From: a virus
Lineage: Duplodnaviria; Caudoviricetes
Virus record (IMG/VR): IMGVR_UViG_3300030102_003865
Coordinates: 1-46,956 of that record
Strand: one strand, 5' to 3'
DNA length: 46,956 nucleotides
Shown: positions 1-46,956 of the stretch, in pieces
Numbering within the stretch: the stretch's first letter is position 1
Layout of the letters: every line of letters begins with the position of its first letter
The notes under the pieces: model-generated
What the model was told of the DNA's origin: nothing
Database searches by the model: none
Seen by the model: the letters and a program-made list of their open reading frames with translations, nothing else
Position numbers and translations under genes: made by a program

Positions 1-49
1 CTCGAGGCCGTAAAGGGTATTTTTGAAATTGAAAAATCGTTTCGAGCTT

Positions 50-173
50 TCATAACTCGTTGAGTATCAACGCCTATTTATTACACAATAAAAGTAAAAG
101 CTTATGTAACTTTTTAACACCTTATTTAATTACTTAAAAAATATTTTAAGTCATAACTCATTGATACTCAACG
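50..173. repeat. Pair of related palindromic sites (TCATAACTC-N-TTGA-N3-TCAACG)
   Basis: 50-72 TCATAACTCGTTGAGTATCAACG and 151-173 TCATAACTCATTGATACTCAACG; 58-70 is also the exact reverse complement of 161-173. Confidence 0.7.
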
Positions 174-248
174 ATTTATAAACTAAATATATTTTTATGA
201 ACAAATAGGGATAGACATATGAATGAATATGTGCGAATAGTACTTAAG

Positions 249-605
249 GCCCCCTTTCGGGGGGCGGGACTGAGAGAGTTAGTTCCAAGCGGTCGGCCTA
301 CCAAGGGGACCCAGTAAAGGCGAGATCAGTACAGACGCTGCACCTTCTAGCATAGGGCGAGTTTAGCACCTCGGAAATTCGATCTTCAAATCTCAGATAC
401 TTACGGCCAGTAATCGCACCGTGAGTCTGAAACAAGCGGGTTTTAACCCCGCCTGAATGCAACCATCTTAGCCCGTCCAATAGGCGTCACTTAGTGAGAG
501 CAGTGGACTGGATAGCTTAATCACTGACCAGCGGTCAGTTTCAGATAGCCTAGATCACGTGCCACCCGAAAGGTGATGGACCGCTTCGCGAGTTCCTATT
601 CAGGC
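249..605 (+). ncRNA. Candidate large structured ncRNA of unknown family
   Basis: GC-rich island between AT-rich flanks with no credible ORF. Helices: 249-254/260-265, 266-273/279-286, 399-406/419-426, 436-440/448-452, 475-479/504-508, 523-529/533-539, 563-566/572-575; long-range 287-294/579-586; crossing pair 451-458/598-605. Strand inferred from neighbours. Confidence 0.65.
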
Positions 606-649
606 CCGATAGATTGGCAACGATTTATAACACTTAACTTTACTAACTT

Positions 650-709
650 CGAAACCGCTGCTAGGCGGTCCGTATAGATTGAGCCCTATACGCTGATGAG
701 ATAGCTCAA
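650..709 (+). ncRNA. Hammerhead ribozyme, type II, 1-bp stem II with pseudoknot
   Basis: C-GAAA (650-654), stem III CCGC/GCGG, GUC cleavage triplet (cut after 670), stem I CGTATAG/CTATACG, CTGATGA-G (693-700); loop I TTGAGC (679-684) pairs with tail GCTCAA (704-709). Confidence 0.93.
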
Positions 710-710
710 A

Positions 711-741
711 CTTAACTTAACTTACTTAACTTACTTAAATT
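711..741 (+). repeat. CTTAA/CTTA leader repeat upstream of early gene
   Basis: CTTAACTTAACTTACTTAACTTACTTAAATT directly before ATG 742; related tracts at 633-649, 1211-1228 and 3548-3566. Confidence 0.85.
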
Positions 742-924
742 ATGCCTAAATTATTAGCCCTTATTGAAAACGGATTCATCACTGAAACTGATGTAAAACT
801 TGCTGCTACTAACTACGATTTGGACCCTATTATTAATGCCTTTGATGAGGCGGGCCAATTCGTTGAGATAACTACTCTTGAAAGTGAATTGTTAAATCAC
901 TTCGAAACAGTCCGAAACAATTAA
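742..924 (+). CDS. Small acidic hypothetical early protein
   Basis: 60-aa ORF, ATG after repeated leader, downstream of hammerhead 1. Confidence 0.7.
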   Translation: MPKLLALIENGFITETDVKLAATNYDLDPIINAFDEAGQFVEITTLESELLNHFETVRNN

Positions 925-941
925 TCCTTAAATTATTTATT

Positions 942-1151
942 ATGAAACAAATTAAATATTCAGATTTACAAGCTTTAAAACAACGGTGGCAAAAATTAAA
1001 AGACCGCCAAGAATTCGAAAAGGGGTCCTCAATGGCCCGTGGAGTCCCGCCCGTATGCACTGTTTACTGGACTGAAAAGGACTGGGCTAACTGGTTTGAA
1101 AGTAGGAAACCTTTAAAGCCTTTTGATGATTGGCTAAAAGATCAAATCTAA
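942..1151 (+). CDS. Small Trp-rich hypothetical early protein
   Basis: 69-aa ORF with AT-rich leader; stop codon abuts hammerhead 2. Confidence 0.75.
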   Translation: MKQIKYSDLQALKQRWQKLKDRQEFEKGSSMARGVPPVCTVYWTEKDWANWFESRKPLKPFDDWLKDQI

Positions 1152-1153
1152 TT

Positions 1154-1210
1154 CGAAACCGCTTAGGCGGTCTATACGAACTGATCACCGTATACTGATG
1201 AGATAGATCA
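1154..1210 (+). ncRNA. Hammerhead ribozyme, type II, 1-bp stem II with pseudoknot
   Basis: C-GAAA (1154-1158), stem III CCGC/GCGG, GUC (cut after 1172), stem I TATACG/CGTATA, CTGATGA-G (1195-1202); loop TGATC (1182-1186) pairs with GATCA (1206-1210). Confidence 0.93.
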
Positions 1211-1233
1211 CTAACTTAACTTACTTAATTATT

Positions 1234-2466
1234 ATGATTAATAGATTCGCTAATACAGCCAAAATCACTATAGCCCAGTTAAAACTAGGCTTTAAACTAT
1301 GGACCGAAAATTTAAATTTCGTTACCATTGCGGGGCCATCGGGCGATGGCAAGACTGAGATAGCAGCCACTGAACTGCCTGAAGTTTTAGGTATTGAAGA
1401 TCCTCGCCTTCATACCGAAGGCGGAGATGTTTATCTCCTTAATTATACTGACAAAGGACCGCAAGAGGCGGCGGGTTATGGCAAGGTAAATGATGATGGA
1501 ATCCACATGGACTTTACTGCTCCACGTGATCTTCCTACAGTCCACCGCGTAAAGAATACGGGCAACGGTGATATTAACCGCCCGATCCTTTTAATTCTTG
1601 ATGAGTTCAGTCTATACGATTCAACGGTGCAAGGAATGATCAGGCCGTTACAAGCTCGTAAAGGTAAACCAATGTTTGGTACTCATGAGCTTGCCCCAAA
1701 CATCAGGATATTGCTTACTGGTAACCGCATTGAGGACGGTTCACAAAATGCAACGGACCCTGATCAAGCGATCCTGACCCGTGGAAAGTTTTTCATTATC
1801 GACAATAACTTTTCGGACTGGATCAAATGGGCCTCATCAAAAGATTGGGCGGTTCAAAATGATGTTATCCAATATCTAAAATACGTCCAATCTATGGGTG
1901 ATACAGTCCGCACCGCTGAAGGTGAAACCCGCCTGAAGATTGATGAGATATTCAAACCTACAATCCCAATGTCAGGCACTGTAAATCCTACAGCTTGCCC
2001 CCGTCAGTGGGAAAACGTTTGCCGAGAGTTCAAAGCTATTCAGGGTATGAATATAACGGACTCTGAAAAAGAGGACCTCTTAAGAATGTCATTAAATGGC
2101 GCGGTGGGAATCAATGTTACTGAGGATATCATGAGCTTTATTCAATCCGTAAAGGATGCGATTCCTAAATATCAGGATGTACGCAATGACATTAAATCGA
2201 TGGCGGACTTCAGTGGCATTGATGCAATGGCAGTGCTCACTGTTGCTACTCAGCACGTGATTAAGGAAGCTAAGAAAATTAGTGGGGCTGCTGAGCCTGA
2301 GCAAATCCGAAAAGATACAGGGCTCAAAGTTAAAGACGGGTCCTTTGATTGGTTTCTTGATAAGTTCATTGACCCCGCAACCAATCAAGAGATGGCGCGG
2401 TTTGCTGCTGAATCTGCTGATCGCTTTGTGAAATTTGAAGGTAACACCACCAAATATAAATTTTAA
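1234..2466 (+). CDS. MoxR-like AAA+ ATPase
   Basis: Walker A GPSGDGKT, Walker B LLILDE, sensor LLTGN, PRQW motif; vWA gene nearby. Confidence 0.85.
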   Translation: MINRFANTAKITIAQLKLGFKLWTENLNFVTIAGPSGDGKTEIAATELPEVLGIEDPRLHTEGGDVYLLNYTDKGPQEAAGYGKVNDDGIHMDFTAPRDLPTVHRVKNTGNGDINRPILLILDEFSLYDSTVQGMIRPLQARKGKPMFGTHELAPNIRILLTGNRIEDGSQNATDPDQAILTRGKFFIIDNNFSDWIKWASSKDWAVQNDVIQYLKYVQSMGDTVRTAEGETRLKIDEIFKPTIPMSGTVNPTACPRQWENVCREFKAIQGMNITDSEKEDLLRMSLNGAVGINVTEDIMSFIQSVKDAIPKYQDVRNDIKSMADFSGIDAMAVLTVATQHVIKEAKKISGAAEPEQIRKDTGLKVKDGSFDWFLDKFIDPATNQEMARFAAESADRFVKFEGNTTKYKF

Positions 2467-2520
2467 TCTTATCCTTATTAACTTTATTTAAAAATAAATT
2501 AACTAACTATAACTATAAAT

Positions 2521-3459
2521 ATGAAATCATTCGACATTGAAAAAATCGGTAACGGACTTAGCTCTATTGTAAACGTATATGTGAAATTCACATCACCCAA
2601 TCTAAGCAAGAAAAACAGCAAGCTAATCGCTGAACTTGCTGACAAATATGGGACTGATGAGTCCAGTCTATTGGCCTCTGAAAAGTTATTCCTGAGACGT
2701 GATACGATCTTTGGGAAGCTCACATCAGCCACCGTAAAATTTAAAACTGCGATGGCTGCTGATGAAAATAACAAGGGCTTAAAACTCCCTACGAATCCGA
2801 TGACAGGGGCTATCGAAGTACCCGCTGATCAGCTTATGAAAAAGCTAGAGATCCGTGACAAGTTCATCGGGCCTGAAGGTGAGTTCACCATCCTGAAGGA
2901 ACGCCTTCGCGGTATATTCTCAGAGCTCAAAGCTGCCTCTAAAGAGAGGCTCGGCAAGCTCGGTGAGGAGCATGACTGGGACTCATTCACTGAAGCAAAA
3001 TTCGTGGATAAGTATACCCTAACAATGCACTGGGTCCAGTCCACCTACGCGCTAAAAACTAGTCGTGATTTGGCGGTTGCTCAAGAGGTTGCTGATATCG
3101 CGATGGCTAATCAGCATGACGCAATGGTGAATCTTGCCAAGGGGTCCATCAGCAATCTTCTTAGCTCAATGACTGATGAGCTGAAGAAATCCCTATCGCA
3201 AGTCCGTGAGGGCGATCGCTTCGGGCAGCTTGCATTCGATAGGTTCGGACGTGCATACAACGCGCTCAACTCTAAAGCTAAATCCTTTTTTAATAAAGGC
3301 GATATCACCGAGCTTGATGACTTGCTCGATAAGTTCAACGCCCTTGGCAAAATCAAGCGCGATAACATTGAGACCAAGGCTCAGCGTAGTAAGACCGCTG
3401 ACCGTATCGAGTCCGTATTGAGTGAACATGATGACCTCATGGATCAGCTCGGACTTTAA
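2521..3459 (+). CDS. Helical hypothetical protein (possibly DUF3150-like) between ATPase and vWA genes
   Basis: 312-aa charged helical ORF; family guess rests on size and gene context only. Confidence 0.55.
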   Translation: MKSFDIEKIGNGLSSIVNVYVKFTSPNLSKKNSKLIAELADKYGTDESSLLASEKLFLRRDTIFGKLTSATVKFKTAMAADENNKGLKLPTNPMTGAIEVPADQLMKKLEIRDKFIGPEGEFTILKERLRGIFSELKAASKERLGKLGEEHDWDSFTEAKFVDKYTLTMHWVQSTYALKTSRDLAVAQEVADIAMANQHDAMVNLAKGSISNLLSSMTDELKKSLSQVREGDRFGQLAFDRFGRAYNALNSKAKSFFNKGDITELDDLLDKFNALGKIKRDNIETKAQRSKTADRIESVLSEHDDLMDQLGL

Positions 3460-3478
3460 CCTTGAACCCTGAACCCTG
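3458..3478. repeat. AACCCTG heptamer x3 (first copy AACCTTG)
   Basis: aaccttg aaccctg aaccctg; same unit as 7477-7511. Confidence 0.8.
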
Positions 3479-3480
3479 AT

Positions 3481-3506
3481 CACTGCCCCCTAAACTGGGG
3501 GCGGTG
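3481..3506 (+). other. GC-rich intergenic hairpin (mRNA 3' stabiliser or atypical terminator)
   Basis: CACTGCCCCC-TAAACT-GGGGGCGGTG, followed by an A run rather than a U tract. Confidence 0.6.
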
Positions 3507-3514
3507 AAAAAGAT

Positions 3515-3542
3515 TTGACACTAACAAACAATTAACTATAAT
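3515..3542 (+). promoter_or_regulatory. Sigma70-type promoter
   Basis: TTGACA-N16-TATAAT, 29 nt upstream of ATG 3572. Confidence 0.8.
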
Positions 3543-3571
3543 CCTATCCTAACTTAACTAACTTTACTGAC

Positions 3572-5197
3572 ATGGAAATTCTAAATTTAAATCCTAAAAC
3601 TACCGACTGCCCTATGGTCAGGGCTCATTATCAAGTTCTGAAAATTGTTTCAGGCGTACTGAAAACTATTGCGGGGACCGTTCAATTTGTTCTCGATGAT
3701 ACCGTGGAACTAGCAGCGACCGACGGTAATTTTATCTACGTATCGAACCGTTGTTTTGTGATGGCTAAGGACGGCAAGTTTACCGTCAATGGCAAGCGCG
3801 TCAGTGCCATCGCAGCATGGCGGACTATAATTTTACACGAGTATCTGCACATTCTATTGGGTCATTGCACCTACAGAATGAGAGATCTTAACGCGAATCC
3901 TACCATCAAGAATATAGCGATGGATCACGCGGTCAATCTGATGGCTCAGGAAATCGGACGCACCGCGAATTGGGAATTACTATCCGAGCTAGGAATCATG
4001 GGCGAAGTTTTCCCAATATTTGACGGTCTCTTTTGTGATGCTAAATACACTGATCAGGATGCCGAGACAATCCTTAATGACCTTATTAAAAAAGAAGATA
4101 AGGGTACTGACATCAATGAGCCTGAAGGTATTACGGACGGTGATATCAATCCTGATGGTGATCCAACGGACGGTGACGGTGACGGTGATACTGATGCGGA
4201 CGCTGATGGCGATGATCCAACGGACGGGGGCGGTGATGGTGACGCTGATGGTGACGCTGATGGTGACGCTGATGGTGACGCTGATACGGGTGCTGATGGT
4301 GATTCGACGGACGGTGACGCTGATGGTGATTCGACGGACGGTGACGCTGATGGTGATTCGACGGACGGTGACGCTGATGGTGACGCTGATGGTGATTCGA
4401 CGGACGGTGACGCTGATGGTGAGGGCGAAGGTTCAAGCGACTCTGGATCTGGGGCGGGTGGTCAGGTCAGTGACAATGTAAGATATCCTGATCTCGAAGA
4501 GGGTGAGACCCCTGAAGAGGCAGACGCGAAGGCCCGCAAGAAAATCAAAGAGGCCGTAAGGATTCATGAGATGAGCAAGAAAGCGGGGCTCGAAGAGGCT
4601 AAAGACGGACTGACCCGCAAAGTATCTGATGCTTTCACCGCTAAGGCTAAAGTACCGTGGCAAAAAGTCCTCACTAATTGGCTCAAGCGTACTCTCAGCG
4701 GTGGATGGGATAAGCCTCAGAACATCCCAGTCTTAGGAGCAACTGATTTATTCAGCGCGGGCCGTGGATCTAAGAAGCTACCTGAGATCGCGTACATCAT
4801 CGACACTAGCTACTCAATGTCTGATGCTGTAGTGAATGACGGACTCGATCAGCTTGAGAATTTGATGAGGCAGTACAAGCCTAAGAGGACTCACGTTATA
4901 TGCTGCTCAACTGAGGTCGAGCTCAACAAGTCCAGATCCTACTCATCAAATCAGAGGATCGATAGATCAATCATCACGGGCGGTGGTGGAACTAGATTTG
5001 TCCCCGCCTTCGAATATGTGAAACGCTACCATCCGAATGTCGGTGCGGTGGTATACATCACGGACGGTGAATGCGATCAGCGTAATCAAATACCTCAGCA
5101 CTTGTTACCTGCCAAGTTGCTATGGGTTGTTTACGGTGGCATGAAACCCGAACGCTTTAAGTTAGGTAAAGTAGTAGAAGCTCCACCAGTGAGCTAG
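3572..5197 (+). CDS. HExxH metallopeptidase-like + vWA domain protein (DUF2201-type) with Asp/Gly repeat linker
   Basis: ATDG and HEYLH at the N-terminus; MIDAS IIDTSYS, GGGGT and YITDG at the C-terminus. Confidence 0.85.
   Translation: MEILNLNPKTTDCPMVRAHYQVLKIVSGVLKTIAGTVQFVLDDTVELAATDGNFIYVSNRCFVMAKDGKFTVNGKRVSAIAAWRTIILHEYLHILLGHCTYRMRDLNANPTIKNIAMDHAVNLMAQEIGRTANWELLSELGIMGEVFPIFDGLFCDAKYTDQDAETILNDLIKKEDKGTDINEPEGITDGDINPDGDPTDGDGDGDTDADADGDDPTDGGGDGDADGDADGDADGDADTGADGDSTDGDADGDSTDGDADGDSTDGDADGDADGDSTDGDADGEGEGSSDSGSGAGGQVSDNVRYPDLEEGETPEEADAKARKKIKEAVRIHEMSKKAGLEEAKDGLTRKVSDAFTAKAKVPWQKVLTNWLKRTLSGGWDKPQNIPVLGATDLFSAGRGSKKLPEIAYIIDTSYSMSDAVVNDGLDQLENLMRQYKPKRTHVICCSTEVELNKSRSYSSNQRIDRSIITGGGGTRFVPAFEYVKRYHPNVGAVVYITDGECDQRNQIPQHLLPAKLLWVVYGGMKPERFKLGKVVEAPPVS
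4135..4420 (+). repeat. In-frame tandem repeats encoding DGDA / DGDADGDST
   Basis: 12-bp GACGCTGATGGT and 27-bp GACGGTGACGCTGATGGTGATTCGACG units. Confidence 0.9.
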
Positions 5198-5205
5198 AAA
5201 TAACA

Positions 5206-5242
5206 GCCCCCTCTTCATGGAGGGGAGGGGGCTAAATCTTTT
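5206..5242 (+). terminator. Possible intrinsic terminator or stabilising hairpin
   Basis: AGCCCCCTCTTC...GGGGAGGGGGCT just after stop 5197; weak, displaced U tract. Confidence 0.5.
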
Positions 5243-5262
5243 AACAAAAAATAAAATTAGAT

Positions 5263-5493
5263 ATGAGTAAATTAAATAAAGTAACGGAAGCCAATCAAGT
5301 CCCGTGGCCTCGCCCCGATTGGACGGATTTAAACGATTGGTATTTAGATCATGCCCCTGTTGAGTTTAATGTAATTAAATACTTACCTTTATCCAACGCG
5401 TACGACGTTCAGCTAGTCGCGTGGCATAACTCTGGGAGATCTATCGAAGGATTTGAGTCTGCTCTATGGACTGAGAGAGAAGCTTTAAGTTAA
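5263..5493 (+). CDS. Hypothetical protein
   Basis: 76-aa ORF flanked by duplicated leader TTAACA(n)TAAAATTAGATATG. Confidence 0.7.
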   Translation: MSKLNKVTEANQVPWPRPDWTDLNDWYLDHAPVEFNVIKYLPLSNAYDVQLVAWHNSGRSIEGFESALWTEREALS

Positions 5494-5510
5494 CAAAAAT
5501 AAAATTAGAT

Positions 5511-5771
5511 ATGCTTACAATATTCTTCATCTTAATCTGGATCTTATTAACGATCCTCGTCTTACGATTCTTCTATGTATCGAACCCACCTCAGAAGGTT
5601 AACACCATTTACGTGGGGTTAGATCACAACGAATGGAACGTCATACTTAAATGCATTGACCAGTGCGTAAAATCTGGGCTTCGGTCTGAGGCAGATGAGG
5701 AGGAACGCATAGCCGTGGGTCGTGAGATCGCGGACCAAGTTTGTAACCATATTGAATCTGAACTTAAATAA
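5511..5771 (+). CDS. Small membrane-anchored hypothetical protein
   Basis: N-terminal hydrophobic run LTIFFILIWILLTILVL. Confidence 0.7.
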   Translation: MLTIFFILIWILLTILVLRFFYVSNPPQKVNTIYVGLDHNEWNVILKCIDQCVKSGLRSEADEEERIAVGREIADQVCNHIESELK

Positions 5772-5774
5772 TTT

Positions 5775-6005
5775 ATGAAAAAAATAATTAACGACTTCAT
5801 TGATAGGACTCTGTTCATATCTCTTTGTTCATTACTTTTTATCCTTTTCCTGCTGATTGCTGCAATAGCGGGAGGCTACGTGGCGGACGCGAAGACCGCT
5901 GTAATGAGGATCAGTGGATTCGAGATGTTCCTTTGTCTCGTGATCCTTCCCGCAATCACCGCATCAATCTGGATGCTTGTCGATAAACTTAACCAAACCA
6001 TTTAA
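5775..6005 (+). CDS. Small two-TM membrane protein
   Basis: Two hydrophobic segments; tightly packed in the operon. Confidence 0.7.
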   Translation: MKKIINDFIDRTLFISLCSLLFILFLLIAAIAGGYVADAKTAVMRISGFEMFLCLVILPAITASIWMLVDKLNQTI

Positions 6006-6017
6006 CTAAACTTAATC

Positions 6018-7388
6018 ATGAATAAAGCATTATCTAGAAACGGAATGCATTTCAATCCCGACAAAGAACCTTACCCTTTTGCTGAGGGGTTCAAGCCCGT
6101 AGGAATAACGGACTCTAAGCTCAAGAAACACCTTCTCGATGACATCTCTATGGCATTTGTCCGTGCTGTTTACCACTCAAAAGGGCATGGGAATGCTAAT
6201 AGCTACTGTAAAGAATTCAAAAAGGTAACCCCTTCAAGAGTTTATAATTCTTTTTTTCCTAAAAGATTTAAGAACGTACCTGAATTTAGTGACCCGCGCT
6301 TGTTTGGAGTGGCTAACTTATTTAGTTATCTTGAGCACGGTTTTGATGATGAGGACGATGGCAAGGCGACGGCAGCATGGAGGGATATTCATATAAACCT
6401 ATTGGGTTTCAACTACCCCGTTTATTTTCTTGATGAGACTACAGAACAAATGATTATTGATTCTAAGTTAGACCCCACTTTAACCTTAGCAGACATCGAG
6501 TTTGCGTTGCCGAGCTTCTTAATTTGTTTACCAAAAAAAGGTTTAGATTCGGTGTCATCTATAAAAGAAAAGGGAGGATCTGATTACATAGCTACCATAG
6601 GGGTAGCTAGATCTTTTGAGATGTATAACTCGGTCACTGATGATTACACTTCAAACCCCGAACAAGAGTGGGAATACATGGGAGGATGTAACTCTCATAA
6701 TATGAACAAGATGATAGTCGAAAGCGGGGACGGACCTTGGAGAGAGATAGGTGACGCAATGCTAGAACACTGGGCTAACATGGATATCAATGATGAGTCT
6801 GGAAAAATAAATACATCTGTTTTTAGAGAGCCTGATATATCAAACAAAATGTGGAGGTCAGGTCAGTATAAAATACAGCCCGTCCTTAACGTGGGTTGCG
6901 TTAGTGGAACTACGCTCAAGCTTCCCGCACGTTTTCGCATGGATGATCCAGTCCCCGTTGCTGAATTGTTAGAACAAAATAGAGCTCTAGCCAACGAACT
7001 CATCGATGCTGATGGTCATGTGCAAAGGTTTACACCAAACTGGAAAGGTCCTAAGTTCGATGAGATGCTTGAGTTCACCCTTAAAATTATGGCTTTCATG
7101 GCTGCTAAACCTGAAGAGGTCAGCACTATAGCCGAGCAAACTCAACCCGCTAAAGTTCGTAGAGGTTACACTCTCCGTGAATCTGAATGGAGCCCTAACA
7201 TCATCGGCAAAAGGTACGGAGCTACTCTTCGTAGGCAAGGGTACACTTCAGATGACGGGGACAAGAATAAGAACAGACCGCACTGGAGGAGAGCGCACCA
7301 AAGAAGGCAGAGGTACGGTAAACATTCTGCCAAAGAGAAATTGATATGGGTCGATGCTGTCTTCGTGAACGACCCTGAAAAAGATTAA
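6018..7388 (+). CDS. Phage protein of unknown function with C-terminal PHxRRxHxR motif
   Basis: 456 aa, ends RPHWRRAHQRRQRYG...IWVDAVFVN. Confidence 0.75.
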   Translation: MNKALSRNGMHFNPDKEPYPFAEGFKPVGITDSKLKKHLLDDISMAFVRAVYHSKGHGNANSYCKEFKKVTPSRVYNSFFPKRFKNVPEFSDPRLFGVANLFSYLEHGFDDEDDGKATAAWRDIHINLLGFNYPVYFLDETTEQMIIDSKLDPTLTLADIEFALPSFLICLPKKGLDSVSSIKEKGGSDYIATIGVARSFEMYNSVTDDYTSNPEQEWEYMGGCNSHNMNKMIVESGDGPWREIGDAMLEHWANMDINDESGKINTSVFREPDISNKMWRSGQYKIQPVLNVGCVSGTTLKLPARFRMDDPVPVAELLEQNRALANELIDADGHVQRFTPNWKGPKFDEMLEFTLKIMAFMAAKPEEVSTIAEQTQPAKVRRGYTLRESEWSPNIIGKRYGATLRRQGYTSDDGDKNKNRPHWRRAHQRRQRYGKHSAKEKLIWVDAVFVNDPEKD

Positions 7389-7395
7389 TAGAATT

Positions 7396-7467
7396 GGGCA
7401 TTGCGTCGGAGCTTTGGTACTCTGGTTATTTTCATACGCCCGTCAGGTAAACGCATAAAAGCCTGAC
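7396..7467 (+). ncRNA. Candidate pseudoknotted RNA element
   Basis: GGGC/GCCC (7396-7399/7438-7441), CGGAG/CTCTG, GTCAGGT/GCCTGAC; TGCGT (7402-7406) is complementary to loop ACGCA (7451-7455). Confidence 0.5.
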
Positions 7468-7476
7468 ACTAAATTT

Positions 7477-7511
7477 AACCCTGAACCCTGAACCCTGAAC
7501 CCTGAACCCTG
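7477..7511. repeat. AACCCTG heptamer x5
   Basis: Five perfect tandem copies 10 nt upstream of ATG 7522. Confidence 0.95.
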
Positions 7512-7521
7512 ATTCATTGTA

Positions 7522-7770
7522 ATGCCAAGTAATCACATATCAAACGAACCTTATCACGAATGGCTACGTGATAAGATCAAACGCGAAACCTTAGCCGAAC
7601 AAATAAAAGAACTGAATATGAAATCTCAAGTAGATGTAGTAGAAGAAGTCTCTCAGTTGAGAGAAGCACGTAACGAGTTAGCAGCAATGTTAGCTCACGT
7701 ATTGGGGTCCAAAGAAAACTTGAAGAAGTTTTTGGAGGACTGGAATAAAAAGAAATTGACTAATCAATAA
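7522..7770 (+). CDS. Small coiled-coil hypothetical protein
   Basis: 82-aa ORF with heptad-like pattern. Confidence 0.65.
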   Translation: MPSNHISNEPYHEWLRDKIKRETLAEQIKELNMKSQVDVVEEVSQLREARNELAAMLAHVLGSKENLKKFLEDWNKKKLTNQ

Positions 7771-7783
7771 TACATTATATATT
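7756..7783 (+). promoter_or_regulatory. Putative sigma70-type promoter
   Basis: TTGACT-N16-TATATT upstream of ATG 7826. Confidence 0.55.
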
Positions 7784-7825
7784 AATTATAACTTAACCCT
7801 AAATTTATTTATTAAAAAAATAATT

Positions 7826-8287
7826 ATGACACCCTTAACTAAAGCAGTACATCGGGTGGTAGTGATCGAAGATCAGGAGTATATAGCTTCTCTCGTCCCT
7901 GCCACGGAAAATCAACCCGCAGCCTTCACACTTCGCAAGAAGAAACATAGATCCTTGTCATCTTGGATCGCTATGGATGATTCACTTGTGGATCATGCCG
8001 AAGATGAAGAAGCTGAAGCTGAATACGAACCCATAACCCAAGCGGAGAAATCCGCACAACACGTAGCTAAACAAGTAGGCGTTCAAATGGCTCTTGGCAC
8101 TGCTAGAGAGAATGATCCAATCCATCCGAAGGACTTGGAGATGTGGTCCAAATATTCGTACCCAAAATTTTTGGATGCGTGGGCTCGATATAAAACAGCG
8201 TTAGCTTTTCACAAAGATCCTGAGCTTATCAAGATTGTTTGGGGGAAGGGTAACGAGATCGTAGTCTATTGTCCTGAGTTTGCATAA
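7826..8287 (+). CDS. Hypothetical protein
   Basis: 153-aa ORF with AT-rich leader. Confidence 0.75.
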   Translation: MTPLTKAVHRVVVIEDQEYIASLVPATENQPAAFTLRKKKHRSLSSWIAMDDSLVDHAEDEEAEAEYEPITQAEKSAQHVAKQVGVQMALGTARENDPIHPKDLEMWSKYSYPKFLDAWARYKTALAFHKDPELIKIVWGKGNEIVVYCPEFA

Positions 8288-8495
8288 GATGAGGATCATC
8301 AGACAAGTGTTTCCACAAGGACATCCGATCATTGTGGATGCACAACTGGATGATGACAACGGGGTCGTTCAAGATTCCGTTGTTATTTATCCAATACTCC
8401 CTGACGGAATAATAGGGCAGCCCATCTTCAGTAAAGAGGACCCTGCCACATCCATACTAGACGAAATTATTAACGACCTACTAAACGAAAATTAA
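8280..8495 (+). CDS. Hypothetical protein (true start may be ATG 8289)
   Basis: Fills the gap between neighbours; its stop abuts the next ATG. Confidence 0.65.
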   Translation: MHKMRIIRQVFPQGHPIIVDAQLDDDNGVVQDSVVIYPILPDGIIGQPIFSKEDPATSILDEIINDLLNEN

Positions 8496-8822
8496 ATGCA
8501 GTTAACTTACAAAGTATCACCGCAATCTATCGCAAAAGCGATCAGTAAAGTCTCTGGATTCTCAGTTTATGAACTGAAGAACGAAGGGCATTCACATACA
8601 CTCGCCCAGTGGAGACACTTGGGAATGTACTTGGCCCGTGAATCGGGAATGACGTACGTTGAAGCGGGTGAAGTATTCAATCGCCACTTCTCAACAGCAC
8701 TGACCTCGCATAGGAAAGTCAAGAAATCCTTGGACGATCCTCAGATAGCAAATGCTTTAGGGCAAATTAAAAACTTTTTGAATAAAGAAAATAAAGACGA
8801 TGGAAATCAAGAGATTCTATAA
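8496..8822 (+). CDS. Stand-alone DnaA C-terminal (domain IV)-like HTH protein
   Basis: WRHLGMYLARESGMTYVEAGEVFNRHFSTALTSHRKV resembles the DnaA RQIAMYL...IG..F..RDHTTV....K signature. Confidence 0.75.
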   Translation: MQLTYKVSPQSIAKAISKVSGFSVYELKNEGHSHTLAQWRHLGMYLARESGMTYVEAGEVFNRHFSTALTSHRKVKKSLDDPQIANALGQIKNFLNKENKDDGNQEIL

Positions 8823-9006
8823 GACAGACAGAGGCCCATACAGCAGCATCTTTTTAATGCACACTGTAGATGCAATGCCTCAGTACAAAGTATATGCAGT
8901 GTCTCCTGAGAACCCTACCAAAGTTATCTACGAAGGTAAGAACAGGAAAGAAGCAAACGATAGCTTTGAGAAACTAGTTTCGAAGTACACTTTACAAGCT
9001 CACTAA
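8800..9006 (+). CDS. Hypothetical protein
   Basis: 68-aa ORF, last early CDS. Confidence 0.65.
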   Translation: MEIKRFYKTDRGPYSSIFLMHTVDAMPQYKVYAVSPENPTKVIYEGKNRKEANDSFEKLVSKYTLQAH

Positions 9007-9008
9007 AC

Positions 9009-9036
9009 TTGACGGATATATTTTGCTTGGTATACT
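9009..9036 (+). promoter_or_regulatory. Sigma70-type promoter with extended -10
   Basis: TTGACG-N16-TATACT with TGn before the -10; no CDS between it and the terminator. Confidence 0.7.
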
Positions 9037-9042
9037 TAACTT

Positions 9043-9135
9043 ACTTGGCGTAGTCAATGTCCCAACCCATTGGTTAAGTTAGGTTAAGTTAAGGTCCCCC
9101 TCCTTCTATATCACGTAGAGGGAGGGGGTTTTTTT
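9043..9135 (+). ncRNA. Candidate ~95-nt sRNA antisense to early-gene leader repeats
   Basis: Bounded by promoter and terminator; 9072-9094 GGTTAAGTTAGGTTAAGTTAAGG is complementary to CTTAACTTAAC/CCTAACTTAAC leaders; start site estimated. Confidence 0.6.
9096..9135 (+). terminator. Rho-independent terminator at the convergence of early and late units
   Basis: 13-bp stem CCCCCTCCTTCTA/TAGAGGGAGGGGG followed by T7. Confidence 0.9.
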
Positions 9136-9139
9136 GTGT

Positions 9140-12100
9140 TTACGGATCTACCGATAAGAACCTTGGGTACTTATTCAACTCAGCTTGGAAGTCTCGGAGC
9201 CTTTGGATATGAGTCTCCCCTTTTCTAACCATACGTTCGATGAATGGCATAGGTAAGGATGGTCTATCCATGAGTCCTTTGGCTAGTAGCAACTGGACCC
9301 TCCTCTTACTCATCCCTCTTTGAAGACCGATCTTATAGATCTCTTCTTTGGATAAGCCTTGCCTCTCAAAAGATCTGAACACCCGATTCAGGTGAGCGTT
9401 GACTCTTCGTCTTCCCTCTATTTCTTTTTTTGCTAAAGAAGTTATCTCGGACTTGGTCATCACATCATCAGTCAACAGTCTAAACTTATTTGAGTTGATC
9501 CTATCGAACTCACCTTTCCTCTTCGACACGAAGTTAGATAACCGAACATCGAACTCAATCGGATAAGTCGTTGCGGGTTTGAACTGACCAATGATATTTG
9601 ATATAACTTCAGGAGCCTTAGTGATATCAAACCCATCTTTGAATATCGCCTTATCCTCTATCAGTTTGGTAAGAGTTGGAGGAGTTAATGCCTCATCCAA
9701 TACGTAGCCGAGAGACTTCGTAAATTTCTCATGGAGTAAATCATTCTCCTCGTAGATAGGTTCTTCTTTTTTCGGATCGAAGTTTGACTTCGCATTTAAG
9801 AAAGCCCTCATGAATATCTGATCGTCAAAGAATTCACCTAACGTTCCCTTCACTAAACTCTCTACCGTCTTGGAAGTATTACCGTGAACGAGATGTTCCA
9901 TCGCCCTTAGTGAAGGGTCAGTTAACATCGAGTACGGGTTAATGAAAGTTAAGGAGAAGTTCCTTCTCTCTTTAGTAAGAGGATTTGTATAGTATATGAG
10001 TGATTGATTCTGCATATACGGTGGCAACGTATCACGAAGAGCTTCATCGTCATCGTAGAATATTCCCTGAAGAAGTCTCGTAGTGATGGGAACTATGACT
10101 GAAGATACTCCAGTAACAAACCCGATACCTGCTAGTCTTCTACGTCCACGTTTTCTAATGACGGGGTTGCTATCTTTAGATTCTTTTAAAGCTAGGTTCC
10201 ACGTATTGAAATATGTTCTGATAACCTCACCTTTAAATCGAAGGAAAGGTGAGAACATAACTCCGAAGGTATGTCCCTGAAGTCCAGTGATAATAGGAGG
10301 AGCTTGAGAATATGTTTGAGAAGTCATGACAACTTTCTCGGCTGCTAATCTCTTTAGTTGATAATCAGTTTTGGTTGCATAAAAATCTTGCTTGCCATCC
10401 TTTCTCGATGCTTCTCTCGCATCGATAAGGTATTTAAGTTCATGCTCAAACAAGGCTATCTTGTAGAACGCATCAACAATAGCTGAAAGTTCTTTAGCCT
10501 TGCCCCATGTTTTCTCATTAGCTTTCTGAGCTAACTCTTTTCCTTTGCGAGAGATGCTCTTCCCCTCTTCGTTCTCTAGCCTTGAAAGATTTTTTTCAAA
10601 ATCATTTAAGACTTTTTCTGGAGAGGTCTGCCCACTGAGTAGCTCTTCAATTAGCTTGGGCCTAATCTCATTACCGATAACATCGAGAGCTATCAGTTCT
10701 GTATAGTAATCGTTTGCAGTTTCTTGACGTATTCCCCTTCGGTCTAATTCAGTGATTAAACTCTTGGTCATACTACCCCACTTAACGAATCCATTAGCGG
10801 GACCAAAGTAAAAAGCGTTTGATATTACGTTCCTTACATAGAAGCCAATGTTACCTAAAGTCTTAGACCCTAGAGATAGACCTGTTATTCTGGCTATCAT
10901 CTTAAAGGAACCACTCGCTATCTTTTCTGCATCGTTCGCTGACTCTTGACTAGGCGGATTTAATACGCTCATCAAGCCATCAACCATTTCAGCGGGAGCA
11001 AAGAGTTGTACGTTCTTTGGTTCACCATCTACCTCGACCTCGAAGTTTCTAAATGGGTCATAAGCTTCTGCTCCTCCTGCTTTAATTTGTTTATACCTGC
11101 TTCCACCATACTCATCTATGTTTTCTAATCTCTTTTTCTTGAGCTCATCCTTCGTAAGTATCCACTCGTTTCCTTTCCTGCGTCCGATCTCTAATAAGTT
11201 TTTCATGAACGCTTGGTTCGATGCCATCATACCAACGCTGAGGTAAGTCCTTAAAAGATTCTTGAACCCTGCACCCTCGTCAGTTTCCTCTCCAAGCAGA
11301 GCCCTGATTGATTCATCAATATCTCTTTTCTTTTTCAACTGATTTATCAGAGGACTAGCAAAGGATTCAACAGCTTCAGGTCCTGCTATCAAGTTACTTG
11401 ATTCCTTATCTTTATAACTATGGAGGAATGAAAGCATCATTGACCTACCTAAGTCTTTGTTCTCAGTAAGTTCTTTCTCAGCTAGTGCGGTAGCTTCGGA
11501 CTCCTCTTTACCATCTTTTATAAAGGCTTTAATACGTGCTTGTTTGTAGGTATCTGCAAAGTACTTAGCAGCATTGTCTCTCACGGTGCTGAACTTAGGA
11601 TCTTTGGTAACTTTATCCAACCACCCTGCTTCATTGAACATCTTATATGATCGGGTTATGTATATTCCTAAGTTACTATCTATCGTAGCACTTAGATCTA
11701 CATCCACATTGTAGAGTTCTTTAAGTTTAATCGAAAGAGAATCGACGGTATCACGTAATGCTTTAAGTTCATTAACGAATTCAGGGGATACCTTTTCAAG
11801 TTGAGTTAGTGCAGCGTCCTTTTTCTTTCTAATGATTTCTCTTTGAACGTCTTGCTGTTTGCGGATGTCGTTCTTGTATTTGTTTGTAGCATCCTCAAGA
11901 AGTGTTTTCTTTTCCTCTTCAGTTATCTCTTTACGTTTAGCCTTCTCGTTTATGTCCGCTTTTCTGGACTTGTGTTGAAGATTAATTGCATCTCTCACAT
12001 CATCAGGTATCGACACAACTTTCGAAGAACCTGTAGCTTCAGATATCAATTCGTACGGTATACTAAATCCTTTATCAATAAAGTCTTTATCAAGTATCTT

Positions 12101-15100
12101 CCTTAACTTCGTTGCTCTTAGGTTAACATCATTCTGGACAGCGCGGTTGAATGCTTCTCGTTGTTCGAACATACGTCTGACTCGGATATCAAGAGACCCA
12201 GTCATGGCGACTTTAAATTTACGCCACCAAGAATCCTTGCGTTTCTCTGAATCATATACACCGTCCTCGTAAACAGGAGCTTCTAACATTTTCTCTAACC
12301 TATCGACCGTCACTTCCTCTGTAGAGTAGGTGTATCCTGATATCTTTTTATCAGTAGCACCGAGCTCAGAGTACAAGAACGAATCCATTGTTGGATCAAA
12401 CCTATCAGTCAAAGGAATTATATTACCATCCTCATCGTAAGTTACAGGATCGGATAACTTTATTTGTTCGGGTGTGAGTACGACTGTTATGGTAGCATCT
12501 TCCCCACTGTTTGTTACAAAATCAGCAGTCAAAGCATCTATACCAGTAACTTCTTTGAGAGCTTGGTGATAATGTTTAGCGTATATACCACTACCGTTCA
12601 TGGCTCCAAGCTGTTCGGCTATTGTTTCATTTTGAACAGGATCAGAAAGCATTTCAACAGCGGCCTCTATGCTCCCAAAGTTGGCTACAAAAGTATCATT
12701 GATACTTGCTTCAGGATCTTCTTTTAGCATATCTTGAAACTCCAACTCGTTTACTCTTTCAAGTACGGGTCTCAGTTCCTCTGCCGAAAGAGGGGCGGAG
12801 TCATGAGGGCGTGGGTTGTTTACTTTCAGATACGCAGAAAGAATTCTTCCTCTAAACTTACCTACGCGAGTATATCCCTCCGCAACTGTCCGTGATTTTG
12901 TGAAATAAAAACCTGTACCGTACGCAAAACCTGTACCGAATCCTATCTTACGGTAAGAGAATGCATCGAAATCAGCGGGGGTTCCGTGGAACAGAGGACC
13001 AACAGTGTACCCTGTAGACTCCGCTGCTCGCTTCACGAACTGCTGAAGTACTTCTTTATTTCCTTCAGGATCTTGAGCTAACTCCATGTACCTATCGTTG
13101 GTAGCACCGAGTTCAGATTTTAACAGGTCTTCTTTGACAGGCTCAGTCGCAATTAACAAATTACTTTTCTTAATTACTTTACCAAAAAACTCTTTAATCT
13201 CAGGGACATAGTCGGCTGCTTTCTTATGGTTCTGCCACCCTTTAGTAGTGGTTTTCCCAACGCCATCCCTGTTACCTTCATGAATTAAAAAGTAAGCTTT
13301 GCCCTCTGGTTTTATAGCATTAGCTGCTTGCCTGATTACAAGCCCCCTGCTGTCTTCCTCCTGTATAACATTCAATACGTTATTAACAGTAGCCGTGTCT
13401 GATTGACCGTCTCTTATCTCTTCAACTACTCTCTTATTGTGTACTTCTCCTCTGTTAAATGGATCATATATAAAGTTAGCAACTCCTAAAGTAGCTAGTT
13501 TTTCTGTACCATTATCAAAACTTCCTCCTCCTATATCAGCATTCTTAGTTCCCTCTTCCCATTCAATTATTCCTTTATCTGTTAAGGAGCCAAAGGTAGC
13601 GGGTAGTTTATCTCTATTGATTGAGGTATCAGCACTAGATATTTGCTGACCTTCTGGGTAAGTCCATATATTTTCAGTAGCACCAAGGCCACTATGTAAA
13701 AGTCTTGGACCCGTATCAAACCTGTTACTTAACGGAATGATATCTCCAAAGTCATCGCGCGTTACCTCCGCAGATTTAATTTGTTCAGGTGAAAATACTA
13801 CCCAAACATCAGAAGCTTCATAATGGATAGCGTCGTAACCACTTATCTTTGAAACCAACTTAGTTGCTGCTGCTCTTCGATTTGTTTGGTCTGGAGATAT
13901 ACGGATAACGTCTGCACCTTGCCTCGCGAATGTCTCGCTACGAGTCGTATCAAAATCTTCAGCCGACTTAATAAGGTCCTCTTCAATCTTACGGAAATTA
14001 GAATTTTCAGGATAAGTTTTAACAAGTTCTCTTACTTGTTGATCAAACTTTAAGCCATCTACTAAGTAAACTATAGGTTGCTTTTCGGTAGCATAACCCG
14101 TTTCATATAAAAACTGATCGATTTCTATTTCCGATAAGTTGTACTCACGCGATAAACCTTCAGCAAATTCTTTAAAAAACTCTTGTTTGTCTTGGATTGC
14201 CGCATCAGTTCCGCTACTGTAATCTTCTATGAGTCTGTAAGATCCTTCAGTATGGCTTACTCTTGTTCTAAAAACTTTGTCCGCTTTTAGAAATGTTTGA
14301 TAAACTCTACCAACATCTCCCTGCGCGTAGTTAGCTGCTACATTATAGTTGCCTGTAAAATAAAACCCATGACCACCGACACTTCTCATTATAAAATTAC
14401 TGTCGAAAGTTTTTAAGTCTTTGTTAGTAGATCCGTGGAAAACAATAACAGGTGCTCCCTCTACTACATGACCCTTCTGTCGGGCTTCAGTTTCCAATAG
14501 CTGTGTTAGTGAAAGGTCGCGCTCTTTAGAAGGATCGGCTGCATCCATGTACGCTTGTCCTCTGACAGCTTTTATCTTGTCTCGATAAGTTCCCTCTCTT
14601 TGCATCTTTAGATGCTCTTTAGAATTTACTACAACAGAGTTAGTTGGGTTGGGGTAGGCGACTGAGTCTCTTGGGTTGCCTGTTAGGTTACCTATGGTGA
14701 CATGATAAATTCTGTCCTTATCAGGAGAAGGCCCGCCTATTATATTCTTTTCTACAAAATTATTTAAGACTTCTTGTTCAACAACTCTACGTACCAATGA
14801 CTGTCTAAGCGTACCGTCAGGTTGTATTTGAGTAGATATTTCAGGAGCGTGAAACGTGAGGTTAGGGAACACTGCAACAGGGCTCTGTCCAGTAAGACGG
14901 AAAGCCTCTCCTAAGATATCAGTTTCTGCTACCTCGTCAGTAAACTCTTTACTTATCAAAGTAATATGTATGTCTTCTTCTTTTAGAGGAATGAAATTAC
15001 TTTTCCCAAACTTAAAGTTTTGTTGTTCCTGTTGAACGAGTTCCGAAAGTTTTTCTGACTTCAACATATAGATGCCAGTCTTAACAACCCTGCCCTTTAT

Positions 15101-18100
15101 AGGGTCCTCGTTGTTATTAAGGGCTTCAATATCAAAAGGACCTAAATCAGATAGCCTTAGTTCCTGCCCTCCTCTATCAATCTTGCGATTGTTGCCCATC
15201 ATATCAGAGAACTCTTGAGCAAGAGGAATCAATTCCTCTATGGGAAGATCTACTACATTGACATTTGCCATAGACTCTGGATTGATCAACATCATTTGAC
15301 CGTATCGATGATTGCCATCAAGAATAAATCCGTCAGAGCTCATCACTGAAAAAGGTTTATCGCTTAAACCTCCGACAGAGTCTTGCATATTGAAGTGCTT
15401 TTGCATAGCAAACCAAACTGTTTTAGGGAAAAACAATTCAGTCTGATAGGGTTTCATAGTAGCTACACGAACACTCTTTTGCCTCACGCTTACTGGTCGC
15501 TCTAACTTTTCACTCAAGAATCTACCAAACTCTTCTACTTGTTGAGGTTGAACGATTGGCATTTCTTCTCTCGATACCTCTCCTATCTGCTCTCTAGTCT
15601 CTAATAAAATAGCTTTAAGATTATTATAGTTCGATTCGAATTCTGGTATCTCATCAAGGAATGATCGAGCAACTCCCATCTCATCAAATTTACCCTGAGC
15701 CCTGATCCCTGCATCCTTAGCCGATGTATCAAGAATCCTGTCTGTCTCTGGTCCTGCCTCTATTGGCTTTCCAGTTATCCCCAAACTTGTAAACAGTACC
15801 TCTGTTCTCATTGGGTCGAAGCGGAGATCAAGAGGAACGACTTGTGTTTCATAGCGGAGACCTCCATCTTCTCTATCTTCTACAGCATTCAAGGACTGTT
15901 TAAAAGTAACTGTCTCAGCAGACTTTATATTATAAGGTTCAAATATAGCAAGGCTTCTACCATACTTACCCGATGTATCTTCTCTTTCGTAGTGTCCGTC
16001 ATACCCTAATCTTTTAAGAGCGTTACGTACTGAAAGATTTATCTTACGAGGATCGTCATCGTAAGCTAAGTTAGTAACTTCGTAATTAGAGAAGAACGAA
16101 TACTGTCCCTGTTTCAGCTTCTCTCTAAACATGCTCTCATCAAACTCCCCCTCAGATAGATTTTTAAATTCATCTTCTTGCTTTAGCTTTGAGATAAATT
16201 CATCAACCTGAGAAGGATCTTCATGATCAAATAATTTAAGGTCCTTCTTAATATACCAACGATGTAAGATTATATCTGAAAGAGACTCTTGTTGAGCTAT
16301 GGCTGAGATACTTTGTGCATCTTTAGGGGTCTCTGAAACAAAAGCAGACACGGTCCCGAACCTAGTTTGAGGAGTATCTATATTATACTTGGTACTTCCG
16401 TGATAGTACACGGTACTAGTATCATAGCCATTAGCCTCTGCTGCCTTTTTTACTAAAGCATTTAAGTCAGCTACAGACTTTTTATTATCAGCCACCCAAG
16501 CGTCCAGTATTTGGACTTTAGCTCTTGTGTTATCTTCTTCATTTAAAATACTAACATCTAATACTTTCTCTACCTCCTTAGAGTTCAATAAATCCTCAAG
16601 ATTATTGTTACCTGAGTCACCTGTTAAGATAAGCTTACGGAATTGTTTAGTATCAGCAGCTAATTCTGATTGAAGTATATCAGGGTCTTCGAGTTCGGGT
16701 GTGTCTTCAGGGAACACCTCACCTAAAGTTGTGTTTTGTAGTCCTGTTATATAATCATCAGGACTATTTGGATCAAACACAAGATTCCCCGCAGTGAATC
16801 GGTCCCTCCCCATTAAAACATTTATTTCCTCAACCAAATTAGATATTGCCATATCCATTTCAGGCGTGGTAAGTCCCTTCTTCTTTAGTTTGAGTAAGCG
16901 TGAGACCATTCTTCTTAAATACTCAAGTACTATCTGAAGTTTAGTAGGGTCTCCTGTCCAAAATTCATAGTTCGCCTCTGAAGTAGTCCCCGTCATTCTA
17001 TCCTGAGCATACATACGGAGCTTTTCCTCTATAAGAATCTCTTTAGTTTGCTGAACGGTAGTCTCTTCTTCTGATTGTAAGGCTGCTTTTAGTTGCTCGT
17101 TCCGTGCAGGGTTATCTGGAGTGTACTCATCAACAATAGTCTCAAACTCTGCATCAGTAGTTTCATTAATTAACTTGTTTAATTGTTTTTTAGATATAGA
17201 TCTGTACGAAGCAACGTGAGCTACTTCTTCTCCCATAATAGAATTAAGTATCCGACGAATTACAGATTCTGATTTACCTTTCTTAATTAAATTAGCTACC
17301 GAGTTCTGGTTAAGGAATACATCACCCGTCCTAGCACGAGCAGCAGCAAGTCCTCCAGTCGTGTTAGTAATATTTAAGCTAAGTCCGTTACGCCTAACAA
17401 ACATCCCCATGCGATTTATCAATCGCGTTAAAATATTTGATTCATCTACTGTCAGAGTATCATCTGATTCTACTTTTGAGGTATCCGTTTCATCTTGTCC
17501 CGCTTCTTGATTATCAAGTCTCCTCTTATTTGTAGGACTAATCTCAGTTCTAAGTACATCAGGTTCACCTGTAGCTCTTGGAGACCATACCTCTTCGACA
17601 CCTTGCTCAACAGAACCAACACTTTTGGCTATCTTCTGCAACTTGCGGAGGTCATCGATTGTACGACTTGTTATATCCGAAACACTTTCTGTTGCGGTAG
17701 GCACATCAGGAGTTGCTTGTTCTCCGAAAGCATAGTGAGTTGTAGTATGTGCTTCGGCAGAACTCTTTCTTATCGCATTGATAACAGCGATTGTTTTTGG
17801 AGTGCTGAATGACTGTCCTAAAGTTGCTTCAACTCTTGCCCGTACGTCTTCAAGTAAAGCTAAGTCTTTAGTTATGTCTCCTTCTTTGCTAACCGAATCG
17901 GTAGTACCACTAATAAGTCTAAGTAGAGTATGTAAAGGACGACTGTCTTTGCCCCTTAAAGATTTTTTATATAAATCTAAGAAGGCTTGGCCCATTGTCT
18001 TTTCTCTAGTTAGAGTGGTTTTACTATCTAGATCTATAGAGCGTAGCGTAGGACCTTGATCGAGTATCAAGCCTAGTACTTCGTTTCCTGACATTACACC

Positions 18101-21100
18101 AATACGCCAGTCTGCTTGCCCATCGACATCTCTTATAGCGGTGGTTATATCAAGATAATTATTAACCGCTTCCCGTAAAGATGCGTCTTCTTCAAGAACC
18201 GCAGCGGCATCAAGAGCTAGATCGTTCATGAAATTAACCGCAGCAGGATCGAAGGTCGCTGCAACTGAAGGGTCTACCAATCTTACGTACCTACGTGTTT
18301 GTGTATCTTTAGGGTAGAATTTTCCTTCAGCGTCTTTGTAGTTTGTTTGGAAAGAATTAAATCTATTAAATACTCGAAGACCTACTTCACGGAAACTAAT
18401 AGAATCTTTTTGGAGTAAAGGATCATTAAGTACATAGTCCGAAAGGAACTCTAATATTACTTTGTCTGACTTAGTTTCTGAAGTAGCTAAGTTTATTTTT
18501 AAAACAGAAGCTGCTTGCTCAACAGCATCAGGATCGGATGAAGCTAACCTACTCTTAAAAACCTCAAGGCCCTTTTTAGTTGGAGTAGTTACACCAGTGT
18601 CTTCATTAATTTCAACCGCCCCCTCTGTTTCACGTAAGGTTGTGTTCAATTCGTGGAGAACTGTAACCATATTAAACTCTTGCTCAAGAGCTATAACAGC
18701 TTGATCTGAGAAGTCAGACTCAAGTACATCTTGAGCTTTAGGTGATTTAAGAAGGTTTAAAGCTTCAACTTTACCTTCAGGGTTTTCGCGAACAGCTTTG
18801 AAAAAATCTGTGATCTGTTGGCGTACTTCTCTTATAGGCTGCTCTTTGGATTGAGCTGTTCCTTTTTTCCTGAAATTAGATCTTAGTTCGGTTCCCTCTC
18901 CTAATGGTCTAGTACCTACAACAACTCCTCTTTCATTATTTGAAAAAAGATTTAGTACTTCAGTATTGCTAGATAAGTTATCTGCAACTGAAGGGAATAC
19001 TTCGTTGATTGAGTTTTTGTTTACTCGTTTATTACCTGAGAAACCTCCATCAATTAGAACTCCCTCAATCAAATCACTGCCTTCTTTATAAATGAAAGCA
19101 GGGTTTAAATCCGCTTTTGATATAGGGGCTTTGATGGAATAACCCATCAATAAAAGCTTTGCTGCCTTAACAGGATCATTCTCAAACAGTGCGTTTCCAT
19201 CACTATCTAAGTATCCAATAACTTTACCATTATCCTTTACAGGGTTTTTAACATCTTGAGGCAAAAAGCTAGAGCGTTTAGGATAACGACGTTGTATTAA
19301 CTCATTTAAAAGTTGAGATTTATTTTCATAATATCCTTTAGGGAACATTGACCTATCAGGCATACCATGAACAGCGCGGTCTTGAGTAAGATCAACGGGG
19401 ACCCCTTTACGTATTAAGTCTTCAAAAGCTTTTACCTCAGTAGCTGTAAGGTGGTCATCAATAAATTCTTCTTTAGCAATAGGTATATCAGCAGTAGGGA
19501 ATACATACTCCTGCCCTTTGATAATGCTAGTGCTTTCGTTCAGACGAGATATAAGTTGCTGTAACTTTCTTTCTTCAGGATGTATCTTTTTGGTTTTAAC
19601 TTTTTGTTTTGTTGCTTCGTTAGCAACTCCTGAAGTAGGTTGGCTAGATGTATTAGAACGAGAATCTAGTTGAGAAGCTAAAGACTCAGCTACAGATTCA
19701 GGAGATATTTTTTCATCTAGAATATTTAAAAAATTGTCTTGGTACTCTAATTGAAACTCAAGTTGCGTGGGATCATCAGGTGTAGCTTCAAAATCTAAAG
19801 CTAACTCTAACTGAAGTTCTTCTTGTTCTTCTTGTTCTGCTCTATCAGGACCCTCGCTATCTATAAGACCTGAGAAAGGAAACTCTGTTTGGTCTTTAAT
19901 AGAAACAGGAACTAGATTGCCTTTTTCGTCAGGTACAAGGGTTGTTTCAACAGGGGATACTGCGGTATCTTCTGTAGGGTACGTTCCTTCTCCTGCTATA
20001 GGTTCTAATTCTGGAGTTTCTTCTGGAGTTTCTTCTGGTCTTCTTCTCCTTCTTTCTCCTACCTCTCTTTGTGGAGCGGTTAATAACCGTCGAGTCTCTT
20101 GTGCTTCGAACTCGTCTGCTGTAGCGGGAGCTCCTGCCTCTTTAAGTTTTTCTATAATTTCATCTGCAACCTGAGCCCTGTACCTTGCTTCATCGCCAGT
20201 GGGTCCTCCAAGTTTATTATATAACCCTCTTGCTCCTGTAGCACCTCCACCAAATATTCCACCTAATAGCATAGAGTGTCCTACACCCGCAGCTATTTCT
20301 TTTAGCGGAGTGTCTTCATTAAGAGCAGCGTCCCTCACAAAAGTCTGTGCGAGTTCATCAATACCTTCTTCAATAGACTCACTTAAAGTACCTTCAATGA
20401 TAGGAGAGTTGCCTAAAGCTCTTCTCATTTTCTTTTTTAAGAATTTCTCAGCAACTTCGTTGGATACATCATCCCCTAAGTTTACGCCAAGTTGCCTATT
20501 CATTACCCCTTTCATCTGCCTGAAAGTCATTCCATCAAGGAATGCTTCTTCCAAACCACCGCGACCTAACTTCATAAAAGCAGTCGTGATCAATCCTGTA
20601 ATAGTTCCCGCCAACAAAGAAGATCCAATCGCTGCGTCATACTTCTCATCATGAGACATATCTTCAGGCATTGAATTATATATGGTGGTAAACATTCCAC
20701 CTGCACTTCTATTAGCTGACGTTACAAACAGAGAGCCAAAGGTTTTGGAACTCATGAGAAGCTTGTTATCAAGCATCTGGTTGTAGACGTTTATTGCTTC
20801 GATAGCATTTTTCTCGCTCGTGCTCCTTATAAGTTTTTCTTTTAAATTCTTTTCTGCTAGTTCCCTTACTGCAACTTCTCTAGGGTCCAATACCCTTGAA
20901 TATCCAAGACCTGCATCAACAGTCTTTTCTAAAAAATCTTTTTTGCTGGCTGTTCTTAACACTCCCCCAAGCATCCCTTTAGCAAATCCTTTGGCCGTAA
21001 GAGTAGTACCTGTCTTGAGTCCAATGTAAGCTGCACCACCCGCACCCATTGTAGCCATACTTAGAGCAGCCGTTGCTCCTATATCTACAAGCACTGGAGC

Positions 21101-22615
21101 AACCATAGTCATAACATCCATACCTAAGCCGTATTCCTGATTGAATAACTTAGCGACTTCTCGTCTTCTGGATTCTTCTTGAGCAGCTTCTCCTAATCTT
21201 CTAGCAGCATCTTCGCTTTTAAATAAAAGAGCAGCGGGGATGTTATATAAAGAAGTAAAAGAGTCGCCTATAGAAGCCAGTATAGAAGTAGACTGATTTT
21301 TTAAAGCATCGTAATTATCTTGATTAGATAAAAATTTATCGAGAGTCTCTACAGGATCTTCTCCTGCTTGGGCTCCCTGAGCAGACGCAGCTATCCACTG
21401 TTCAGAAGTAGCTTTAGTTTCTTTTAGTATGTTATTAACAGACTCATACCTTTGCCTCTTATAAAAATCTCTTTGGTTTCGTAACGAATCTTTTTGCTTA
21501 TCAGTTAGCCTTGTATCTTTTTCTAGAGCCTCTTCAAAACGAGTAGGCTGTAACATAAGTTGTGGGTGCGCTACTGCTGTCGTACCATACACACGAATAT
21601 TTTTAGTCAGGTCTGCGTCTTCAGAAAAGTATTCAAACTCTCCAGAAAGGTTAGCTCTAAGAGCAGCTTGTTCTTCTATAACAGACTTAATCTCTTCATC
21701 AGAAAATCTTTTAGAAGCAAGATTTAAATTAACATCTTTGTCTTTAGAGTATTGCTCGGCTAATTGTTCACGTAGTAATTTGTTAAAAAAGTTCCTATCT
21801 TTTTTAACAAACATTCCACCGTGTAGTTCTTCTTTAGCGGATCTACCCTGATCTTCTCTAATAAGTAAATCAGATAAAGCATCGAAGTTTTCTCTAGCTT
21901 GGTCATTACCCACCTCATCCGAAAGTAGGTTTTGTACTTCATTTAATAATCGGCTTCTCCTCTGATCTTTAAATCTGTTAGCTCCGATATCGCTTCCTTG
22001 CTGTAATCCTGACTGAACGAGAATAGCATCTTCATAAGAGACAGCTCCATCACGAACGGCATTTTCAAAAGCTGAAACAGGATTCATTACTGAAGTCCCT
22101 CCAATAATTTGTCTGCTTCCATCAAGATTACTTAAAGAAGCAAAAGGAAGTTCTCCTACATCAACAAGAAATGACTTAGCATCATTTAAAGTTTTGTTAA
22201 GAACCTCTTCACTCTCACCGTTTTCTTTGCCCTGCTTCCAAACGCTCGCGACGTTTTCTCCAAAAGCTCTAGTAACAAGATTAGTCTGCTTGTCTAAAGA
22301 TACAGGATTAGGTTTAAATATCTCAGAGTTCGGGGTCTCTTCATCAATAAATCCTTCTTCTAGTAAGTGTCTTTTTAAAGAGGCATTGATATTACCTTCA
22401 ACAGCTTCACTTAAAGTACCTTGATCGAACCAATGCATACGATGGTAGTTCGCATAGCTCCTCCACTTTTGTTCACGATCTGGTATTCCTGATCCAATTT
22501 GAGCGTCCCATGTATCAAAGTCTAAAGGAGGCGTAACATTATCGGCCTCCTGTGGGTTAACGGGTTCTATTGCAAAGGGTGATAATCCCTTAGAGAAGGG
22601 CGATATTTCTGACAT
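9140..22615 (-). CDS. Giant polyvalent protein, probable internal virion (ejected) protein
   Basis: 4491 aa; Gly/Ala-rich hydrophobic N-terminal segments, EEVAH zincin-like motif, three HG[ST]...[FL].P..IK ART-like modules, ParB-like DGNHR, 2H motifs HIT/HVT, SAM motif DIGGG. Confidence 0.8.
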   Translation of the reverse strand: MSEISPFSKGLSPFAIEPVNPQEADNVTPPLDFDTWDAQIGSGIPDREQKWRSYANYHRMHWFDQGTLSEAVEGNINASLKRHLLEEGFIDEETPNSEIFKPNPVSLDKQTNLVTRAFGENVASVWKQGKENGESEEVLNKTLNDAKSFLVDVGELPFASLSNLDGSRQIIGGTSVMNPVSAFENAVRDGAVSYEDAILVQSGLQQGSDIGANRFKDQRRSRLLNEVQNLLSDEVGNDQARENFDALSDLLIREDQGRSAKEELHGGMFVKKDRNFFNKLLREQLAEQYSKDKDVNLNLASKRFSDEEIKSVIEEQAALRANLSGEFEYFSEDADLTKNIRVYGTTAVAHPQLMLQPTRFEEALEKDTRLTDKQKDSLRNQRDFYKRQRYESVNNILKETKATSEQWIAASAQGAQAGEDPVETLDKFLSNQDNYDALKNQSTSILASIGDSFTSLYNIPAALLFKSEDAARRLGEAAQEESRRREVAKLFNQEYGLGMDVMTMVAPVLVDIGATAALSMATMGAGGAAYIGLKTGTTLTAKGFAKGMLGGVLRTASKKDFLEKTVDAGLGYSRVLDPREVAVRELAEKNLKEKLIRSTSEKNAIEAINVYNQMLDNKLLMSSKTFGSLFVTSANRSAGGMFTTIYNSMPEDMSHDEKYDAAIGSSLLAGTITGLITTAFMKLGRGGLEEAFLDGMTFRQMKGVMNRQLGVNLGDDVSNEVAEKFLKKKMRRALGNSPIIEGTLSESIEEGIDELAQTFVRDAALNEDTPLKEIAAGVGHSMLLGGIFGGGATGARGLYNKLGGPTGDEARYRAQVADEIIEKLKEAGAPATADEFEAQETRRLLTAPQREVGERRRRRPEETPEETPELEPIAGEGTYPTEDTAVSPVETTLVPDEKGNLVPVSIKDQTEFPFSGLIDSEGPDRAEQEEQEELQLELALDFEATPDDPTQLEFQLEYQDNFLNILDEKISPESVAESLASQLDSRSNTSSQPTSGVANEATKQKVKTKKIHPEERKLQQLISRLNESTSIIKGQEYVFPTADIPIAKEEFIDDHLTATEVKAFEDLIRKGVPVDLTQDRAVHGMPDRSMFPKGYYENKSQLLNELIQRRYPKRSSFLPQDVKNPVKDNGKVIGYLDSDGNALFENDPVKAAKLLLMGYSIKAPISKADLNPAFIYKEGSDLIEGVLIDGGFSGNKRVNKNSINEVFPSVADNLSSNTEVLNLFSNNERGVVVGTRPLGEGTELRSNFRKKGTAQSKEQPIREVRQQITDFFKAVRENPEGKVEALNLLKSPKAQDVLESDFSDQAVIALEQEFNMVTVLHELNTTLRETEGAVEINEDTGVTTPTKKGLEVFKSRLASSDPDAVEQAASVLKINLATSETKSDKVILEFLSDYVLNDPLLQKDSISFREVGLRVFNRFNSFQTNYKDAEGKFYPKDTQTRRYVRLVDPSVAATFDPAAVNFMNDLALDAAAVLEEDASLREAVNNYLDITTAIRDVDGQADWRIGVMSGNEVLGLILDQGPTLRSIDLDSKTTLTREKTMGQAFLDLYKKSLRGKDSRPLHTLLRLISGTTDSVSKEGDITKDLALLEDVRARVEATLGQSFSTPKTIAVINAIRKSSAEAHTTTHYAFGEQATPDVPTATESVSDITSRTIDDLRKLQKIAKSVGSVEQGVEEVWSPRATGEPDVLRTEISPTNKRRLDNQEAGQDETDTSKVESDDTLTVDESNILTRLINRMGMFVRRNGLSLNITNTTGGLAAARARTGDVFLNQNSVANLIKKGKSESVIRRILNSIMGEEVAHVASYRSISKKQLNKLINETTDAEFETIVDEYTPDNPARNEQLKAALQSEEETTVQQTKEILIEEKLRMYAQDRMTGTTSEANYEFWTGDPTKLQIVLEYLRRMVSRLLKLKKKGLTTPEMDMAISNLVEEINVLMGRDRFTAGNLVFDPNSPDDYITGLQNTTLGEVFPEDTPELEDPDILQSELAADTKQFRKLILTGDSGNNNLEDLLNSKEVEKVLDVSILNEEDNTRAKVQILDAWVADNKKSVADLNALVKKAAEANGYDTSTVYYHGSTKYNIDTPQTRFGTVSAFVSETPKDAQSISAIAQQESLSDIILHRWYIKKDLKLFDHEDPSQVDEFISKLKQEDEFKNLSEGEFDESMFREKLKQGQYSFFSNYEVTNLAYDDDPRKINLSVRNALKRLGYDGHYEREDTSGKYGRSLAIFEPYNIKSAETVTFKQSLNAVEDREDGGLRYETQVVPLDLRFDPMRTEVLFTSLGITGKPIEAGPETDRILDTSAKDAGIRAQGKFDEMGVARSFLDEIPEFESNYNNLKAILLETREQIGEVSREEMPIVQPQQVEEFGRFLSEKLERPVSVRQKSVRVATMKPYQTELFFPKTVWFAMQKHFNMQDSVGGLSDKPFSVMSSDGFILDGNHRYGQMMLINPESMANVNVVDLPIEELIPLAQEFSDMMGNNRKIDRGGQELRLSDLGPFDIEALNNNEDPIKGRVVKTGIYMLKSEKLSELVQQEQQNFKFGKSNFIPLKEEDIHITLISKEFTDEVAETDILGEAFRLTGQSPVAVFPNLTFHAPEISTQIQPDGTLRQSLVRRVVEQEVLNNFVEKNIIGGPSPDKDRIYHVTIGNLTGNPRDSVAYPNPTNSVVVNSKEHLKMQREGTYRDKIKAVRGQAYMDAADPSKERDLSLTQLLETEARQKGHVVEGAPVIVFHGSTNKDLKTFDSNFIMRSVGGHGFYFTGNYNVAANYAQGDVGRVYQTFLKADKVFRTRVSHTEGSYRLIEDYSSGTDAAIQDKQEFFKEFAEGLSREYNLSEIEIDQFLYETGYATEKQPIVYLVDGLKFDQQVRELVKTYPENSNFRKIEEDLIKSAEDFDTTRSETFARQGADVIRISPDQTNRRAAATKLVSKISGYDAIHYEASDVWVVFSPEQIKSAEVTRDDFGDIIPLSNRFDTGPRLLHSGLGATENIWTYPEGQQISSADTSINRDKLPATFGSLTDKGIIEWEEGTKNADIGGGSFDNGTEKLATLGVANFIYDPFNRGEVHNKRVVEEIRDGQSDTATVNNVLNVIQEEDSRGLVIRQAANAIKPEGKAYFLIHEGNRDGVGKTTTKGWQNHKKAADYVPEIKEFFGKVIKKSNLLIATEPVKEDLLKSELGATNDRYMELAQDPEGNKEVLQQFVKRAAESTGYTVGPLFHGTPADFDAFSYRKIGFGTGFAYGTGFYFTKSRTVAEGYTRVGKFRGRILSAYLKVNNPRPHDSAPLSAEELRPVLERVNELEFQDMLKEDPEASINDTFVANFGSIEAAVEMLSDPVQNETIAEQLGAMNGSGIYAKHYHQALKEVTGIDALTADFVTNSGEDATITVVLTPEQIKLSDPVTYDEDGNIIPLTDRFDPTMDSFLYSELGATDKKISGYTYSTEEVTVDRLEKMLEAPVYEDGVYDSEKRKDSWWRKFKVAMTGSLDIRVRRMFEQREAFNRAVQNDVNLRATKLRKILDKDFIDKGFSIPYELISEATGSSKVVSIPDDVRDAINLQHKSRKADINEKAKRKEITEEEKKTLLEDATNKYKNDIRKQQDVQREIIRKKKDAALTQLEKVSPEFVNELKALRDTVDSLSIKLKELYNVDVDLSATIDSNLGIYITRSYKMFNEAGWLDKVTKDPKFSTVRDNAAKYFADTYKQARIKAFIKDGKEESEATALAEKELTENKDLGRSMMLSFLHSYKDKESSNLIAGPEAVESFASPLINQLKKKRDIDESIRALLGEETDEGAGFKNLLRTYLSVGMMASNQAFMKNLLEIGRRKGNEWILTKDELKKKRLENIDEYGGSRYKQIKAGGAEAYDPFRNFEVEVDGEPKNVQLFAPAEMVDGLMSVLNPPSQESANDAEKIASGSFKMIARITGLSLGSKTLGNIGFYVRNVISNAFYFGPANGFVKWGSMTKSLITELDRRGIRQETANDYYTELIALDVIGNEIRPKLIEELLSGQTSPEKVLNDFEKNLSRLENEEGKSISRKGKELAQKANEKTWGKAKELSAIVDAFYKIALFEHELKYLIDAREASRKDGKQDFYATKTDYQLKRLAAEKVVMTSQTYSQAPPIITGLQGHTFGVMFSPFLRFKGEVIRTYFNTWNLALKESKDSNPVIRKRGRRRLAGIGFVTGVSSVIVPITTRLLQGIFYDDDEALRDTLPPYMQNQSLIYYTNPLTKERRNFSLTFINPYSMLTDPSLRAMEHLVHGNTSKTVESLVKGTLGEFFDDQIFMRAFLNAKSNFDPKKEEPIYEENDLLHEKFTKSLGYVLDEALTPPTLTKLIEDKAIFKDGFDITKAPEVISNIIGQFKPATTYPIEFDVRLSNFVSKRKGEFDRINSNKFRLLTDDVMTKSEITSLAKKEIEGRRRVNAHLNRVFRSFERQGLSKEEIYKIGLQRGMSKRRVQLLLAKGLMDRPSLPMPFIERMVRKGETHIQRLRDFQAELNKYPRFLSVDP

Positions 22616-22649
22616 AGCAGTAAATAAGGTTATGTTGTGTTATTGAATA

Positions 22650-23807
22650 TTAAAAAATAGATCTTTGTTCTGTCTTAGCTTGTGCAGTGCCTAAAGGAGA
22701 AGCTCCTTGGCTTGATAAAAATTGTCGTGTTTGCATAGCCACCATGTCGTTTAGTGCTTGCGTTAGTTCTTCTAAGGTTCCTGTCTCAAGTAACCTGCGA
22801 CGCTCTTTTGTGTTTGGATCTTGAGAGGTGAGTTGGGATATGTTATTAAGGCCAAGACTGTTAAGTATAATATTTCTGATGTATTTCTTTTTAAACTCAT
22901 CAGTATTTCCCTTTGCGCCTTTTGCTTGCTCTGGGTTTATACCCAATGCGCCTAATAAAATTAAATCTTCCGTCGTCAGTTCGTCCTGTCCTGTTACCCA
23001 TTTTGTAGCAGTGTTAGCGTGTTTTTCTAAAAATCCTAACATGGCTTCCTGAGACTTTTGCCCTCTAACTGTCTGCCTTTGTTTAGATAAACCTCTAGCA
23101 AGTGCGCTATAGCTGTCTATTTCATTTTGTGATAAACCTGATATGCCTTGTATTCCTGCTTCATCCCCTATCTCGGCAAGCTTTAATGCTATAGATCGCG
23201 GAGCTGTTCGACTTGCCCCTGTAGCAGAGGTGGTCTTTTCAAATAAACCAATCAAGTTAGCAGTTGCAGGATTGTTAAGAGCTGTAGGATTATCAGTAAG
23301 TATATCTAACATCCCTTTAGTTCTTTGTTCCTGAGACACTCCAGTTTCAAGTAAAGGTTTTAAGCGTTGAGCAACAATAGGAGCAAGGTTAGCGGCTTTA
23401 CGTTCTTCACGCATCTTACGTTGAGCATCTACAACACCCAAGAAAGCTGCTTGCCCTTTGTCAAACGCCTCAAACTGCGGTTCAAATCTTCTTCTAAACC
23501 CTTCTTGTTCTGAAGGAGTCATACCTGAATTAGCAAGATCACTAAAGAACTGCCCACGCATAGGGGCTATATCTCTTTGATAATCAAAGTCGGGTTGAGC
23601 TGCAAGCTTTTGAGATTCAGCGATCAAGTTAGACGCTTCATTCTCCATGATGCGGTGCTCTGGTCTGTATATAGTAGGCTCATTAAGACGAGCCTGTTCA
23701 GCAGCCATAGCCATTTGACCAGCCTGACTTGTATATCCTTTTCTTCTTAACCGACGAGACGCACGTTTAAGTTTATTGGAAACACGATCACGAGAAAATC
23801 GAGCCAT
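22650..23807 (-). CDS. Probable internal virion protein
   Basis: 385 aa, helical Ala/Gln-rich with Arg-rich N-terminus, directly upstream of the giant gene; function from context. Confidence 0.55.
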   Translation of the reverse strand: MARFSRDRVSNKLKRASRRLRRKGYTSQAGQMAMAAEQARLNEPTIYRPEHRIMENEASNLIAESQKLAAQPDFDYQRDIAPMRGQFFSDLANSGMTPSEQEGFRRRFEPQFEAFDKGQAAFLGVVDAQRKMREERKAANLAPIVAQRLKPLLETGVSQEQRTKGMLDILTDNPTALNNPATANLIGLFEKTTSATGASRTAPRSIALKLAEIGDEAGIQGISGLSQNEIDSYSALARGLSKQRQTVRGQKSQEAMLGFLEKHANTATKWVTGQDELTTEDLILLGALGINPEQAKGAKGNTDEFKKKYIRNIILNSLGLNNISQLTSQDPNTKERRRLLETGTLEELTQALNDMVAMQTRQFLSSQGASPLGTAQAKTEQRSIF

Positions 23808-24871
23808 TATCTATTTCTTCTTCTTCTTTTTTCTAATTCATTTACCTCAGCAGGAGAAAATGATCTATAACTAACATTAGTCCTTCCTTCAAATCTTTCA
23901 GAAGGAGTTTCTGTTCTTACAACATTAGGATTTCTTGGAGCTCCATAAGTTCTCCGTCTCTCAGGCATACGCTCGCCAGACATAGCACGAACTCCTCTGG
24001 GAGATACACCCGTATCAGCAAAAAATTGTTGAGCTCCTTTTTGTGAGGTAGCTAGATCCCTCATTCTGGACTTAGCTTTATCTAAAGCAGTGGCTTTAGG
24101 GTTGTATGTTTTTCCTTGTTCTCTAGCCATTCTATCACGGACGACTAAATTCCTAGCAGCTACTTGTTCATCAGTTCTTTGTCTAAAAGGAGTTGGTTTC
24201 CTCATTTCTCTAGCAGCAGTAAGAATACTACTGGACCCTAATTGATAAGTATCTCCTGCTAAAGTTTCGCGAGCTCTTTCTAGAGCAGTTTTTTTAGTCT
24301 GAGGAAGAGTTAACTGCGATTTCACATCCCCCGACATCCCCTTAGAAACATTAGCAGCAACCTCATCATCTCGCGCAATTAATGCTCTTCTTTGCTCTGG
24401 AGTCATCCCTCTAAATTGTTTTCTAGTAACACCTCTTATGCCCCCACCAGTAGACCCCATCGAGCCAGAACCTGTTCCTGCTGTTCCTTGTTGGCCTGTT
24501 GATCCTGTAGGTTCTGAGGGTTGAGCTGTACTAACAGGAGGAGTAGAAGGTGATTCAGCTTTTTCGGTACTCTCTGTCGGAGGTTTCAAATCCGCAAAAG
24601 CTTTTTTTGAAGCTATGCTGTCCCCTATAATTTGCTCTTTAGTTAAATTAGGAAAATACTTGTCTAATTTTTTTTGATCTTCAGGAGAAATTGAATCTCT
24701 GGAAAACCTTGAAACTAAACCAGTTAGCTCATTATATAACTTTTTAGTCATTAACCCCTTACTAAAATCCATCTTAGGGTTAAATTGCCTACCTCCTAAG
24801 AGAACATTTCCAAAAACTTCAGGGTTTCTTTCGACAAACTGTTGAGCTGCTATATCTATTGCGTCGGCCAT
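23807..24871 (-). CDS. Basic low-complexity hypothetical protein, probable virion protein
   Basis: 354 aa; stop overlaps next start (TAATG). Confidence 0.6.
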   Translation of the reverse strand: MADAIDIAAQQFVERNPEVFGNVLLGGRQFNPKMDFSKGLMTKKLYNELTGLVSRFSRDSISPEDQKKLDKYFPNLTKEQIIGDSIASKKAFADLKPPTESTEKAESPSTPPVSTAQPSEPTGSTGQQGTAGTGSGSMGSTGGGIRGVTRKQFRGMTPEQRRALIARDDEVAANVSKGMSGDVKSQLTLPQTKKTALERARETLAGDTYQLGSSSILTAAREMRKPTPFRQRTDEQVAARNLVVRDRMAREQGKTYNPKATALDKAKSRMRDLATSQKGAQQFFADTGVSPRGVRAMSGERMPERRRTYGAPRNPNVVRTETPSERFEGRTNVSYRSFSPAEVNELEKRRRRNR

Positions 24872-24877
24872 AAACTA

Positions 24878-24905
24878 AATTTAAACTCTTTTTTCATAAA
24901 GGCAA
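24878..24905 (-). promoter_or_regulatory. Putative promoter for a leaderless transcript
   Basis: TTGCCT-N16-TAAATT, 6 nt before ATG 24871. Confidence 0.5.
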
Positions 24906-24942
24906 CACGCTAAACCCTACATATATTATTCTTCTATACACC

Positions 24943-24981
24943 TAATTAAGTTTATTCTATTATTTAGAATAAACTTAATTA
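24943..24981. repeat. Perfect 17-bp AT-rich inverted repeat
   Basis: TAATTAAGTTTATTCTA-TTATT-TAGAATAAACTTAATTA. Confidence 0.9.
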
Positions 24982-25009
24982 CAGCTCTGAGAAACTTTCC
25001 AATTTACTT

Positions 25010-26776
25010 TTACAAAGGATTGTTAGCAAGAATACCTGTAAGCCTCTTCATTGATTTGTGTGGTCTTGGCTTTCCTGATGGAGATGCGGAAGGAGGATCG
25101 ACCGCTACTAAACCGTGTCTTTGACGAGCAACATCTAAACACAAGAAAGCTGCGTCCGCTAAGTCAGGGCTTTTACCGAACCTAGATTTAAATTCTACTT
25201 TAGATTCCATCTTCATTCTCAAGCTCGACCCTTTGATCATGTCATATTTTCTTCCTGTTATTTCTTGAGCTAGATCTGACGATATACCGAACAGTTGTTT
25301 AGTCCTTATTAACTCCTTTCCAACAAACCAAAGTTCGGTTACCCTATTAGTATACAATTCATGCGCTAATTTTTTACTATTAGCACTGACTTTTTTATCC
25401 GTAGCCTTTCCCCCAAATGACACCCGAAGAATATCATCACTCCACTCCCCTGCCAGCAAGTCACATAAAGGAGCTCCAGCACCTGTCGAGTCTACTGCAA
25501 GATCAAGAGGAAGAACCCCCCGTTTCTCGCACTCCCGACGAACCTGCTGAACAACCTGATAACTCCGAGGGGTACTCTTGTTGGTGGCATCGTCATTGAT
25601 TTGGACGGCTTCTCCTAGTTCGCAAACATATTGGCCTGTCGTATCATAACCGACCTTGCCAAATACTAACATACATCGATCACCTGAATTAGTAAACGCG
25701 GGGTCAAATCCACATATATTTACAGGACTACCTTTCCATTGTACCTGCCTCATGGACCCTGATCTTGCTAGTTCTGCTTCAGTATAAACACCTTCTGCTT
25801 CATCGCTATCAAAGAAAACAGCACGTACCATCCGCATATAACCTCTACTATTAGGACCTAATAAAGCCTTATCTTCATTTAGTTTTTCAGTTGTTGGTAG
25901 CCAAGGGTATAGTACTTCGTCAGCTAGAACATTAGGAGATCTCTCTGCATCGAACCTAATATAAGTACCACCCCACTTTGTTTCCCATGTGTCAGCAGAG
26001 TTGGTATCTACTGAATCCCATCCACCTTTAGGCTCTGAAAAAACTCCAAAGGCATCGAACCGAGACGATGGGTTACTAAGAGCGACCAGAGAAAAAGAAG
26101 GGTTCTTAGATAAGTTCGATAGAGAAGCTTGCAATATACTTTCACTTAACTCAGAAAGCTCATCACCAATCAGAATAACTTTCTTTTGTTTAATACCGAT
26201 AAGTTTACCGATAGCGTCTTTTGTTCTGCTTCTCTCTGAAGCTATCAAAGATAGTCCCGCTTTCTCTACAAGATTACCTGATGGTGTAACGTAACAAGCG
26301 TTACCTATACTGTCTCTAATTCTTATCGGTGCTAGACCTTCAAGAGGTAACAGCAAACTGATCACTGATCCCCAAATCCTTTTCCTTGCTTCACGAAGCG
26401 TGGTTGATGTTAAAAGAACTAGAGTATCTTGGGGTTGGGCTAACCAACTAAGAACTCCCCATGCAGCTAGTGTATGTGATTTACCTGAAGAAGCTGCTCC
26501 TCCTATAGCAACATACTTGTTTTCAATAACAGCTCTGATCATTTCTTCTGCCCACGGATGTCTAATCATCAGAGGTTCGGCAACTAAATCAGGGTTATTG
26601 AAGAGCTCATCACACAATCTCCAGAAGTAATATTCCCTAGCGTCATGGTCTGTGTGATGATGAAACCCATACAACAAACCTGTTAAAGTATTTGTAGGAG
26701 GTAAGATAAAACCACCAACATCCATTTTTTGTTTGGTATTTATTCGTGGTTCAAATTTAAAGTTCTTCTTAGTCAC
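25010..26776 (-). CDS. terL: Terminase large subunit
   Basis: Walker A GAASSGKS, Walker B LIGDE, coupling LSNP, nuclease motifs GFDPA, AVDSTG, SPDLADA. Confidence 0.9.
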   Translation of the reverse strand: MTKKNFKFEPRINTKQKMDVGGFILPPTNTLTGLLYGFHHHTDHDAREYYFWRLCDELFNNPDLVAEPLMIRHPWAEEMIRAVIENKYVAIGGAASSGKSHTLAAWGVLSWLAQPQDTLVLLTSTTLREARKRIWGSVISLLLPLEGLAPIRIRDSIGNACYVTPSGNLVEKAGLSLIASERSRTKDAIGKLIGIKQKKVILIGDELSELSESILQASLSNLSKNPSFSLVALSNPSSRFDAFGVFSEPKGGWDSVDTNSADTWETKWGGTYIRFDAERSPNVLADEVLYPWLPTTEKLNEDKALLGPNSRGYMRMVRAVFFDSDEAEGVYTEAELARSGSMRQVQWKGSPVNICGFDPAFTNSGDRCMLVFGKVGYDTTGQYVCELGEAVQINDDATNKSTPRSYQVVQQVRRECEKRGVLPLDLAVDSTGAGAPLCDLLAGEWSDDILRVSFGGKATDKKVSANSKKLAHELYTNRVTELWFVGKELIRTKQLFGISSDLAQEITGRKYDMIKGSSLRMKMESKVEFKSRFGKSPDLADAAFLCLDVARQRHGLVAVDPPSASPSGKPRPHKSMKRLTGILANNPL

Positions 26777-26803
26777 ACTTGAAATCTATTAGTTATAAAG
26801 GTA

Positions 26804-27394
26804 ATGTTAATTACTTTGTCAAAAAAGTCTAAAAAAGATATTTTACTAGAACGAGCTCTTGAAATGATAAGTGCTGGATATAAGCACGTAAATATATGTA
26901 AAGAATTGGATATACATCCGTCTACGCTTAGGCGGTGGTTACGTAAAGAGGGGATCAAAGCTAAAGAAGAACCTGAAGTACCAAAGAAACTCGATGTTGT
27001 TCAAGACGTTTTAGATAAAGAGCTAGAAAAGAAAACCGATGATGCAATAAAGATTGCTAAACACGACGCAAGGAAAGCTGAGGACGAAGCCATGATGGAA
27101 ATAGCTGAATCTCAAAGTAGTCCTGCTGAGAAGTACCAATCTTATATCGCTGCTGCGGGTATTAAGCTACTAAGAGATTCTGTAAAAAATCTAAGAGGAC
27201 CTAAGACAGTTCGTGAACTATCAGAACTAGATCAGTTGATAAGAAGGAACTTAGGTTTAAATGCAAAGAATGCAGGAGGAGCAGGTAAAGTACAAATAGA
27301 CATTAGCATTTTACATAACACCAAAGCCGATAGGGGCAATGGATCAATAAAAATAAAAGACGAAGATATAATCGATGCCGAAGAAGCCGAATGA
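26804..27394 (+). CDS. HTH DNA-binding protein, possible small terminase
   Basis: ICKELDIHPSTLRRWL HTH, helical middle and acidic IIDAE tail; divergent from terL. Confidence 0.65.
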   Translation: MLITLSKKSKKDILLERALEMISAGYKHVNICKELDIHPSTLRRWLRKEGIKAKEEPEVPKKLDVVQDVLDKELEKKTDDAIKIAKHDARKAEDEAMMEIAESQSSPAEKYQSYIAAAGIKLLRDSVKNLRGPKTVRELSELDQLIRRNLGLNAKNAGGAGKVQIDISILHNTKADRGNGSIKIKDEDIIDAEEAE

Positions 27395-27638
27395 ATTTGA
27401 GATCGAAGAAGATGCGGAATCTGTTCTGTTATTATATGCAGGACTAGAGGACGCTTTTATTGGTACTGTAGAGCAGTATGGCAGACCTCCTATAGCATGT
27501 TATAGTAAGACTATAACACTTGAGCTTTTGCAAAAGAACTATGAGTTAACTGAGAAACAAGCCATTGAAAAGTTTGAGTTTGAATATTTACAAAACAATT
27601 TTGAAGAAGCAACCCCATGTTGGCTGGACGACATATAA
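27375..27638 (+). CDS. Small acidic phage protein (paralog of 35846-36133)
   Basis: GLEDAFIG...PPIACYS...AIEKFEF motif. Confidence 0.75.
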   Translation: MPKKPNEFEIEEDAESVLLLYAGLEDAFIGTVEQYGRPPIACYSKTITLELLQKNYELTEKQAIEKFEFEYLQNNFEEATPCWLDDI

Positions 27639-27883
27639 AACCAAGACCTCTTTTTCCTAATAAAAAAGTTGTTTCAGATCCTTGGATTGTTAAAAGAGAG
27701 AACATACCTCCCTCTGACTTTACTTTTTGTTGTGACTTGTTAGCAGGACAATATTATTTAGTTATACCTGCAACAGCAAGAGAAATTGGTTTCCTTCAGC
27801 TACTACAGAAAAACATAGATTGTTTTTTACCTATGGAAGGAGACGGTCTTCTAATTACTAAAAGGTGTCTAGATGGATATTGA
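27617..27883 (+). CDS. Hypothetical protein
   Basis: 88-aa ORF overlapping both neighbours in the operon. Confidence 0.55.
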   Translation: MLAGRHIKPRPLFPNKKVVSDPWIVKRENIPPSDFTFCCDLLAGQYYLVIPATAREIGFLQLLQKNIDCFLPMEGDGLLITKRCLDGY

Positions 27884-28400
27884 TGAAGAAGACGTAATCG
27901 TTGGAGTTGATAACGGGCTCAATGGAGGGCTGGTAGGTATATCCCGTCATACAGGAGGGGTTATTGCAAAAACTGTCATGCCTACTTTCCTTAGGGGTAA
28001 AAAGAAAGAAGTAGATATTTACAAAGTATATCAATGGGTACTCAGTTTGGATTCTTATCGATTTATATTTGCAGTTGAAGAACCTTTACACCACGCTAAA
28101 TCTTCTCAAGCAGTTCGATCTATGGGTATTTCTTTTGGTAAACTATTAGGGTTAGCTGAAACTAAACAGTGGAATCTTAAACGAGTAAAAGTACACAACT
28201 GGCAGAATTCAATGTTAGGTCATTTAAGAGCTCCTTATAATACAAAAGAAGCAGCTTTAGCAGTAGCTAATAATTTAGCTCCTGATGAATGTTGGTTAAA
28301 AAACAAACGATGTTCTAAAGCACATGACGGTATGGTAGACGCTTTCTTAATAGCTCAATACATACGAAAAGGTTATAAAATATTAGACGGTCGTATTTAA
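27873..28400 (+). CDS. RuvC-like Holliday junction resolvase
   Basis: IVGVDNG, AVEEP and HDGMVDAFLIA acidic motifs. Confidence 0.85.
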   Translation: MDIDEEDVIVGVDNGLNGGLVGISRHTGGVIAKTVMPTFLRGKKKEVDIYKVYQWVLSLDSYRFIFAVEEPLHHAKSSQAVRSMGISFGKLLGLAETKQWNLKRVKVHNWQNSMLGHLRAPYNTKEAALAVANNLAPDECWLKNKRCSKAHDGMVDAFLIAQYIRKGYKILDGRI

Positions 28401-28455
28401 CTTTAAGTTTTTTCTAGACATACTTATGCAAAGGGATTATTAAAAAGTCCTCTCT

Positions 28456-29751
28456 ATGAAAACTTTGTTTCCCAAACAAGAAGAGGCTTGCTCTTTTTTT
28501 GTAGATAAGCAGTCTCAACAAATCAATACTATTGATACTAGTGAAGTAGGTACAGGTAAAACTGTTGTAGCTGCTCACTTAGCTAAAAGACTTAGTGTAC
28601 CTATTGCTGTTATCTGCCCCAAGTCTGTTATACCTTCGTGGGAAAGAGAGTTAAAAGAAGTGGGAATTACTCCGCTATTTGTTCACAACTATGAAGCTAT
28701 ACGTAGAGGCAAGCCTCCTTACTTACGTAAAAAAGGTAAGAAGATAATGACATGGAACATGCCTCCTAACACATTAGTTCTTATTGACGAGATACATAAA
28801 TGCAAAGGGGCTTTCACACAAAACGCGCAACTTGTTATTAGCTTAGTTCAACAAGGTTTTTCAGTTCATGGGATGTCTGCTACCTCCTGTGAAGACCCAA
28901 CTGAAATGAGAGCTTTAGGTTATATGTTGGGTTTACATAACTTAAACAAAACAGAGGGAGTAAAATTTAATTGGTATAGTTGGATGAAGAAGAACGGCTG
29001 TGTACAAGACCAATGGAAACAATGGAGGTTATCTAAGAAAGCTTCTCTACAAAGTATTAAAGAAAAAATCTATGGAGTTGTTGGCAGCAAACTAACAGTA
29101 CAGGATTTCCCTGACAGTTTTAAAAACAATAGAGTGTTTGTTGAATATACAGAGTTTGCGGAAAAAGAATCTATTCAAGCTATCTACGATGAGTTTGAGA
29201 TAACACCTGATGTAGTAGAAAACTACATAGATGGGACAATCAATAGCGATGATAGTGAAATAATCTTAGTAAAAATACTACGAGCCCGTCAGTTAACTGA
29301 GCTGTGTAAAATACCTGACCTTGTAAACATGGCTAAAGATTTAAAGGATCAAGGAAACTCTGTAGTTATATTCGTCAACTTCAAAGACACGGTAAACCTA
29401 CTAGCTAAAAAACTTTCGTGTAAAACAATACAAGGAGGTCAGTCTGTGCAAGAAAGACAATCTAATGTAGATAGATTTCAAGAAGATAAAGACCACGTTC
29501 TTGTAGTTAACATAGCTGCGGGAGGCACTGGACTTTCTTTACACGATACTTTAGGTAAAAGACCACGGGTTAGTTTGATATGCCCATCATACTCTGCTAA
29601 AGAATATGCTCAAACATTAGGACGCATCCATAGAAACGGGGCGAAGTCAGATGCCATACAAAAAGTTTTAATATCCGAAGGCTCTATTGAGGAGCATGTG
29701 ATAAAAGCAGTAAACAGAAAATTAGATAACTTAAAAGAACTACATGGATAA
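28456..29751 (+). CDS. Superfamily 2 (SNF2-like) helicase
   Basis: GTGKT, DEIH, SAT, GGTGLSL, QTLGRIHR. Confidence 0.9.
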   Translation: MKTLFPKQEEACSFFVDKQSQQINTIDTSEVGTGKTVVAAHLAKRLSVPIAVICPKSVIPSWERELKEVGITPLFVHNYEAIRRGKPPYLRKKGKKIMTWNMPPNTLVLIDEIHKCKGAFTQNAQLVISLVQQGFSVHGMSATSCEDPTEMRALGYMLGLHNLNKTEGVKFNWYSWMKKNGCVQDQWKQWRLSKKASLQSIKEKIYGVVGSKLTVQDFPDSFKNNRVFVEYTEFAEKESIQAIYDEFEITPDVVENYIDGTINSDDSEIILVKILRARQLTELCKIPDLVNMAKDLKDQGNSVVIFVNFKDTVNLLAKKLSCKTIQGGQSVQERQSNVDRFQEDKDHVLVVNIAAGGTGLSLHDTLGKRPRVSLICPSYSAKEYAQTLGRIHRNGAKSDAIQKVLISEGSIEEHVIKAVNRKLDNLKELHG

Positions 29752-30862
29752 TACACCAGACCACGGAAGTAGGGGACACGCGGAGTTTTCTCCTTCAAGT
29801 TTAAAATACGTAGCAGGATGTGCAGGATACGAAGGTAGGTCAGGTACAAATGCCGCAGCGGAAAAAGGAACTCGAATACACGAAGCTTTAGAAGTTAGAG
29901 ATCCCTCTGCATTGCATGATGAAGAAGAGGTCGAGATATATGACATGATTGTGGCTGATGAGAAATCTTTCAACGAAAATTTTTTTGGTAACACTCCTTA
30001 CGAAGAGCTTAACGAGATACAAGTGCAAGTTGACTTACAAGGAACTGAGACATGGGGAACTTGTGATAGATTTTTAGTTGCGGGAGATAAAGCTGTAATG
30101 GCTGACTACAAGACGGGAATTTCTAAAATAGACTCACCCAAAGATAATTGGCAAGCGAAGGCATACACGCTTGGAGCTTTTCAAGCTTTTCCTAAAGTGA
30201 ACGAGATAGACTTTGTCTTTTATATACCTGTACGTGCTGAAGTTTTACACGACAAATTCACAAGAGCTGATGTTCCTTTATTAACAAAAGAACTTAGTGA
30301 AGTAATTCAAAGAGGTGAGATGGTTAGGCCGAAGTGGAAAGGTGGAGTACCTGATCATGATGAGCTAACTCCTACAGTAAACTGTAGGTTTTGTAAACAT
30401 GAAGATCATTGTCCTGCTTTAGGAGGACTTGCATTAGAAGTTGCTTCGAAAGTTGCAGGGGAGCCGTTACCAAACAAAGAAGATTTTGATTCTGATGATC
30501 CTGAAGTTTTAGAAAAGTTATGGGGCGTTGCTAAGGTTGTATCAAATTGGGCTACAAGAATAAAAGCTAAAGCAGTAGAGCAAGCTAAACAAGGTAAAGA
30601 GTTCCCAACTTTAAAACTTAAAAACATGGGAGCTACTAAAAAGTGTACTGACAATATAAGTATGTTAGAGATTGCAGAAACTTATGGAGTTACTGCTGAA
30701 GATTTATTAAGTGTATCTTCTTTACCAATAAAAAAGATAGCAGACCTTGTAGGTAAAAAATCGAACAAAGGAACTAAAAAAGAAAATTCAGATAATTTCC
30801 TTGCAGATCTTGAAGAAGCGGATATTATCAAAACTTCCGAGACGCGGTTCACGCTCTCATAA
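29744..30862 (+). CDS. Cas4-like PD-(D/E)xK exonuclease (DUF2800-type)
   Basis: HAEFSPSS, GTRIH, GTCD...DYKTG, Q...Y, CRFC.....C. Confidence 0.85.
   Translation: MDNTPDHGSRGHAEFSPSSLKYVAGCAGYEGRSGTNAAAEKGTRIHEALEVRDPSALHDEEEVEIYDMIVADEKSFNENFFGNTPYEELNEIQVQVDLQGTETWGTCDRFLVAGDKAVMADYKTGISKIDSPKDNWQAKAYTLGAFQAFPKVNEIDFVFYIPVRAEVLHDKFTRADVPLLTKELSEVIQRGEMVRPKWKGGVPDHDELTPTVNCRFCKHEDHCPALGGLALEVASKVAGEPLPNKEDFDSDDPEVLEKLWGVAKVVSNWATRIKAKAVEQAKQGKEFPTLKLKNMGATKKCTDNISMLEIAETYGVTAEDLLSVSSLPIKKIADLVGKKSNKGTKKENSDNFLADLEEADIIKTSETRFTLS
30801..30828 (+). promoter_or_regulatory. Putative internal promoter for the SSB-like gene
   Basis: TTGCAG-N16-TATTAT inside the 3' end of the nuclease gene. Confidence 0.45.
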
Positions 30863-30907
30863 GAAAATAAGAAAATAAGAAAATAAGAAAATAAGAAAAT
30901 AAGAAAA
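30860..30907. repeat. TAAGAAAA octamer x6
   Basis: Six perfect copies filling the intergenic space before ATG 30910. Confidence 0.95.
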
Positions 30908-30909
30908 AA

Positions 30910-31548
30910 ATGAGCAAAGCTAAATTAGCAACTGTAAAAGAAGAGTTAGCAGAGGTATCAGATCCACCAAAGTTAGCTATCACCGCGAGCGATATTGAAA
31001 TCCCTCGCCTTAATATAATTCAATCATCTAGTGAAATTGCAGGAGATGCAGGTTCAGTAGTGCTTGATAGAACAACAACTATCCTTGAGCCTGATAAGGA
31101 ATGCCAAGTCATACCCGTCAACGCTCTTAAAGGGTGGAGAGAAAACGTACCTTTTGGTTCTCCTGAAATGCCTCGCATAGCGTGGAATGAAGAAGAAAAG
31201 AAAGAGATTGAATCTGACAGTGAGTTCGGCACAATCGAATTTGCAGAAATCATTTTGCTTTTTCCAATGCCTAAAGGTGCAGATGAGGAATTGTATCCGT
31301 ATCCCATCGGAGAAGATCAGTACGCATTAGGTAAACTAAATGTAGCTAAAGATGCTTTTAGATGTACCTACAAAAGACTGGCAACTTTTTCTGCTTTCAA
31401 TGATGATCCATTATGCTCAAGAATTTGGAACTTCAAAGCAGAATTGCTTACAAGAGGTAGACACTCTTGGTACGTACCTTCATTAACTGTTTCTAAGGAT
31501 AAGTCTCCTGAAGATGTAACCAGTTTTGTAACCCGCATCACTAGCTAA
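30910..31548 (+). CDS. Putative ssDNA-binding / annealing protein
   Basis: DIEIPRLNIIQ N-terminal motif; position between exonuclease and polymerase. Confidence 0.55.
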   Translation: MSKAKLATVKEELAEVSDPPKLAITASDIEIPRLNIIQSSSEIAGDAGSVVLDRTTTILEPDKECQVIPVNALKGWRENVPFGSPEMPRIAWNEEEKKEIESDSEFGTIEFAEIILLFPMPKGADEELYPYPIGEDQYALGKLNVAKDAFRCTYKRLATFSAFNDDPLCSRIWNFKAELLTRGRHSWYVPSLTVSKDKSPEDVTSFVTRITS

Positions 31549-31549
31549 C

Positions 31550-31786
31550 ATGTCAGAAGATAAAGTAGAAAGAATTATTGAAGACGAGCAGAGTATTTTT
31601 CAAGGCGAGTTAACTCAACTTGAAGGTATTCTAGCTGAAATTGACGAAAAGATTGATGCTTTAAAAGTACAGAAAAAGAAAATGCAGACATTATCTAATG
31701 TCTTTACTTCTGCTCTTGAAGGCATTCAACACGATCTTAAACAAGTAGAGCTTGATCTGGAAGAATCCCTACCACATCCTGATTAA
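31550..31786 (+). CDS. Small coiled-coil protein
   Basis: 78 aa, heptad pattern. Confidence 0.7.
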   Translation: MSEDKVERIIEDEQSIFQGELTQLEGILAEIDEKIDALKVQKKKMQTLSNVFTSALEGIQHDLKQVELDLEESLPHPD

Positions 31787-31797
31787 TACTTAAACAC

Positions 31798-31904
31798 TTT
31801 ACGTAGTCATACGTAAACAGGAGCTCCGTTTCAGTGAGTTCCTTCATAACATGAGAGGGATCGCCTACTCCTGTTCGTGGGGGACAGGGGTAGGCACTCT
31901 CATG
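31798..31904 (+). promoter_or_regulatory. Three tandem hairpins in the polymerase leader
   Basis: TTTACGTA/TACGTAAA; GGAGCTC/GAGTTCC; CATGAGAG..GCCTACTCCTGT/ACAGGGGTAGGC..CTCTCATG. Confidence 0.6.
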
Positions 31905-31917
31905 AAAAATACCTCTT

Positions 31918-33681
31918 ATGAAAACATTTGCTTTAGACTTTGAAACTTACTACGACAAGGACTGTAGTATTAAAAAATTAGGTTTTAACTGTTACTTTTC
32001 CCATCCTGATTTCGACGCATATAAACTTAGTGTTGTAGGAGACGATGGTACTTCCTTCGTTGGGTGTCCTAAAGAAGGATTTGACTGGTCGATTCTTGAA
32101 GGGCATAGAGTCCTAGCCCATAACGCATCCTTTGATGAATCTTTATATTTGTTTGGGGTAACTAAAGGTTGGTGGCCGAATGTTAAATACGCAGAGTGGC
32201 ATTGCACCGCAGACCTATCCGCTTACTGTGGATTACCTAGATCTCTTAAAGGAGCTACTTCTGTGTTGTATGATCTAGAAATGGATAAGTCTACCCGTGA
32301 TAATATGGCGGGTAAGAGATGGGAAGATATGGATGAGGAATTTAAAAAAGAAGTAGATGAGTATGCTCTTAAAGATTCTGAATATTGTTTAGATTTATGG
32401 AGAGATCTACAAGATAAGTGGCCCGAAGCTGAAAGAGATATCAGTAAAATAAATAGACTGTGTATGCAGAGAGGTGTTCCGATTGACGCTGAAGAACTTA
32501 AAAAACAAAAAGAGAATATAAACATAAAGTTGTTTGAGGCGGAGAATAACATTCCGTGGCTAGACACCGCTACTCCATTATCTAGAAAAGCATTTAACGA
32601 AGAATGCAGGAAGATGGGGCTTGAGCCTCCTGTTAGTTTATCGATGACCGACGATGAAGCTAACGCTTGGATTAAAGAACACGGACATAAGTACAAATGG
32701 ATTGGAGCTGTTCGAGACTATAGAAGGATTAACTCCCTTAAAAGAAAGTTAGAATCTTTTGATAATGCCACAATGGATGATGGCAGATACTATGGAGGGC
32801 TTATGTATTTTGGAGCTCATACAGGAAGGTTTAGTGGGTCAGGAGGTAATCTTAATTTACAAAATTTACCGCGAGGAGAACTCTTAGGAACAAACCTAAG
32901 AAAACTTATTTCACCTAGCAAAGATAAAAAACTTGTTGTAGCTGACCTATCTCAAATTGAAGTTAGAACTTTATGTTGGTTATCTGAAGATACAGAAACT
33001 TTAGAAGTAATTAGAAACTCTGATGACATATACGAAGGCTTTGCATGTCAATTTAACTTATGGGATAAAAGCAAAGGGATATTAAAAGATGAAGATCCTA
33101 AGCTCCGTCATCGGGTAAAAACTATGGTACTTGGTTGTGGTTATGGAGTTAGTGCTAATAAATTTTCTATGATCTCTGGCATGCCCATAGATGAGGCAAT
33201 GCACTCTGTTAGGTTATATAGAACCTCTATGAAAAAAGTTGTGGGTTTGTGGAACTCTATTCAACGGAAATTACATATAGCTTACTCTAAGAAAGAAGAC
33301 TTTATTCTGGATCTACCATCAGGAAGACAATTAAATTACGGGAAAATAAAAACAACTATTCAAAACAACAGACGCAACTATGTTGCAATGTTGACTAAAG
33401 GAGCTAAGAAAATTCCTATTAGGTTGTGGGGAGGTTTACTAGCCGAGAACATATCTCAAGCTTTAGCAAGAGACATATTTTCTGATATGTTGGTTAGGTT
33501 AGAGCAAGAAGGACTTAAAGTAATATTCCATGTTCATGACGAATTTGTAATTGAAATTGAAAAGGAGGAGGCTCAAAAAGGATTGGACAAAGTGCTCGAT
33601 ATAATGAAAACTCCTCCACCGTGGATTTCCGATATCCCTCTTGATGCGGAAGGAAAAATAGTAACTGAATATGAGAAGTAA
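31918..33681 (+). CDS. polA: Family A DNA polymerase with 3'-5' exonuclease
   Basis: ExoI DFET, HNASFD, HTGRFS, motif A DLSQIEVR, motif B R...KTMVLGCGYG, motif C HVHDE. Confidence 0.95.
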   Translation: MKTFALDFETYYDKDCSIKKLGFNCYFSHPDFDAYKLSVVGDDGTSFVGCPKEGFDWSILEGHRVLAHNASFDESLYLFGVTKGWWPNVKYAEWHCTADLSAYCGLPRSLKGATSVLYDLEMDKSTRDNMAGKRWEDMDEEFKKEVDEYALKDSEYCLDLWRDLQDKWPEAERDISKINRLCMQRGVPIDAEELKKQKENINIKLFEAENNIPWLDTATPLSRKAFNEECRKMGLEPPVSLSMTDDEANAWIKEHGHKYKWIGAVRDYRRINSLKRKLESFDNATMDDGRYYGGLMYFGAHTGRFSGSGGNLNLQNLPRGELLGTNLRKLISPSKDKKLVVADLSQIEVRTLCWLSEDTETLEVIRNSDDIYEGFACQFNLWDKSKGILKDEDPKLRHRVKTMVLGCGYGVSANKFSMISGMPIDEAMHSVRLYRTSMKKVVGLWNSIQRKLHIAYSKKEDFILDLPSGRQLNYGKIKTTIQNNRRNYVAMLTKGAKKIPIRLWGGLLAENISQALARDIFSDMLVRLEQEGLKVIFHVHDEFVIEIEKEEAQKGLDKVLDIMKTPPPWISDIPLDAEGKIVTEYEK

Positions 33682-35849
33682 TGGAATATAGATATATTAA
33701 AAACCTGTGCGACAACAAAGCGATTAAGTTAAAGGACTTATCTGCTTTACAAAAAAAGAAACCAACATTTAAAGACAAAGCTAAATTTAGAGCTTGGTGT
33801 GCCGACAAGAATACAGACCATTGTTTTTACAGCACTGTTATAGGAGACACACCATCACTTCGAGTTTCCTCAAGCAACCCACCACATACAGTATGGGGGG
33901 TCGTAGCTGATTATGACGCTCCTATAGATTTCTCAATCATCGATAAAATACTAGCGACTCAATGTAAATCTGCAATGCCTACGTGGAGATCGAAAACTCA
34001 GTCAGGTTATTTGAGATTGGTCTGGGAGTTTGAATCAGGGATTACAGTGTCTCCTGATTTGTTTGCAGAGTTCATGAAGAGGATGGCTAATTACTTAGCC
34101 TTAGATAGAATCTGTGCAGGGTTTGATAAGTCTTCTCTCAAAGCTAGTCAGTATTTTGAGTTAGGAGTTGATTGGACAAAAGTAGGAGATCCTTTAGATG
34201 AATCTATTTATCAATCAGCGTACAGGAAAGCAGCGATGGATAAACCTCCACAAGTGTCTGAAGTTTCTATTCCTATTGATGTTATTGCTGAAGAGGTAAG
34301 TAAAAGATTTCCTAACCGATGGGAGGGTGACTTTAATGTAGGTAGCAGAGGCCCTTTGTTCTGGATCGATGATGGTATAGAAAGAGAAGGTTGTCAGGTT
34401 TCAGATAACGGGATGGTTACATACAGTGACAGAGCAGGAAAAGGTTTTGTTACTTGGACAGAGATTTTTGGTAAAAAGTTTGTGTCTGATTATGAGACTA
34501 CAAAGACTTCAGGTATTCTCGATACGTATTGGTACAACGGTAAAACGTATTTCAAACTAATTTACGGGGCGGCACAACAAATTCAGGAGAAACAACTTAT
34601 ACTAGAGTTAAGGCAAGCAGGATTCTCTCCTAAGATAAGAGCAGGTAAAGCTTGTTCAGAGGTAGAGAATGCACTTGTTTCTATCTGCAACGATAATCGT
34701 ATCGACGAGATAGCTCCTGTTATCTTTTCAAAAGACAGAGTTGTTACCTACAATAGTAGAAGGATACTTAATAACGCTAATATAAATCCTGTTAAACCCG
34801 CAGACTCAGGGGACAAAAAGGATTGGCCTTTCATACACAAATGGTTATCTAGTTTATTTGTAAATAATTCAAAGACTCCTACAATAGATTACTTTTATGC
34901 GTGGCTACAAAGGTTTTATGTATCTGTAATAGATAAAAATGCAGCGCAAGGTCAGGCTTTACTTTTAGTGGGGCCTACTAACAAAGGAAAATCACTGTTA
35001 AGTAACTGTGTTATCTCTGCATTAGTGGGAGGTTTTGCGGATGCTTCTGAATACATATCAGGAGGCACAAGCTTTAACAAAGACTTAGGAGGTAAAGCTG
35101 CGTGGGTGATTGACGATACGGTTAGTGCGGCTTCTTTTCAGGATCAGCGGAAAGCAACAGAGTTAATTAAGAAAGCAGTAGCTAATCCTAGAATGGAATA
35201 CCATGCGAAACATGTAGATGCGATTAGTGTTCCGTGGACAGGTCGAGTTATAATGTCTCTTAACATGGACCCTAACAGCCTTAGCGTGATACCTGCATTA
35301 GACTCAAGTAACCGTGACAAGATTATGGCACTACTTATTAGTGAGACTTCTAGAAGTAAGTTTCCTCCTAACCACATTCTGGAGCAAACAATAAAAGACG
35401 AACTGCCCTACTTTGCTAAATTTCTAATAGAGTTTAAGGCTCCAAAAAGCGTGTTAGGGACTTCTAGATTTGGAGTTGATTCCTACATTGACCCTGTTAT
35501 AGCAAGTGCTGCTTACGATAATTCAAGTAGGTCAAGTATTGCAGAGCTTGTTGAGTTTTTTGTTAAAAGAGCTAGGGAGTATGGGCATAGTATTTCATGG
35601 AGGGGAACCCTTACCGATTTTCAAGTTAAGGTTCAAGACTTTAACGGAGGCAGGAACGTCGGTATGTCTGGCTCGATGGAGTTTCTACGTCGAGGGATTG
35701 GTATAATGGAAGATGCTGCTCGTAATAATTCTCATCTACGGCCTATAAAATCTAGAGGTCAAGGAGGAGGTAAGATTTGGGAAATTGATCTGGACGAAAA
35801 ATATGATATAGATAATATTCAGAATGACAAAATAATTTCCATTTTATGA
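33681..35849 (+). CDS. Primase-helicase (primase-like N-terminus + SF3-type P-loop domain)
   Basis: VADYD and TQSG motifs at the N-terminus; GPTNKGKS, WVIDD and MSLN at the C-terminus. Confidence 0.8.
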   Translation: MEYRYIKNLCDNKAIKLKDLSALQKKKPTFKDKAKFRAWCADKNTDHCFYSTVIGDTPSLRVSSSNPPHTVWGVVADYDAPIDFSIIDKILATQCKSAMPTWRSKTQSGYLRLVWEFESGITVSPDLFAEFMKRMANYLALDRICAGFDKSSLKASQYFELGVDWTKVGDPLDESIYQSAYRKAAMDKPPQVSEVSIPIDVIAEEVSKRFPNRWEGDFNVGSRGPLFWIDDGIEREGCQVSDNGMVTYSDRAGKGFVTWTEIFGKKFVSDYETTKTSGILDTYWYNGKTYFKLIYGAAQQIQEKQLILELRQAGFSPKIRAGKACSEVENALVSICNDNRIDEIAPVIFSKDRVVTYNSRRILNNANINPVKPADSGDKKDWPFIHKWLSSLFVNNSKTPTIDYFYAWLQRFYVSVIDKNAAQGQALLLVGPTNKGKSLLSNCVISALVGGFADASEYISGGTSFNKDLGGKAAWVIDDTVSAASFQDQRKATELIKKAVANPRMEYHAKHVDAISVPWTGRVIMSLNMDPNSLSVIPALDSSNRDKIMALLISETSRSKFPPNHILEQTIKDELPYFAKFLIEFKAPKSVLGTSRFGVDSYIDPVIASAAYDNSSRSSIAELVEFFVKRAREYGHSISWRGTLTDFQVKVQDFNGGRNVGMSGSMEFLRRGIGIMEDAARNNSHLRPIKSRGQGGGKIWEIDLDEKYDIDNIQNDKIISIL

Positions 35850-36133
35850 CCAGACAAGAAATAGAAAATTTTATTGAAAAGACCATATCGACAACATCTG
35901 TAGTATTGGCAGATGATTTAGATGAAGCTTTTGTAGGTATAGATGTAGAGAATGGTCCACCTAGAGCTGTGTATTCTATAGAAAAATGTATAAACTTGTT
36001 AGCTCAAGATATGTCTACAGTTGAAGCCGACGAATACTTTTGGTACAATGTAGCAGGAGCAGTAGGAGACGAATTACCTATTTACATTTCAACTCCTGAA
36101 GAGGAAGAGGAAGAGGAAAGTCCTTACGACTAA
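35846..36133 (+). CDS. Small acidic phage protein (paralog of 27375-27638)
   Basis: DLDEAFVG...PPRAVYS...ADEYFWYN. Confidence 0.75.
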   Translation: MTRQEIENFIEKTISTTSVVLADDLDEAFVGIDVENGPPRAVYSIEKCINLLAQDMSTVEADEYFWYNVAGAVGDELPIYISTPEEEEEEESPYD

Positions 36134-36134
36134 A

Positions 36135-36665
36135 TCATTTATAACTAAATGGATTATTAAGCTTATCCATTTCTGTGTGGTAGCCCGCTGCCTTGTAAGT
36201 AAATCCGTGGTCATCTTGTTCCCCCTTTTTTTTAAACTGAGCTACTTTAAAAAACTTAGTCGTGGGTAGCCATCCTACAATCCAGACAAACATTAAATCT
36301 TTCCTGACTCTGGTAAAAAAATAAACATCGTTGTCAGGAATTTTCTTAGAGGACCCATTAACAGAAACAGAGTATTCGGGTTTCGGGATGGACCCACAAG
36401 TTTTAGACTTAACCTCTATTCGTTTGTGTCGATGTTCTAAATCATGAGTAAAAACATAATTGCCTACATAAACACTTTTTTTAATAAATTTATTAACGAC
36501 TATCTCTCCTAAAGAACCAGTCATACGACCCATGCCTTGAGTAAATGAATTAGGAAGAACTCCCATTTCAGTAGCCCTCGTATGCGCGAGAGATATATCA
36601 TCGCTAGAGGGGGTATAGACTGCGAAGGGACCGCTTTCTTTAAAACCTTGTTTTCTTACACTCAA
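36135..36665 (-). CDS. Putative PD-(D/E)xK-fold nuclease-like protein
   Basis: GSLGE...HDL...IEVKSK pattern. Confidence 0.55.
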   Translation of the reverse strand: MSVRKQGFKESGPFAVYTPSSDDISLAHTRATEMGVLPNSFTQGMGRMTGSLGEIVVNKFIKKSVYVGNYVFTHDLEHRHKRIEVKSKTCGSIPKPEYSVSVNGSSKKIPDNDVYFFTRVRKDLMFVWIVGWLPTTKFFKVAQFKKKGEQDDHGFTYKAAGYHTEMDKLNNPFSYK

Positions 36666-36669
36666 ATTT

Positions 36670-36966
36670 TCAAGTTGCTCGTTTCAAAAATAACTCCCAA
36701 GCAGGAAAAAATATCTCTTCCATACAGCGGACAACAGCTTCTTGGTCGTAGTTTTCAAGCCACCCTACTCCACTTATGAGTAGACTAGCTTCCATCATTT
36801 CGTGACGAATAGTATTTAATAGGACTTTGCCTTTTAAATTTTTATTTATTTCGATAGTTTTTTTATCGTGTAAATACAATCCGAAGTCAGGGCTGTCCCC
36901 ATTAAAAGGAACTAGCTCAAGTTTTACCCTCTGCCCTGCAATCGATATTGTTTTAGGCAGTTGCAC
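36670..36966 (-). CDS. Small zincin-like protein with variant HExxE motif
   Basis: FGLY....TIEIN...TIRHEMMEA...QEAVV. Confidence 0.6.
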   Translation of the reverse strand: MQLPKTISIAGQRVKLELVPFNGDSPDFGLYLHDKKTIEINKNLKGKVLLNTIRHEMMEASLLISGVGWLENYDQEAVVRCMEEIFFPAWELFLKRAT

Positions 36967-36967
36967 A

Positions 36968-37522
36968 TTACCACCTTTCTGAGAGTTCTTTGTAGAGTTC
37001 TATCCCCGCAGCCATTGAGGTAGCCACTCCTTCCATATTCTTTAAAGCGAGTTCCCAATCCTCTTCATTACTACCAAAAAAAGGTTCTGCGATAGTCGCG
37101 GGACAGTGCGTTAATCTTAAAAACCCTGCTCCTCTACTACCTTTCTTGCGTGGTTTGATCCCTCTACTCCTTAACTGAGGGAAACAATCCTCAAAAGAAT
37201 CCCGTAAACATCTAGCGAACAACCTGCCTTTCTCTGAAGTATTCCAGTACAACCACTCATGTCCTGTCGCTGATGGAGTAGCAGCGTTAAAATGAAGTTC
37301 AATCGCTGCTTCAACAGCATCATGTTTTAAAGTTCTAGCAAGCCATTTCATAGAACTCCAATAACTATTACCTTTGTAGGTAGAGTAAATTTTATGCGGA
37401 GTCTTCAACCTGTCACTGATCATATCAGCTAATTGGGAGTTGTAGTCCCATTCAGTGACTCCAGTTACAGAAGCTGCACCTGAATCATTTGGTCTGCTGT
37501 GTCCCACGCATATCGCTATCAT
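36968..37522 (-). CDS. Endolysin, N-acetylmuramoyl-L-alanine amidase (Amidase_3 type)
   Basis: CVGH, TE, ELHFNA and AEPFF zinc/catalytic motifs. Confidence 0.9.
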   Translation of the reverse strand: MIAICVGHSRPNDSGAASVTGVTEWDYNSQLADMISDRLKTPHKIYSTYKGNSYWSSMKWLARTLKHDAVEAAIELHFNAATPSATGHEWLYWNTSEKGRLFARCLRDSFEDCFPQLRSRGIKPRKKGSRGAGFLRLTHCPATIAEPFFGSNEEDWELALKNMEGVATSMAAGIELYKELSERW

Positions 37523-37742
37523 CTCCTATTATTATAGCACGTCTGTAGGAATAATCACTGTGAAACTTCTGCCCACGGCCCATGAGGTTTCCCTCTTTAA
37601 AGGGATAATCGTACCCTTTTATAAGGGTAATTGTAGCAGGATCATAAAGATTGCTTTCGTTCAAACTGGAGTCTCCTGCTAAGTCTTTCAAGACGCAGCT
37701 TGGCAGCAGGAGAACCATCAGCAGCAAGGCGGTCAGCTTCAT
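37485..37742 (-). CDS. Lipoprotein, putative o-spanin
   Basis: MKLTALLLMVLLLPS-C lipobox; overlaps the upstream ORF in another frame; in lysis cassette; start reassigned from 37754. Confidence 0.6.
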   Translation of the reverse strand: MKLTALLLMVLLLPSCVLKDLAGDSSLNESNLYDPATITLIKGYDYPFKEGNLMGRGQKFHSDYSYRRAIIIGDDSDMRGTQQTK

Positions 37743-37833
37743 CTTCAAGATCATAAATATGTTTCCTATGCTTATACTTAGTATACGCAGCGTATGAACT
37801 CAAAGCTGCTTTTATTATTTTTATGAAGGTCAC
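37642..37833 (-). CDS. Putative i-spanin-like protein
   Basis: 63 aa helical, overlaps the lipoprotein gene; N-terminal anchor is weak. Confidence 0.45.
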   Translation of the reverse strand: MTFIKIIKAALSSYAAYTKYKHRKHIYDLEDEADRLAADGSPAAKLRLERLSRRLQFERKQSL

Positions 37834-37931
37834 TTTTTAGTATTGTTATAAGCGTCCTTTAAAAGTTTCTTTTTAGCACTTTTTGGCTTTGTATAAACCT
37901 TCTTTTCTTTGCCGTAGGATTTTTCTTTCAT
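37830..37931 (-). CDS. 33-aa Lys-rich peptide (not in ORF track)
   Basis: MKEKSYGKEKKVYTKPKSAKKKLLKDAYNNTKK; coupled to both neighbours (TAATG, GTGA). Confidence 0.6.
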   Translation of the reverse strand: MKEKSYGKEKKVYTKPKSAKKKLLKDAYNNTKK

Positions 37932-38095
37932 TATTTCTTTTTAGATAAGATTGACCATATAACACCAACAAGAGTAACAACTGCTGAAACACCTGTAGTG
38001 ACTTCATCTTGAGTTGCTAATCCATTCTGTGTCATGAATCCTCCACCGAAGGTGAGGATGTGTCTTACGATTCCGAGTATTGAGTCTTTATTCAT
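37931..38095 (-). CDS. Putative holin, 54 aa (not in ORF track)
   Basis: MNKDSILGIVRHILTFGGGF...VSAVVTLVGVIWSILSKKK; two hydrophobic segments and a basic tail. Confidence 0.75.
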   Translation of the reverse strand: MNKDSILGIVRHILTFGGGFMTQNGLATQDEVTTGVSAVVTLVGVIWSILSKKK

Positions 38096-38265
38096 TTTTT
38101 CCTTTTAATTAAGTTGTAAAGTGTAATTATAGCAACAGCTATTCCTAATAGACCACCAATAACCTGTATAATCCATTGAATAAATTCAGCGTAAGGGATT
38201 GTAACGGCTATCAATGAACCAAATATGCCTGTCACTCCTTTTGAGATTATTTCGCTATTAGTCAT
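38092..38265 (-). CDS. Second small two-TM protein (holin/antiholin-like), 57 aa (not in ORF track)
   Basis: MTNSEIISKGVTGIFGSLIAVTIP...VIGGLLGIAVAIITLYNLIKRKK; ATGA overlap with the next gene. Confidence 0.7.
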   Translation of the reverse strand: MTNSEIISKGVTGIFGSLIAVTIPYAEFIQWIIQVIGGLLGIAVAIITLYNLIKRKK

Positions 38266-38266
38266 T

Positions 38267-38659
38267 TTATAAAAAAACCCGATTGGGTGCGTTAGTTGGT
38301 CTTGGGATAGGCACTTCTTCGCCTTCCTCGTTTTGTTCAGTCATGGCACTATGCCATATAATAAAATCTTCTGCGGGAGTCATGTCCCTGTCGGCCATGT
38401 CACGAAACAATACCCACCATGCATCGTCAGTCGTCATGATCGGGTGTTCGTATTCAATGCCAGTTTCGTCTCTAAATGTTTCAGTTTCACCAGTCTCTGT
38501 CCAGTGTTCACCGATGACGGTAAAGACATAATCTTCTCCCTGTTCAATGACATTAACTTGTTCCTCACCATCCTTTTCGACAACAGAAGTAAAGCCGTTG
38601 TCCTCTGCGAAAGTAACGGCTTGTTCTTTTGAATCAAATTTTAAAAGTATGTCTTTCAT
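38267..38659 (-). CDS. Acidic protein downstream of fibre gene (possible fibre accessory)
   Basis: 130 aa, ends P...P.RVFL; context only. Confidence 0.65.
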   Translation of the reverse strand: MKDILLKFDSKEQAVTFAEDNGFTSVVEKDGEEQVNVIEQGEDYVFTVIGEHWTETGETETFRDETGIEYEHPIMTTDDAWWVLFRDMADRDMTPAEDFIIWHSAMTEQNEEGEEVPIPRPTNAPNRVFL

Positions 38660-39063
38660 TAGTCAGCGAGTGGTGGTTCTTCTGGATCTTCTTCTGTAGG
38701 CTCTTCGACCACATCTTCTGTAGTATCTGCCATTGGATCAGCGACCACAGCTTCTGTAGTATCTGCCATTGGATCAGGTGGGTAAACCCAATCTTCTGGT
38801 AATGAATCGACAAGAGCGTCATCATCAGTGAGTAATGCTTGATCAGGAATGCTTACGTTTTCTTCACCTGATTCTTCATCAGTCCAAACGAGTCTCTTAA
38901 TTTCGATATACGCTCTTGGATTCTCTTCGGCTGCTTCTTCACTAACGCCCCACCAGTAACGACTACCGCTGCGAGTTTTGTGGTAAGATAAACCCTTTGC
39001 GATCCCTGCTTGTTCGCTTCGTGCTTGTGCTTCTTCTTTGCTGTCAAATATTAGATATGCCAT
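38659..39063 (-). CDS. Acidic protein downstream of fibre gene
   Basis: 134 aa; duplicated DPMADTTE unit in the tail. Confidence 0.65.
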   Translation of the reverse strand: MAYLIFDSKEEAQARSEQAGIAKGLSYHKTRSGSRYWWGVSEEAAEENPRAYIEIKRLVWTDEESGEENVSIPDQALLTDDDALVDSLPEDWVYPPDPMADTTEAVVADPMADTTEDVVEEPTEEDPEEPPLAD

Positions 39064-39068
39064 GTCTT

Positions 39069-42000
39069 TTAATAAATGTTGTAATGAGTGTTTATGTTGC
39101 TTTCGATGCCTGTCCTGTAAGTGCTTTGATCGGAGTCATACCAGATCCATTCAGAAAACTTTCCTTGGAAATTGAATGTATCAGTACTACTACTTCCATA
39201 ATAACCCATCTGTAATTGCGACCAATCTGCTGTATCTGCGTCTTGATGGTGTACTAACTTTCTTCCATTGAGAGCGCTATGAACTTCGTCTCTAGTTGCT
39301 GATCCAGATGAACCGATGAAAGTTCCATTAGCATAAAGTTTTGCGTTCCCTCCACCATAATCTGCAATTAAAGATACACTGGTTGATCCATCTTGAGCAA
39401 CAAAACCATGATCGCTAGCTGTGGCGTAGTTTGCAGGGTATAAGTATCTGTTATCACTTGTGTCAGCTACAAACCAAGCGTCAAGACGGGCAGCTTTGAG
39501 TTTCCCAAACAGTTCCATATTAGAAGCTGTAACGTGTTCCCAAGCAGGATGATTCCCTGACTTGATTAAGTCTCCACCATTAACCAACTTAGGCTGATAA
39601 GCAGCAGTCGCTTGAAGGGCATGATTCAAATTGCCTGTCTGATCGTGGAGCTTTGTGAGGTAGCCTTCTACGCCTAACTCTTCAACTTTTACGTCATCAA
39701 TTAATAGATCAAAAGGTGCTTTTGTTCCGTCGAATAAAAAGTCAACAGCATCTAATTGGCCTGTTGCAAGAGTATCAAAAGTTTCTGTGAATGTGTAAGT
39801 TTGTGCTGTTGACGTAAATGTTTGGTTAAGAGCAAACTGCATATTCAGTGTTCCTGTTCCAAACCGTATGTCACACTCCGCTGTTCCGCTTAGTAGCTGC
39901 GCCTTGAAGCTCAAACGATATTTTACATTAGTTCTAGCGTTCGTCCCCATGAATACTCTCACCCGTGGGTAACCCGTCGAGGTTCCTGTGCTTGGCATGG
40001 TTATCCTCAGTGAACCGCTACCACTTATAGGCGATGTAGTCTCATGGGCTAAATTAACTGTACCTGCTCCTCCTGAGGAAAAGGTCCAACCACCTGTATC
40101 ATCATTGAAGTCTTCACTGTAGATTGCTCCATCCATGAAGTGCTGAATCATATTCTGCTCGATTGGGAACCGCTTGGGCGATGAATCCATGTTCGGGAAG
40201 AATACCATCTCGGAGATTTTTCCTGTGTAGTTGTAAGAAGGATCGACACTAAACTGACCAACCTCTAAACTACCAAAATCACTTGTACTTGTGTTGTGTT
40301 GACTAACTAAATTTATTTTACCTGTTAAACGGTCGTGTACATCATTTCTATTTGAAAAGGATTGTAATGCTCCATTTACATAGTAAGAAGGAGTTCCAAA
40401 GTCTAAGGCTAAAGTACCGCTACTTGAACCATCTTCTGCGACAAGACCATAATGGGAAGAAGAATTAGGATCAGTAGGATAAACATATTTATTATCACTT
40501 GTATCTTGAATGAAGTAACTATCTAACCTGTTCTGTCCTGCGAGAGCATTGTTGTCTAACGTATCTCCACCATCAAAGTAAACAGAAGCCTTTCCACTAC
40601 TAGTCACGAGTTCGCTGCCCATAACGATACGAGGTTGCTCTCCTGCTGTGCTTTGAGTGAAGTCTTCACCTCCTGCTTGGTCATACCAGTTAACCACATG
40701 AACATCGCCAGTTAGGGCTGTGCCACTGGTCTTTTGGTACTTCTTGAGAGAGTCGGTGTTTAGCTGTGCGCCAAAGATGTAGATGCCACTAGTACCGTCA
40801 CCTACATAATCAGCGGTAGAAGAATTTGTTGGAGCAAAGTTTATTCTAAACGTATCGTTAGCACTTCCTGTGTTAGTTATGGAGACTCTATACCATCCAT
40901 CATTGCCTACAGCAGTAATGGTTGGGTTGTTATTTCCACTATCAGAAATGACTGTTCCGTTTTCTAAATTGAATACCGACGATGAACCCTGTCTTCTTAA
41001 CCAAATAGAACCATATTCAGCAGCTTTTGCATAAACAGAAAAGGTATGTAAGCCTGTTCCTACAGTGGTTGGTATGTCTAACCGATGCTGTCCATTATTA
41101 GTGTCGGCTGCAAGACGTACAGCGTTGTTACCTCCAAACGGATCAACAATTTGTGAAGCATCTTGTATGCCTGAAAATATTTTTGTATAAATTGATTGAC
41201 TAAAATCTTCAGAGTAACTTAATTTATTCTCAAGTCCGCTGAACTCTCCAAGAGTAGTCGCAGTTGTATTCGAGCCATCGTCGGATATTACGGGAGTCTG
41301 GGCGTAGGTGCTTGGGGACAATATTAACAGTTCTTTTAGAGAGACATTATCTATTGTTCCTTCAAAAGTAATACCGCCTCTTATTCTTAGTGTATCATGG
41401 GCAAGAGTAGGCGTTAATATATCGGTATAAGTTCCACTCGTTGTTCTGGTTGCGCCAATAGTTGTCCCTCCTCCACCTTGGAATCGGGCATCCACTGTCC
41501 CTGCCGTGATTGTTAAATCATAAGTGACTTGATATTTTTTGCCTACAGTAACAGTCGGGATGGTTTGATATATTTGAGCCGCGCCAATTTGACTTCCGTC
41601 TTGAGTGGCGACTCCATTTGCAATGCTCCAACCTGCTTGTTTTGTCCAATTACTATCGGCATCAAAAGTACCATTAGTAATTATCTCACTTCCAGAAGGA
41701 GTGTCCTCGTAGACTGTTTCTTCGAACATGGCTCCGAAGATAGTTCTAGCTGATCCTGCTACAGGAGAAAGAATTGTGTTGTTTGTTGAGAACCCTGCAT
41801 AGAGATACATAATAGCCTGATTATTTGAGTGAGTATCATGTAAGGTGACTGATACTCGCCACCAACCCGTTACTGGTTCAGTCACACTGATGATTGGAGT
41901 GTTAGTACTTGATTGGATTGCATTATAGGTGGCAGTACCGTTTACTTCGTCAACAATAACGTAAGCAAATTTGCTTGTCCCTCCGTATAAATTTATTCCA

Positions 42001-44750
42001 ACGCCTCCGTAGTTTGTTCGGCTAGATTCTTTTTTAACATACCAAGAAAAAGTGTAAGTTGAATTTGGTGTAATTGAAATAGCAGTAGGGGGTCTAATTT
42101 GATGATATGAACCATTAGTTGTTGATGTTATTGACCAAGCGTTTTGTCCTCCAAATGGATCATCAAGGTTATTTACCAATACTGGAAAGTTAGTTGGAAG
42201 CCACTCACCAAAGTTCTCACTGTATGCAAGAAGGTTTTGGCTGCTATTTGTAACAGGACTACTCAGGCTTATCTCATTGTTATCATCGAAGTCTACCTCG
42301 ACCTCAACATTTTGCTGATTCCTGCAACGCATTGCCTTTCCAGTGTAACTCGAATTGATCTTACGAGTGCTGAAGCCAGTTGCTATCGGGTTGACCTCTT
42401 TGACGGATACGTTGTCGAAGAAATAAATAGTTCCATTAGTAGGCTCATTTGCTCCGATTCGTAAGTACGAGGTTGTAGCGGTCGCTGTAAAAGTTAAAGT
42501 GTAATGACCAGATGTAGTAAATGTATTTGTTCCGAGTTGATTGCCTCCAAATGATGTTCCTACCCACACTAGTGCGTTGCCCCCTGTGTTATCGATATAA
42601 TCTAAAGAAACTGTGTACTGACTTCCAACTTTAGTGGTTAAGGTTTGATTAGCGTAACTGTTACCCGTAGCGTTATTTGTTATTTTTAGTCTTCCATTAT
42701 CAACGGCTAAAGTAGCTCCTCCTCCTGCTGTCCAACCAGTAGTGTTTGAATCAAATGCTCCATTAACTACCATCTCATCAGCTTCACATGAAATGTTCAA
42801 CGGCAATGTGGTTTGGTCGGCACTCCTAAAGTCTTTTTCTAACTCTCCATTAGCAACTTGATTGGCTGTGTAGTCTGCTTCATGAGAGTCATATTCCCTT
42901 CTAATGCGAGTGACAGGAGAGTTATCTCTGCCGTCTCTAAGTGATCTAAGACTGTGGGCTGCTGTGGCTCCCTTGAATTTGTCGAGCAGGAACGAGGTAT
43001 TGGTGAGTTTCTTAATTTTTGTGTCGCTTAGTTGCTTGTTAAAATATCGAAGTCTTCTTATCCAACCATTTAGTTGAGATTGGTTATTATGTCTGCCACC
43101 TAAGTTTAATTGACTGATGTTAGTAGGTAGATTTACGGTCGTGTCATTGAATCCCGTAAAGCCATCTTGAATAATACTGTGACTATTAGTTTTATAGGAT
43201 TGCCCTAGCTTGGCTATTTCACCTGATGTAATTAAAACGTTACTTGCAGGGTTGGCTCCTTGATTGACTGAATTTTTTTTGATCTGACCATAAACTTTGT
43301 AGTTCCCTCCATGTAACCAAATCTCAATCTCATCGCTAGTCGAGAGATTAGAAAAATTGTAAACTCTACTGTAATTAGGAATTAAACCTGTTGGCAGTTG
43401 TACATCAACCACAGTCGTACCCTCAGTGTCTTTAAAGAATCGACTGAAGTTTGTACCATCTACTTTAGCTAGATCCGCAGAACGACTTGCAGTAGCTCCG
43501 TAGGTTGGTATGAGCGTACTTGGGTAGTTACCCTGCTCAAATTGTGCGCCCCATACCAATACACCACTTGAGCCATCTCCTGTAAATGAAACTGGAAAAC
43601 CACTGCTGTTTGATGAATTCCAATAAATACTTCCTATTCCACCGCTGCCTACAATAGTGTGGCTGAACCAAACTCTGTACCAGTCATTTCCTACCTCCTC
43701 GACAGAATGTCCTCCACTAGCATTAATGAGAGTACCCTGACCTGTATCCAAATCAACGTGTAACAATCGTGAAGCAGAATCATTAAAGTAAAATTTAAAA
43801 TACCTGTGTCCTGCCTTCTTTACATAGACTGACATACAATATGTATTGCCTTGAGTAGCAGTGGGGACAGATGGAGGTCTGAAAAGTTTATTACCATCCG
43901 TAGCGTTAGGAATTATTTTGGTAGCGTTTTTTGAACCAGCAGGAGATATAGCAGCGTTTGCTAAAATATGTCCATCACCACTAACCCAATTCCACTGTGA
44001 TAGATCTTGTGAGTAGGTAAATAGATTCGTCCTCCCCTCTTCAATCAAGAGTCCCTTGCTGTTGCCGTCTTTGTCGTAGTCGAAGCGAGGTGCTTGATAG
44101 GCTGCTCCAGAAGTTTTGTAATATGCGCTTGGAGTTGTTTGGCTTGAATCGAAAGTCTGCTCTACTTGTGCGCCAAAGAAATAAAAATCTTGATCCGATG
44201 CTGACCCAAGAAATCTAAGTTGCAGTCCTCTTGTAGCTGTTGCATCAGACGTAAATACTGCTGAGAACCTTTGCCATTCAGTCGTCAGTGTAACAGAAGA
44301 TCCTGCTATTCCACTTGATCCTTGATTCCTAAAATCTATTTGTACAGTTTCTCCTCCCACTTGTCCTTTCAAGTAGACGGACAGCACATAAACTTGATTT
44401 TGAACCGCACTAAACTCTCTTGTAAATAGCTGTCCACCAGTTGAAGTATCAGCATTAGAAAGAACTATTTTAGTAGCATCAGTGCCTCCAAAGGGATCAG
44501 TTTGCGAGCCAACAAACCCTCGACTTGCTCCTCCAAAGACAAATTTTATCCAGTTGTTCGTAATGTCTTCAGAATAATCTAACAAATTATGAGGAGCATA
44601 GCAGATCTTACCCTCGCTGTTCTTTTGGGTAGCTGAGGAAGCCCTGCTAAAATCTATGTCAGGGTGTAATGATCCTTCAAGAAAGTTATAATCCCTTCTT
44701 AAATTACCTAGACCACTAGATGACGTTAGCTTTGTGCCTAAACCTAACAT
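39069..44750 (-). CDS. Large fibre/spike protein with repeated lectin (ConA/LamG-like) and carbohydrate-binding-like modules
   Basis: 1893 aa, S/T/G/N-rich; four NL..YS[EQ] repeats with GAQ/GAM, NG.FD...W...DNVS.KE modules, APRFDY...GLLIEE. Confidence 0.75.
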   Translation of the reverse strand: MLGLGTKLTSSSGLGNLRRDYNFLEGSLHPDIDFSRASSATQKNSEGKICYAPHNLLDYSEDITNNWIKFVFGGASRGFVGSQTDPFGGTDATKIVLSNADTSTGGQLFTREFSAVQNQVYVLSVYLKGQVGGETVQIDFRNQGSSGIAGSSVTLTTEWQRFSAVFTSDATATRGLQLRFLGSASDQDFYFFGAQVEQTFDSSQTTPSAYYKTSGAAYQAPRFDYDKDGNSKGLLIEEGRTNLFTYSQDLSQWNWVSGDGHILANAAISPAGSKNATKIIPNATDGNKLFRPPSVPTATQGNTYCMSVYVKKAGHRYFKFYFNDSASRLLHVDLDTGQGTLINASGGHSVEEVGNDWYRVWFSHTIVGSGGIGSIYWNSSNSSGFPVSFTGDGSSGVLVWGAQFEQGNYPSTLIPTYGATASRSADLAKVDGTNFSRFFKDTEGTTVVDVQLPTGLIPNYSRVYNFSNLSTSDEIEIWLHGGNYKVYGQIKKNSVNQGANPASNVLITSGEIAKLGQSYKTNSHSIIQDGFTGFNDTTVNLPTNISQLNLGGRHNNQSQLNGWIRRLRYFNKQLSDTKIKKLTNTSFLLDKFKGATAAHSLRSLRDGRDNSPVTRIRREYDSHEADYTANQVANGELEKDFRSADQTTLPLNISCEADEMVVNGAFDSNTTGWTAGGGATLAVDNGRLKITNNATGNSYANQTLTTKVGSQYTVSLDYIDNTGGNALVWVGTSFGGNQLGTNTFTTSGHYTLTFTATATTSYLRIGANEPTNGTIYFFDNVSVKEVNPIATGFSTRKINSSYTGKAMRCRNQQNVEVEVDFDDNNEISLSSPVTNSSQNLLAYSENFGEWLPTNFPVLVNNLDDPFGGQNAWSITSTTNGSYHQIRPPTAISITPNSTYTFSWYVKKESSRTNYGGVGINLYGGTSKFAYVIVDEVNGTATYNAIQSSTNTPIISVTEPVTGWWRVSVTLHDTHSNNQAIMYLYAGFSTNNTILSPVAGSARTIFGAMFEETVYEDTPSGSEIITNGTFDADSNWTKQAGWSIANGVATQDGSQIGAAQIYQTIPTVTVGKKYQVTYDLTITAGTVDARFQGGGGTTIGATRTTSGTYTDILTPTLAHDTLRIRGGITFEGTIDNVSLKELLILSPSTYAQTPVISDDGSNTTATTLGEFSGLENKLSYSEDFSQSIYTKIFSGIQDASQIVDPFGGNNAVRLAADTNNGQHRLDIPTTVGTGLHTFSVYAKAAEYGSIWLRRQGSSSVFNLENGTVISDSGNNNPTITAVGNDGWYRVSITNTGSANDTFRINFAPTNSSTADYVGDGTSGIYIFGAQLNTDSLKKYQKTSGTALTGDVHVVNWYDQAGGEDFTQSTAGEQPRIVMGSELVTSSGKASVYFDGGDTLDNNALAGQNRLDSYFIQDTSDNKYVYPTDPNSSSHYGLVAEDGSSSGTLALDFGTPSYYVNGALQSFSNRNDVHDRLTGKINLVSQHNTSTSDFGSLEVGQFSVDPSYNYTGKISEMVFFPNMDSSPKRFPIEQNMIQHFMDGAIYSEDFNDDTGGWTFSSGGAGTVNLAHETTSPISGSGSLRITMPSTGTSTGYPRVRVFMGTNARTNVKYRLSFKAQLLSGTAECDIRFGTGTLNMQFALNQTFTSTAQTYTFTETFDTLATGQLDAVDFLFDGTKAPFDLLIDDVKVEELGVEGYLTKLHDQTGNLNHALQATAAYQPKLVNGGDLIKSGNHPAWEHVTASNMELFGKLKAARLDAWFVADTSDNRYLYPANYATASDHGFVAQDGSTSVSLIADYGGGNAKLYANGTFIGSSGSATRDEVHSALNGRKLVHHQDADTADWSQLQMGYYGSSSTDTFNFQGKFSEWIWYDSDQSTYRTGIESNINTHYNIY

Positions 44751-44753
44751 CTA

Positions 44754-45008
44754 CTACGCAGCTTTGTATGCTAATACTTTTCCTGAAGACAATGTAAAGC
44801 CTGTAATCTGCCCATAAATAGTGAACCCAGCCTGAAAAGTAACACCAGTTATAGTATCACCATCCAACTCAGGCCAAGTAAGAGCAGAAAATTCAGTATC
44901 CTCAACCATTGTAATAGCGCAAAATTCTCCAGTAACGGCTGTTGTGCCAGATTCAAAAGTTGCACCTTCTTGTCCGAAGGATTGTTTATCAATGTTGTTT
45001 GTTGCCAT
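44754..45008 (-). CDS. Small beta-rich structural protein
   Basis: 84 aa, directly upstream of the fibre gene. Confidence 0.65.
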   Translation of the reverse strand: MATNNIDKQSFGQEGATFESGTTAVTGEFCAITMVEDTEFSALTWPELDGDTITGVTFQAGFTIYGQITGFTLSSGKVLAYKAA

Positions 45009-45034
45009 AATTATTTAGTTTATTATAAAATTGT

Positions 45035-46030
45035 TTAATACATTCCTCTCATACCTGCACCTACCCCGTCAGGAGCTATGTGTAATGTTGGTTTAGCGGC
45101 TCCTCTAAAGGAATCAGTGTCTTCTTCTAAAAGTTTCTCACACACTCCCCAATGATATGTAGCTCTTTGTATGTCAGCATTATCTTCTGCTAACTTACCC
45201 AATAAAGCATGTTTAACAATAGCATCATCAGGCACGTATACAGGGTCTTCTGAAAGATCTGAGTTTGAGTGGGTATCTAAAGAAACCCAACGTCTTTTAG
45301 TTAAAACGTGAGCTGAAGATGTACTATCAGTTCCTCCTATCCTGTATCTCCTATAACGTATTTCGCCCTGCCCACTTGGTATATCTGCAAGGATAACTGA
45401 TTGAGAAGTGTCACTAGTCTTAACAGCTTTCAGTCTCGTAAGATTTCCTGAAGGGATACTTTTGTATAAAATACGCTCAACGTAGACTACATCTGTTTCA
45501 GTAGAATTTTTTGTGGTTATGCTTCCAGAATTGTTAGTAAAAGTAATTGTTACTTTATCAGGAGCTGTTGTTCCTGCTCTTCGGCCAATAATTTTTATCT
45601 CAGAATGGTTATCATTAAATATTTCGCCCGTGTTATTTGGGCCAATATCAGTAATGTTTAAAGTATATGAAGTAGTGCCATCTAAGTCTCTGTAGGTCGT
45701 ATGATATCCATCATCAATAAAAGATGATAAAACAGTATCATCATCGTCATTTGTACCAAAAAGTTTGTAATCGTGCCACAAAGAACGGGTAGGTACTGCG
45801 CTATTATCTATAATACCAGCTACGATAGAGTCTGTGTCTTGAGGTAGAGATATATAACCATTAGAAGCCTCTTGTGTATGTTCTACATACATATCACGCC
45901 AGTATCCCATTTTATATAAACGAGGCATAACCTCGTTTAGGGCTTTTCTAAAGCCTGTATGCGATAGGTTCGCAGCGTCAAGATATTGACTATGCGTTGT
46001 ATATAAATAACTGACGGTAGTAGCTGGCAC
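45035..46030 (-). CDS. Probable virion structural protein (tail/adaptor-like)
   Basis: 331 aa, GTG start, within tail region; function from context. Confidence 0.55.
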   Translation of the reverse strand: MPATTVSYLYTTHSQYLDAANLSHTGFRKALNEVMPRLYKMGYWRDMYVEHTQEASNGYISLPQDTDSIVAGIIDNSAVPTRSLWHDYKLFGTNDDDDTVLSSFIDDGYHTTYRDLDGTTSYTLNITDIGPNNTGEIFNDNHSEIKIIGRRAGTTAPDKVTITFTNNSGSITTKNSTETDVVYVERILYKSIPSGNLTRLKAVKTSDTSQSVILADIPSGQGEIRYRRYRIGGTDSTSSAHVLTKRRWVSLDTHSNSDLSEDPVYVPDDAIVKHALLGKLAEDNADIQRATYHWGVCEKLLEEDTDSFRGAAKPTLHIAPDGVGAGMRGMY

Positions 46031-46035
46031 GTCTT

Positions 46036-46063
46036 AATATAAAAGAAAATAAGGACAATTCAA
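46036..46063 (-). promoter_or_regulatory. Putative promoter for a leaderless transcript
   Basis: TTGAAT-N16-TATATT, 5 nt before GTG 46030. Confidence 0.5.
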
Positions 46064-46065
46064 GG

Positions 46066-46956
46066 CTAGGATACTTCAGGTAAAACTGTCATACTCCAGT
46101 TAATATTGCTAAACTGGACTTGGTCTACAGTGGTTGCACTCACGGACCCTATTTTCTGGTGAAAAGTTCCTTTCCTCTTGTCGGCTTCTCTTGTTAAAGC
46201 TTTAGTTGTCCCATCTTGGGTCAAAGGTCCAAAAGGAATATCTGCGGGTGCTCCTGCCCCAACTGCGACGCGCTCTATGCTTCCTACAATGCTATCAACA
46301 GAAGCAGATTCATTGACAGTTATTTCCCACTTAACATAAAAATCTCCGCTAGAATGAGAGGTTTCATGATACCTAAATGATGTATCTGTGCCATCCTCGA
46401 ATCTAATCCGTTTGTTAAAGGTATTTGAAAAATCTGCAAAAGCAGGAGGGTTGTTTTGGAAAGTTTGACCAGATACAGCTACAAACTTATGTGTTGTAGG
46501 TGTGCTCTGTAAAGCAGGGACTCTATGTTTATGATTTAAGCCTGATGAAGATGAACTTCCTGAAATTGAAATGGTGAAATCAGGGAGGTCTGTGGAAGAC
46601 CCTACTTTTACGTTTCCTGTTGTGCCTGTACATTTTTTGTTAGCTTCTGTACTGTAGTCTTTAATACTTCCTGTTTCACCCGTTACTCTTCTCTCAAGAC
46701 CATCAGTAGCAGAATAATCTGTAACCTCTGTTGTGTCTCCTGTAACACTATGTGTGTGATTATCTTTAATGTAAGTATGGTGGTGCGCACCTTCAGTTGA
46801 AGAAGTCCCTGTTATTGCGGTAGGAGTAGAGGTAGATAAGCCTCCAGTGTTTCCTGTAACCTCTAAAGAAGTACCAGAAGTTTCTGTGATGTTTCCTGTG
46901 TTTCCAGTAATTCTCTTTTCAGAGTCAGTATTATAATCTTTAACCTCCGAAGAATC
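46066..46956 (-). CDS. Partial tail fibre-like protein (5' end outside window, not in ORF track)
   Basis: Frame from window edge to TAG 46068-46066 (translated by hand at both ends); T/G/S-rich TG.TG repeats with His boxes HHH, HTH, HKH. Confidence 0.7.
   Translation of the reverse strand, partial: DSSEVKDYNTDSEKRITGNTGNITETSGTSLEVTGNTGGLSTSTPTAITGTSSTEGAHHHTYIKDNHTHSVTGDTTEVTDYSATDGLERRVTGETGSIKDYSTEANKKCTGTTGNVKVGSSTDLPDFTISISGSSSSSGLNHKHRVPALQSTPTTHKFVAVSGQTFQNNPPAFADFSNTFNKRIRFEDGTDTSFRYHETSHSSGDFYVKWEITVNESASVDSIVGSIERVAVGAGAPADIPFGPLTQDGTTKALTREADKRKGTFHQKIGSVSATTVDQVQFSNINWSMTVLPEVS

Follow-up and report, generated by a model that had tools for sequence, protein, structure and literature searches.

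It is apparent from sequence comparison that positions 249-628 on the + strand of the window, the whole stretch of 46,956 nucleotides of viral DNA that was analysed, form a region of about 380 bases that is conserved as a folded non-coding RNA. The RNA is a real but uncatalogued large phage ncRNA of narrow range, with a predicted end that is defined by a ribozyme, and it lies at the start of a 9-kb + strand block of early genes, a position that suggests it works very early in infection. A large uncatalogued structured RNA on this strand had been proposed by a first-pass annotation for 249-605, and both the covariation between related sequences and the lack of an Rfam family bear the proposal out. 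The elements that surround the RNA are as follows.

212..241 (+), sigma70-like promoter candidate (TAGACA, 18 nt, AATAGT), a 9/12 consensus match
650..710 (+), hammerhead 1 (type II), with its cut predicted after C670; has the core motifs and stems, and pairing between loop I and the 3' tail
742..924 (+), ORF of 60 aa, the first protein cassette; no Pfam or PHROG family
942..1151 (+), ORF of 69 aa; no family
1151..1212 (+), type II hammerhead 2, predicted cut after 1172; RF02276 at 31.3 bits, E 0.00045, below gathering
1234..2466 (+), 410-aa ATPase; phrog_1297, E 2e-23; the anchor for finding relatives

Relatives of the RNA

The window is a linear virus record that is about 78% complete, and neither the RNA region nor the adjacent ATPase has a match among isolated phages. 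The ATPase served to find two viral contigs that carry the region upstream of it (L001 and L002), and a gapped pattern searched in metagenomes added L150 and L144, of which L144 has the same score as L002. The alignment used (A4) therefore consists of four distinct sequences, these being the window, L001, L002 and L150, with the three relatives 86-91% identical to the window (L001 86%, L002 90.5%). The copies are mosaic, with L001 the same as the window from about 510 on, and L150 having one arm in common with L001 and most of the remainder in common with L002, thus the four copies are not independent draws.

Scans of viral contigs with 15-mers gave 85 and 12 loci, in which the two known relatives were the only real ones. 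A three-part gapped pattern gave two real loci out of 12 in viral contigs (both already known), two out of 21 in metagenomes (L144 and L150) and none out of 13 in GTDB genomes. Scans for the ATPase in metagenomes and genomes gave nothing, the INPHARED phages and plasmids had no match, and searches of 60 and 32 sources with models R1 and R2 recovered the window alone. These models also had no match in record G003 or in four distant ATPase-bearing phage records (30-35% to the query, three of them at least 99% complete), which had been found through the ATPase. The known range is narrow, being one clade, with no distant homologue found in the searches made.

Covariation and the lack of coding

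RNAalifold of the four sequences gives 101 pairs, of which 15 have two-sided changes. In 200 controls, in which the window sequence was kept and the substitution pattern of each column moved to a random ungapped column before refolding, the number of two-sided pairs averaged 3.4 and reached 11 at most, so that the check on homologue covariation that had been proposed places the RNA above 200 of 200 controls. When only the 301 well-aligned columns are used there are 11 two-sided pairs, against a control mean of 1.8 and maximum of 7, and covariation is present in nine separate helices beyond the 5'-terminal hairpin P1. A hand-refined model, fitted with the alignment in view, has two-sided changes in 14 of its 104 pairs and 97.8% of its cells paired, which none of 500 shuffles match; once P1, the variable domain and one misaligned arm are left out of this hand-fitted model, every changed pair-cell (30 of 30) is a standard pair. 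Seven of the eight one-sided comparisons pass through G-U, and these G-U-compatible changes favour an RNA on the + strand.

The same cannot be said of folding energy. The first-pass annotation had held that folding no better than dinucleotide shuffles would speak against the RNA, and this is what was found for 249-605 alone (z of -0.88 on the + strand and -1.91 on the - strand), thus the case rests on the homologues. The z-score is -1.7 for 249-628 and lies between -1.25 and -2.9 for the three homologues (+ strand).

A conserved coding signature, which would also have told against the RNA, is absent from the four copies, with 5-11 stops in each frame of each copy and indels of 1, 2 and 16 nt among them; the coding reading was rejected because of these stops in all frames and the lack of a conserved frame. 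When the window is compared with L002, 153 of 168 unpaired positions and 177 of 194 paired positions are conserved (both 91%), against matches at 80 of the 149 four-fold sites in the ATPase. The conservation of unpaired bases is as expected if they provide tertiary contacts or a binding surface, although some of the identity may reflect a recent common ancestor of the module, as identity in L144 and L150 is also 83-85% over the upstream non-coding DNA at 136-245.

No Rfam family is found at the gathering threshold, nothing overlaps 249-605 at E up to 10 when 1-1300 is searched, and over the fold there is no match at E up to 10 in the window or the three homologue loci, which includes GOLLD, ROOL and OLE. 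The earlier statement that no tRNA, tmRNA, RNase P or group I/II signatures could be seen agrees with ARAGORN, Rfam and motif searches. ARAGORN gives no tRNA or tmRNA genes in the window, and a tRNA or tmRNA was rejected on this and on the lack of a conserved (tag) frame; core motifs of group I introns, group II introns and RNase P, with one mismatch allowed, give scattered partial matches in which the required order is absent, and these classes were rejected for want of an Rfam match and of convincing core motifs. A guide or antisense to the phage's own DNA was also rejected, the matches being 12-13-mers only and judged, without a null, to be at chance level.

The literature searched, in which subscription papers were covered only in part, holds no description of this RNA. 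The accessible part of an IMG/VR screen (PMC10690425) gives candidates of at most 151 nt, and the three of its six supplements that were searched have no match, with the rest possibly listing a fragment of the RNA.

Composition has a bearing on how the region stands out. The sharply GC-richer island that had been reported holds against the upstream DNA (0.48-0.60 versus 0.18-0.34) but not against nearby coding DNA (0.39-0.52), thus 249-605 is an island only relative to AT-rich intergenic DNA. The AT-rich upstream DNA at 50-185 has imperfect repeats and an inverted repeat at 58-72, is partly kept in L150 and L144, and may contain protein-binding sites near the genome end.

Parts of the fold

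The fold has many helices, with the parts and their changes being the following.

249..265 (+), P1, 5'-terminal hairpin; the L001 sequence differs, with the hairpin retained
266..286 (+), P2, hairpin of 8 bp with a GAGAG loop; invariant but for one G-U to A-U change
291..311 (+), P3, interrupted hairpin with ACCA loop; 297:306 C-G to G-C, 292:310 G-C to G-U
321..387 (+), variable domain with two UAGCA-loop hairpins; alignment with indels, internal pairing by eye, poorly aligned
399..426 (+), P5, 8-bp hairpin with 12-nt conserved loop; 400:425 C-G to U-A
436..452 (+), P6 hairpin; 437:451 C-G to U-A, 441:446 U-A to C-G
453..603 (+), multibranched core, closed by 453-458/598-603
459-562 (+), long arm of the core, holding 472-511 and 515-549
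563-575 (+), CGAAA-loop hairpin of the core
578-596 (+), local hairpin of the core
609..628 (+), P13, 8-bp hairpin with GCAA tetraloop; 611:626 A-U to G-C, 612:625 G-U to A-U

Two-sided changes in the core occur at 475:508, 477:506, 487:497, 521:545, 563:575, 565:573 (with three pair types) and 579:595, with none in the closing helix 453-458/598-603 or in 459-471/550-562. The variable domain of L001 is rewritten and 16 nt shorter, with one UAGCA-loop hairpin; the occurrence of this loop once or twice resembles a repeated binding site.

Every motif that the first-pass annotation named is present where it was placed, and many local helices are confirmed by covariation. Its larger claim was of a pseudoknot in which an 8-bp helix (287-294/579-586) is crossed by another (451-458/598-605), and here the two helices fare differently. 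All four sequences retain 451-458/598-605, which has one two-sided change (451:605 G-C to A-U); base 451 also covaries with 437. Both end pairs of 287-294/579-586 are broken in two of three homologues (L002 and L150) without compensation, with the 6-bp core never varying, and the pairing CCATC/GATGG (463-467/575-579), suggested to stack on it, loses two of five pairs in two of three homologues. Perfect 8-bp pairings at least 100 nt apart are more numerous than in 2000 shuffles (4 observed versus a mean of 0.38). The two crossing helices taken together are not better than shuffles (117 of 500).

The strands of the long helix have other partners nearby. P3 takes up half of the 5' strand, with 291-294 pairing locally with 308-311, and on the 3' side the 579:595 G-C to A-U substitution is a compensated change in the hairpin 578-596, of which the loop and bulge absorb the other changes. 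In RNAalifold the long helix has a probability of 0.00, the hairpin 578-596 one of 0.97 and 453-458/598-603 one of 0.92, thus with the long-helix strands having favoured local partners the latter reads as an ordinary multiloop-closing helix. Counting against this nested model, the closing helix reaches only 0.00-0.04 in single-sequence ensembles at 37 C. Among the unpaired bases the only pairings possible in all four sequences are 274-277/391-394 and 393-396/427-430 (4 bp each), neither with covariation in the four; the invariant pairing of the P2 loop (274-277) with 391-394 could be a pseudoknot. Two conserved unpaired parts of the RNA, at 311-317 and 407-413 of the window, contain the sequence CAGUAA, and L150 alters both copies.

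Hammerheads, cassettes and promoter

A type II hammerhead follows the RNA in all four lineages, with the predicted cut 53-69 nt past the loop of the last (GCAA) hairpin. Both copies in the window and those of the relatives have GAAA, stem III, a UH cut site, stem I and CUGANGA with an open stem II, and from copy to copy loop I varies in step with the 3' tail, in the manner of the published pseudoknot. Neither window copy reaches the RF02276 gathering score of 37 bits and copy 1 is not listed; its equivalents in L150 (34.5 bits) and L002 (26.5 bits) are also below this threshold. According to the accessible part of PMC3088659, prophage hammerheads of this kind that lie in tandem cleave both in vitro and within E. 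coli, and clusters of them have been suggested to process a transcript into short mRNAs. The placement of hammerhead 1 supports the earlier claim that it sets the 3' end of the RNA, but the boundary at 605 does not stand, as the fold extends to about 628 and the predicted product to 670. Cleavage by the hammerhead would leave the RNA with a 2',3'-cyclic phosphate and the downstream product with a 5'-OH. With its predicted ends, a start near 247 and the cut at 670, the mature molecule could be made by simple transcription. Four RNA sequencing runs have no reads over the RNA or the hammerhead site, which says nothing on expression either way.

The window and L001 have two hammerheads per locus and L002 has three. 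The first ORF behind the RNA is the same in the window and L001, with another in L002 (114 aa) and another in L150 (101 aa), and since the hammerhead follows in four of four whilst the first ORF differs between three, the RNA is not bound to any single gene. Beyond the first, most hammerheads begin directly behind a stop codon and before an A/U-rich leader and a small ORF, an arrangement seen at 650-1212 of the window, 460-1432 of L002 and 813-1270 of L150. That the ORFs behind hammerheads differ between relatives suggests that small-ORF cassettes are shuffled by recombination at near-identical hammerheads. A pattern search for hammerheads gave 15 loci (L104-L118). The 13 of these that belong to other phages lack the RNA; most lie between small genes, and some are in tandem.

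Transcription probably starts near 247, behind the promoter candidate at 212-241. This candidate alone is not above chance (five such sites found versus 3.1 expected), with its TAGACA hexamer being invariant in L001 and L002 and also present in L150 and L144. In each of the four copies the RNA sits between such a promoter motif and the type II hammerhead. A perfect 12/12 sigma70 match at 3515-3542 suggests that the phage uses sigma70-type promoters, and further promoter-like sites lie within the gene block. The terminator-like matches on the + strand between 630 and 3500 are only weak ones, inside the ATPase gene.

Likeness to known systems

The closest parallel to the arrangement is found in the prophage hammerheads of Perreault (RF02276, PMC3088659), which, in the part of the paper available, are also of type II, have the loop I-tail pseudoknot and occur as copies flanking single variable genes, with one archaeal-virus hammerhead preceding the first early ORF. 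In those clusters as described there the released pieces are genes, with no conserved non-coding fold of 380 nt among them. GOLLD and ROOL are similarly large, ornate and phage-encoded, form cages via kissing loops and A-minor contacts, and have functions that are described as poorly understood (accessible part of bioRxiv 2024.12.08.627333). The window RNA differs from them in being about 380 nt, in its place at an early promoter candidate and before a hammerhead, and in having no covariation-backed pseudoknot and no Rfam match; they are often near tRNA genes, which the window RNA is not, in a record that is about 78% complete.

HK022 put, Bacillus EAR and pLS20 conAn2 are, in the accessible part of PMC8191782, structured RNAs that head a long transcription unit. 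The window RNA is promoter-proximal in a long operon as put and EAR-type elements are, with the promoter being a consensus match only, but it has no sequence match to these three, has a ribozyme cut behind it and has few terminators to bypass. The ToxI mimics of phage TE are reportedly phage RNA decoys built of short repeated units. The likeness to these is in the proposed mode, a phage RNA neutralising a host protein, whereas the window RNA is one large multi-domain fold.

Possible function

The best explanation, held with a confidence that stops somewhat short of even, is that an RNA of about 420 nt, once cut free, works in trans by binding a host protein as a folded decoy or inhibitor. Transcription would come first, from a host-type promoter with a start near 247, and the RNA would fold into a many-helix structure with a 5' hairpin. 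The hammerhead would then cut at 670, giving the RNA of about 420 nt with a 2',3'-cyclic phosphate and downstream mRNAs with a 5'-OH, which is what hammerhead chemistry predicts for the cut and its ends. Once released, the RNA would bind the host protein in trans during takeover with no translation needed, and would be the first slot of a hammerhead-punctuated array in which the later slots are swappable small proteins. Expression, stability, action in trans and a protein partner are what we infer beyond the alignment.

As the RNA would be severed from the messages, and is constant while they swap, it is unlikely to control the translation of any one gene, which therefore leaves action in trans or action on the elongating polymerase. 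A binder in trans is favoured because unpaired bases are conserved, the UAGCA loop occurs once or twice and there is little termination before the next promoter; the few, close and mosaic sequences, the unremarkable folding energy and the four distant phages without the RNA are points against it. Action on the polymerase would make the RNA a cis-acting leader that binds RNA polymerase for processive early transcription, like HK022 put or Bacillus EAR, with the hammerhead only discarding the leader. This is unlikely, although the RNA does come straight after the promoter candidate that precedes a 9-kb block of genes on one strand and remains constant while genes change, and RNA-only antiterminators exist (PMC8191782, in the part available). 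The terminators it would have to overcome are few and weak, further promoter-like sites lie in the block, a cut about 40 nt behind the fold would probably sever the tether, and there is no Rfam match to such elements. If its target in trans is a host protein or RNA polymerase, the RNA would extend the phage effectors by a translation-independent class.

It seems improbable that the RNA assembles with itself into a dimer or a cage, an RNA-only particle like GOLLD, ROOL or OLE; it is large, ornate and phage-borne with conserved loops (GNRA, CGAAA and UAGCA), and 586-591 is a self-complementary hexamer in both sequence variants, but this hexamer is equally explained by the hairpin 578-596, the RNA is much shorter than the 659-nt ROOL and the 800-nt GOLLD, and the window has neither a tRNA nor an Rfam match to such RNAs. 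A similarly low probability is given to the long helix as a second conformer, in which a 5-6-bp core (288-293/580-585) replaces local hairpins to give a pseudoknotted switch. The invariance of the 6-bp core in four of four, that of AAGC 287-290 even though it is unpaired in the nested model, and a probability of 0.83 for the core in L150 alone at 37 C would all be accounted for, yet both 3'-strand substitutions break the helix and are explained by the hairpin 578-596, and a consensus probability of 0.00 and a match in 117 of 500 shuffles argue the other way. It is very unlikely that the RNA is a new large ribozyme, ligating or further processing the hammerhead products for instance, as whilst conserved unpaired bases surround a multibranched core located among ribozymes, no Rfam ribozyme or intron family, convincing core motif, or substrate or splice-site pattern is found. 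That there is no functional RNA, only a terminal or origin element acting at the DNA level or chance folding, is hardly credible; it would suit the weak folding z-scores and the conservation of flanking non-coding DNA, but not covariation in nine helices beyond P1 that beats 200 of 200 controls, nor one-strand G-U-compatible changes.

A parallel in a distant phage

A distant relative (record G004) has a 493-nt stretch at L157:2388-2880 that overlaps no long ORF, is promoter-proximal and has a folding z-score of -5.1 against shuffles. It lies between a promoter-like site, read by eye, and the first early gene, and it has two UAGCA motifs and, by eye, a possible long-range 8-bp pairing. The stretch has no Rfam match, no match of note in the phage collection and no hammerhead by pattern search. 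Homology to the window RNA was rejected, since alignment scores and shared k-mers are at the level of shuffles and the models give at most 1.5 bits. As a single sequence without homologues in hand it is a lead.

A bolder and rather doubtful extension of the binder in trans is that the first product of the early promoter is an RNA weapon, which would disable or hijack a host machine before any phage protein is made, and that the slot it occupies is interchangeable, because the distant relative would fill it with a different large RNA. If this is true, hammerhead-punctuated early arrays carry RNA effectors besides protein ones.

Other features of the window

The genes of the window include those for a terminase, a family A DNA polymerase, a primase, a helicase, an amidase and a 4491-aa protein. 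As to the host, one close relative of the ATPase carries a Planctomycetota MAG label, and no lineage was obtained from the DnaA-like protein described below. Between 1234 and 5197 the ATPase is followed by a 312-aa unknown protein and then by a DUF2201 metallopeptidase/vWA protein. The 4491-aa protein (9140-22615, - strand) has an ART-PolyVal ADP-ribosyltransferase domain (PF18760, E 2e-31) and is otherwise almost unannotated. At the end of the early block (8496-8822) there is a 108-aa protein that is a stand-alone DnaA C-terminal helix-turn-helix (PF08299), which could be a competitor for the DnaA boxes of the host.

Follow-up and report, generated by a model that had tools for sequence, protein, structure and literature searches.

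The window analysed here, the whole 46,956-base stretch of a virus record (linear class, 78% complete), carries two type II hammerhead ribozymes near its left end, 5′ of a rightward gene block. The second of these, copy 2, is on its sequence a real and probably active ribozyme, and we consider it likely that it cuts the early transcript co-transcriptionally and so gives the ATPase-operon message a 5′ end of its own, with copy 1 doing likewise for two small genes. The observed basis for this reading is the anatomy of the two elements, the covariation of their helices and their position at the head of genes.

RESULTS

Two Intact Type II Hammerheads

Stem II of copy 2 is formed by U1153-C1154 and G1202-A1203, stem III by 1158–1162 with 1167–1171 and stem I by 1173–1178 with 1189–1194; GAAA lies at 1155–1158 and the core CUGAUGA at 1195–1201, and a pseudoknot joins loop I (1182–1186) to the 3′ tail (1206–1210). 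The anatomy of copy 1 is the same (GAAA at 651–654, core at 693–699). All core positions of both copies agree with the consensus (CUGANGA and GAAA), and the A15.1-U16.1 pair is invariant in all 13 copies of the lineage described below. The GUC cleavage triplet ends at C670 in copy 1 and at C1172 in copy 2, where an earlier note on this DNA had correctly placed the predicted cut. In both copies stems I and III each have a closing loop, stem II is open and begins with G10.1-C11.1, and loop I pairs with the 3′ tail, the arrangement of the type II class; the stem II of 2 bp is common in the family.

We assigned the class on these defining features and not on the Rfam score; the displayed Rfam alignment leaves the pseudoknot unscored. 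Rfam family RF02276 (Hammerhead_II) matches copy 2 at E = 5e-4, its 31.3 bits falling short of the gathering score of 37; copy 1 is absent from the Rfam listing at E ≤ 10, and at the gathering level there is no Rfam match in the whole window. A scan of both strands of the 47 kb for all three hammerhead topologies returned copies 1 and 2 as the sole matches, and the same scan of eight block-shuffled windows gave one weak match in total and none of the quality of either copy. With intact core, type II anatomy, scan and shuffles in agreement, the hammerhead that the earlier note had reported from 1154 is thus present, beginning one base further 5′. The context described for it, between a stop codon and the leader of an ATPase gene, also holds (Table 1).

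Table 1. Features at the left end of the window
Feature	Position	Strand	Remarks
Promoter-like site (tentative)	212..241	+	9 of 12; scan not above chance
Conserved ~390-nt structured non-coding RNA	245..632	+	ends about 40 nt 5′ of the copy 1 cut site
Type II hammerhead, copy 1	649..709	+	predicted cut after C670; 7-bp stem I, 6-bp pseudoknot
A/U-rich leader	710..741	+	AACTT repeats, without Shine-Dalgarno
ORF, 60 aa, no assigned function	742..924	+	in 9/11 lineage loci
ORF, 69 aa, no assigned function	942..1151	+	stop 1 nt 5′ of copy 2; in 4/11 lineage loci
Type II hammerhead, copy 2	1153..1210	+	predicted cut after C1172; 6-bp stem I, 2-bp stem II, 5-bp stem III, 5-bp pseudoknot
A/U-rich leader	1211..1233	+	AACTT repeats, 5′ of ATPase start
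P-loop ATPase	1234..2466	+	PHROG 1297, E 2e-23; weak match to MoxR-like phage ATPase

By its gene content (terminase, tail protein, family A polymerase, helicase, amidase and a 4491-aa ART-PolyVal protein) the source of the record is a tailed phage, and we infer from position and content that the rightward block holds early genes. The ATPase is the first gene of a MoxR/VWA-like block (1234–5197, + strand), followed by a 312-aa protein of no recognized function and a DUF2201 peptidase-VWA protein; only seven clusters of ATPase homologues were found, and one relative has been catalogued in a Planctomycetota bin. A Shine-Dalgarno-like word at −20 to −4 is absent from all 32 starts. Leaders rich in AACTT or AACT and free of Shine-Dalgarno words occur, besides the two in Table 1, at 2496–2520, 3547–3571 and 5993–6017, heading left-arm genes that include genes with no ribozyme. 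The promoter scan gave 5 sites against 3.3 ± 1.9 in shuffles, which is not above chance. Elsewhere in the window, 8496–8822 (+ strand) encodes a small protein in which a DnaA C-terminal helix-turn-helix domain (E 3e-10) is recognized, and the 4491-aa polyvalent-type protein, with two ART-PolyVal stretches (E 2e-31), at 9140–22615 (− strand).

Covariation between the Two Copies

The earlier note had described the core and stem III as identical between the copies, which is right for the core and for the stem III helix and wrong for loop III (TTAG versus TGCTAG). It had also stated that stem I and the pseudoknot differ while staying paired. The 22 nt from the cut site to the core, the stem I region, align without gaps between the copies; in stem I four pairs are compensated, two unchanged and one broken (A·C), and in the pseudoknot one pair is compensated, four are unchanged and one is lost. 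Together 11 of 13 pairs are kept, five of them compensated, and two are lost, so that the statement stands for most of the pairs. When 13 substitutions were placed at random over the 26 paired positions (400,000 trials), at least 11 of the 13 pairs were kept with a probability of 0.0018, and at least five were compensated with a probability of 0.0011.

The reverse complement of either 6-nt stem I arm of copy 1 is exactly the corresponding arm of copy 2, an inversion in place for which template switching is a described mechanism (PMC8794818); the stem I change could have arisen in this way in one or two events, and the comparison of the two copies represents fewer than five independent events. 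The two alleles also need not have diverged in this genome, because the copy 2 allele occupies the first slot in three related loci (L126, L330 and L345). The two-copy argument is therefore weaker than it appears, as the stem I arms are inverted in place and the alleles change slot. The conclusion that the earlier note drew from it, that both copies are selected, nevertheless stands on other data: there is good support for both being maintained as functional hammerheads, and it comes more from the lineage and the family than from the two-copy comparison, which is undercut by the inversion and by alleles that are lineage-wide.

Alleles and Copy Number in Related Loci

A search with the ATPase found two related viral contigs, L125 (95%) and L126 (88%), and the hammerhead patterns found, among the matches listed, L227, L287, L300, L313, L318, L330, L333 and L345. 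With the window these 10 relatives make a lineage set of 11 loci, from which repeats of the L125 and L126 contigs were left out; about eight are distinct, because three pair off as matches with others in the set, L318 with the window, L313 with L126 and L227 with L125. A protein-based metagenome scan found no relatives, and an alignment-based viral scan added none.

In the 13 distinct hammerhead copies of this set 95.4% of the cells pair, and both-sided changes occur in 8 of 20 pairs (two in stem III, five in stem I and one in the pseudoknot), among them two compensated stem III pairs in copy 1 of L125. None of 500 shuffles reached the covariation score of the set, a result that is supportive and not a probability, because the shuffles ignore relatedness, which inflates the score. 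The only core change is at position 7, in L126. The seventh stem I pair is broken in 5 of the 13 copies and the sixth pseudoknot pair in 7. L126 and L330 carry a third stem I allele, by which a stepwise change of stem I is also possible.

The order of elements is the same in all 11 loci, namely the structured RNA, one to three hammerheads that each head a small gene, and the ATPase, before which the L287 contig stops. The small genes comprise at least eight different ORFs, and six variable ones from the relatives gave no Pfam match above the cut-off. After the first hammerhead the slots hold from 0 to 2 further copies, and the element directly 5′ of the ATPase is a ribozyme in 6 of the 10 loci that reach it and a small gene in the other 4. 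Two loop III alleles and two stem I alleles are present in all four combinations. L345 can be aligned to L330 in two blocks (88% and 92%) whose overlap lies at the ribozyme, with one ribozyme and a 101-codon gene skipped. Since slots, allele combinations and the element heading the ATPase differ among the lineage loci, copy number and position are fluid, and the simplest reading of these sequences would be recombination at the hammerhead repeat. A literature search of partial coverage returned no publication dealing with recombination at the hammerhead repeats of phages, and the part of Perreault 2011 (PMC3088659) available to us makes no mention of recombination between hammerhead copies.

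Type II Hammerheads in Viral Contigs

Patterns built from copies 1 and 2 match an estimated 600 and 190 stretches in viral contigs, of which 124 and 122 loci, respectively, were analysed together with loci from additional scans. Among the matches listed there are 435 unique type II copies, 418 of them with 250 nt of downstream sequence. For 356 of these 418 an ATG-led ORF of at least 40 codons is found on the same strand no more than 45 nt away, compared with 49 of 391 when the opposite strand is taken as a rough control. A stop codon lies within 33 nt upstream of 342 of 411 listed copies. The matches listed fall into 165 distinct loci of at least 2.5 kb, 59 of which hold two or more copies and up to 11; because the stem I arms differ within 56 of these 59, within-genome covariation is the rule in this class. 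In 98 of 121 GATAG-subtype phage copies among the matches listed, which were picked without regard to the tail, loop I can pair with the tail over 4 bp or more; when the tails are shuffled (500 rounds) the number averages 19 and does not exceed 29. Taken together, the closeness to start codons among the matches listed and the presence of up to 11 copies in 6 kb point to a role at the 5′ end of messages.

Several loci (L280, 6.0 kb; L047/L142; L279; L304/L359) hold 7–11 type II hammerheads, one before nearly each small gene, and many of these copies are followed by a strong Shine-Dalgarno. In eight loci (L262, L264, L276, L279, L308, L323, L334 and L357) a fixed CTGAAG follows the pseudoknot strand in loop I, and the tails covary.

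A Structured RNA Upstream of Copy 1

The stretch 245–632 has a G+C content of 52% compared with 40% for the genome and is conserved in 10 related loci, five of them full length and distinct (L125, L126, L287, L330 and L333). Double changes occur in 33 of 96 predicted pairs across the six full-length sequences, many of them owed to the distant homologue L333, and the window sequence taken alone folds no better than its shuffles (z −1.4). A coding role was rejected: the longest stop-free frame is 62 codons (59–75 among the homologues), and there is no common frame. A long-range pairing of 287–294 with 579–586 was dropped because it is broken in L333.

Searches for known or further members of this RNA were negative. 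Rfam gave nothing at E ≤ 10 over 245–616 and a single weak CRISPR-repeat match at 617–655 (E 6.5), and nothing at E ≤ 5 for the L333 and L287 homologues; blastn of 240–720 against 50,697 phage records gave no match. Of the hits in two scans with RNA patterns, 1 of 9 and 2 of 14 were real by profile search, all of them in relatives already known, and a pattern scan of bacterial genomes gave none. A literature search for large phage RNAs returned nothing specific, which cannot establish the RNA as unpublished. Just 5′ of the structured RNA, L126 and L330 have the word TATATTTG, which we take to resemble the Bacteroidota −7 promoter element and which precedes the first hairpin by about 7 nt; it is not kept in the window or in L125.

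A hammerhead lies directly 3′ of this RNA in all 11 loci, with its cut 48–83 nt beyond the last hairpin loop, a link that is partly built in, because the hammerhead pattern was the route to 8 of the 10 relatives and the ATPase the route to L125 and L126 only.

DISCUSSION

We propose that a single transcript starting at about 245 would be cut at 670 and 1172, to yield the upstream RNA, a 502-nt message for two genes (671–1172) and the message of the ATPase operon. The cut by copy 1 would both free the ~390-nt RNA and give the two small genes their own message. In the type II order the 5′ end of the 3′ product should still carry stem I, core and pseudoknot, so that the predicted stem I and pseudoknot would form a cap 61 nt 5′ of the ATPase start codon. 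The benefit may be that the 5′ end is uniform and protected and the leader rid of upstream sequence, as with the engineered RiboJ insulator. A structured 5′-OH end should slow the decay of an mRNA.

Cleavage by these copies is likely by analogy with tested ribozymes of the same architecture. Hammerheads cut after an NUH triplet to leave a cyclic phosphate and a 5′-OH, the pseudoknot is required for fast cutting, and tandem arrays of three bacteria cut in vitro, one of them also in E. coli (PMC3088659); against this, 4 of 18 consensus hammerheads were inactive when tested in that 2011 work. A structured mRNA 5′ end of its own was already proposed there for prophage hammerheads, and the biological purpose of bacterial hammerheads has been called unresolved (PMC6765202). 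With RiboJ the mRNA increases about twofold and the protein two- to tenfold (PMC6206723). Counting against the cutting role are the marginal stem I of copy 2, its Rfam score below gathering and the four of 10 loci with no ribozyme directly before the ATPase. In pseudoknot-free folding the stem I probability of copy 2 is 0.23 alone, 0.6–0.7 from 1140 and 0.05 from 671, where the stem cross-pairs with the copy 1 arm; that of copy 1 is 0.95 locally and 0.3–0.5 with the upstream RNA. The predicted openness of the ATPase start region is barely altered by cutting (0.45 to 0.51).

Because it is a direct repeat, the ribozyme with its leader is probably also a crossover point for the gain and loss of small genes. 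A wider reading joins these strands and is possible, if doubtful as a whole: the hammerhead with its leader may be a dual-use module, which as RNA excises gene-length messages and as DNA is the crossover point of a swappable array of accessory genes, and the first copy may in addition be the 3′-processing enzyme of an undescribed multi-domain phage RNA of ~390 nt.

Other accounts of the same elements appear less probable than transcript cutting for the genes downstream. One holds that only the first ribozyme has a selected job, to release the ~390-nt RNA and finish its 3′ end, with copy 2 a passenger in the cassette. The hammerhead right after the RNA in 11 of 11 loci while the later slots vary from 0 to 2, the failure to find any terminator-like site behind the RNA and the precedent of theta ribozymes, which are phage ribozymes at RNA 3′ ends (PMC10879173), speak for it; against them stand the search by hammerhead pattern that built in part of this link, the variable distance from RNA to cut, and the fact that later copies retain a perfect core and the family overall heads protein genes, and we regard the account as unlikely. 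We find it distinctly improbable that copy 2 is a regulated switch, in which a ribosome finishing the 69-codon ORF at 1151 would mask GAAA and stem III and so make cutting and ATPase expression depend on upstream translation. The stop codon does lie 1 nt 5′ of stem II, and copy 2 stem I is marginal and context-dependent in folding, but a stop is equally close in most copies among the matches listed (342 of 411), as expected of tight packing, the upstream gene is not the same among the relatives, and in L126 the same allele lies behind the non-coding RNA.

We give very little credence to the view that the copies are neutral or inactive repeats, their paired changes made by DNA template switching and their core homogenised by gene conversion. 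The exact in-place inversion of both stem I arms fits this view, as do the mosaic alleles, which indicate exchange between copies, and the chance of only 0.012 that 14 differences miss 13 core positions; it leaves unexplained, however, the compensation at one pseudoknot pair and, in L125, at two stem III pairs, the third stem I allele, the tolerated change at core position 7 in L126 and the family-wide pattern. It is hardly credible, finally, that the two cuts free the 502-nt piece for its ends to be joined into a circular two-gene RNA. Hammerhead cleavage leaves a 5′-OH and a cyclic phosphate, ends that would fit such joining, but only one copy is present in three lineage loci, one of them a contig-end-truncated locus, and circles and spliced products were sought in 2011 and not found (PMC3088659).

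The two copies resemble the type II hammerheads of Rfam RF02276 (Perreault 2011, PMC3088659) in stem order, core, GUC site, 2-bp stem II and the loop I-tail pseudoknot, and close relatives of them may already be in that sequence set; the ribozymes themselves differ from those in sequence only, scoring below the Rfam gathering threshold. The setting is also familiar, in that several hammerhead copies flank single genes or short blocks of varying identity in PMC3088659 too, clustered around variable prophage genes, whereas here the leader has no Shine-Dalgarno and the first copy lies behind a structured RNA. Like RiboJ (PMC6206723), the elements are placed for self-cleavage just 5′ of a start codon and a uniform hairpin-capped 5′ end; RiboJ is synthetic and single, while the phage copies are natural, repeated and capped by their own stem I and pseudoknot. 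The likeness is a functional analogy and does not make them one family. Theta ribozymes of gut phages (PMC10879173) are likewise self-cleaving phage ribozymes just behind a non-coding RNA, but they have an HDV-like fold and cut adjacent to a tRNA 3′ end. The element here is not a theta ribozyme: it has a hammerhead fold and lies about 40 nt behind the structured RNA, and neither tRNA nor tmRNA was found in the 46,956-nt window.

The layout has been known in phages since 2011, and the ribozyme pair alone is a further example of a class already described. It offers a test case for the purpose of phage hammerheads: stems are swapped between natural alleles, genomes differ in having one, two or three copies, and the ATPase gene occurs both behind a ribozyme and without one. 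The interest of the locus comes mostly from the shuffling of cassettes and from the neighbouring ~390-nt RNA, which is the part most likely to be new.

Follow-up and report, generated by a model that had tools for sequence, protein, structure and literature searches.

A conserved non-coding unit complementary to early start regions closes the early gene block of a phage

In phages that use host-type promoters, the turning down of early genes is usually explained by proteins. A non-coding stretch at 9009-9135 of virus record IMGVR_UViG_3300030102_003865 raises the question of whether a small RNA could contribute. The window analyzed here is the whole of that record (46,956 nt; completeness 78%), and the phage sequence occurs in DNA runs of marine and aquatic origin. 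Fourteen plus-strand genes form a block (742-9006) that we infer to be early from its position and content; it converges on a minus-strand gene for a 4,491-aa protein (9140-22615), and the stretch lies between the last early gene and this convergent gene. Beyond the latter are genes for terminase, helicase, exonuclease, a family A polymerase, primase, amidase and tail proteins. The phage group looks lytic, because tyrosine integrase was found in none of five records (the window plus four relatives; completeness of 90% or more in four of the five) by a search that was positive in all 14 control genomes. A search for a T7-type RNA polymerase, run without a positive control, found none. Distant relatives occur in five bacterial bins, two of them Opitutia/Opitutae, and region 7500-10500 had no DNA match in an annotated phage collection.

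A preliminary description had read the stretch as an independently promoted RNA that acts as a multi-target early shut-off switch. Its layout and its specificity for early starts stand; the seed, however, proves to be half hidden, and several relatives have no recognizable promoter. The stretch is a real, conserved non-coding unit, and within its own lineage its complementarity is highly specific to early start regions. From sequence comparison we put a probability of roughly 0.55 on the reading that it encodes a ~93-nt trans-acting antisense sRNA, which would dampen early translation through a CUUAACUUAAC motif shared by the start regions of about five mRNAs.

Several other features of this genome deserve mention in their own right. 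The 4,491-aa protein has two ART-PolyVal stretches, and among close relatives both its ends are conserved and its middle is highly variable. An AAA ATPase, a 312-aa protein and a DUF2201 metallopeptidase/vWA protein with an acidic repeat form a conserved module (1234-5197, plus strand, and relatives) that is inverted in G003 and absent from G007. The left end (244-600, plus strand) is G+C-rich and ORF-poor with many hairpins (no Rfam match; fold z -1.55), and a 22-nt inverted repeat (49-70/161-182; 91%) with internal hairpins may be a terminal or promoter structure. Short tandem heptamer repeats occur in early intergenic regions at 3460-3480 and 5' of ORF 7522, and also in L090 and L060. A strong C-rich/G-rich hairpin without a T run (5205-5233, plus strand) lies just before a leader and may be a processing or stabilizing stem; similar hairpins stand at the start of early blocks in L077 and L068.

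Anatomy of the unit

Re-examination bore out the promoter-like site, the terminator, the complement of 9072-9094 with its four matches and the cis copy at 9035-9043 (Table 1). The promoter had been called strong, a rating that the scan does not bear out: the site at 9009-9036 scores 10/12, and promoter-like sites are no more frequent than in shuffles (19, where 19.6 would be expected by chance). Its 16-nt spacing recurs at the early promoters at 3515 (12/12) and 7756, and a TAACTT motif follows it as it follows those two.

Table 1. Features of the unit, its neighborhood and its predicted targets
Feature	Position	Strand	Basis
Sigma-70-like promoter: TTGACG (9009-9014), 16 nt, TATACT (9031-9036), TG before -10	9009-9036	+	consensus match, predicted
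Predicted ~93-nt small RNA: hairpin, single-stranded linker, terminator; predicted start A9043	9043-9135	+	fold z -5.05
5' arm (anti-seed), pairing with the tract via five G-U pairs and one mismatch	9043-9059	+	fold
Variable hairpin loop	9060-9067	+	indels in relatives
Tract complementary to early start regions; 9085-9095 a free toehold	9070-9095	+	sequence match, fold
Intrinsic terminator, 14-bp stem (9096-9128) and T7	9096-9135	+	sequence
Leader-like CTTAACTTA, in read-through RNA only; stretches the hairpin across the entire tract	9035-9043	+	fold
9-codon mini-ORF behind leader-like tract; not conserved	9041-9070	-	sequence
Type II hammerhead-like ribozyme, loop-I/3'-tail pseudoknot TTGAGC/GCTCAA, predicted cut after C670	647-708	+	core motif scan
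Type II hammerhead-like ribozyme, predicted cut after C1172	1151-1212	+	Rfam RF02276
AAA ATPase gene	1234-2466	+	PHROG 1297
DUF2201 metallopeptidase/vWA gene	3572-5197	+	PF13203, PF09967
Last two early genes: DnaA C-terminal HTH protein, 68-aa protein	8496-9006	+	PF08299
4,491-aa polyvalent protein, ART-PolyVal domains; convergent, marks the junction	9140-22615	-	PF18760
Target 742: start region of ORF 742-924, directly behind hammerhead-like element	711-731	+	net -12.8 kcal/mol, predicted
Target AAA: start region of AAA ATPase gene 1234-2466	1211-1231	+	net -6.8, predicted
Target vWA: start region of DUF2201 metallopeptidase/vWA gene 3572-5197	3548-3573	+	net -10.1, predicted
Target 6018: start region of ORF 6018-7388	5986-6009	+	11-nt perfect match, net -8.1, predicted
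Target 7826: 28-37 nt 5' of ORF 7826-8287; weakest	7789-7798	+	10-nt match, predicted

An RNA starting at A9043 is predicted to form a 16-bp hairpin (9043-9084) that covers 12 of the 23 tract bases and leaves 9085-9095 single-stranded; its fold z score stems mostly from the terminator. The preliminary description had a small hairpin followed by the seed, and that order is retained, but the hairpin is larger and only 9085-9095 is free. Its proposal that the upstream copy at 9035-9043 sequesters the seed in read-through RNA agrees with the fold model, in which the predicted open probability of 9085-9094 is 0.13 for an RNA starting at 9043 and 0.0000 for read-through RNA. The latter would form a 24-pair hairpin (9035-9093) at -22.4, against -24.2 for the best duplex with a target; pairing of the tract with the RNA's own 5' arm reaches -12.5.

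The near equality of the read-through hairpin and the best trans duplex lends weight to an unlikely but serious alternative, in which the unit is a cis-acting 3'-end hairpin of the early transcript, concerned with its processing, its stability or its termination between the convergent genes, and the leader match is a by-product of an inverted promoter-leader duplication. RNase III-type processing of phage transcripts is familiar from T7. The 5' arm begins with the leader-like motif, so the tract could be an inverted copy, and the TAACTT shared with the early promoters fits such a duplication. Within the unit itself, however, the G-U pairs and the mismatch all lie in the part covered by the promoter-derived arm, whereas the tract is a perfect leader complement.

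Region 8400-9800 had no match in three metatranscriptome contig sets, which says nothing on expression. Overall, the unit has, at the level of consensus matches, the promoter or processing site, the terminator and the lack of a conserved coding frame that mark a trans-encoded sRNA and, within this lineage, an accessible conserved seed with beyond-chance complementarity to distant targets.

Complementarity to early start regions

Matches to the reverse complement of 9072-9094 lie at 711-721, 1211-1220, 3548-3558 and 7789-7798. These are the only four sense-strand matches of at least 10 nt to the 23-mer in 47 kb, and all are within 40 nt of an early AUG; a further 11-nt match lies on the non-coding strand (5157-5167). 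A fifth site, AACTTAACCAA at 5986-5996 before ORF 6018, had been overlooked. With start regions defined as -40 to +15 and genes called automatically, a perfect complement of at least 10 nt occurs in 5 of the 14 early start regions of the window versus 0 of 24 others, consistent with the earlier claim that multiple early leaders match the seed; the other nine early start regions have no 10-nt site. None of 2,000 dinucleotide shuffles and none of 3,539 same-length genomic windows reached five early sites. At ORF 742, pairing runs beyond the 11-nt core as first described, to a 21-bp duplex (711-731) with one bulge. The same pattern holds for the unit of G004 (complement of at least 10 nt in 6/17 early versus 0/29 other start regions; 3/2,000 shuffles) and that of L090 (3/14 early start regions; 1/2,000 shuffles). 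Independently of the unit, AACTTAA emerged as the top enriched 7-mer of the early leaders, and the unit contains its complement (rank 1/511, matched by 53 of 1,000 shuffles). In a genome-wide ranking by match length the unit comes first in the window's lineage, hereafter lineage A, and stands at rank 295 in G001, off the list in G002 and at 34 in L019, phages of the sister lineage B.

The interaction scan that the preliminary description had proposed gives a concordant picture. When hybridization and opening energies are summed, the top five among 38 start regions are those of 742, 3572, 6018, 1234 and 7826 (-12.8 to -6.4 kcal/mol), with 742 the best; all five are early (early versus other, p = 0.002). 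Against shuffles, the accessibility-inclusive energy of the unit is marginal (5/100 in the window, 7/100 in L090), because shuffles retain the U/G content and lose the self-hairpin. A raw duplex scan without accessibility ranks many coding or antisense stretches close to the leaders in score, and energy alone is therefore not specific.

Two of the predicted sites, 742 and AAA, sit directly behind hammerhead-like elements. Both elements show the features of RF02276 (the core GAAA, NUH and CUGAUGA, three stems and the loop-I/3'-tail pseudoknot) and are candidates: that at 1151-1212 scores 31.3 bits (E 0.0035) against RF02276, under the 37-bit gathering score, and that at 647-708 was not scored by Rfam. 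In core, stems and pseudoknot they are thus like the family, with scores below its threshold or absent. Three copies stand directly 5' of early leaders in G004, and the same core motif scan found none in G001-G003. Hammerheads in multiple copies flanking phage genes are already known, as the accessible text of PMC3088659 describes; the placement of such putative ribozymes directly 5' of predicted sRNA sites is new. Cleavage would leave the 742 and AAA leaders near a new 5' end.

The repeated CTTAACTTAAC could also be a DNA operator for a phage protein, with 9072-9094 as one more site. One candidate is the DnaA C-terminal HTH protein, whose gene, two genes upstream, is conserved along with the unit, and DNA sites function in both orientations. 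We nevertheless consider this reading very improbable: the sites lie 3-37 nt before AUG codons, two of them behind ribozyme-like elements rather than at promoters, the unit has G-U pairs typical of RNA along with compensatory changes, and the lineage B match spans the start codon.

Conservation and divergence among relatives

In five loci at ~90% protein identity (two of them on the same contig), 9043-9059 and 9068-9095 are unchanged, where the 511 nt of coding sequence upstream carry 11-20 changes; for so short a stretch this is weak evidence. Indels are confined to the hairpin loop, with a 5-nt deletion in L002 and L004 and an insertion of about 24 letters in one contig of run X15; within the terminator, T9109C turns a U-G pair into C-G. 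The loop deletion also bears on the suggestion, already raised as an alternative in the preliminary description, that the tract is a minus-strand leader for a 9-codon peptide or the remnant of a lost gene. On that strand the tract does resemble a typical leader, with ATG and nine codons behind it. The deletion cuts this frame to three codons and leaves the tract intact, and lineage B has no frame open in all members, which makes this reading scarcely credible.

Farther away, L090-L092 (55% protein identity) have TTGACT-16-TATGGT, a free linker and a terminator, together with a hairpin whose 5' arm differs. They retain the core GTTAAGTTAA, and their early leaders share the motif. The exchange of the arm around a kept core argues against a purely cis-acting hairpin, as does the L090 tract being, by prediction, partly open even in read-through RNA (0.09).

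The wider family was collected by scans with the C-terminus of the large protein, keeping the best 80 of 86 and the best 80 of 108 matches, which gave 154 usable junctions in 64 clusters. Judged by eye, a hairpin-plus-terminator unit is present in 10 of the 64 clusters (26 loci). The other 54 of these clusters, from the same best 80 of 86 and best 80 of 108, have no unit at the junction, a further point against a cis-acting 3' end of the early transcript. Nine of the 10 unit-bearing clusters share one branch of a quick tree (SH-aLRT 81), with L060 apart; a later scan added the unit-bearing junction of L212. In unit-bearing relatives the orthologues of the DnaA-type HTH gene and the 68-aa gene adjoin the unit on its upstream side. 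Promoter-like sites occur at the equivalent junction in L090, L094 and L212, and clusters L017, L018, L046, L080 and L102 have no recognizable promoter at the unit. L093 and L102 carry the unit and have only two leaders each on their contigs. Separately, the junction of L014 (11512-11583, minus strand) holds a tRNA gene and other non-coding sequence in place of the unit.

In lineage B, an alignment of 10 sequences shows a stem of 10 bp in which 98% of cells are paired and 4 of the 10 pairs have compensatory changes, a result reached by 0 of 500 shuffles although the structure was picked from those very sequences. The loop-side GGTATTCC is invariant; that the invariant bases lie in the loop rather than the stem is not what a cis-acting hairpin would lead one to expect. 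The invariant loop GGUAUUCC complements GAAUACC at the vWA (-7 to -1) and AAA (+2 to +8) starts. GAATACC is found at both starts in most B phages; the vWA start of L094 is without it, and the AAA start of L018 has lost it. A covariance model built from lineage B alone places the window's unit among five matches in 1.5 Mb (24.7 bits, E 0.042), a score that is partly generic, because two other matches (L039/L077 and L068) were rejected as unrelated promoter-hairpin elements that start early blocks and are not seed-bearing homologues. A pattern scan for lineage B gave 12 matches, nine in known phages and three by chance.

Seed/leader co-variation, which the preliminary description had proposed as a check, is visible between the two lineages in the pairing energies. 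For the vWA and AAA genes only, the energies of A units run from -5.3 to -14.6 on A starts and from -0.7 to -6.3 on B starts, and those of B units lie between -7.5 and -10.4 on most B starts and between 0 and -5.9 on A starts; the exceptions to B-on-B pairing are L018 AAA, G001 vWA and L094 vWA. Over all early genes the means (unit/leader) are A/A -10.0, A/B -4.1, B/B -7.9 and B/A -5.8, with no own-lineage preference for the L060 unit. By energy, B units are beaten by 0/60, 0/40 and 0/60 shuffles. Other tests did not bear out co-variation. Exact k-mer counts in lineage B are not significant, nor are its de novo 7-mers (ranks 21-58; 242-542 of 1,000 shuffles), and early versus other start regions in this lineage give p 0.07-0.08. 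The L060 unit has a 13/14 match to three leaders, yet fails the energy test (31/60 shuffles). The L212 junction has TTGACG-16-TAGTAT, a hairpin and a terminator, and no AAA gene; its loop complements CAACGA, present in 3 of 10 leaders (rank 5/399), but in a prospective test it pairs worse than most shuffles by energy (92/100 better). This lack of energy support for trans pairing in L212, together with the long and nearly perfect stems of L212 and L093, speaks for the cis-acting hairpin. In a test devised post hoc on exposed 14-mers, each of three other lineages has a match to a 6-mer enriched in its own leaders (p 0.004-0.13 per genome; combined 0.002-0.012 for three lineages excluding the window's). 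Overall, the comparisons lend moderate support to seed/leader co-variation, resting on one good contrast and two weak ones.

The same matrix is relevant to where such an RNA would act. It could work mainly on host start regions, as a host shut-off device, or on the early mRNAs of a related phage, in superinfection exclusion. The units of one lineage pair equally well with the leaders of sister phages, the leader motif resembles a general enhancer that host genes may share (T7 epsilon, UUAACUUUAA, in the accessible text of PMC9590205), and the accessible portion of the review PMC12197685 describes phage RNAs that act on host genes or in exclusion. Set against this, the motif is limited to phage early starts (0/24 and 0/29 others) and differs between lineages, and by eye it was not visible in the S10-operon leaders of two Opitutae-type bins, although the true host may differ. 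Such a primary role seems to us distinctly unlikely.

Several lineage B features call for separate notice. A conserved peptide (13-25 codons, L046 cluster) was considered and set aside as the general explanation, because third positions are frozen and other members have stops or a frameshift: no frame is open throughout, with stops in L016 and L017 and a frameshift in L018. A 20-25-codon ORF overlaps the hairpin in L019, L028, L057, L044 and L046, where a dual-function RNA is possible; in three loci it begins at a TAATG overlap with the upstream stop. In L017, L019, L044, L046 and L057 a palindrome, TTAACAACTGAGTTGTTAA or variants, lies 5' of many early genes and perhaps replaces the hammerheads as a processing or operator site.

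Predicted mode of action and known systems

Under the trans-acting reading that we favor, host RNA polymerase would transcribe the ~93-nt RNA from the unit's own promoter, starting at 9043. The free linker 9085-9095 would nucleate on CUUAACUUA in target leaders, and the better-matching target would then displace the G-U-weakened 5' arm. Inspected by eye, the early leaders are A/U-rich and have no Shine-Dalgarno sequence, and the A/U-rich motif is therefore probably a ribosome-loading element, whose covering would block initiation; the likeness to the T7 epsilon enhancer, as far as the accessible text of PMC9590205 describes it, fits such a role. Read-through early mRNA would be inactive, with 9035-9043 locking the entire tract. 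Because of this lock and the position at the far end of the block, output would depend on the unit's own promoter and lag behind the early mRNAs. As infection proceeds, build-up of the RNA would act as delayed negative feedback on early proteins, above all the AAA-ATPase/vWA module.

Rfam returned no relevant family on the unit, and the 10 relative loci gave only the tRNA in L014. The closest precedent in function may be c4 of P1/P7 (immI, RF01695), likewise a small RNA that a phage encodes and that pairs with an mRNA of the same phage to repress it, according to the accessible text of PMC8198154. In contrast to c4, which guards lysogeny and blocks one operon (icd-ant), the unit is predicted to address about five separate early start regions. 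RF01695 had no match in window 1-10000 (E up to 5) or in the 10 relative loci (gathering score), and a separate C4 family search, without a positive control, found nothing. Nor is the setting that of immI: the neighbors are the DnaA-type HTH gene and the polyvalent protein gene, and no tyrosine integrase was found in the five records.

OppZ and CarZ of Vibrio cholerae, as described in the accessible text of PMC7398697, likewise come from the 3' end of a gene block and pair with start regions of that block in negative feedback, and the unit too ends the block that it would regulate. They differ in being bacterial, RNase E-processed and Hfq-bound, with one site in their own operon, and have no sequence relation to the unit, which has an apparent promoter of its own, is locked in read-through RNA by prediction and would reach many sites through a shared motif. 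As far as the fold models go, the promoter-like site and the locked fold of read-through RNA favor independent transcription over RNase E release. Lineage B may be different. A visible promoter is often absent there and the seed is predicted to be open in read-through RNA (0.09-0.18), so the RNA may act from the mRNA 3' end; by analogy, lineage B may work like OppZ/CarZ.

Among phage RNAs, sar (P22), OOP and aQ (lambda), PAK_P4as15, VpdS and PreS likewise exert post-transcriptional control of phage development (PMC12197685, accessible portion). In that portion of the review, the RNAs directed at phage genes are mostly cis-antisense, serve a single gene and belong to temperate phages, whereas the trans-acting ones largely address host mRNAs or Hfq, and none is described as matching a motif repeated across early leaders. 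The accessible portion of this 2025 review, its table of 38 uncharacterized RNAs aside, describes no multi-target early-leader RNA of a lytic phage, and the literature searched, mostly non-subscription, yielded none either.

One may go further and imagine a timing system made of RNA only, in which ribozymes cut the early transcript into units, one sRNA from the distal end of the block, active only when its own promoter drives it, reads lineage-specific start-region tags and silences all tagged units, tag and seed change together, and superinfection exclusion becomes kin-specific; we hold this extension to be doubtful. If the trans-acting reading is true, one sRNA that reads a shared early-start tag would be a protein-free and fast-evolving route to early shut-down. 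The design of a toehold with a weakened arm, locked in read-through RNA, would moreover serve as a natural template for synthetic riboregulators.
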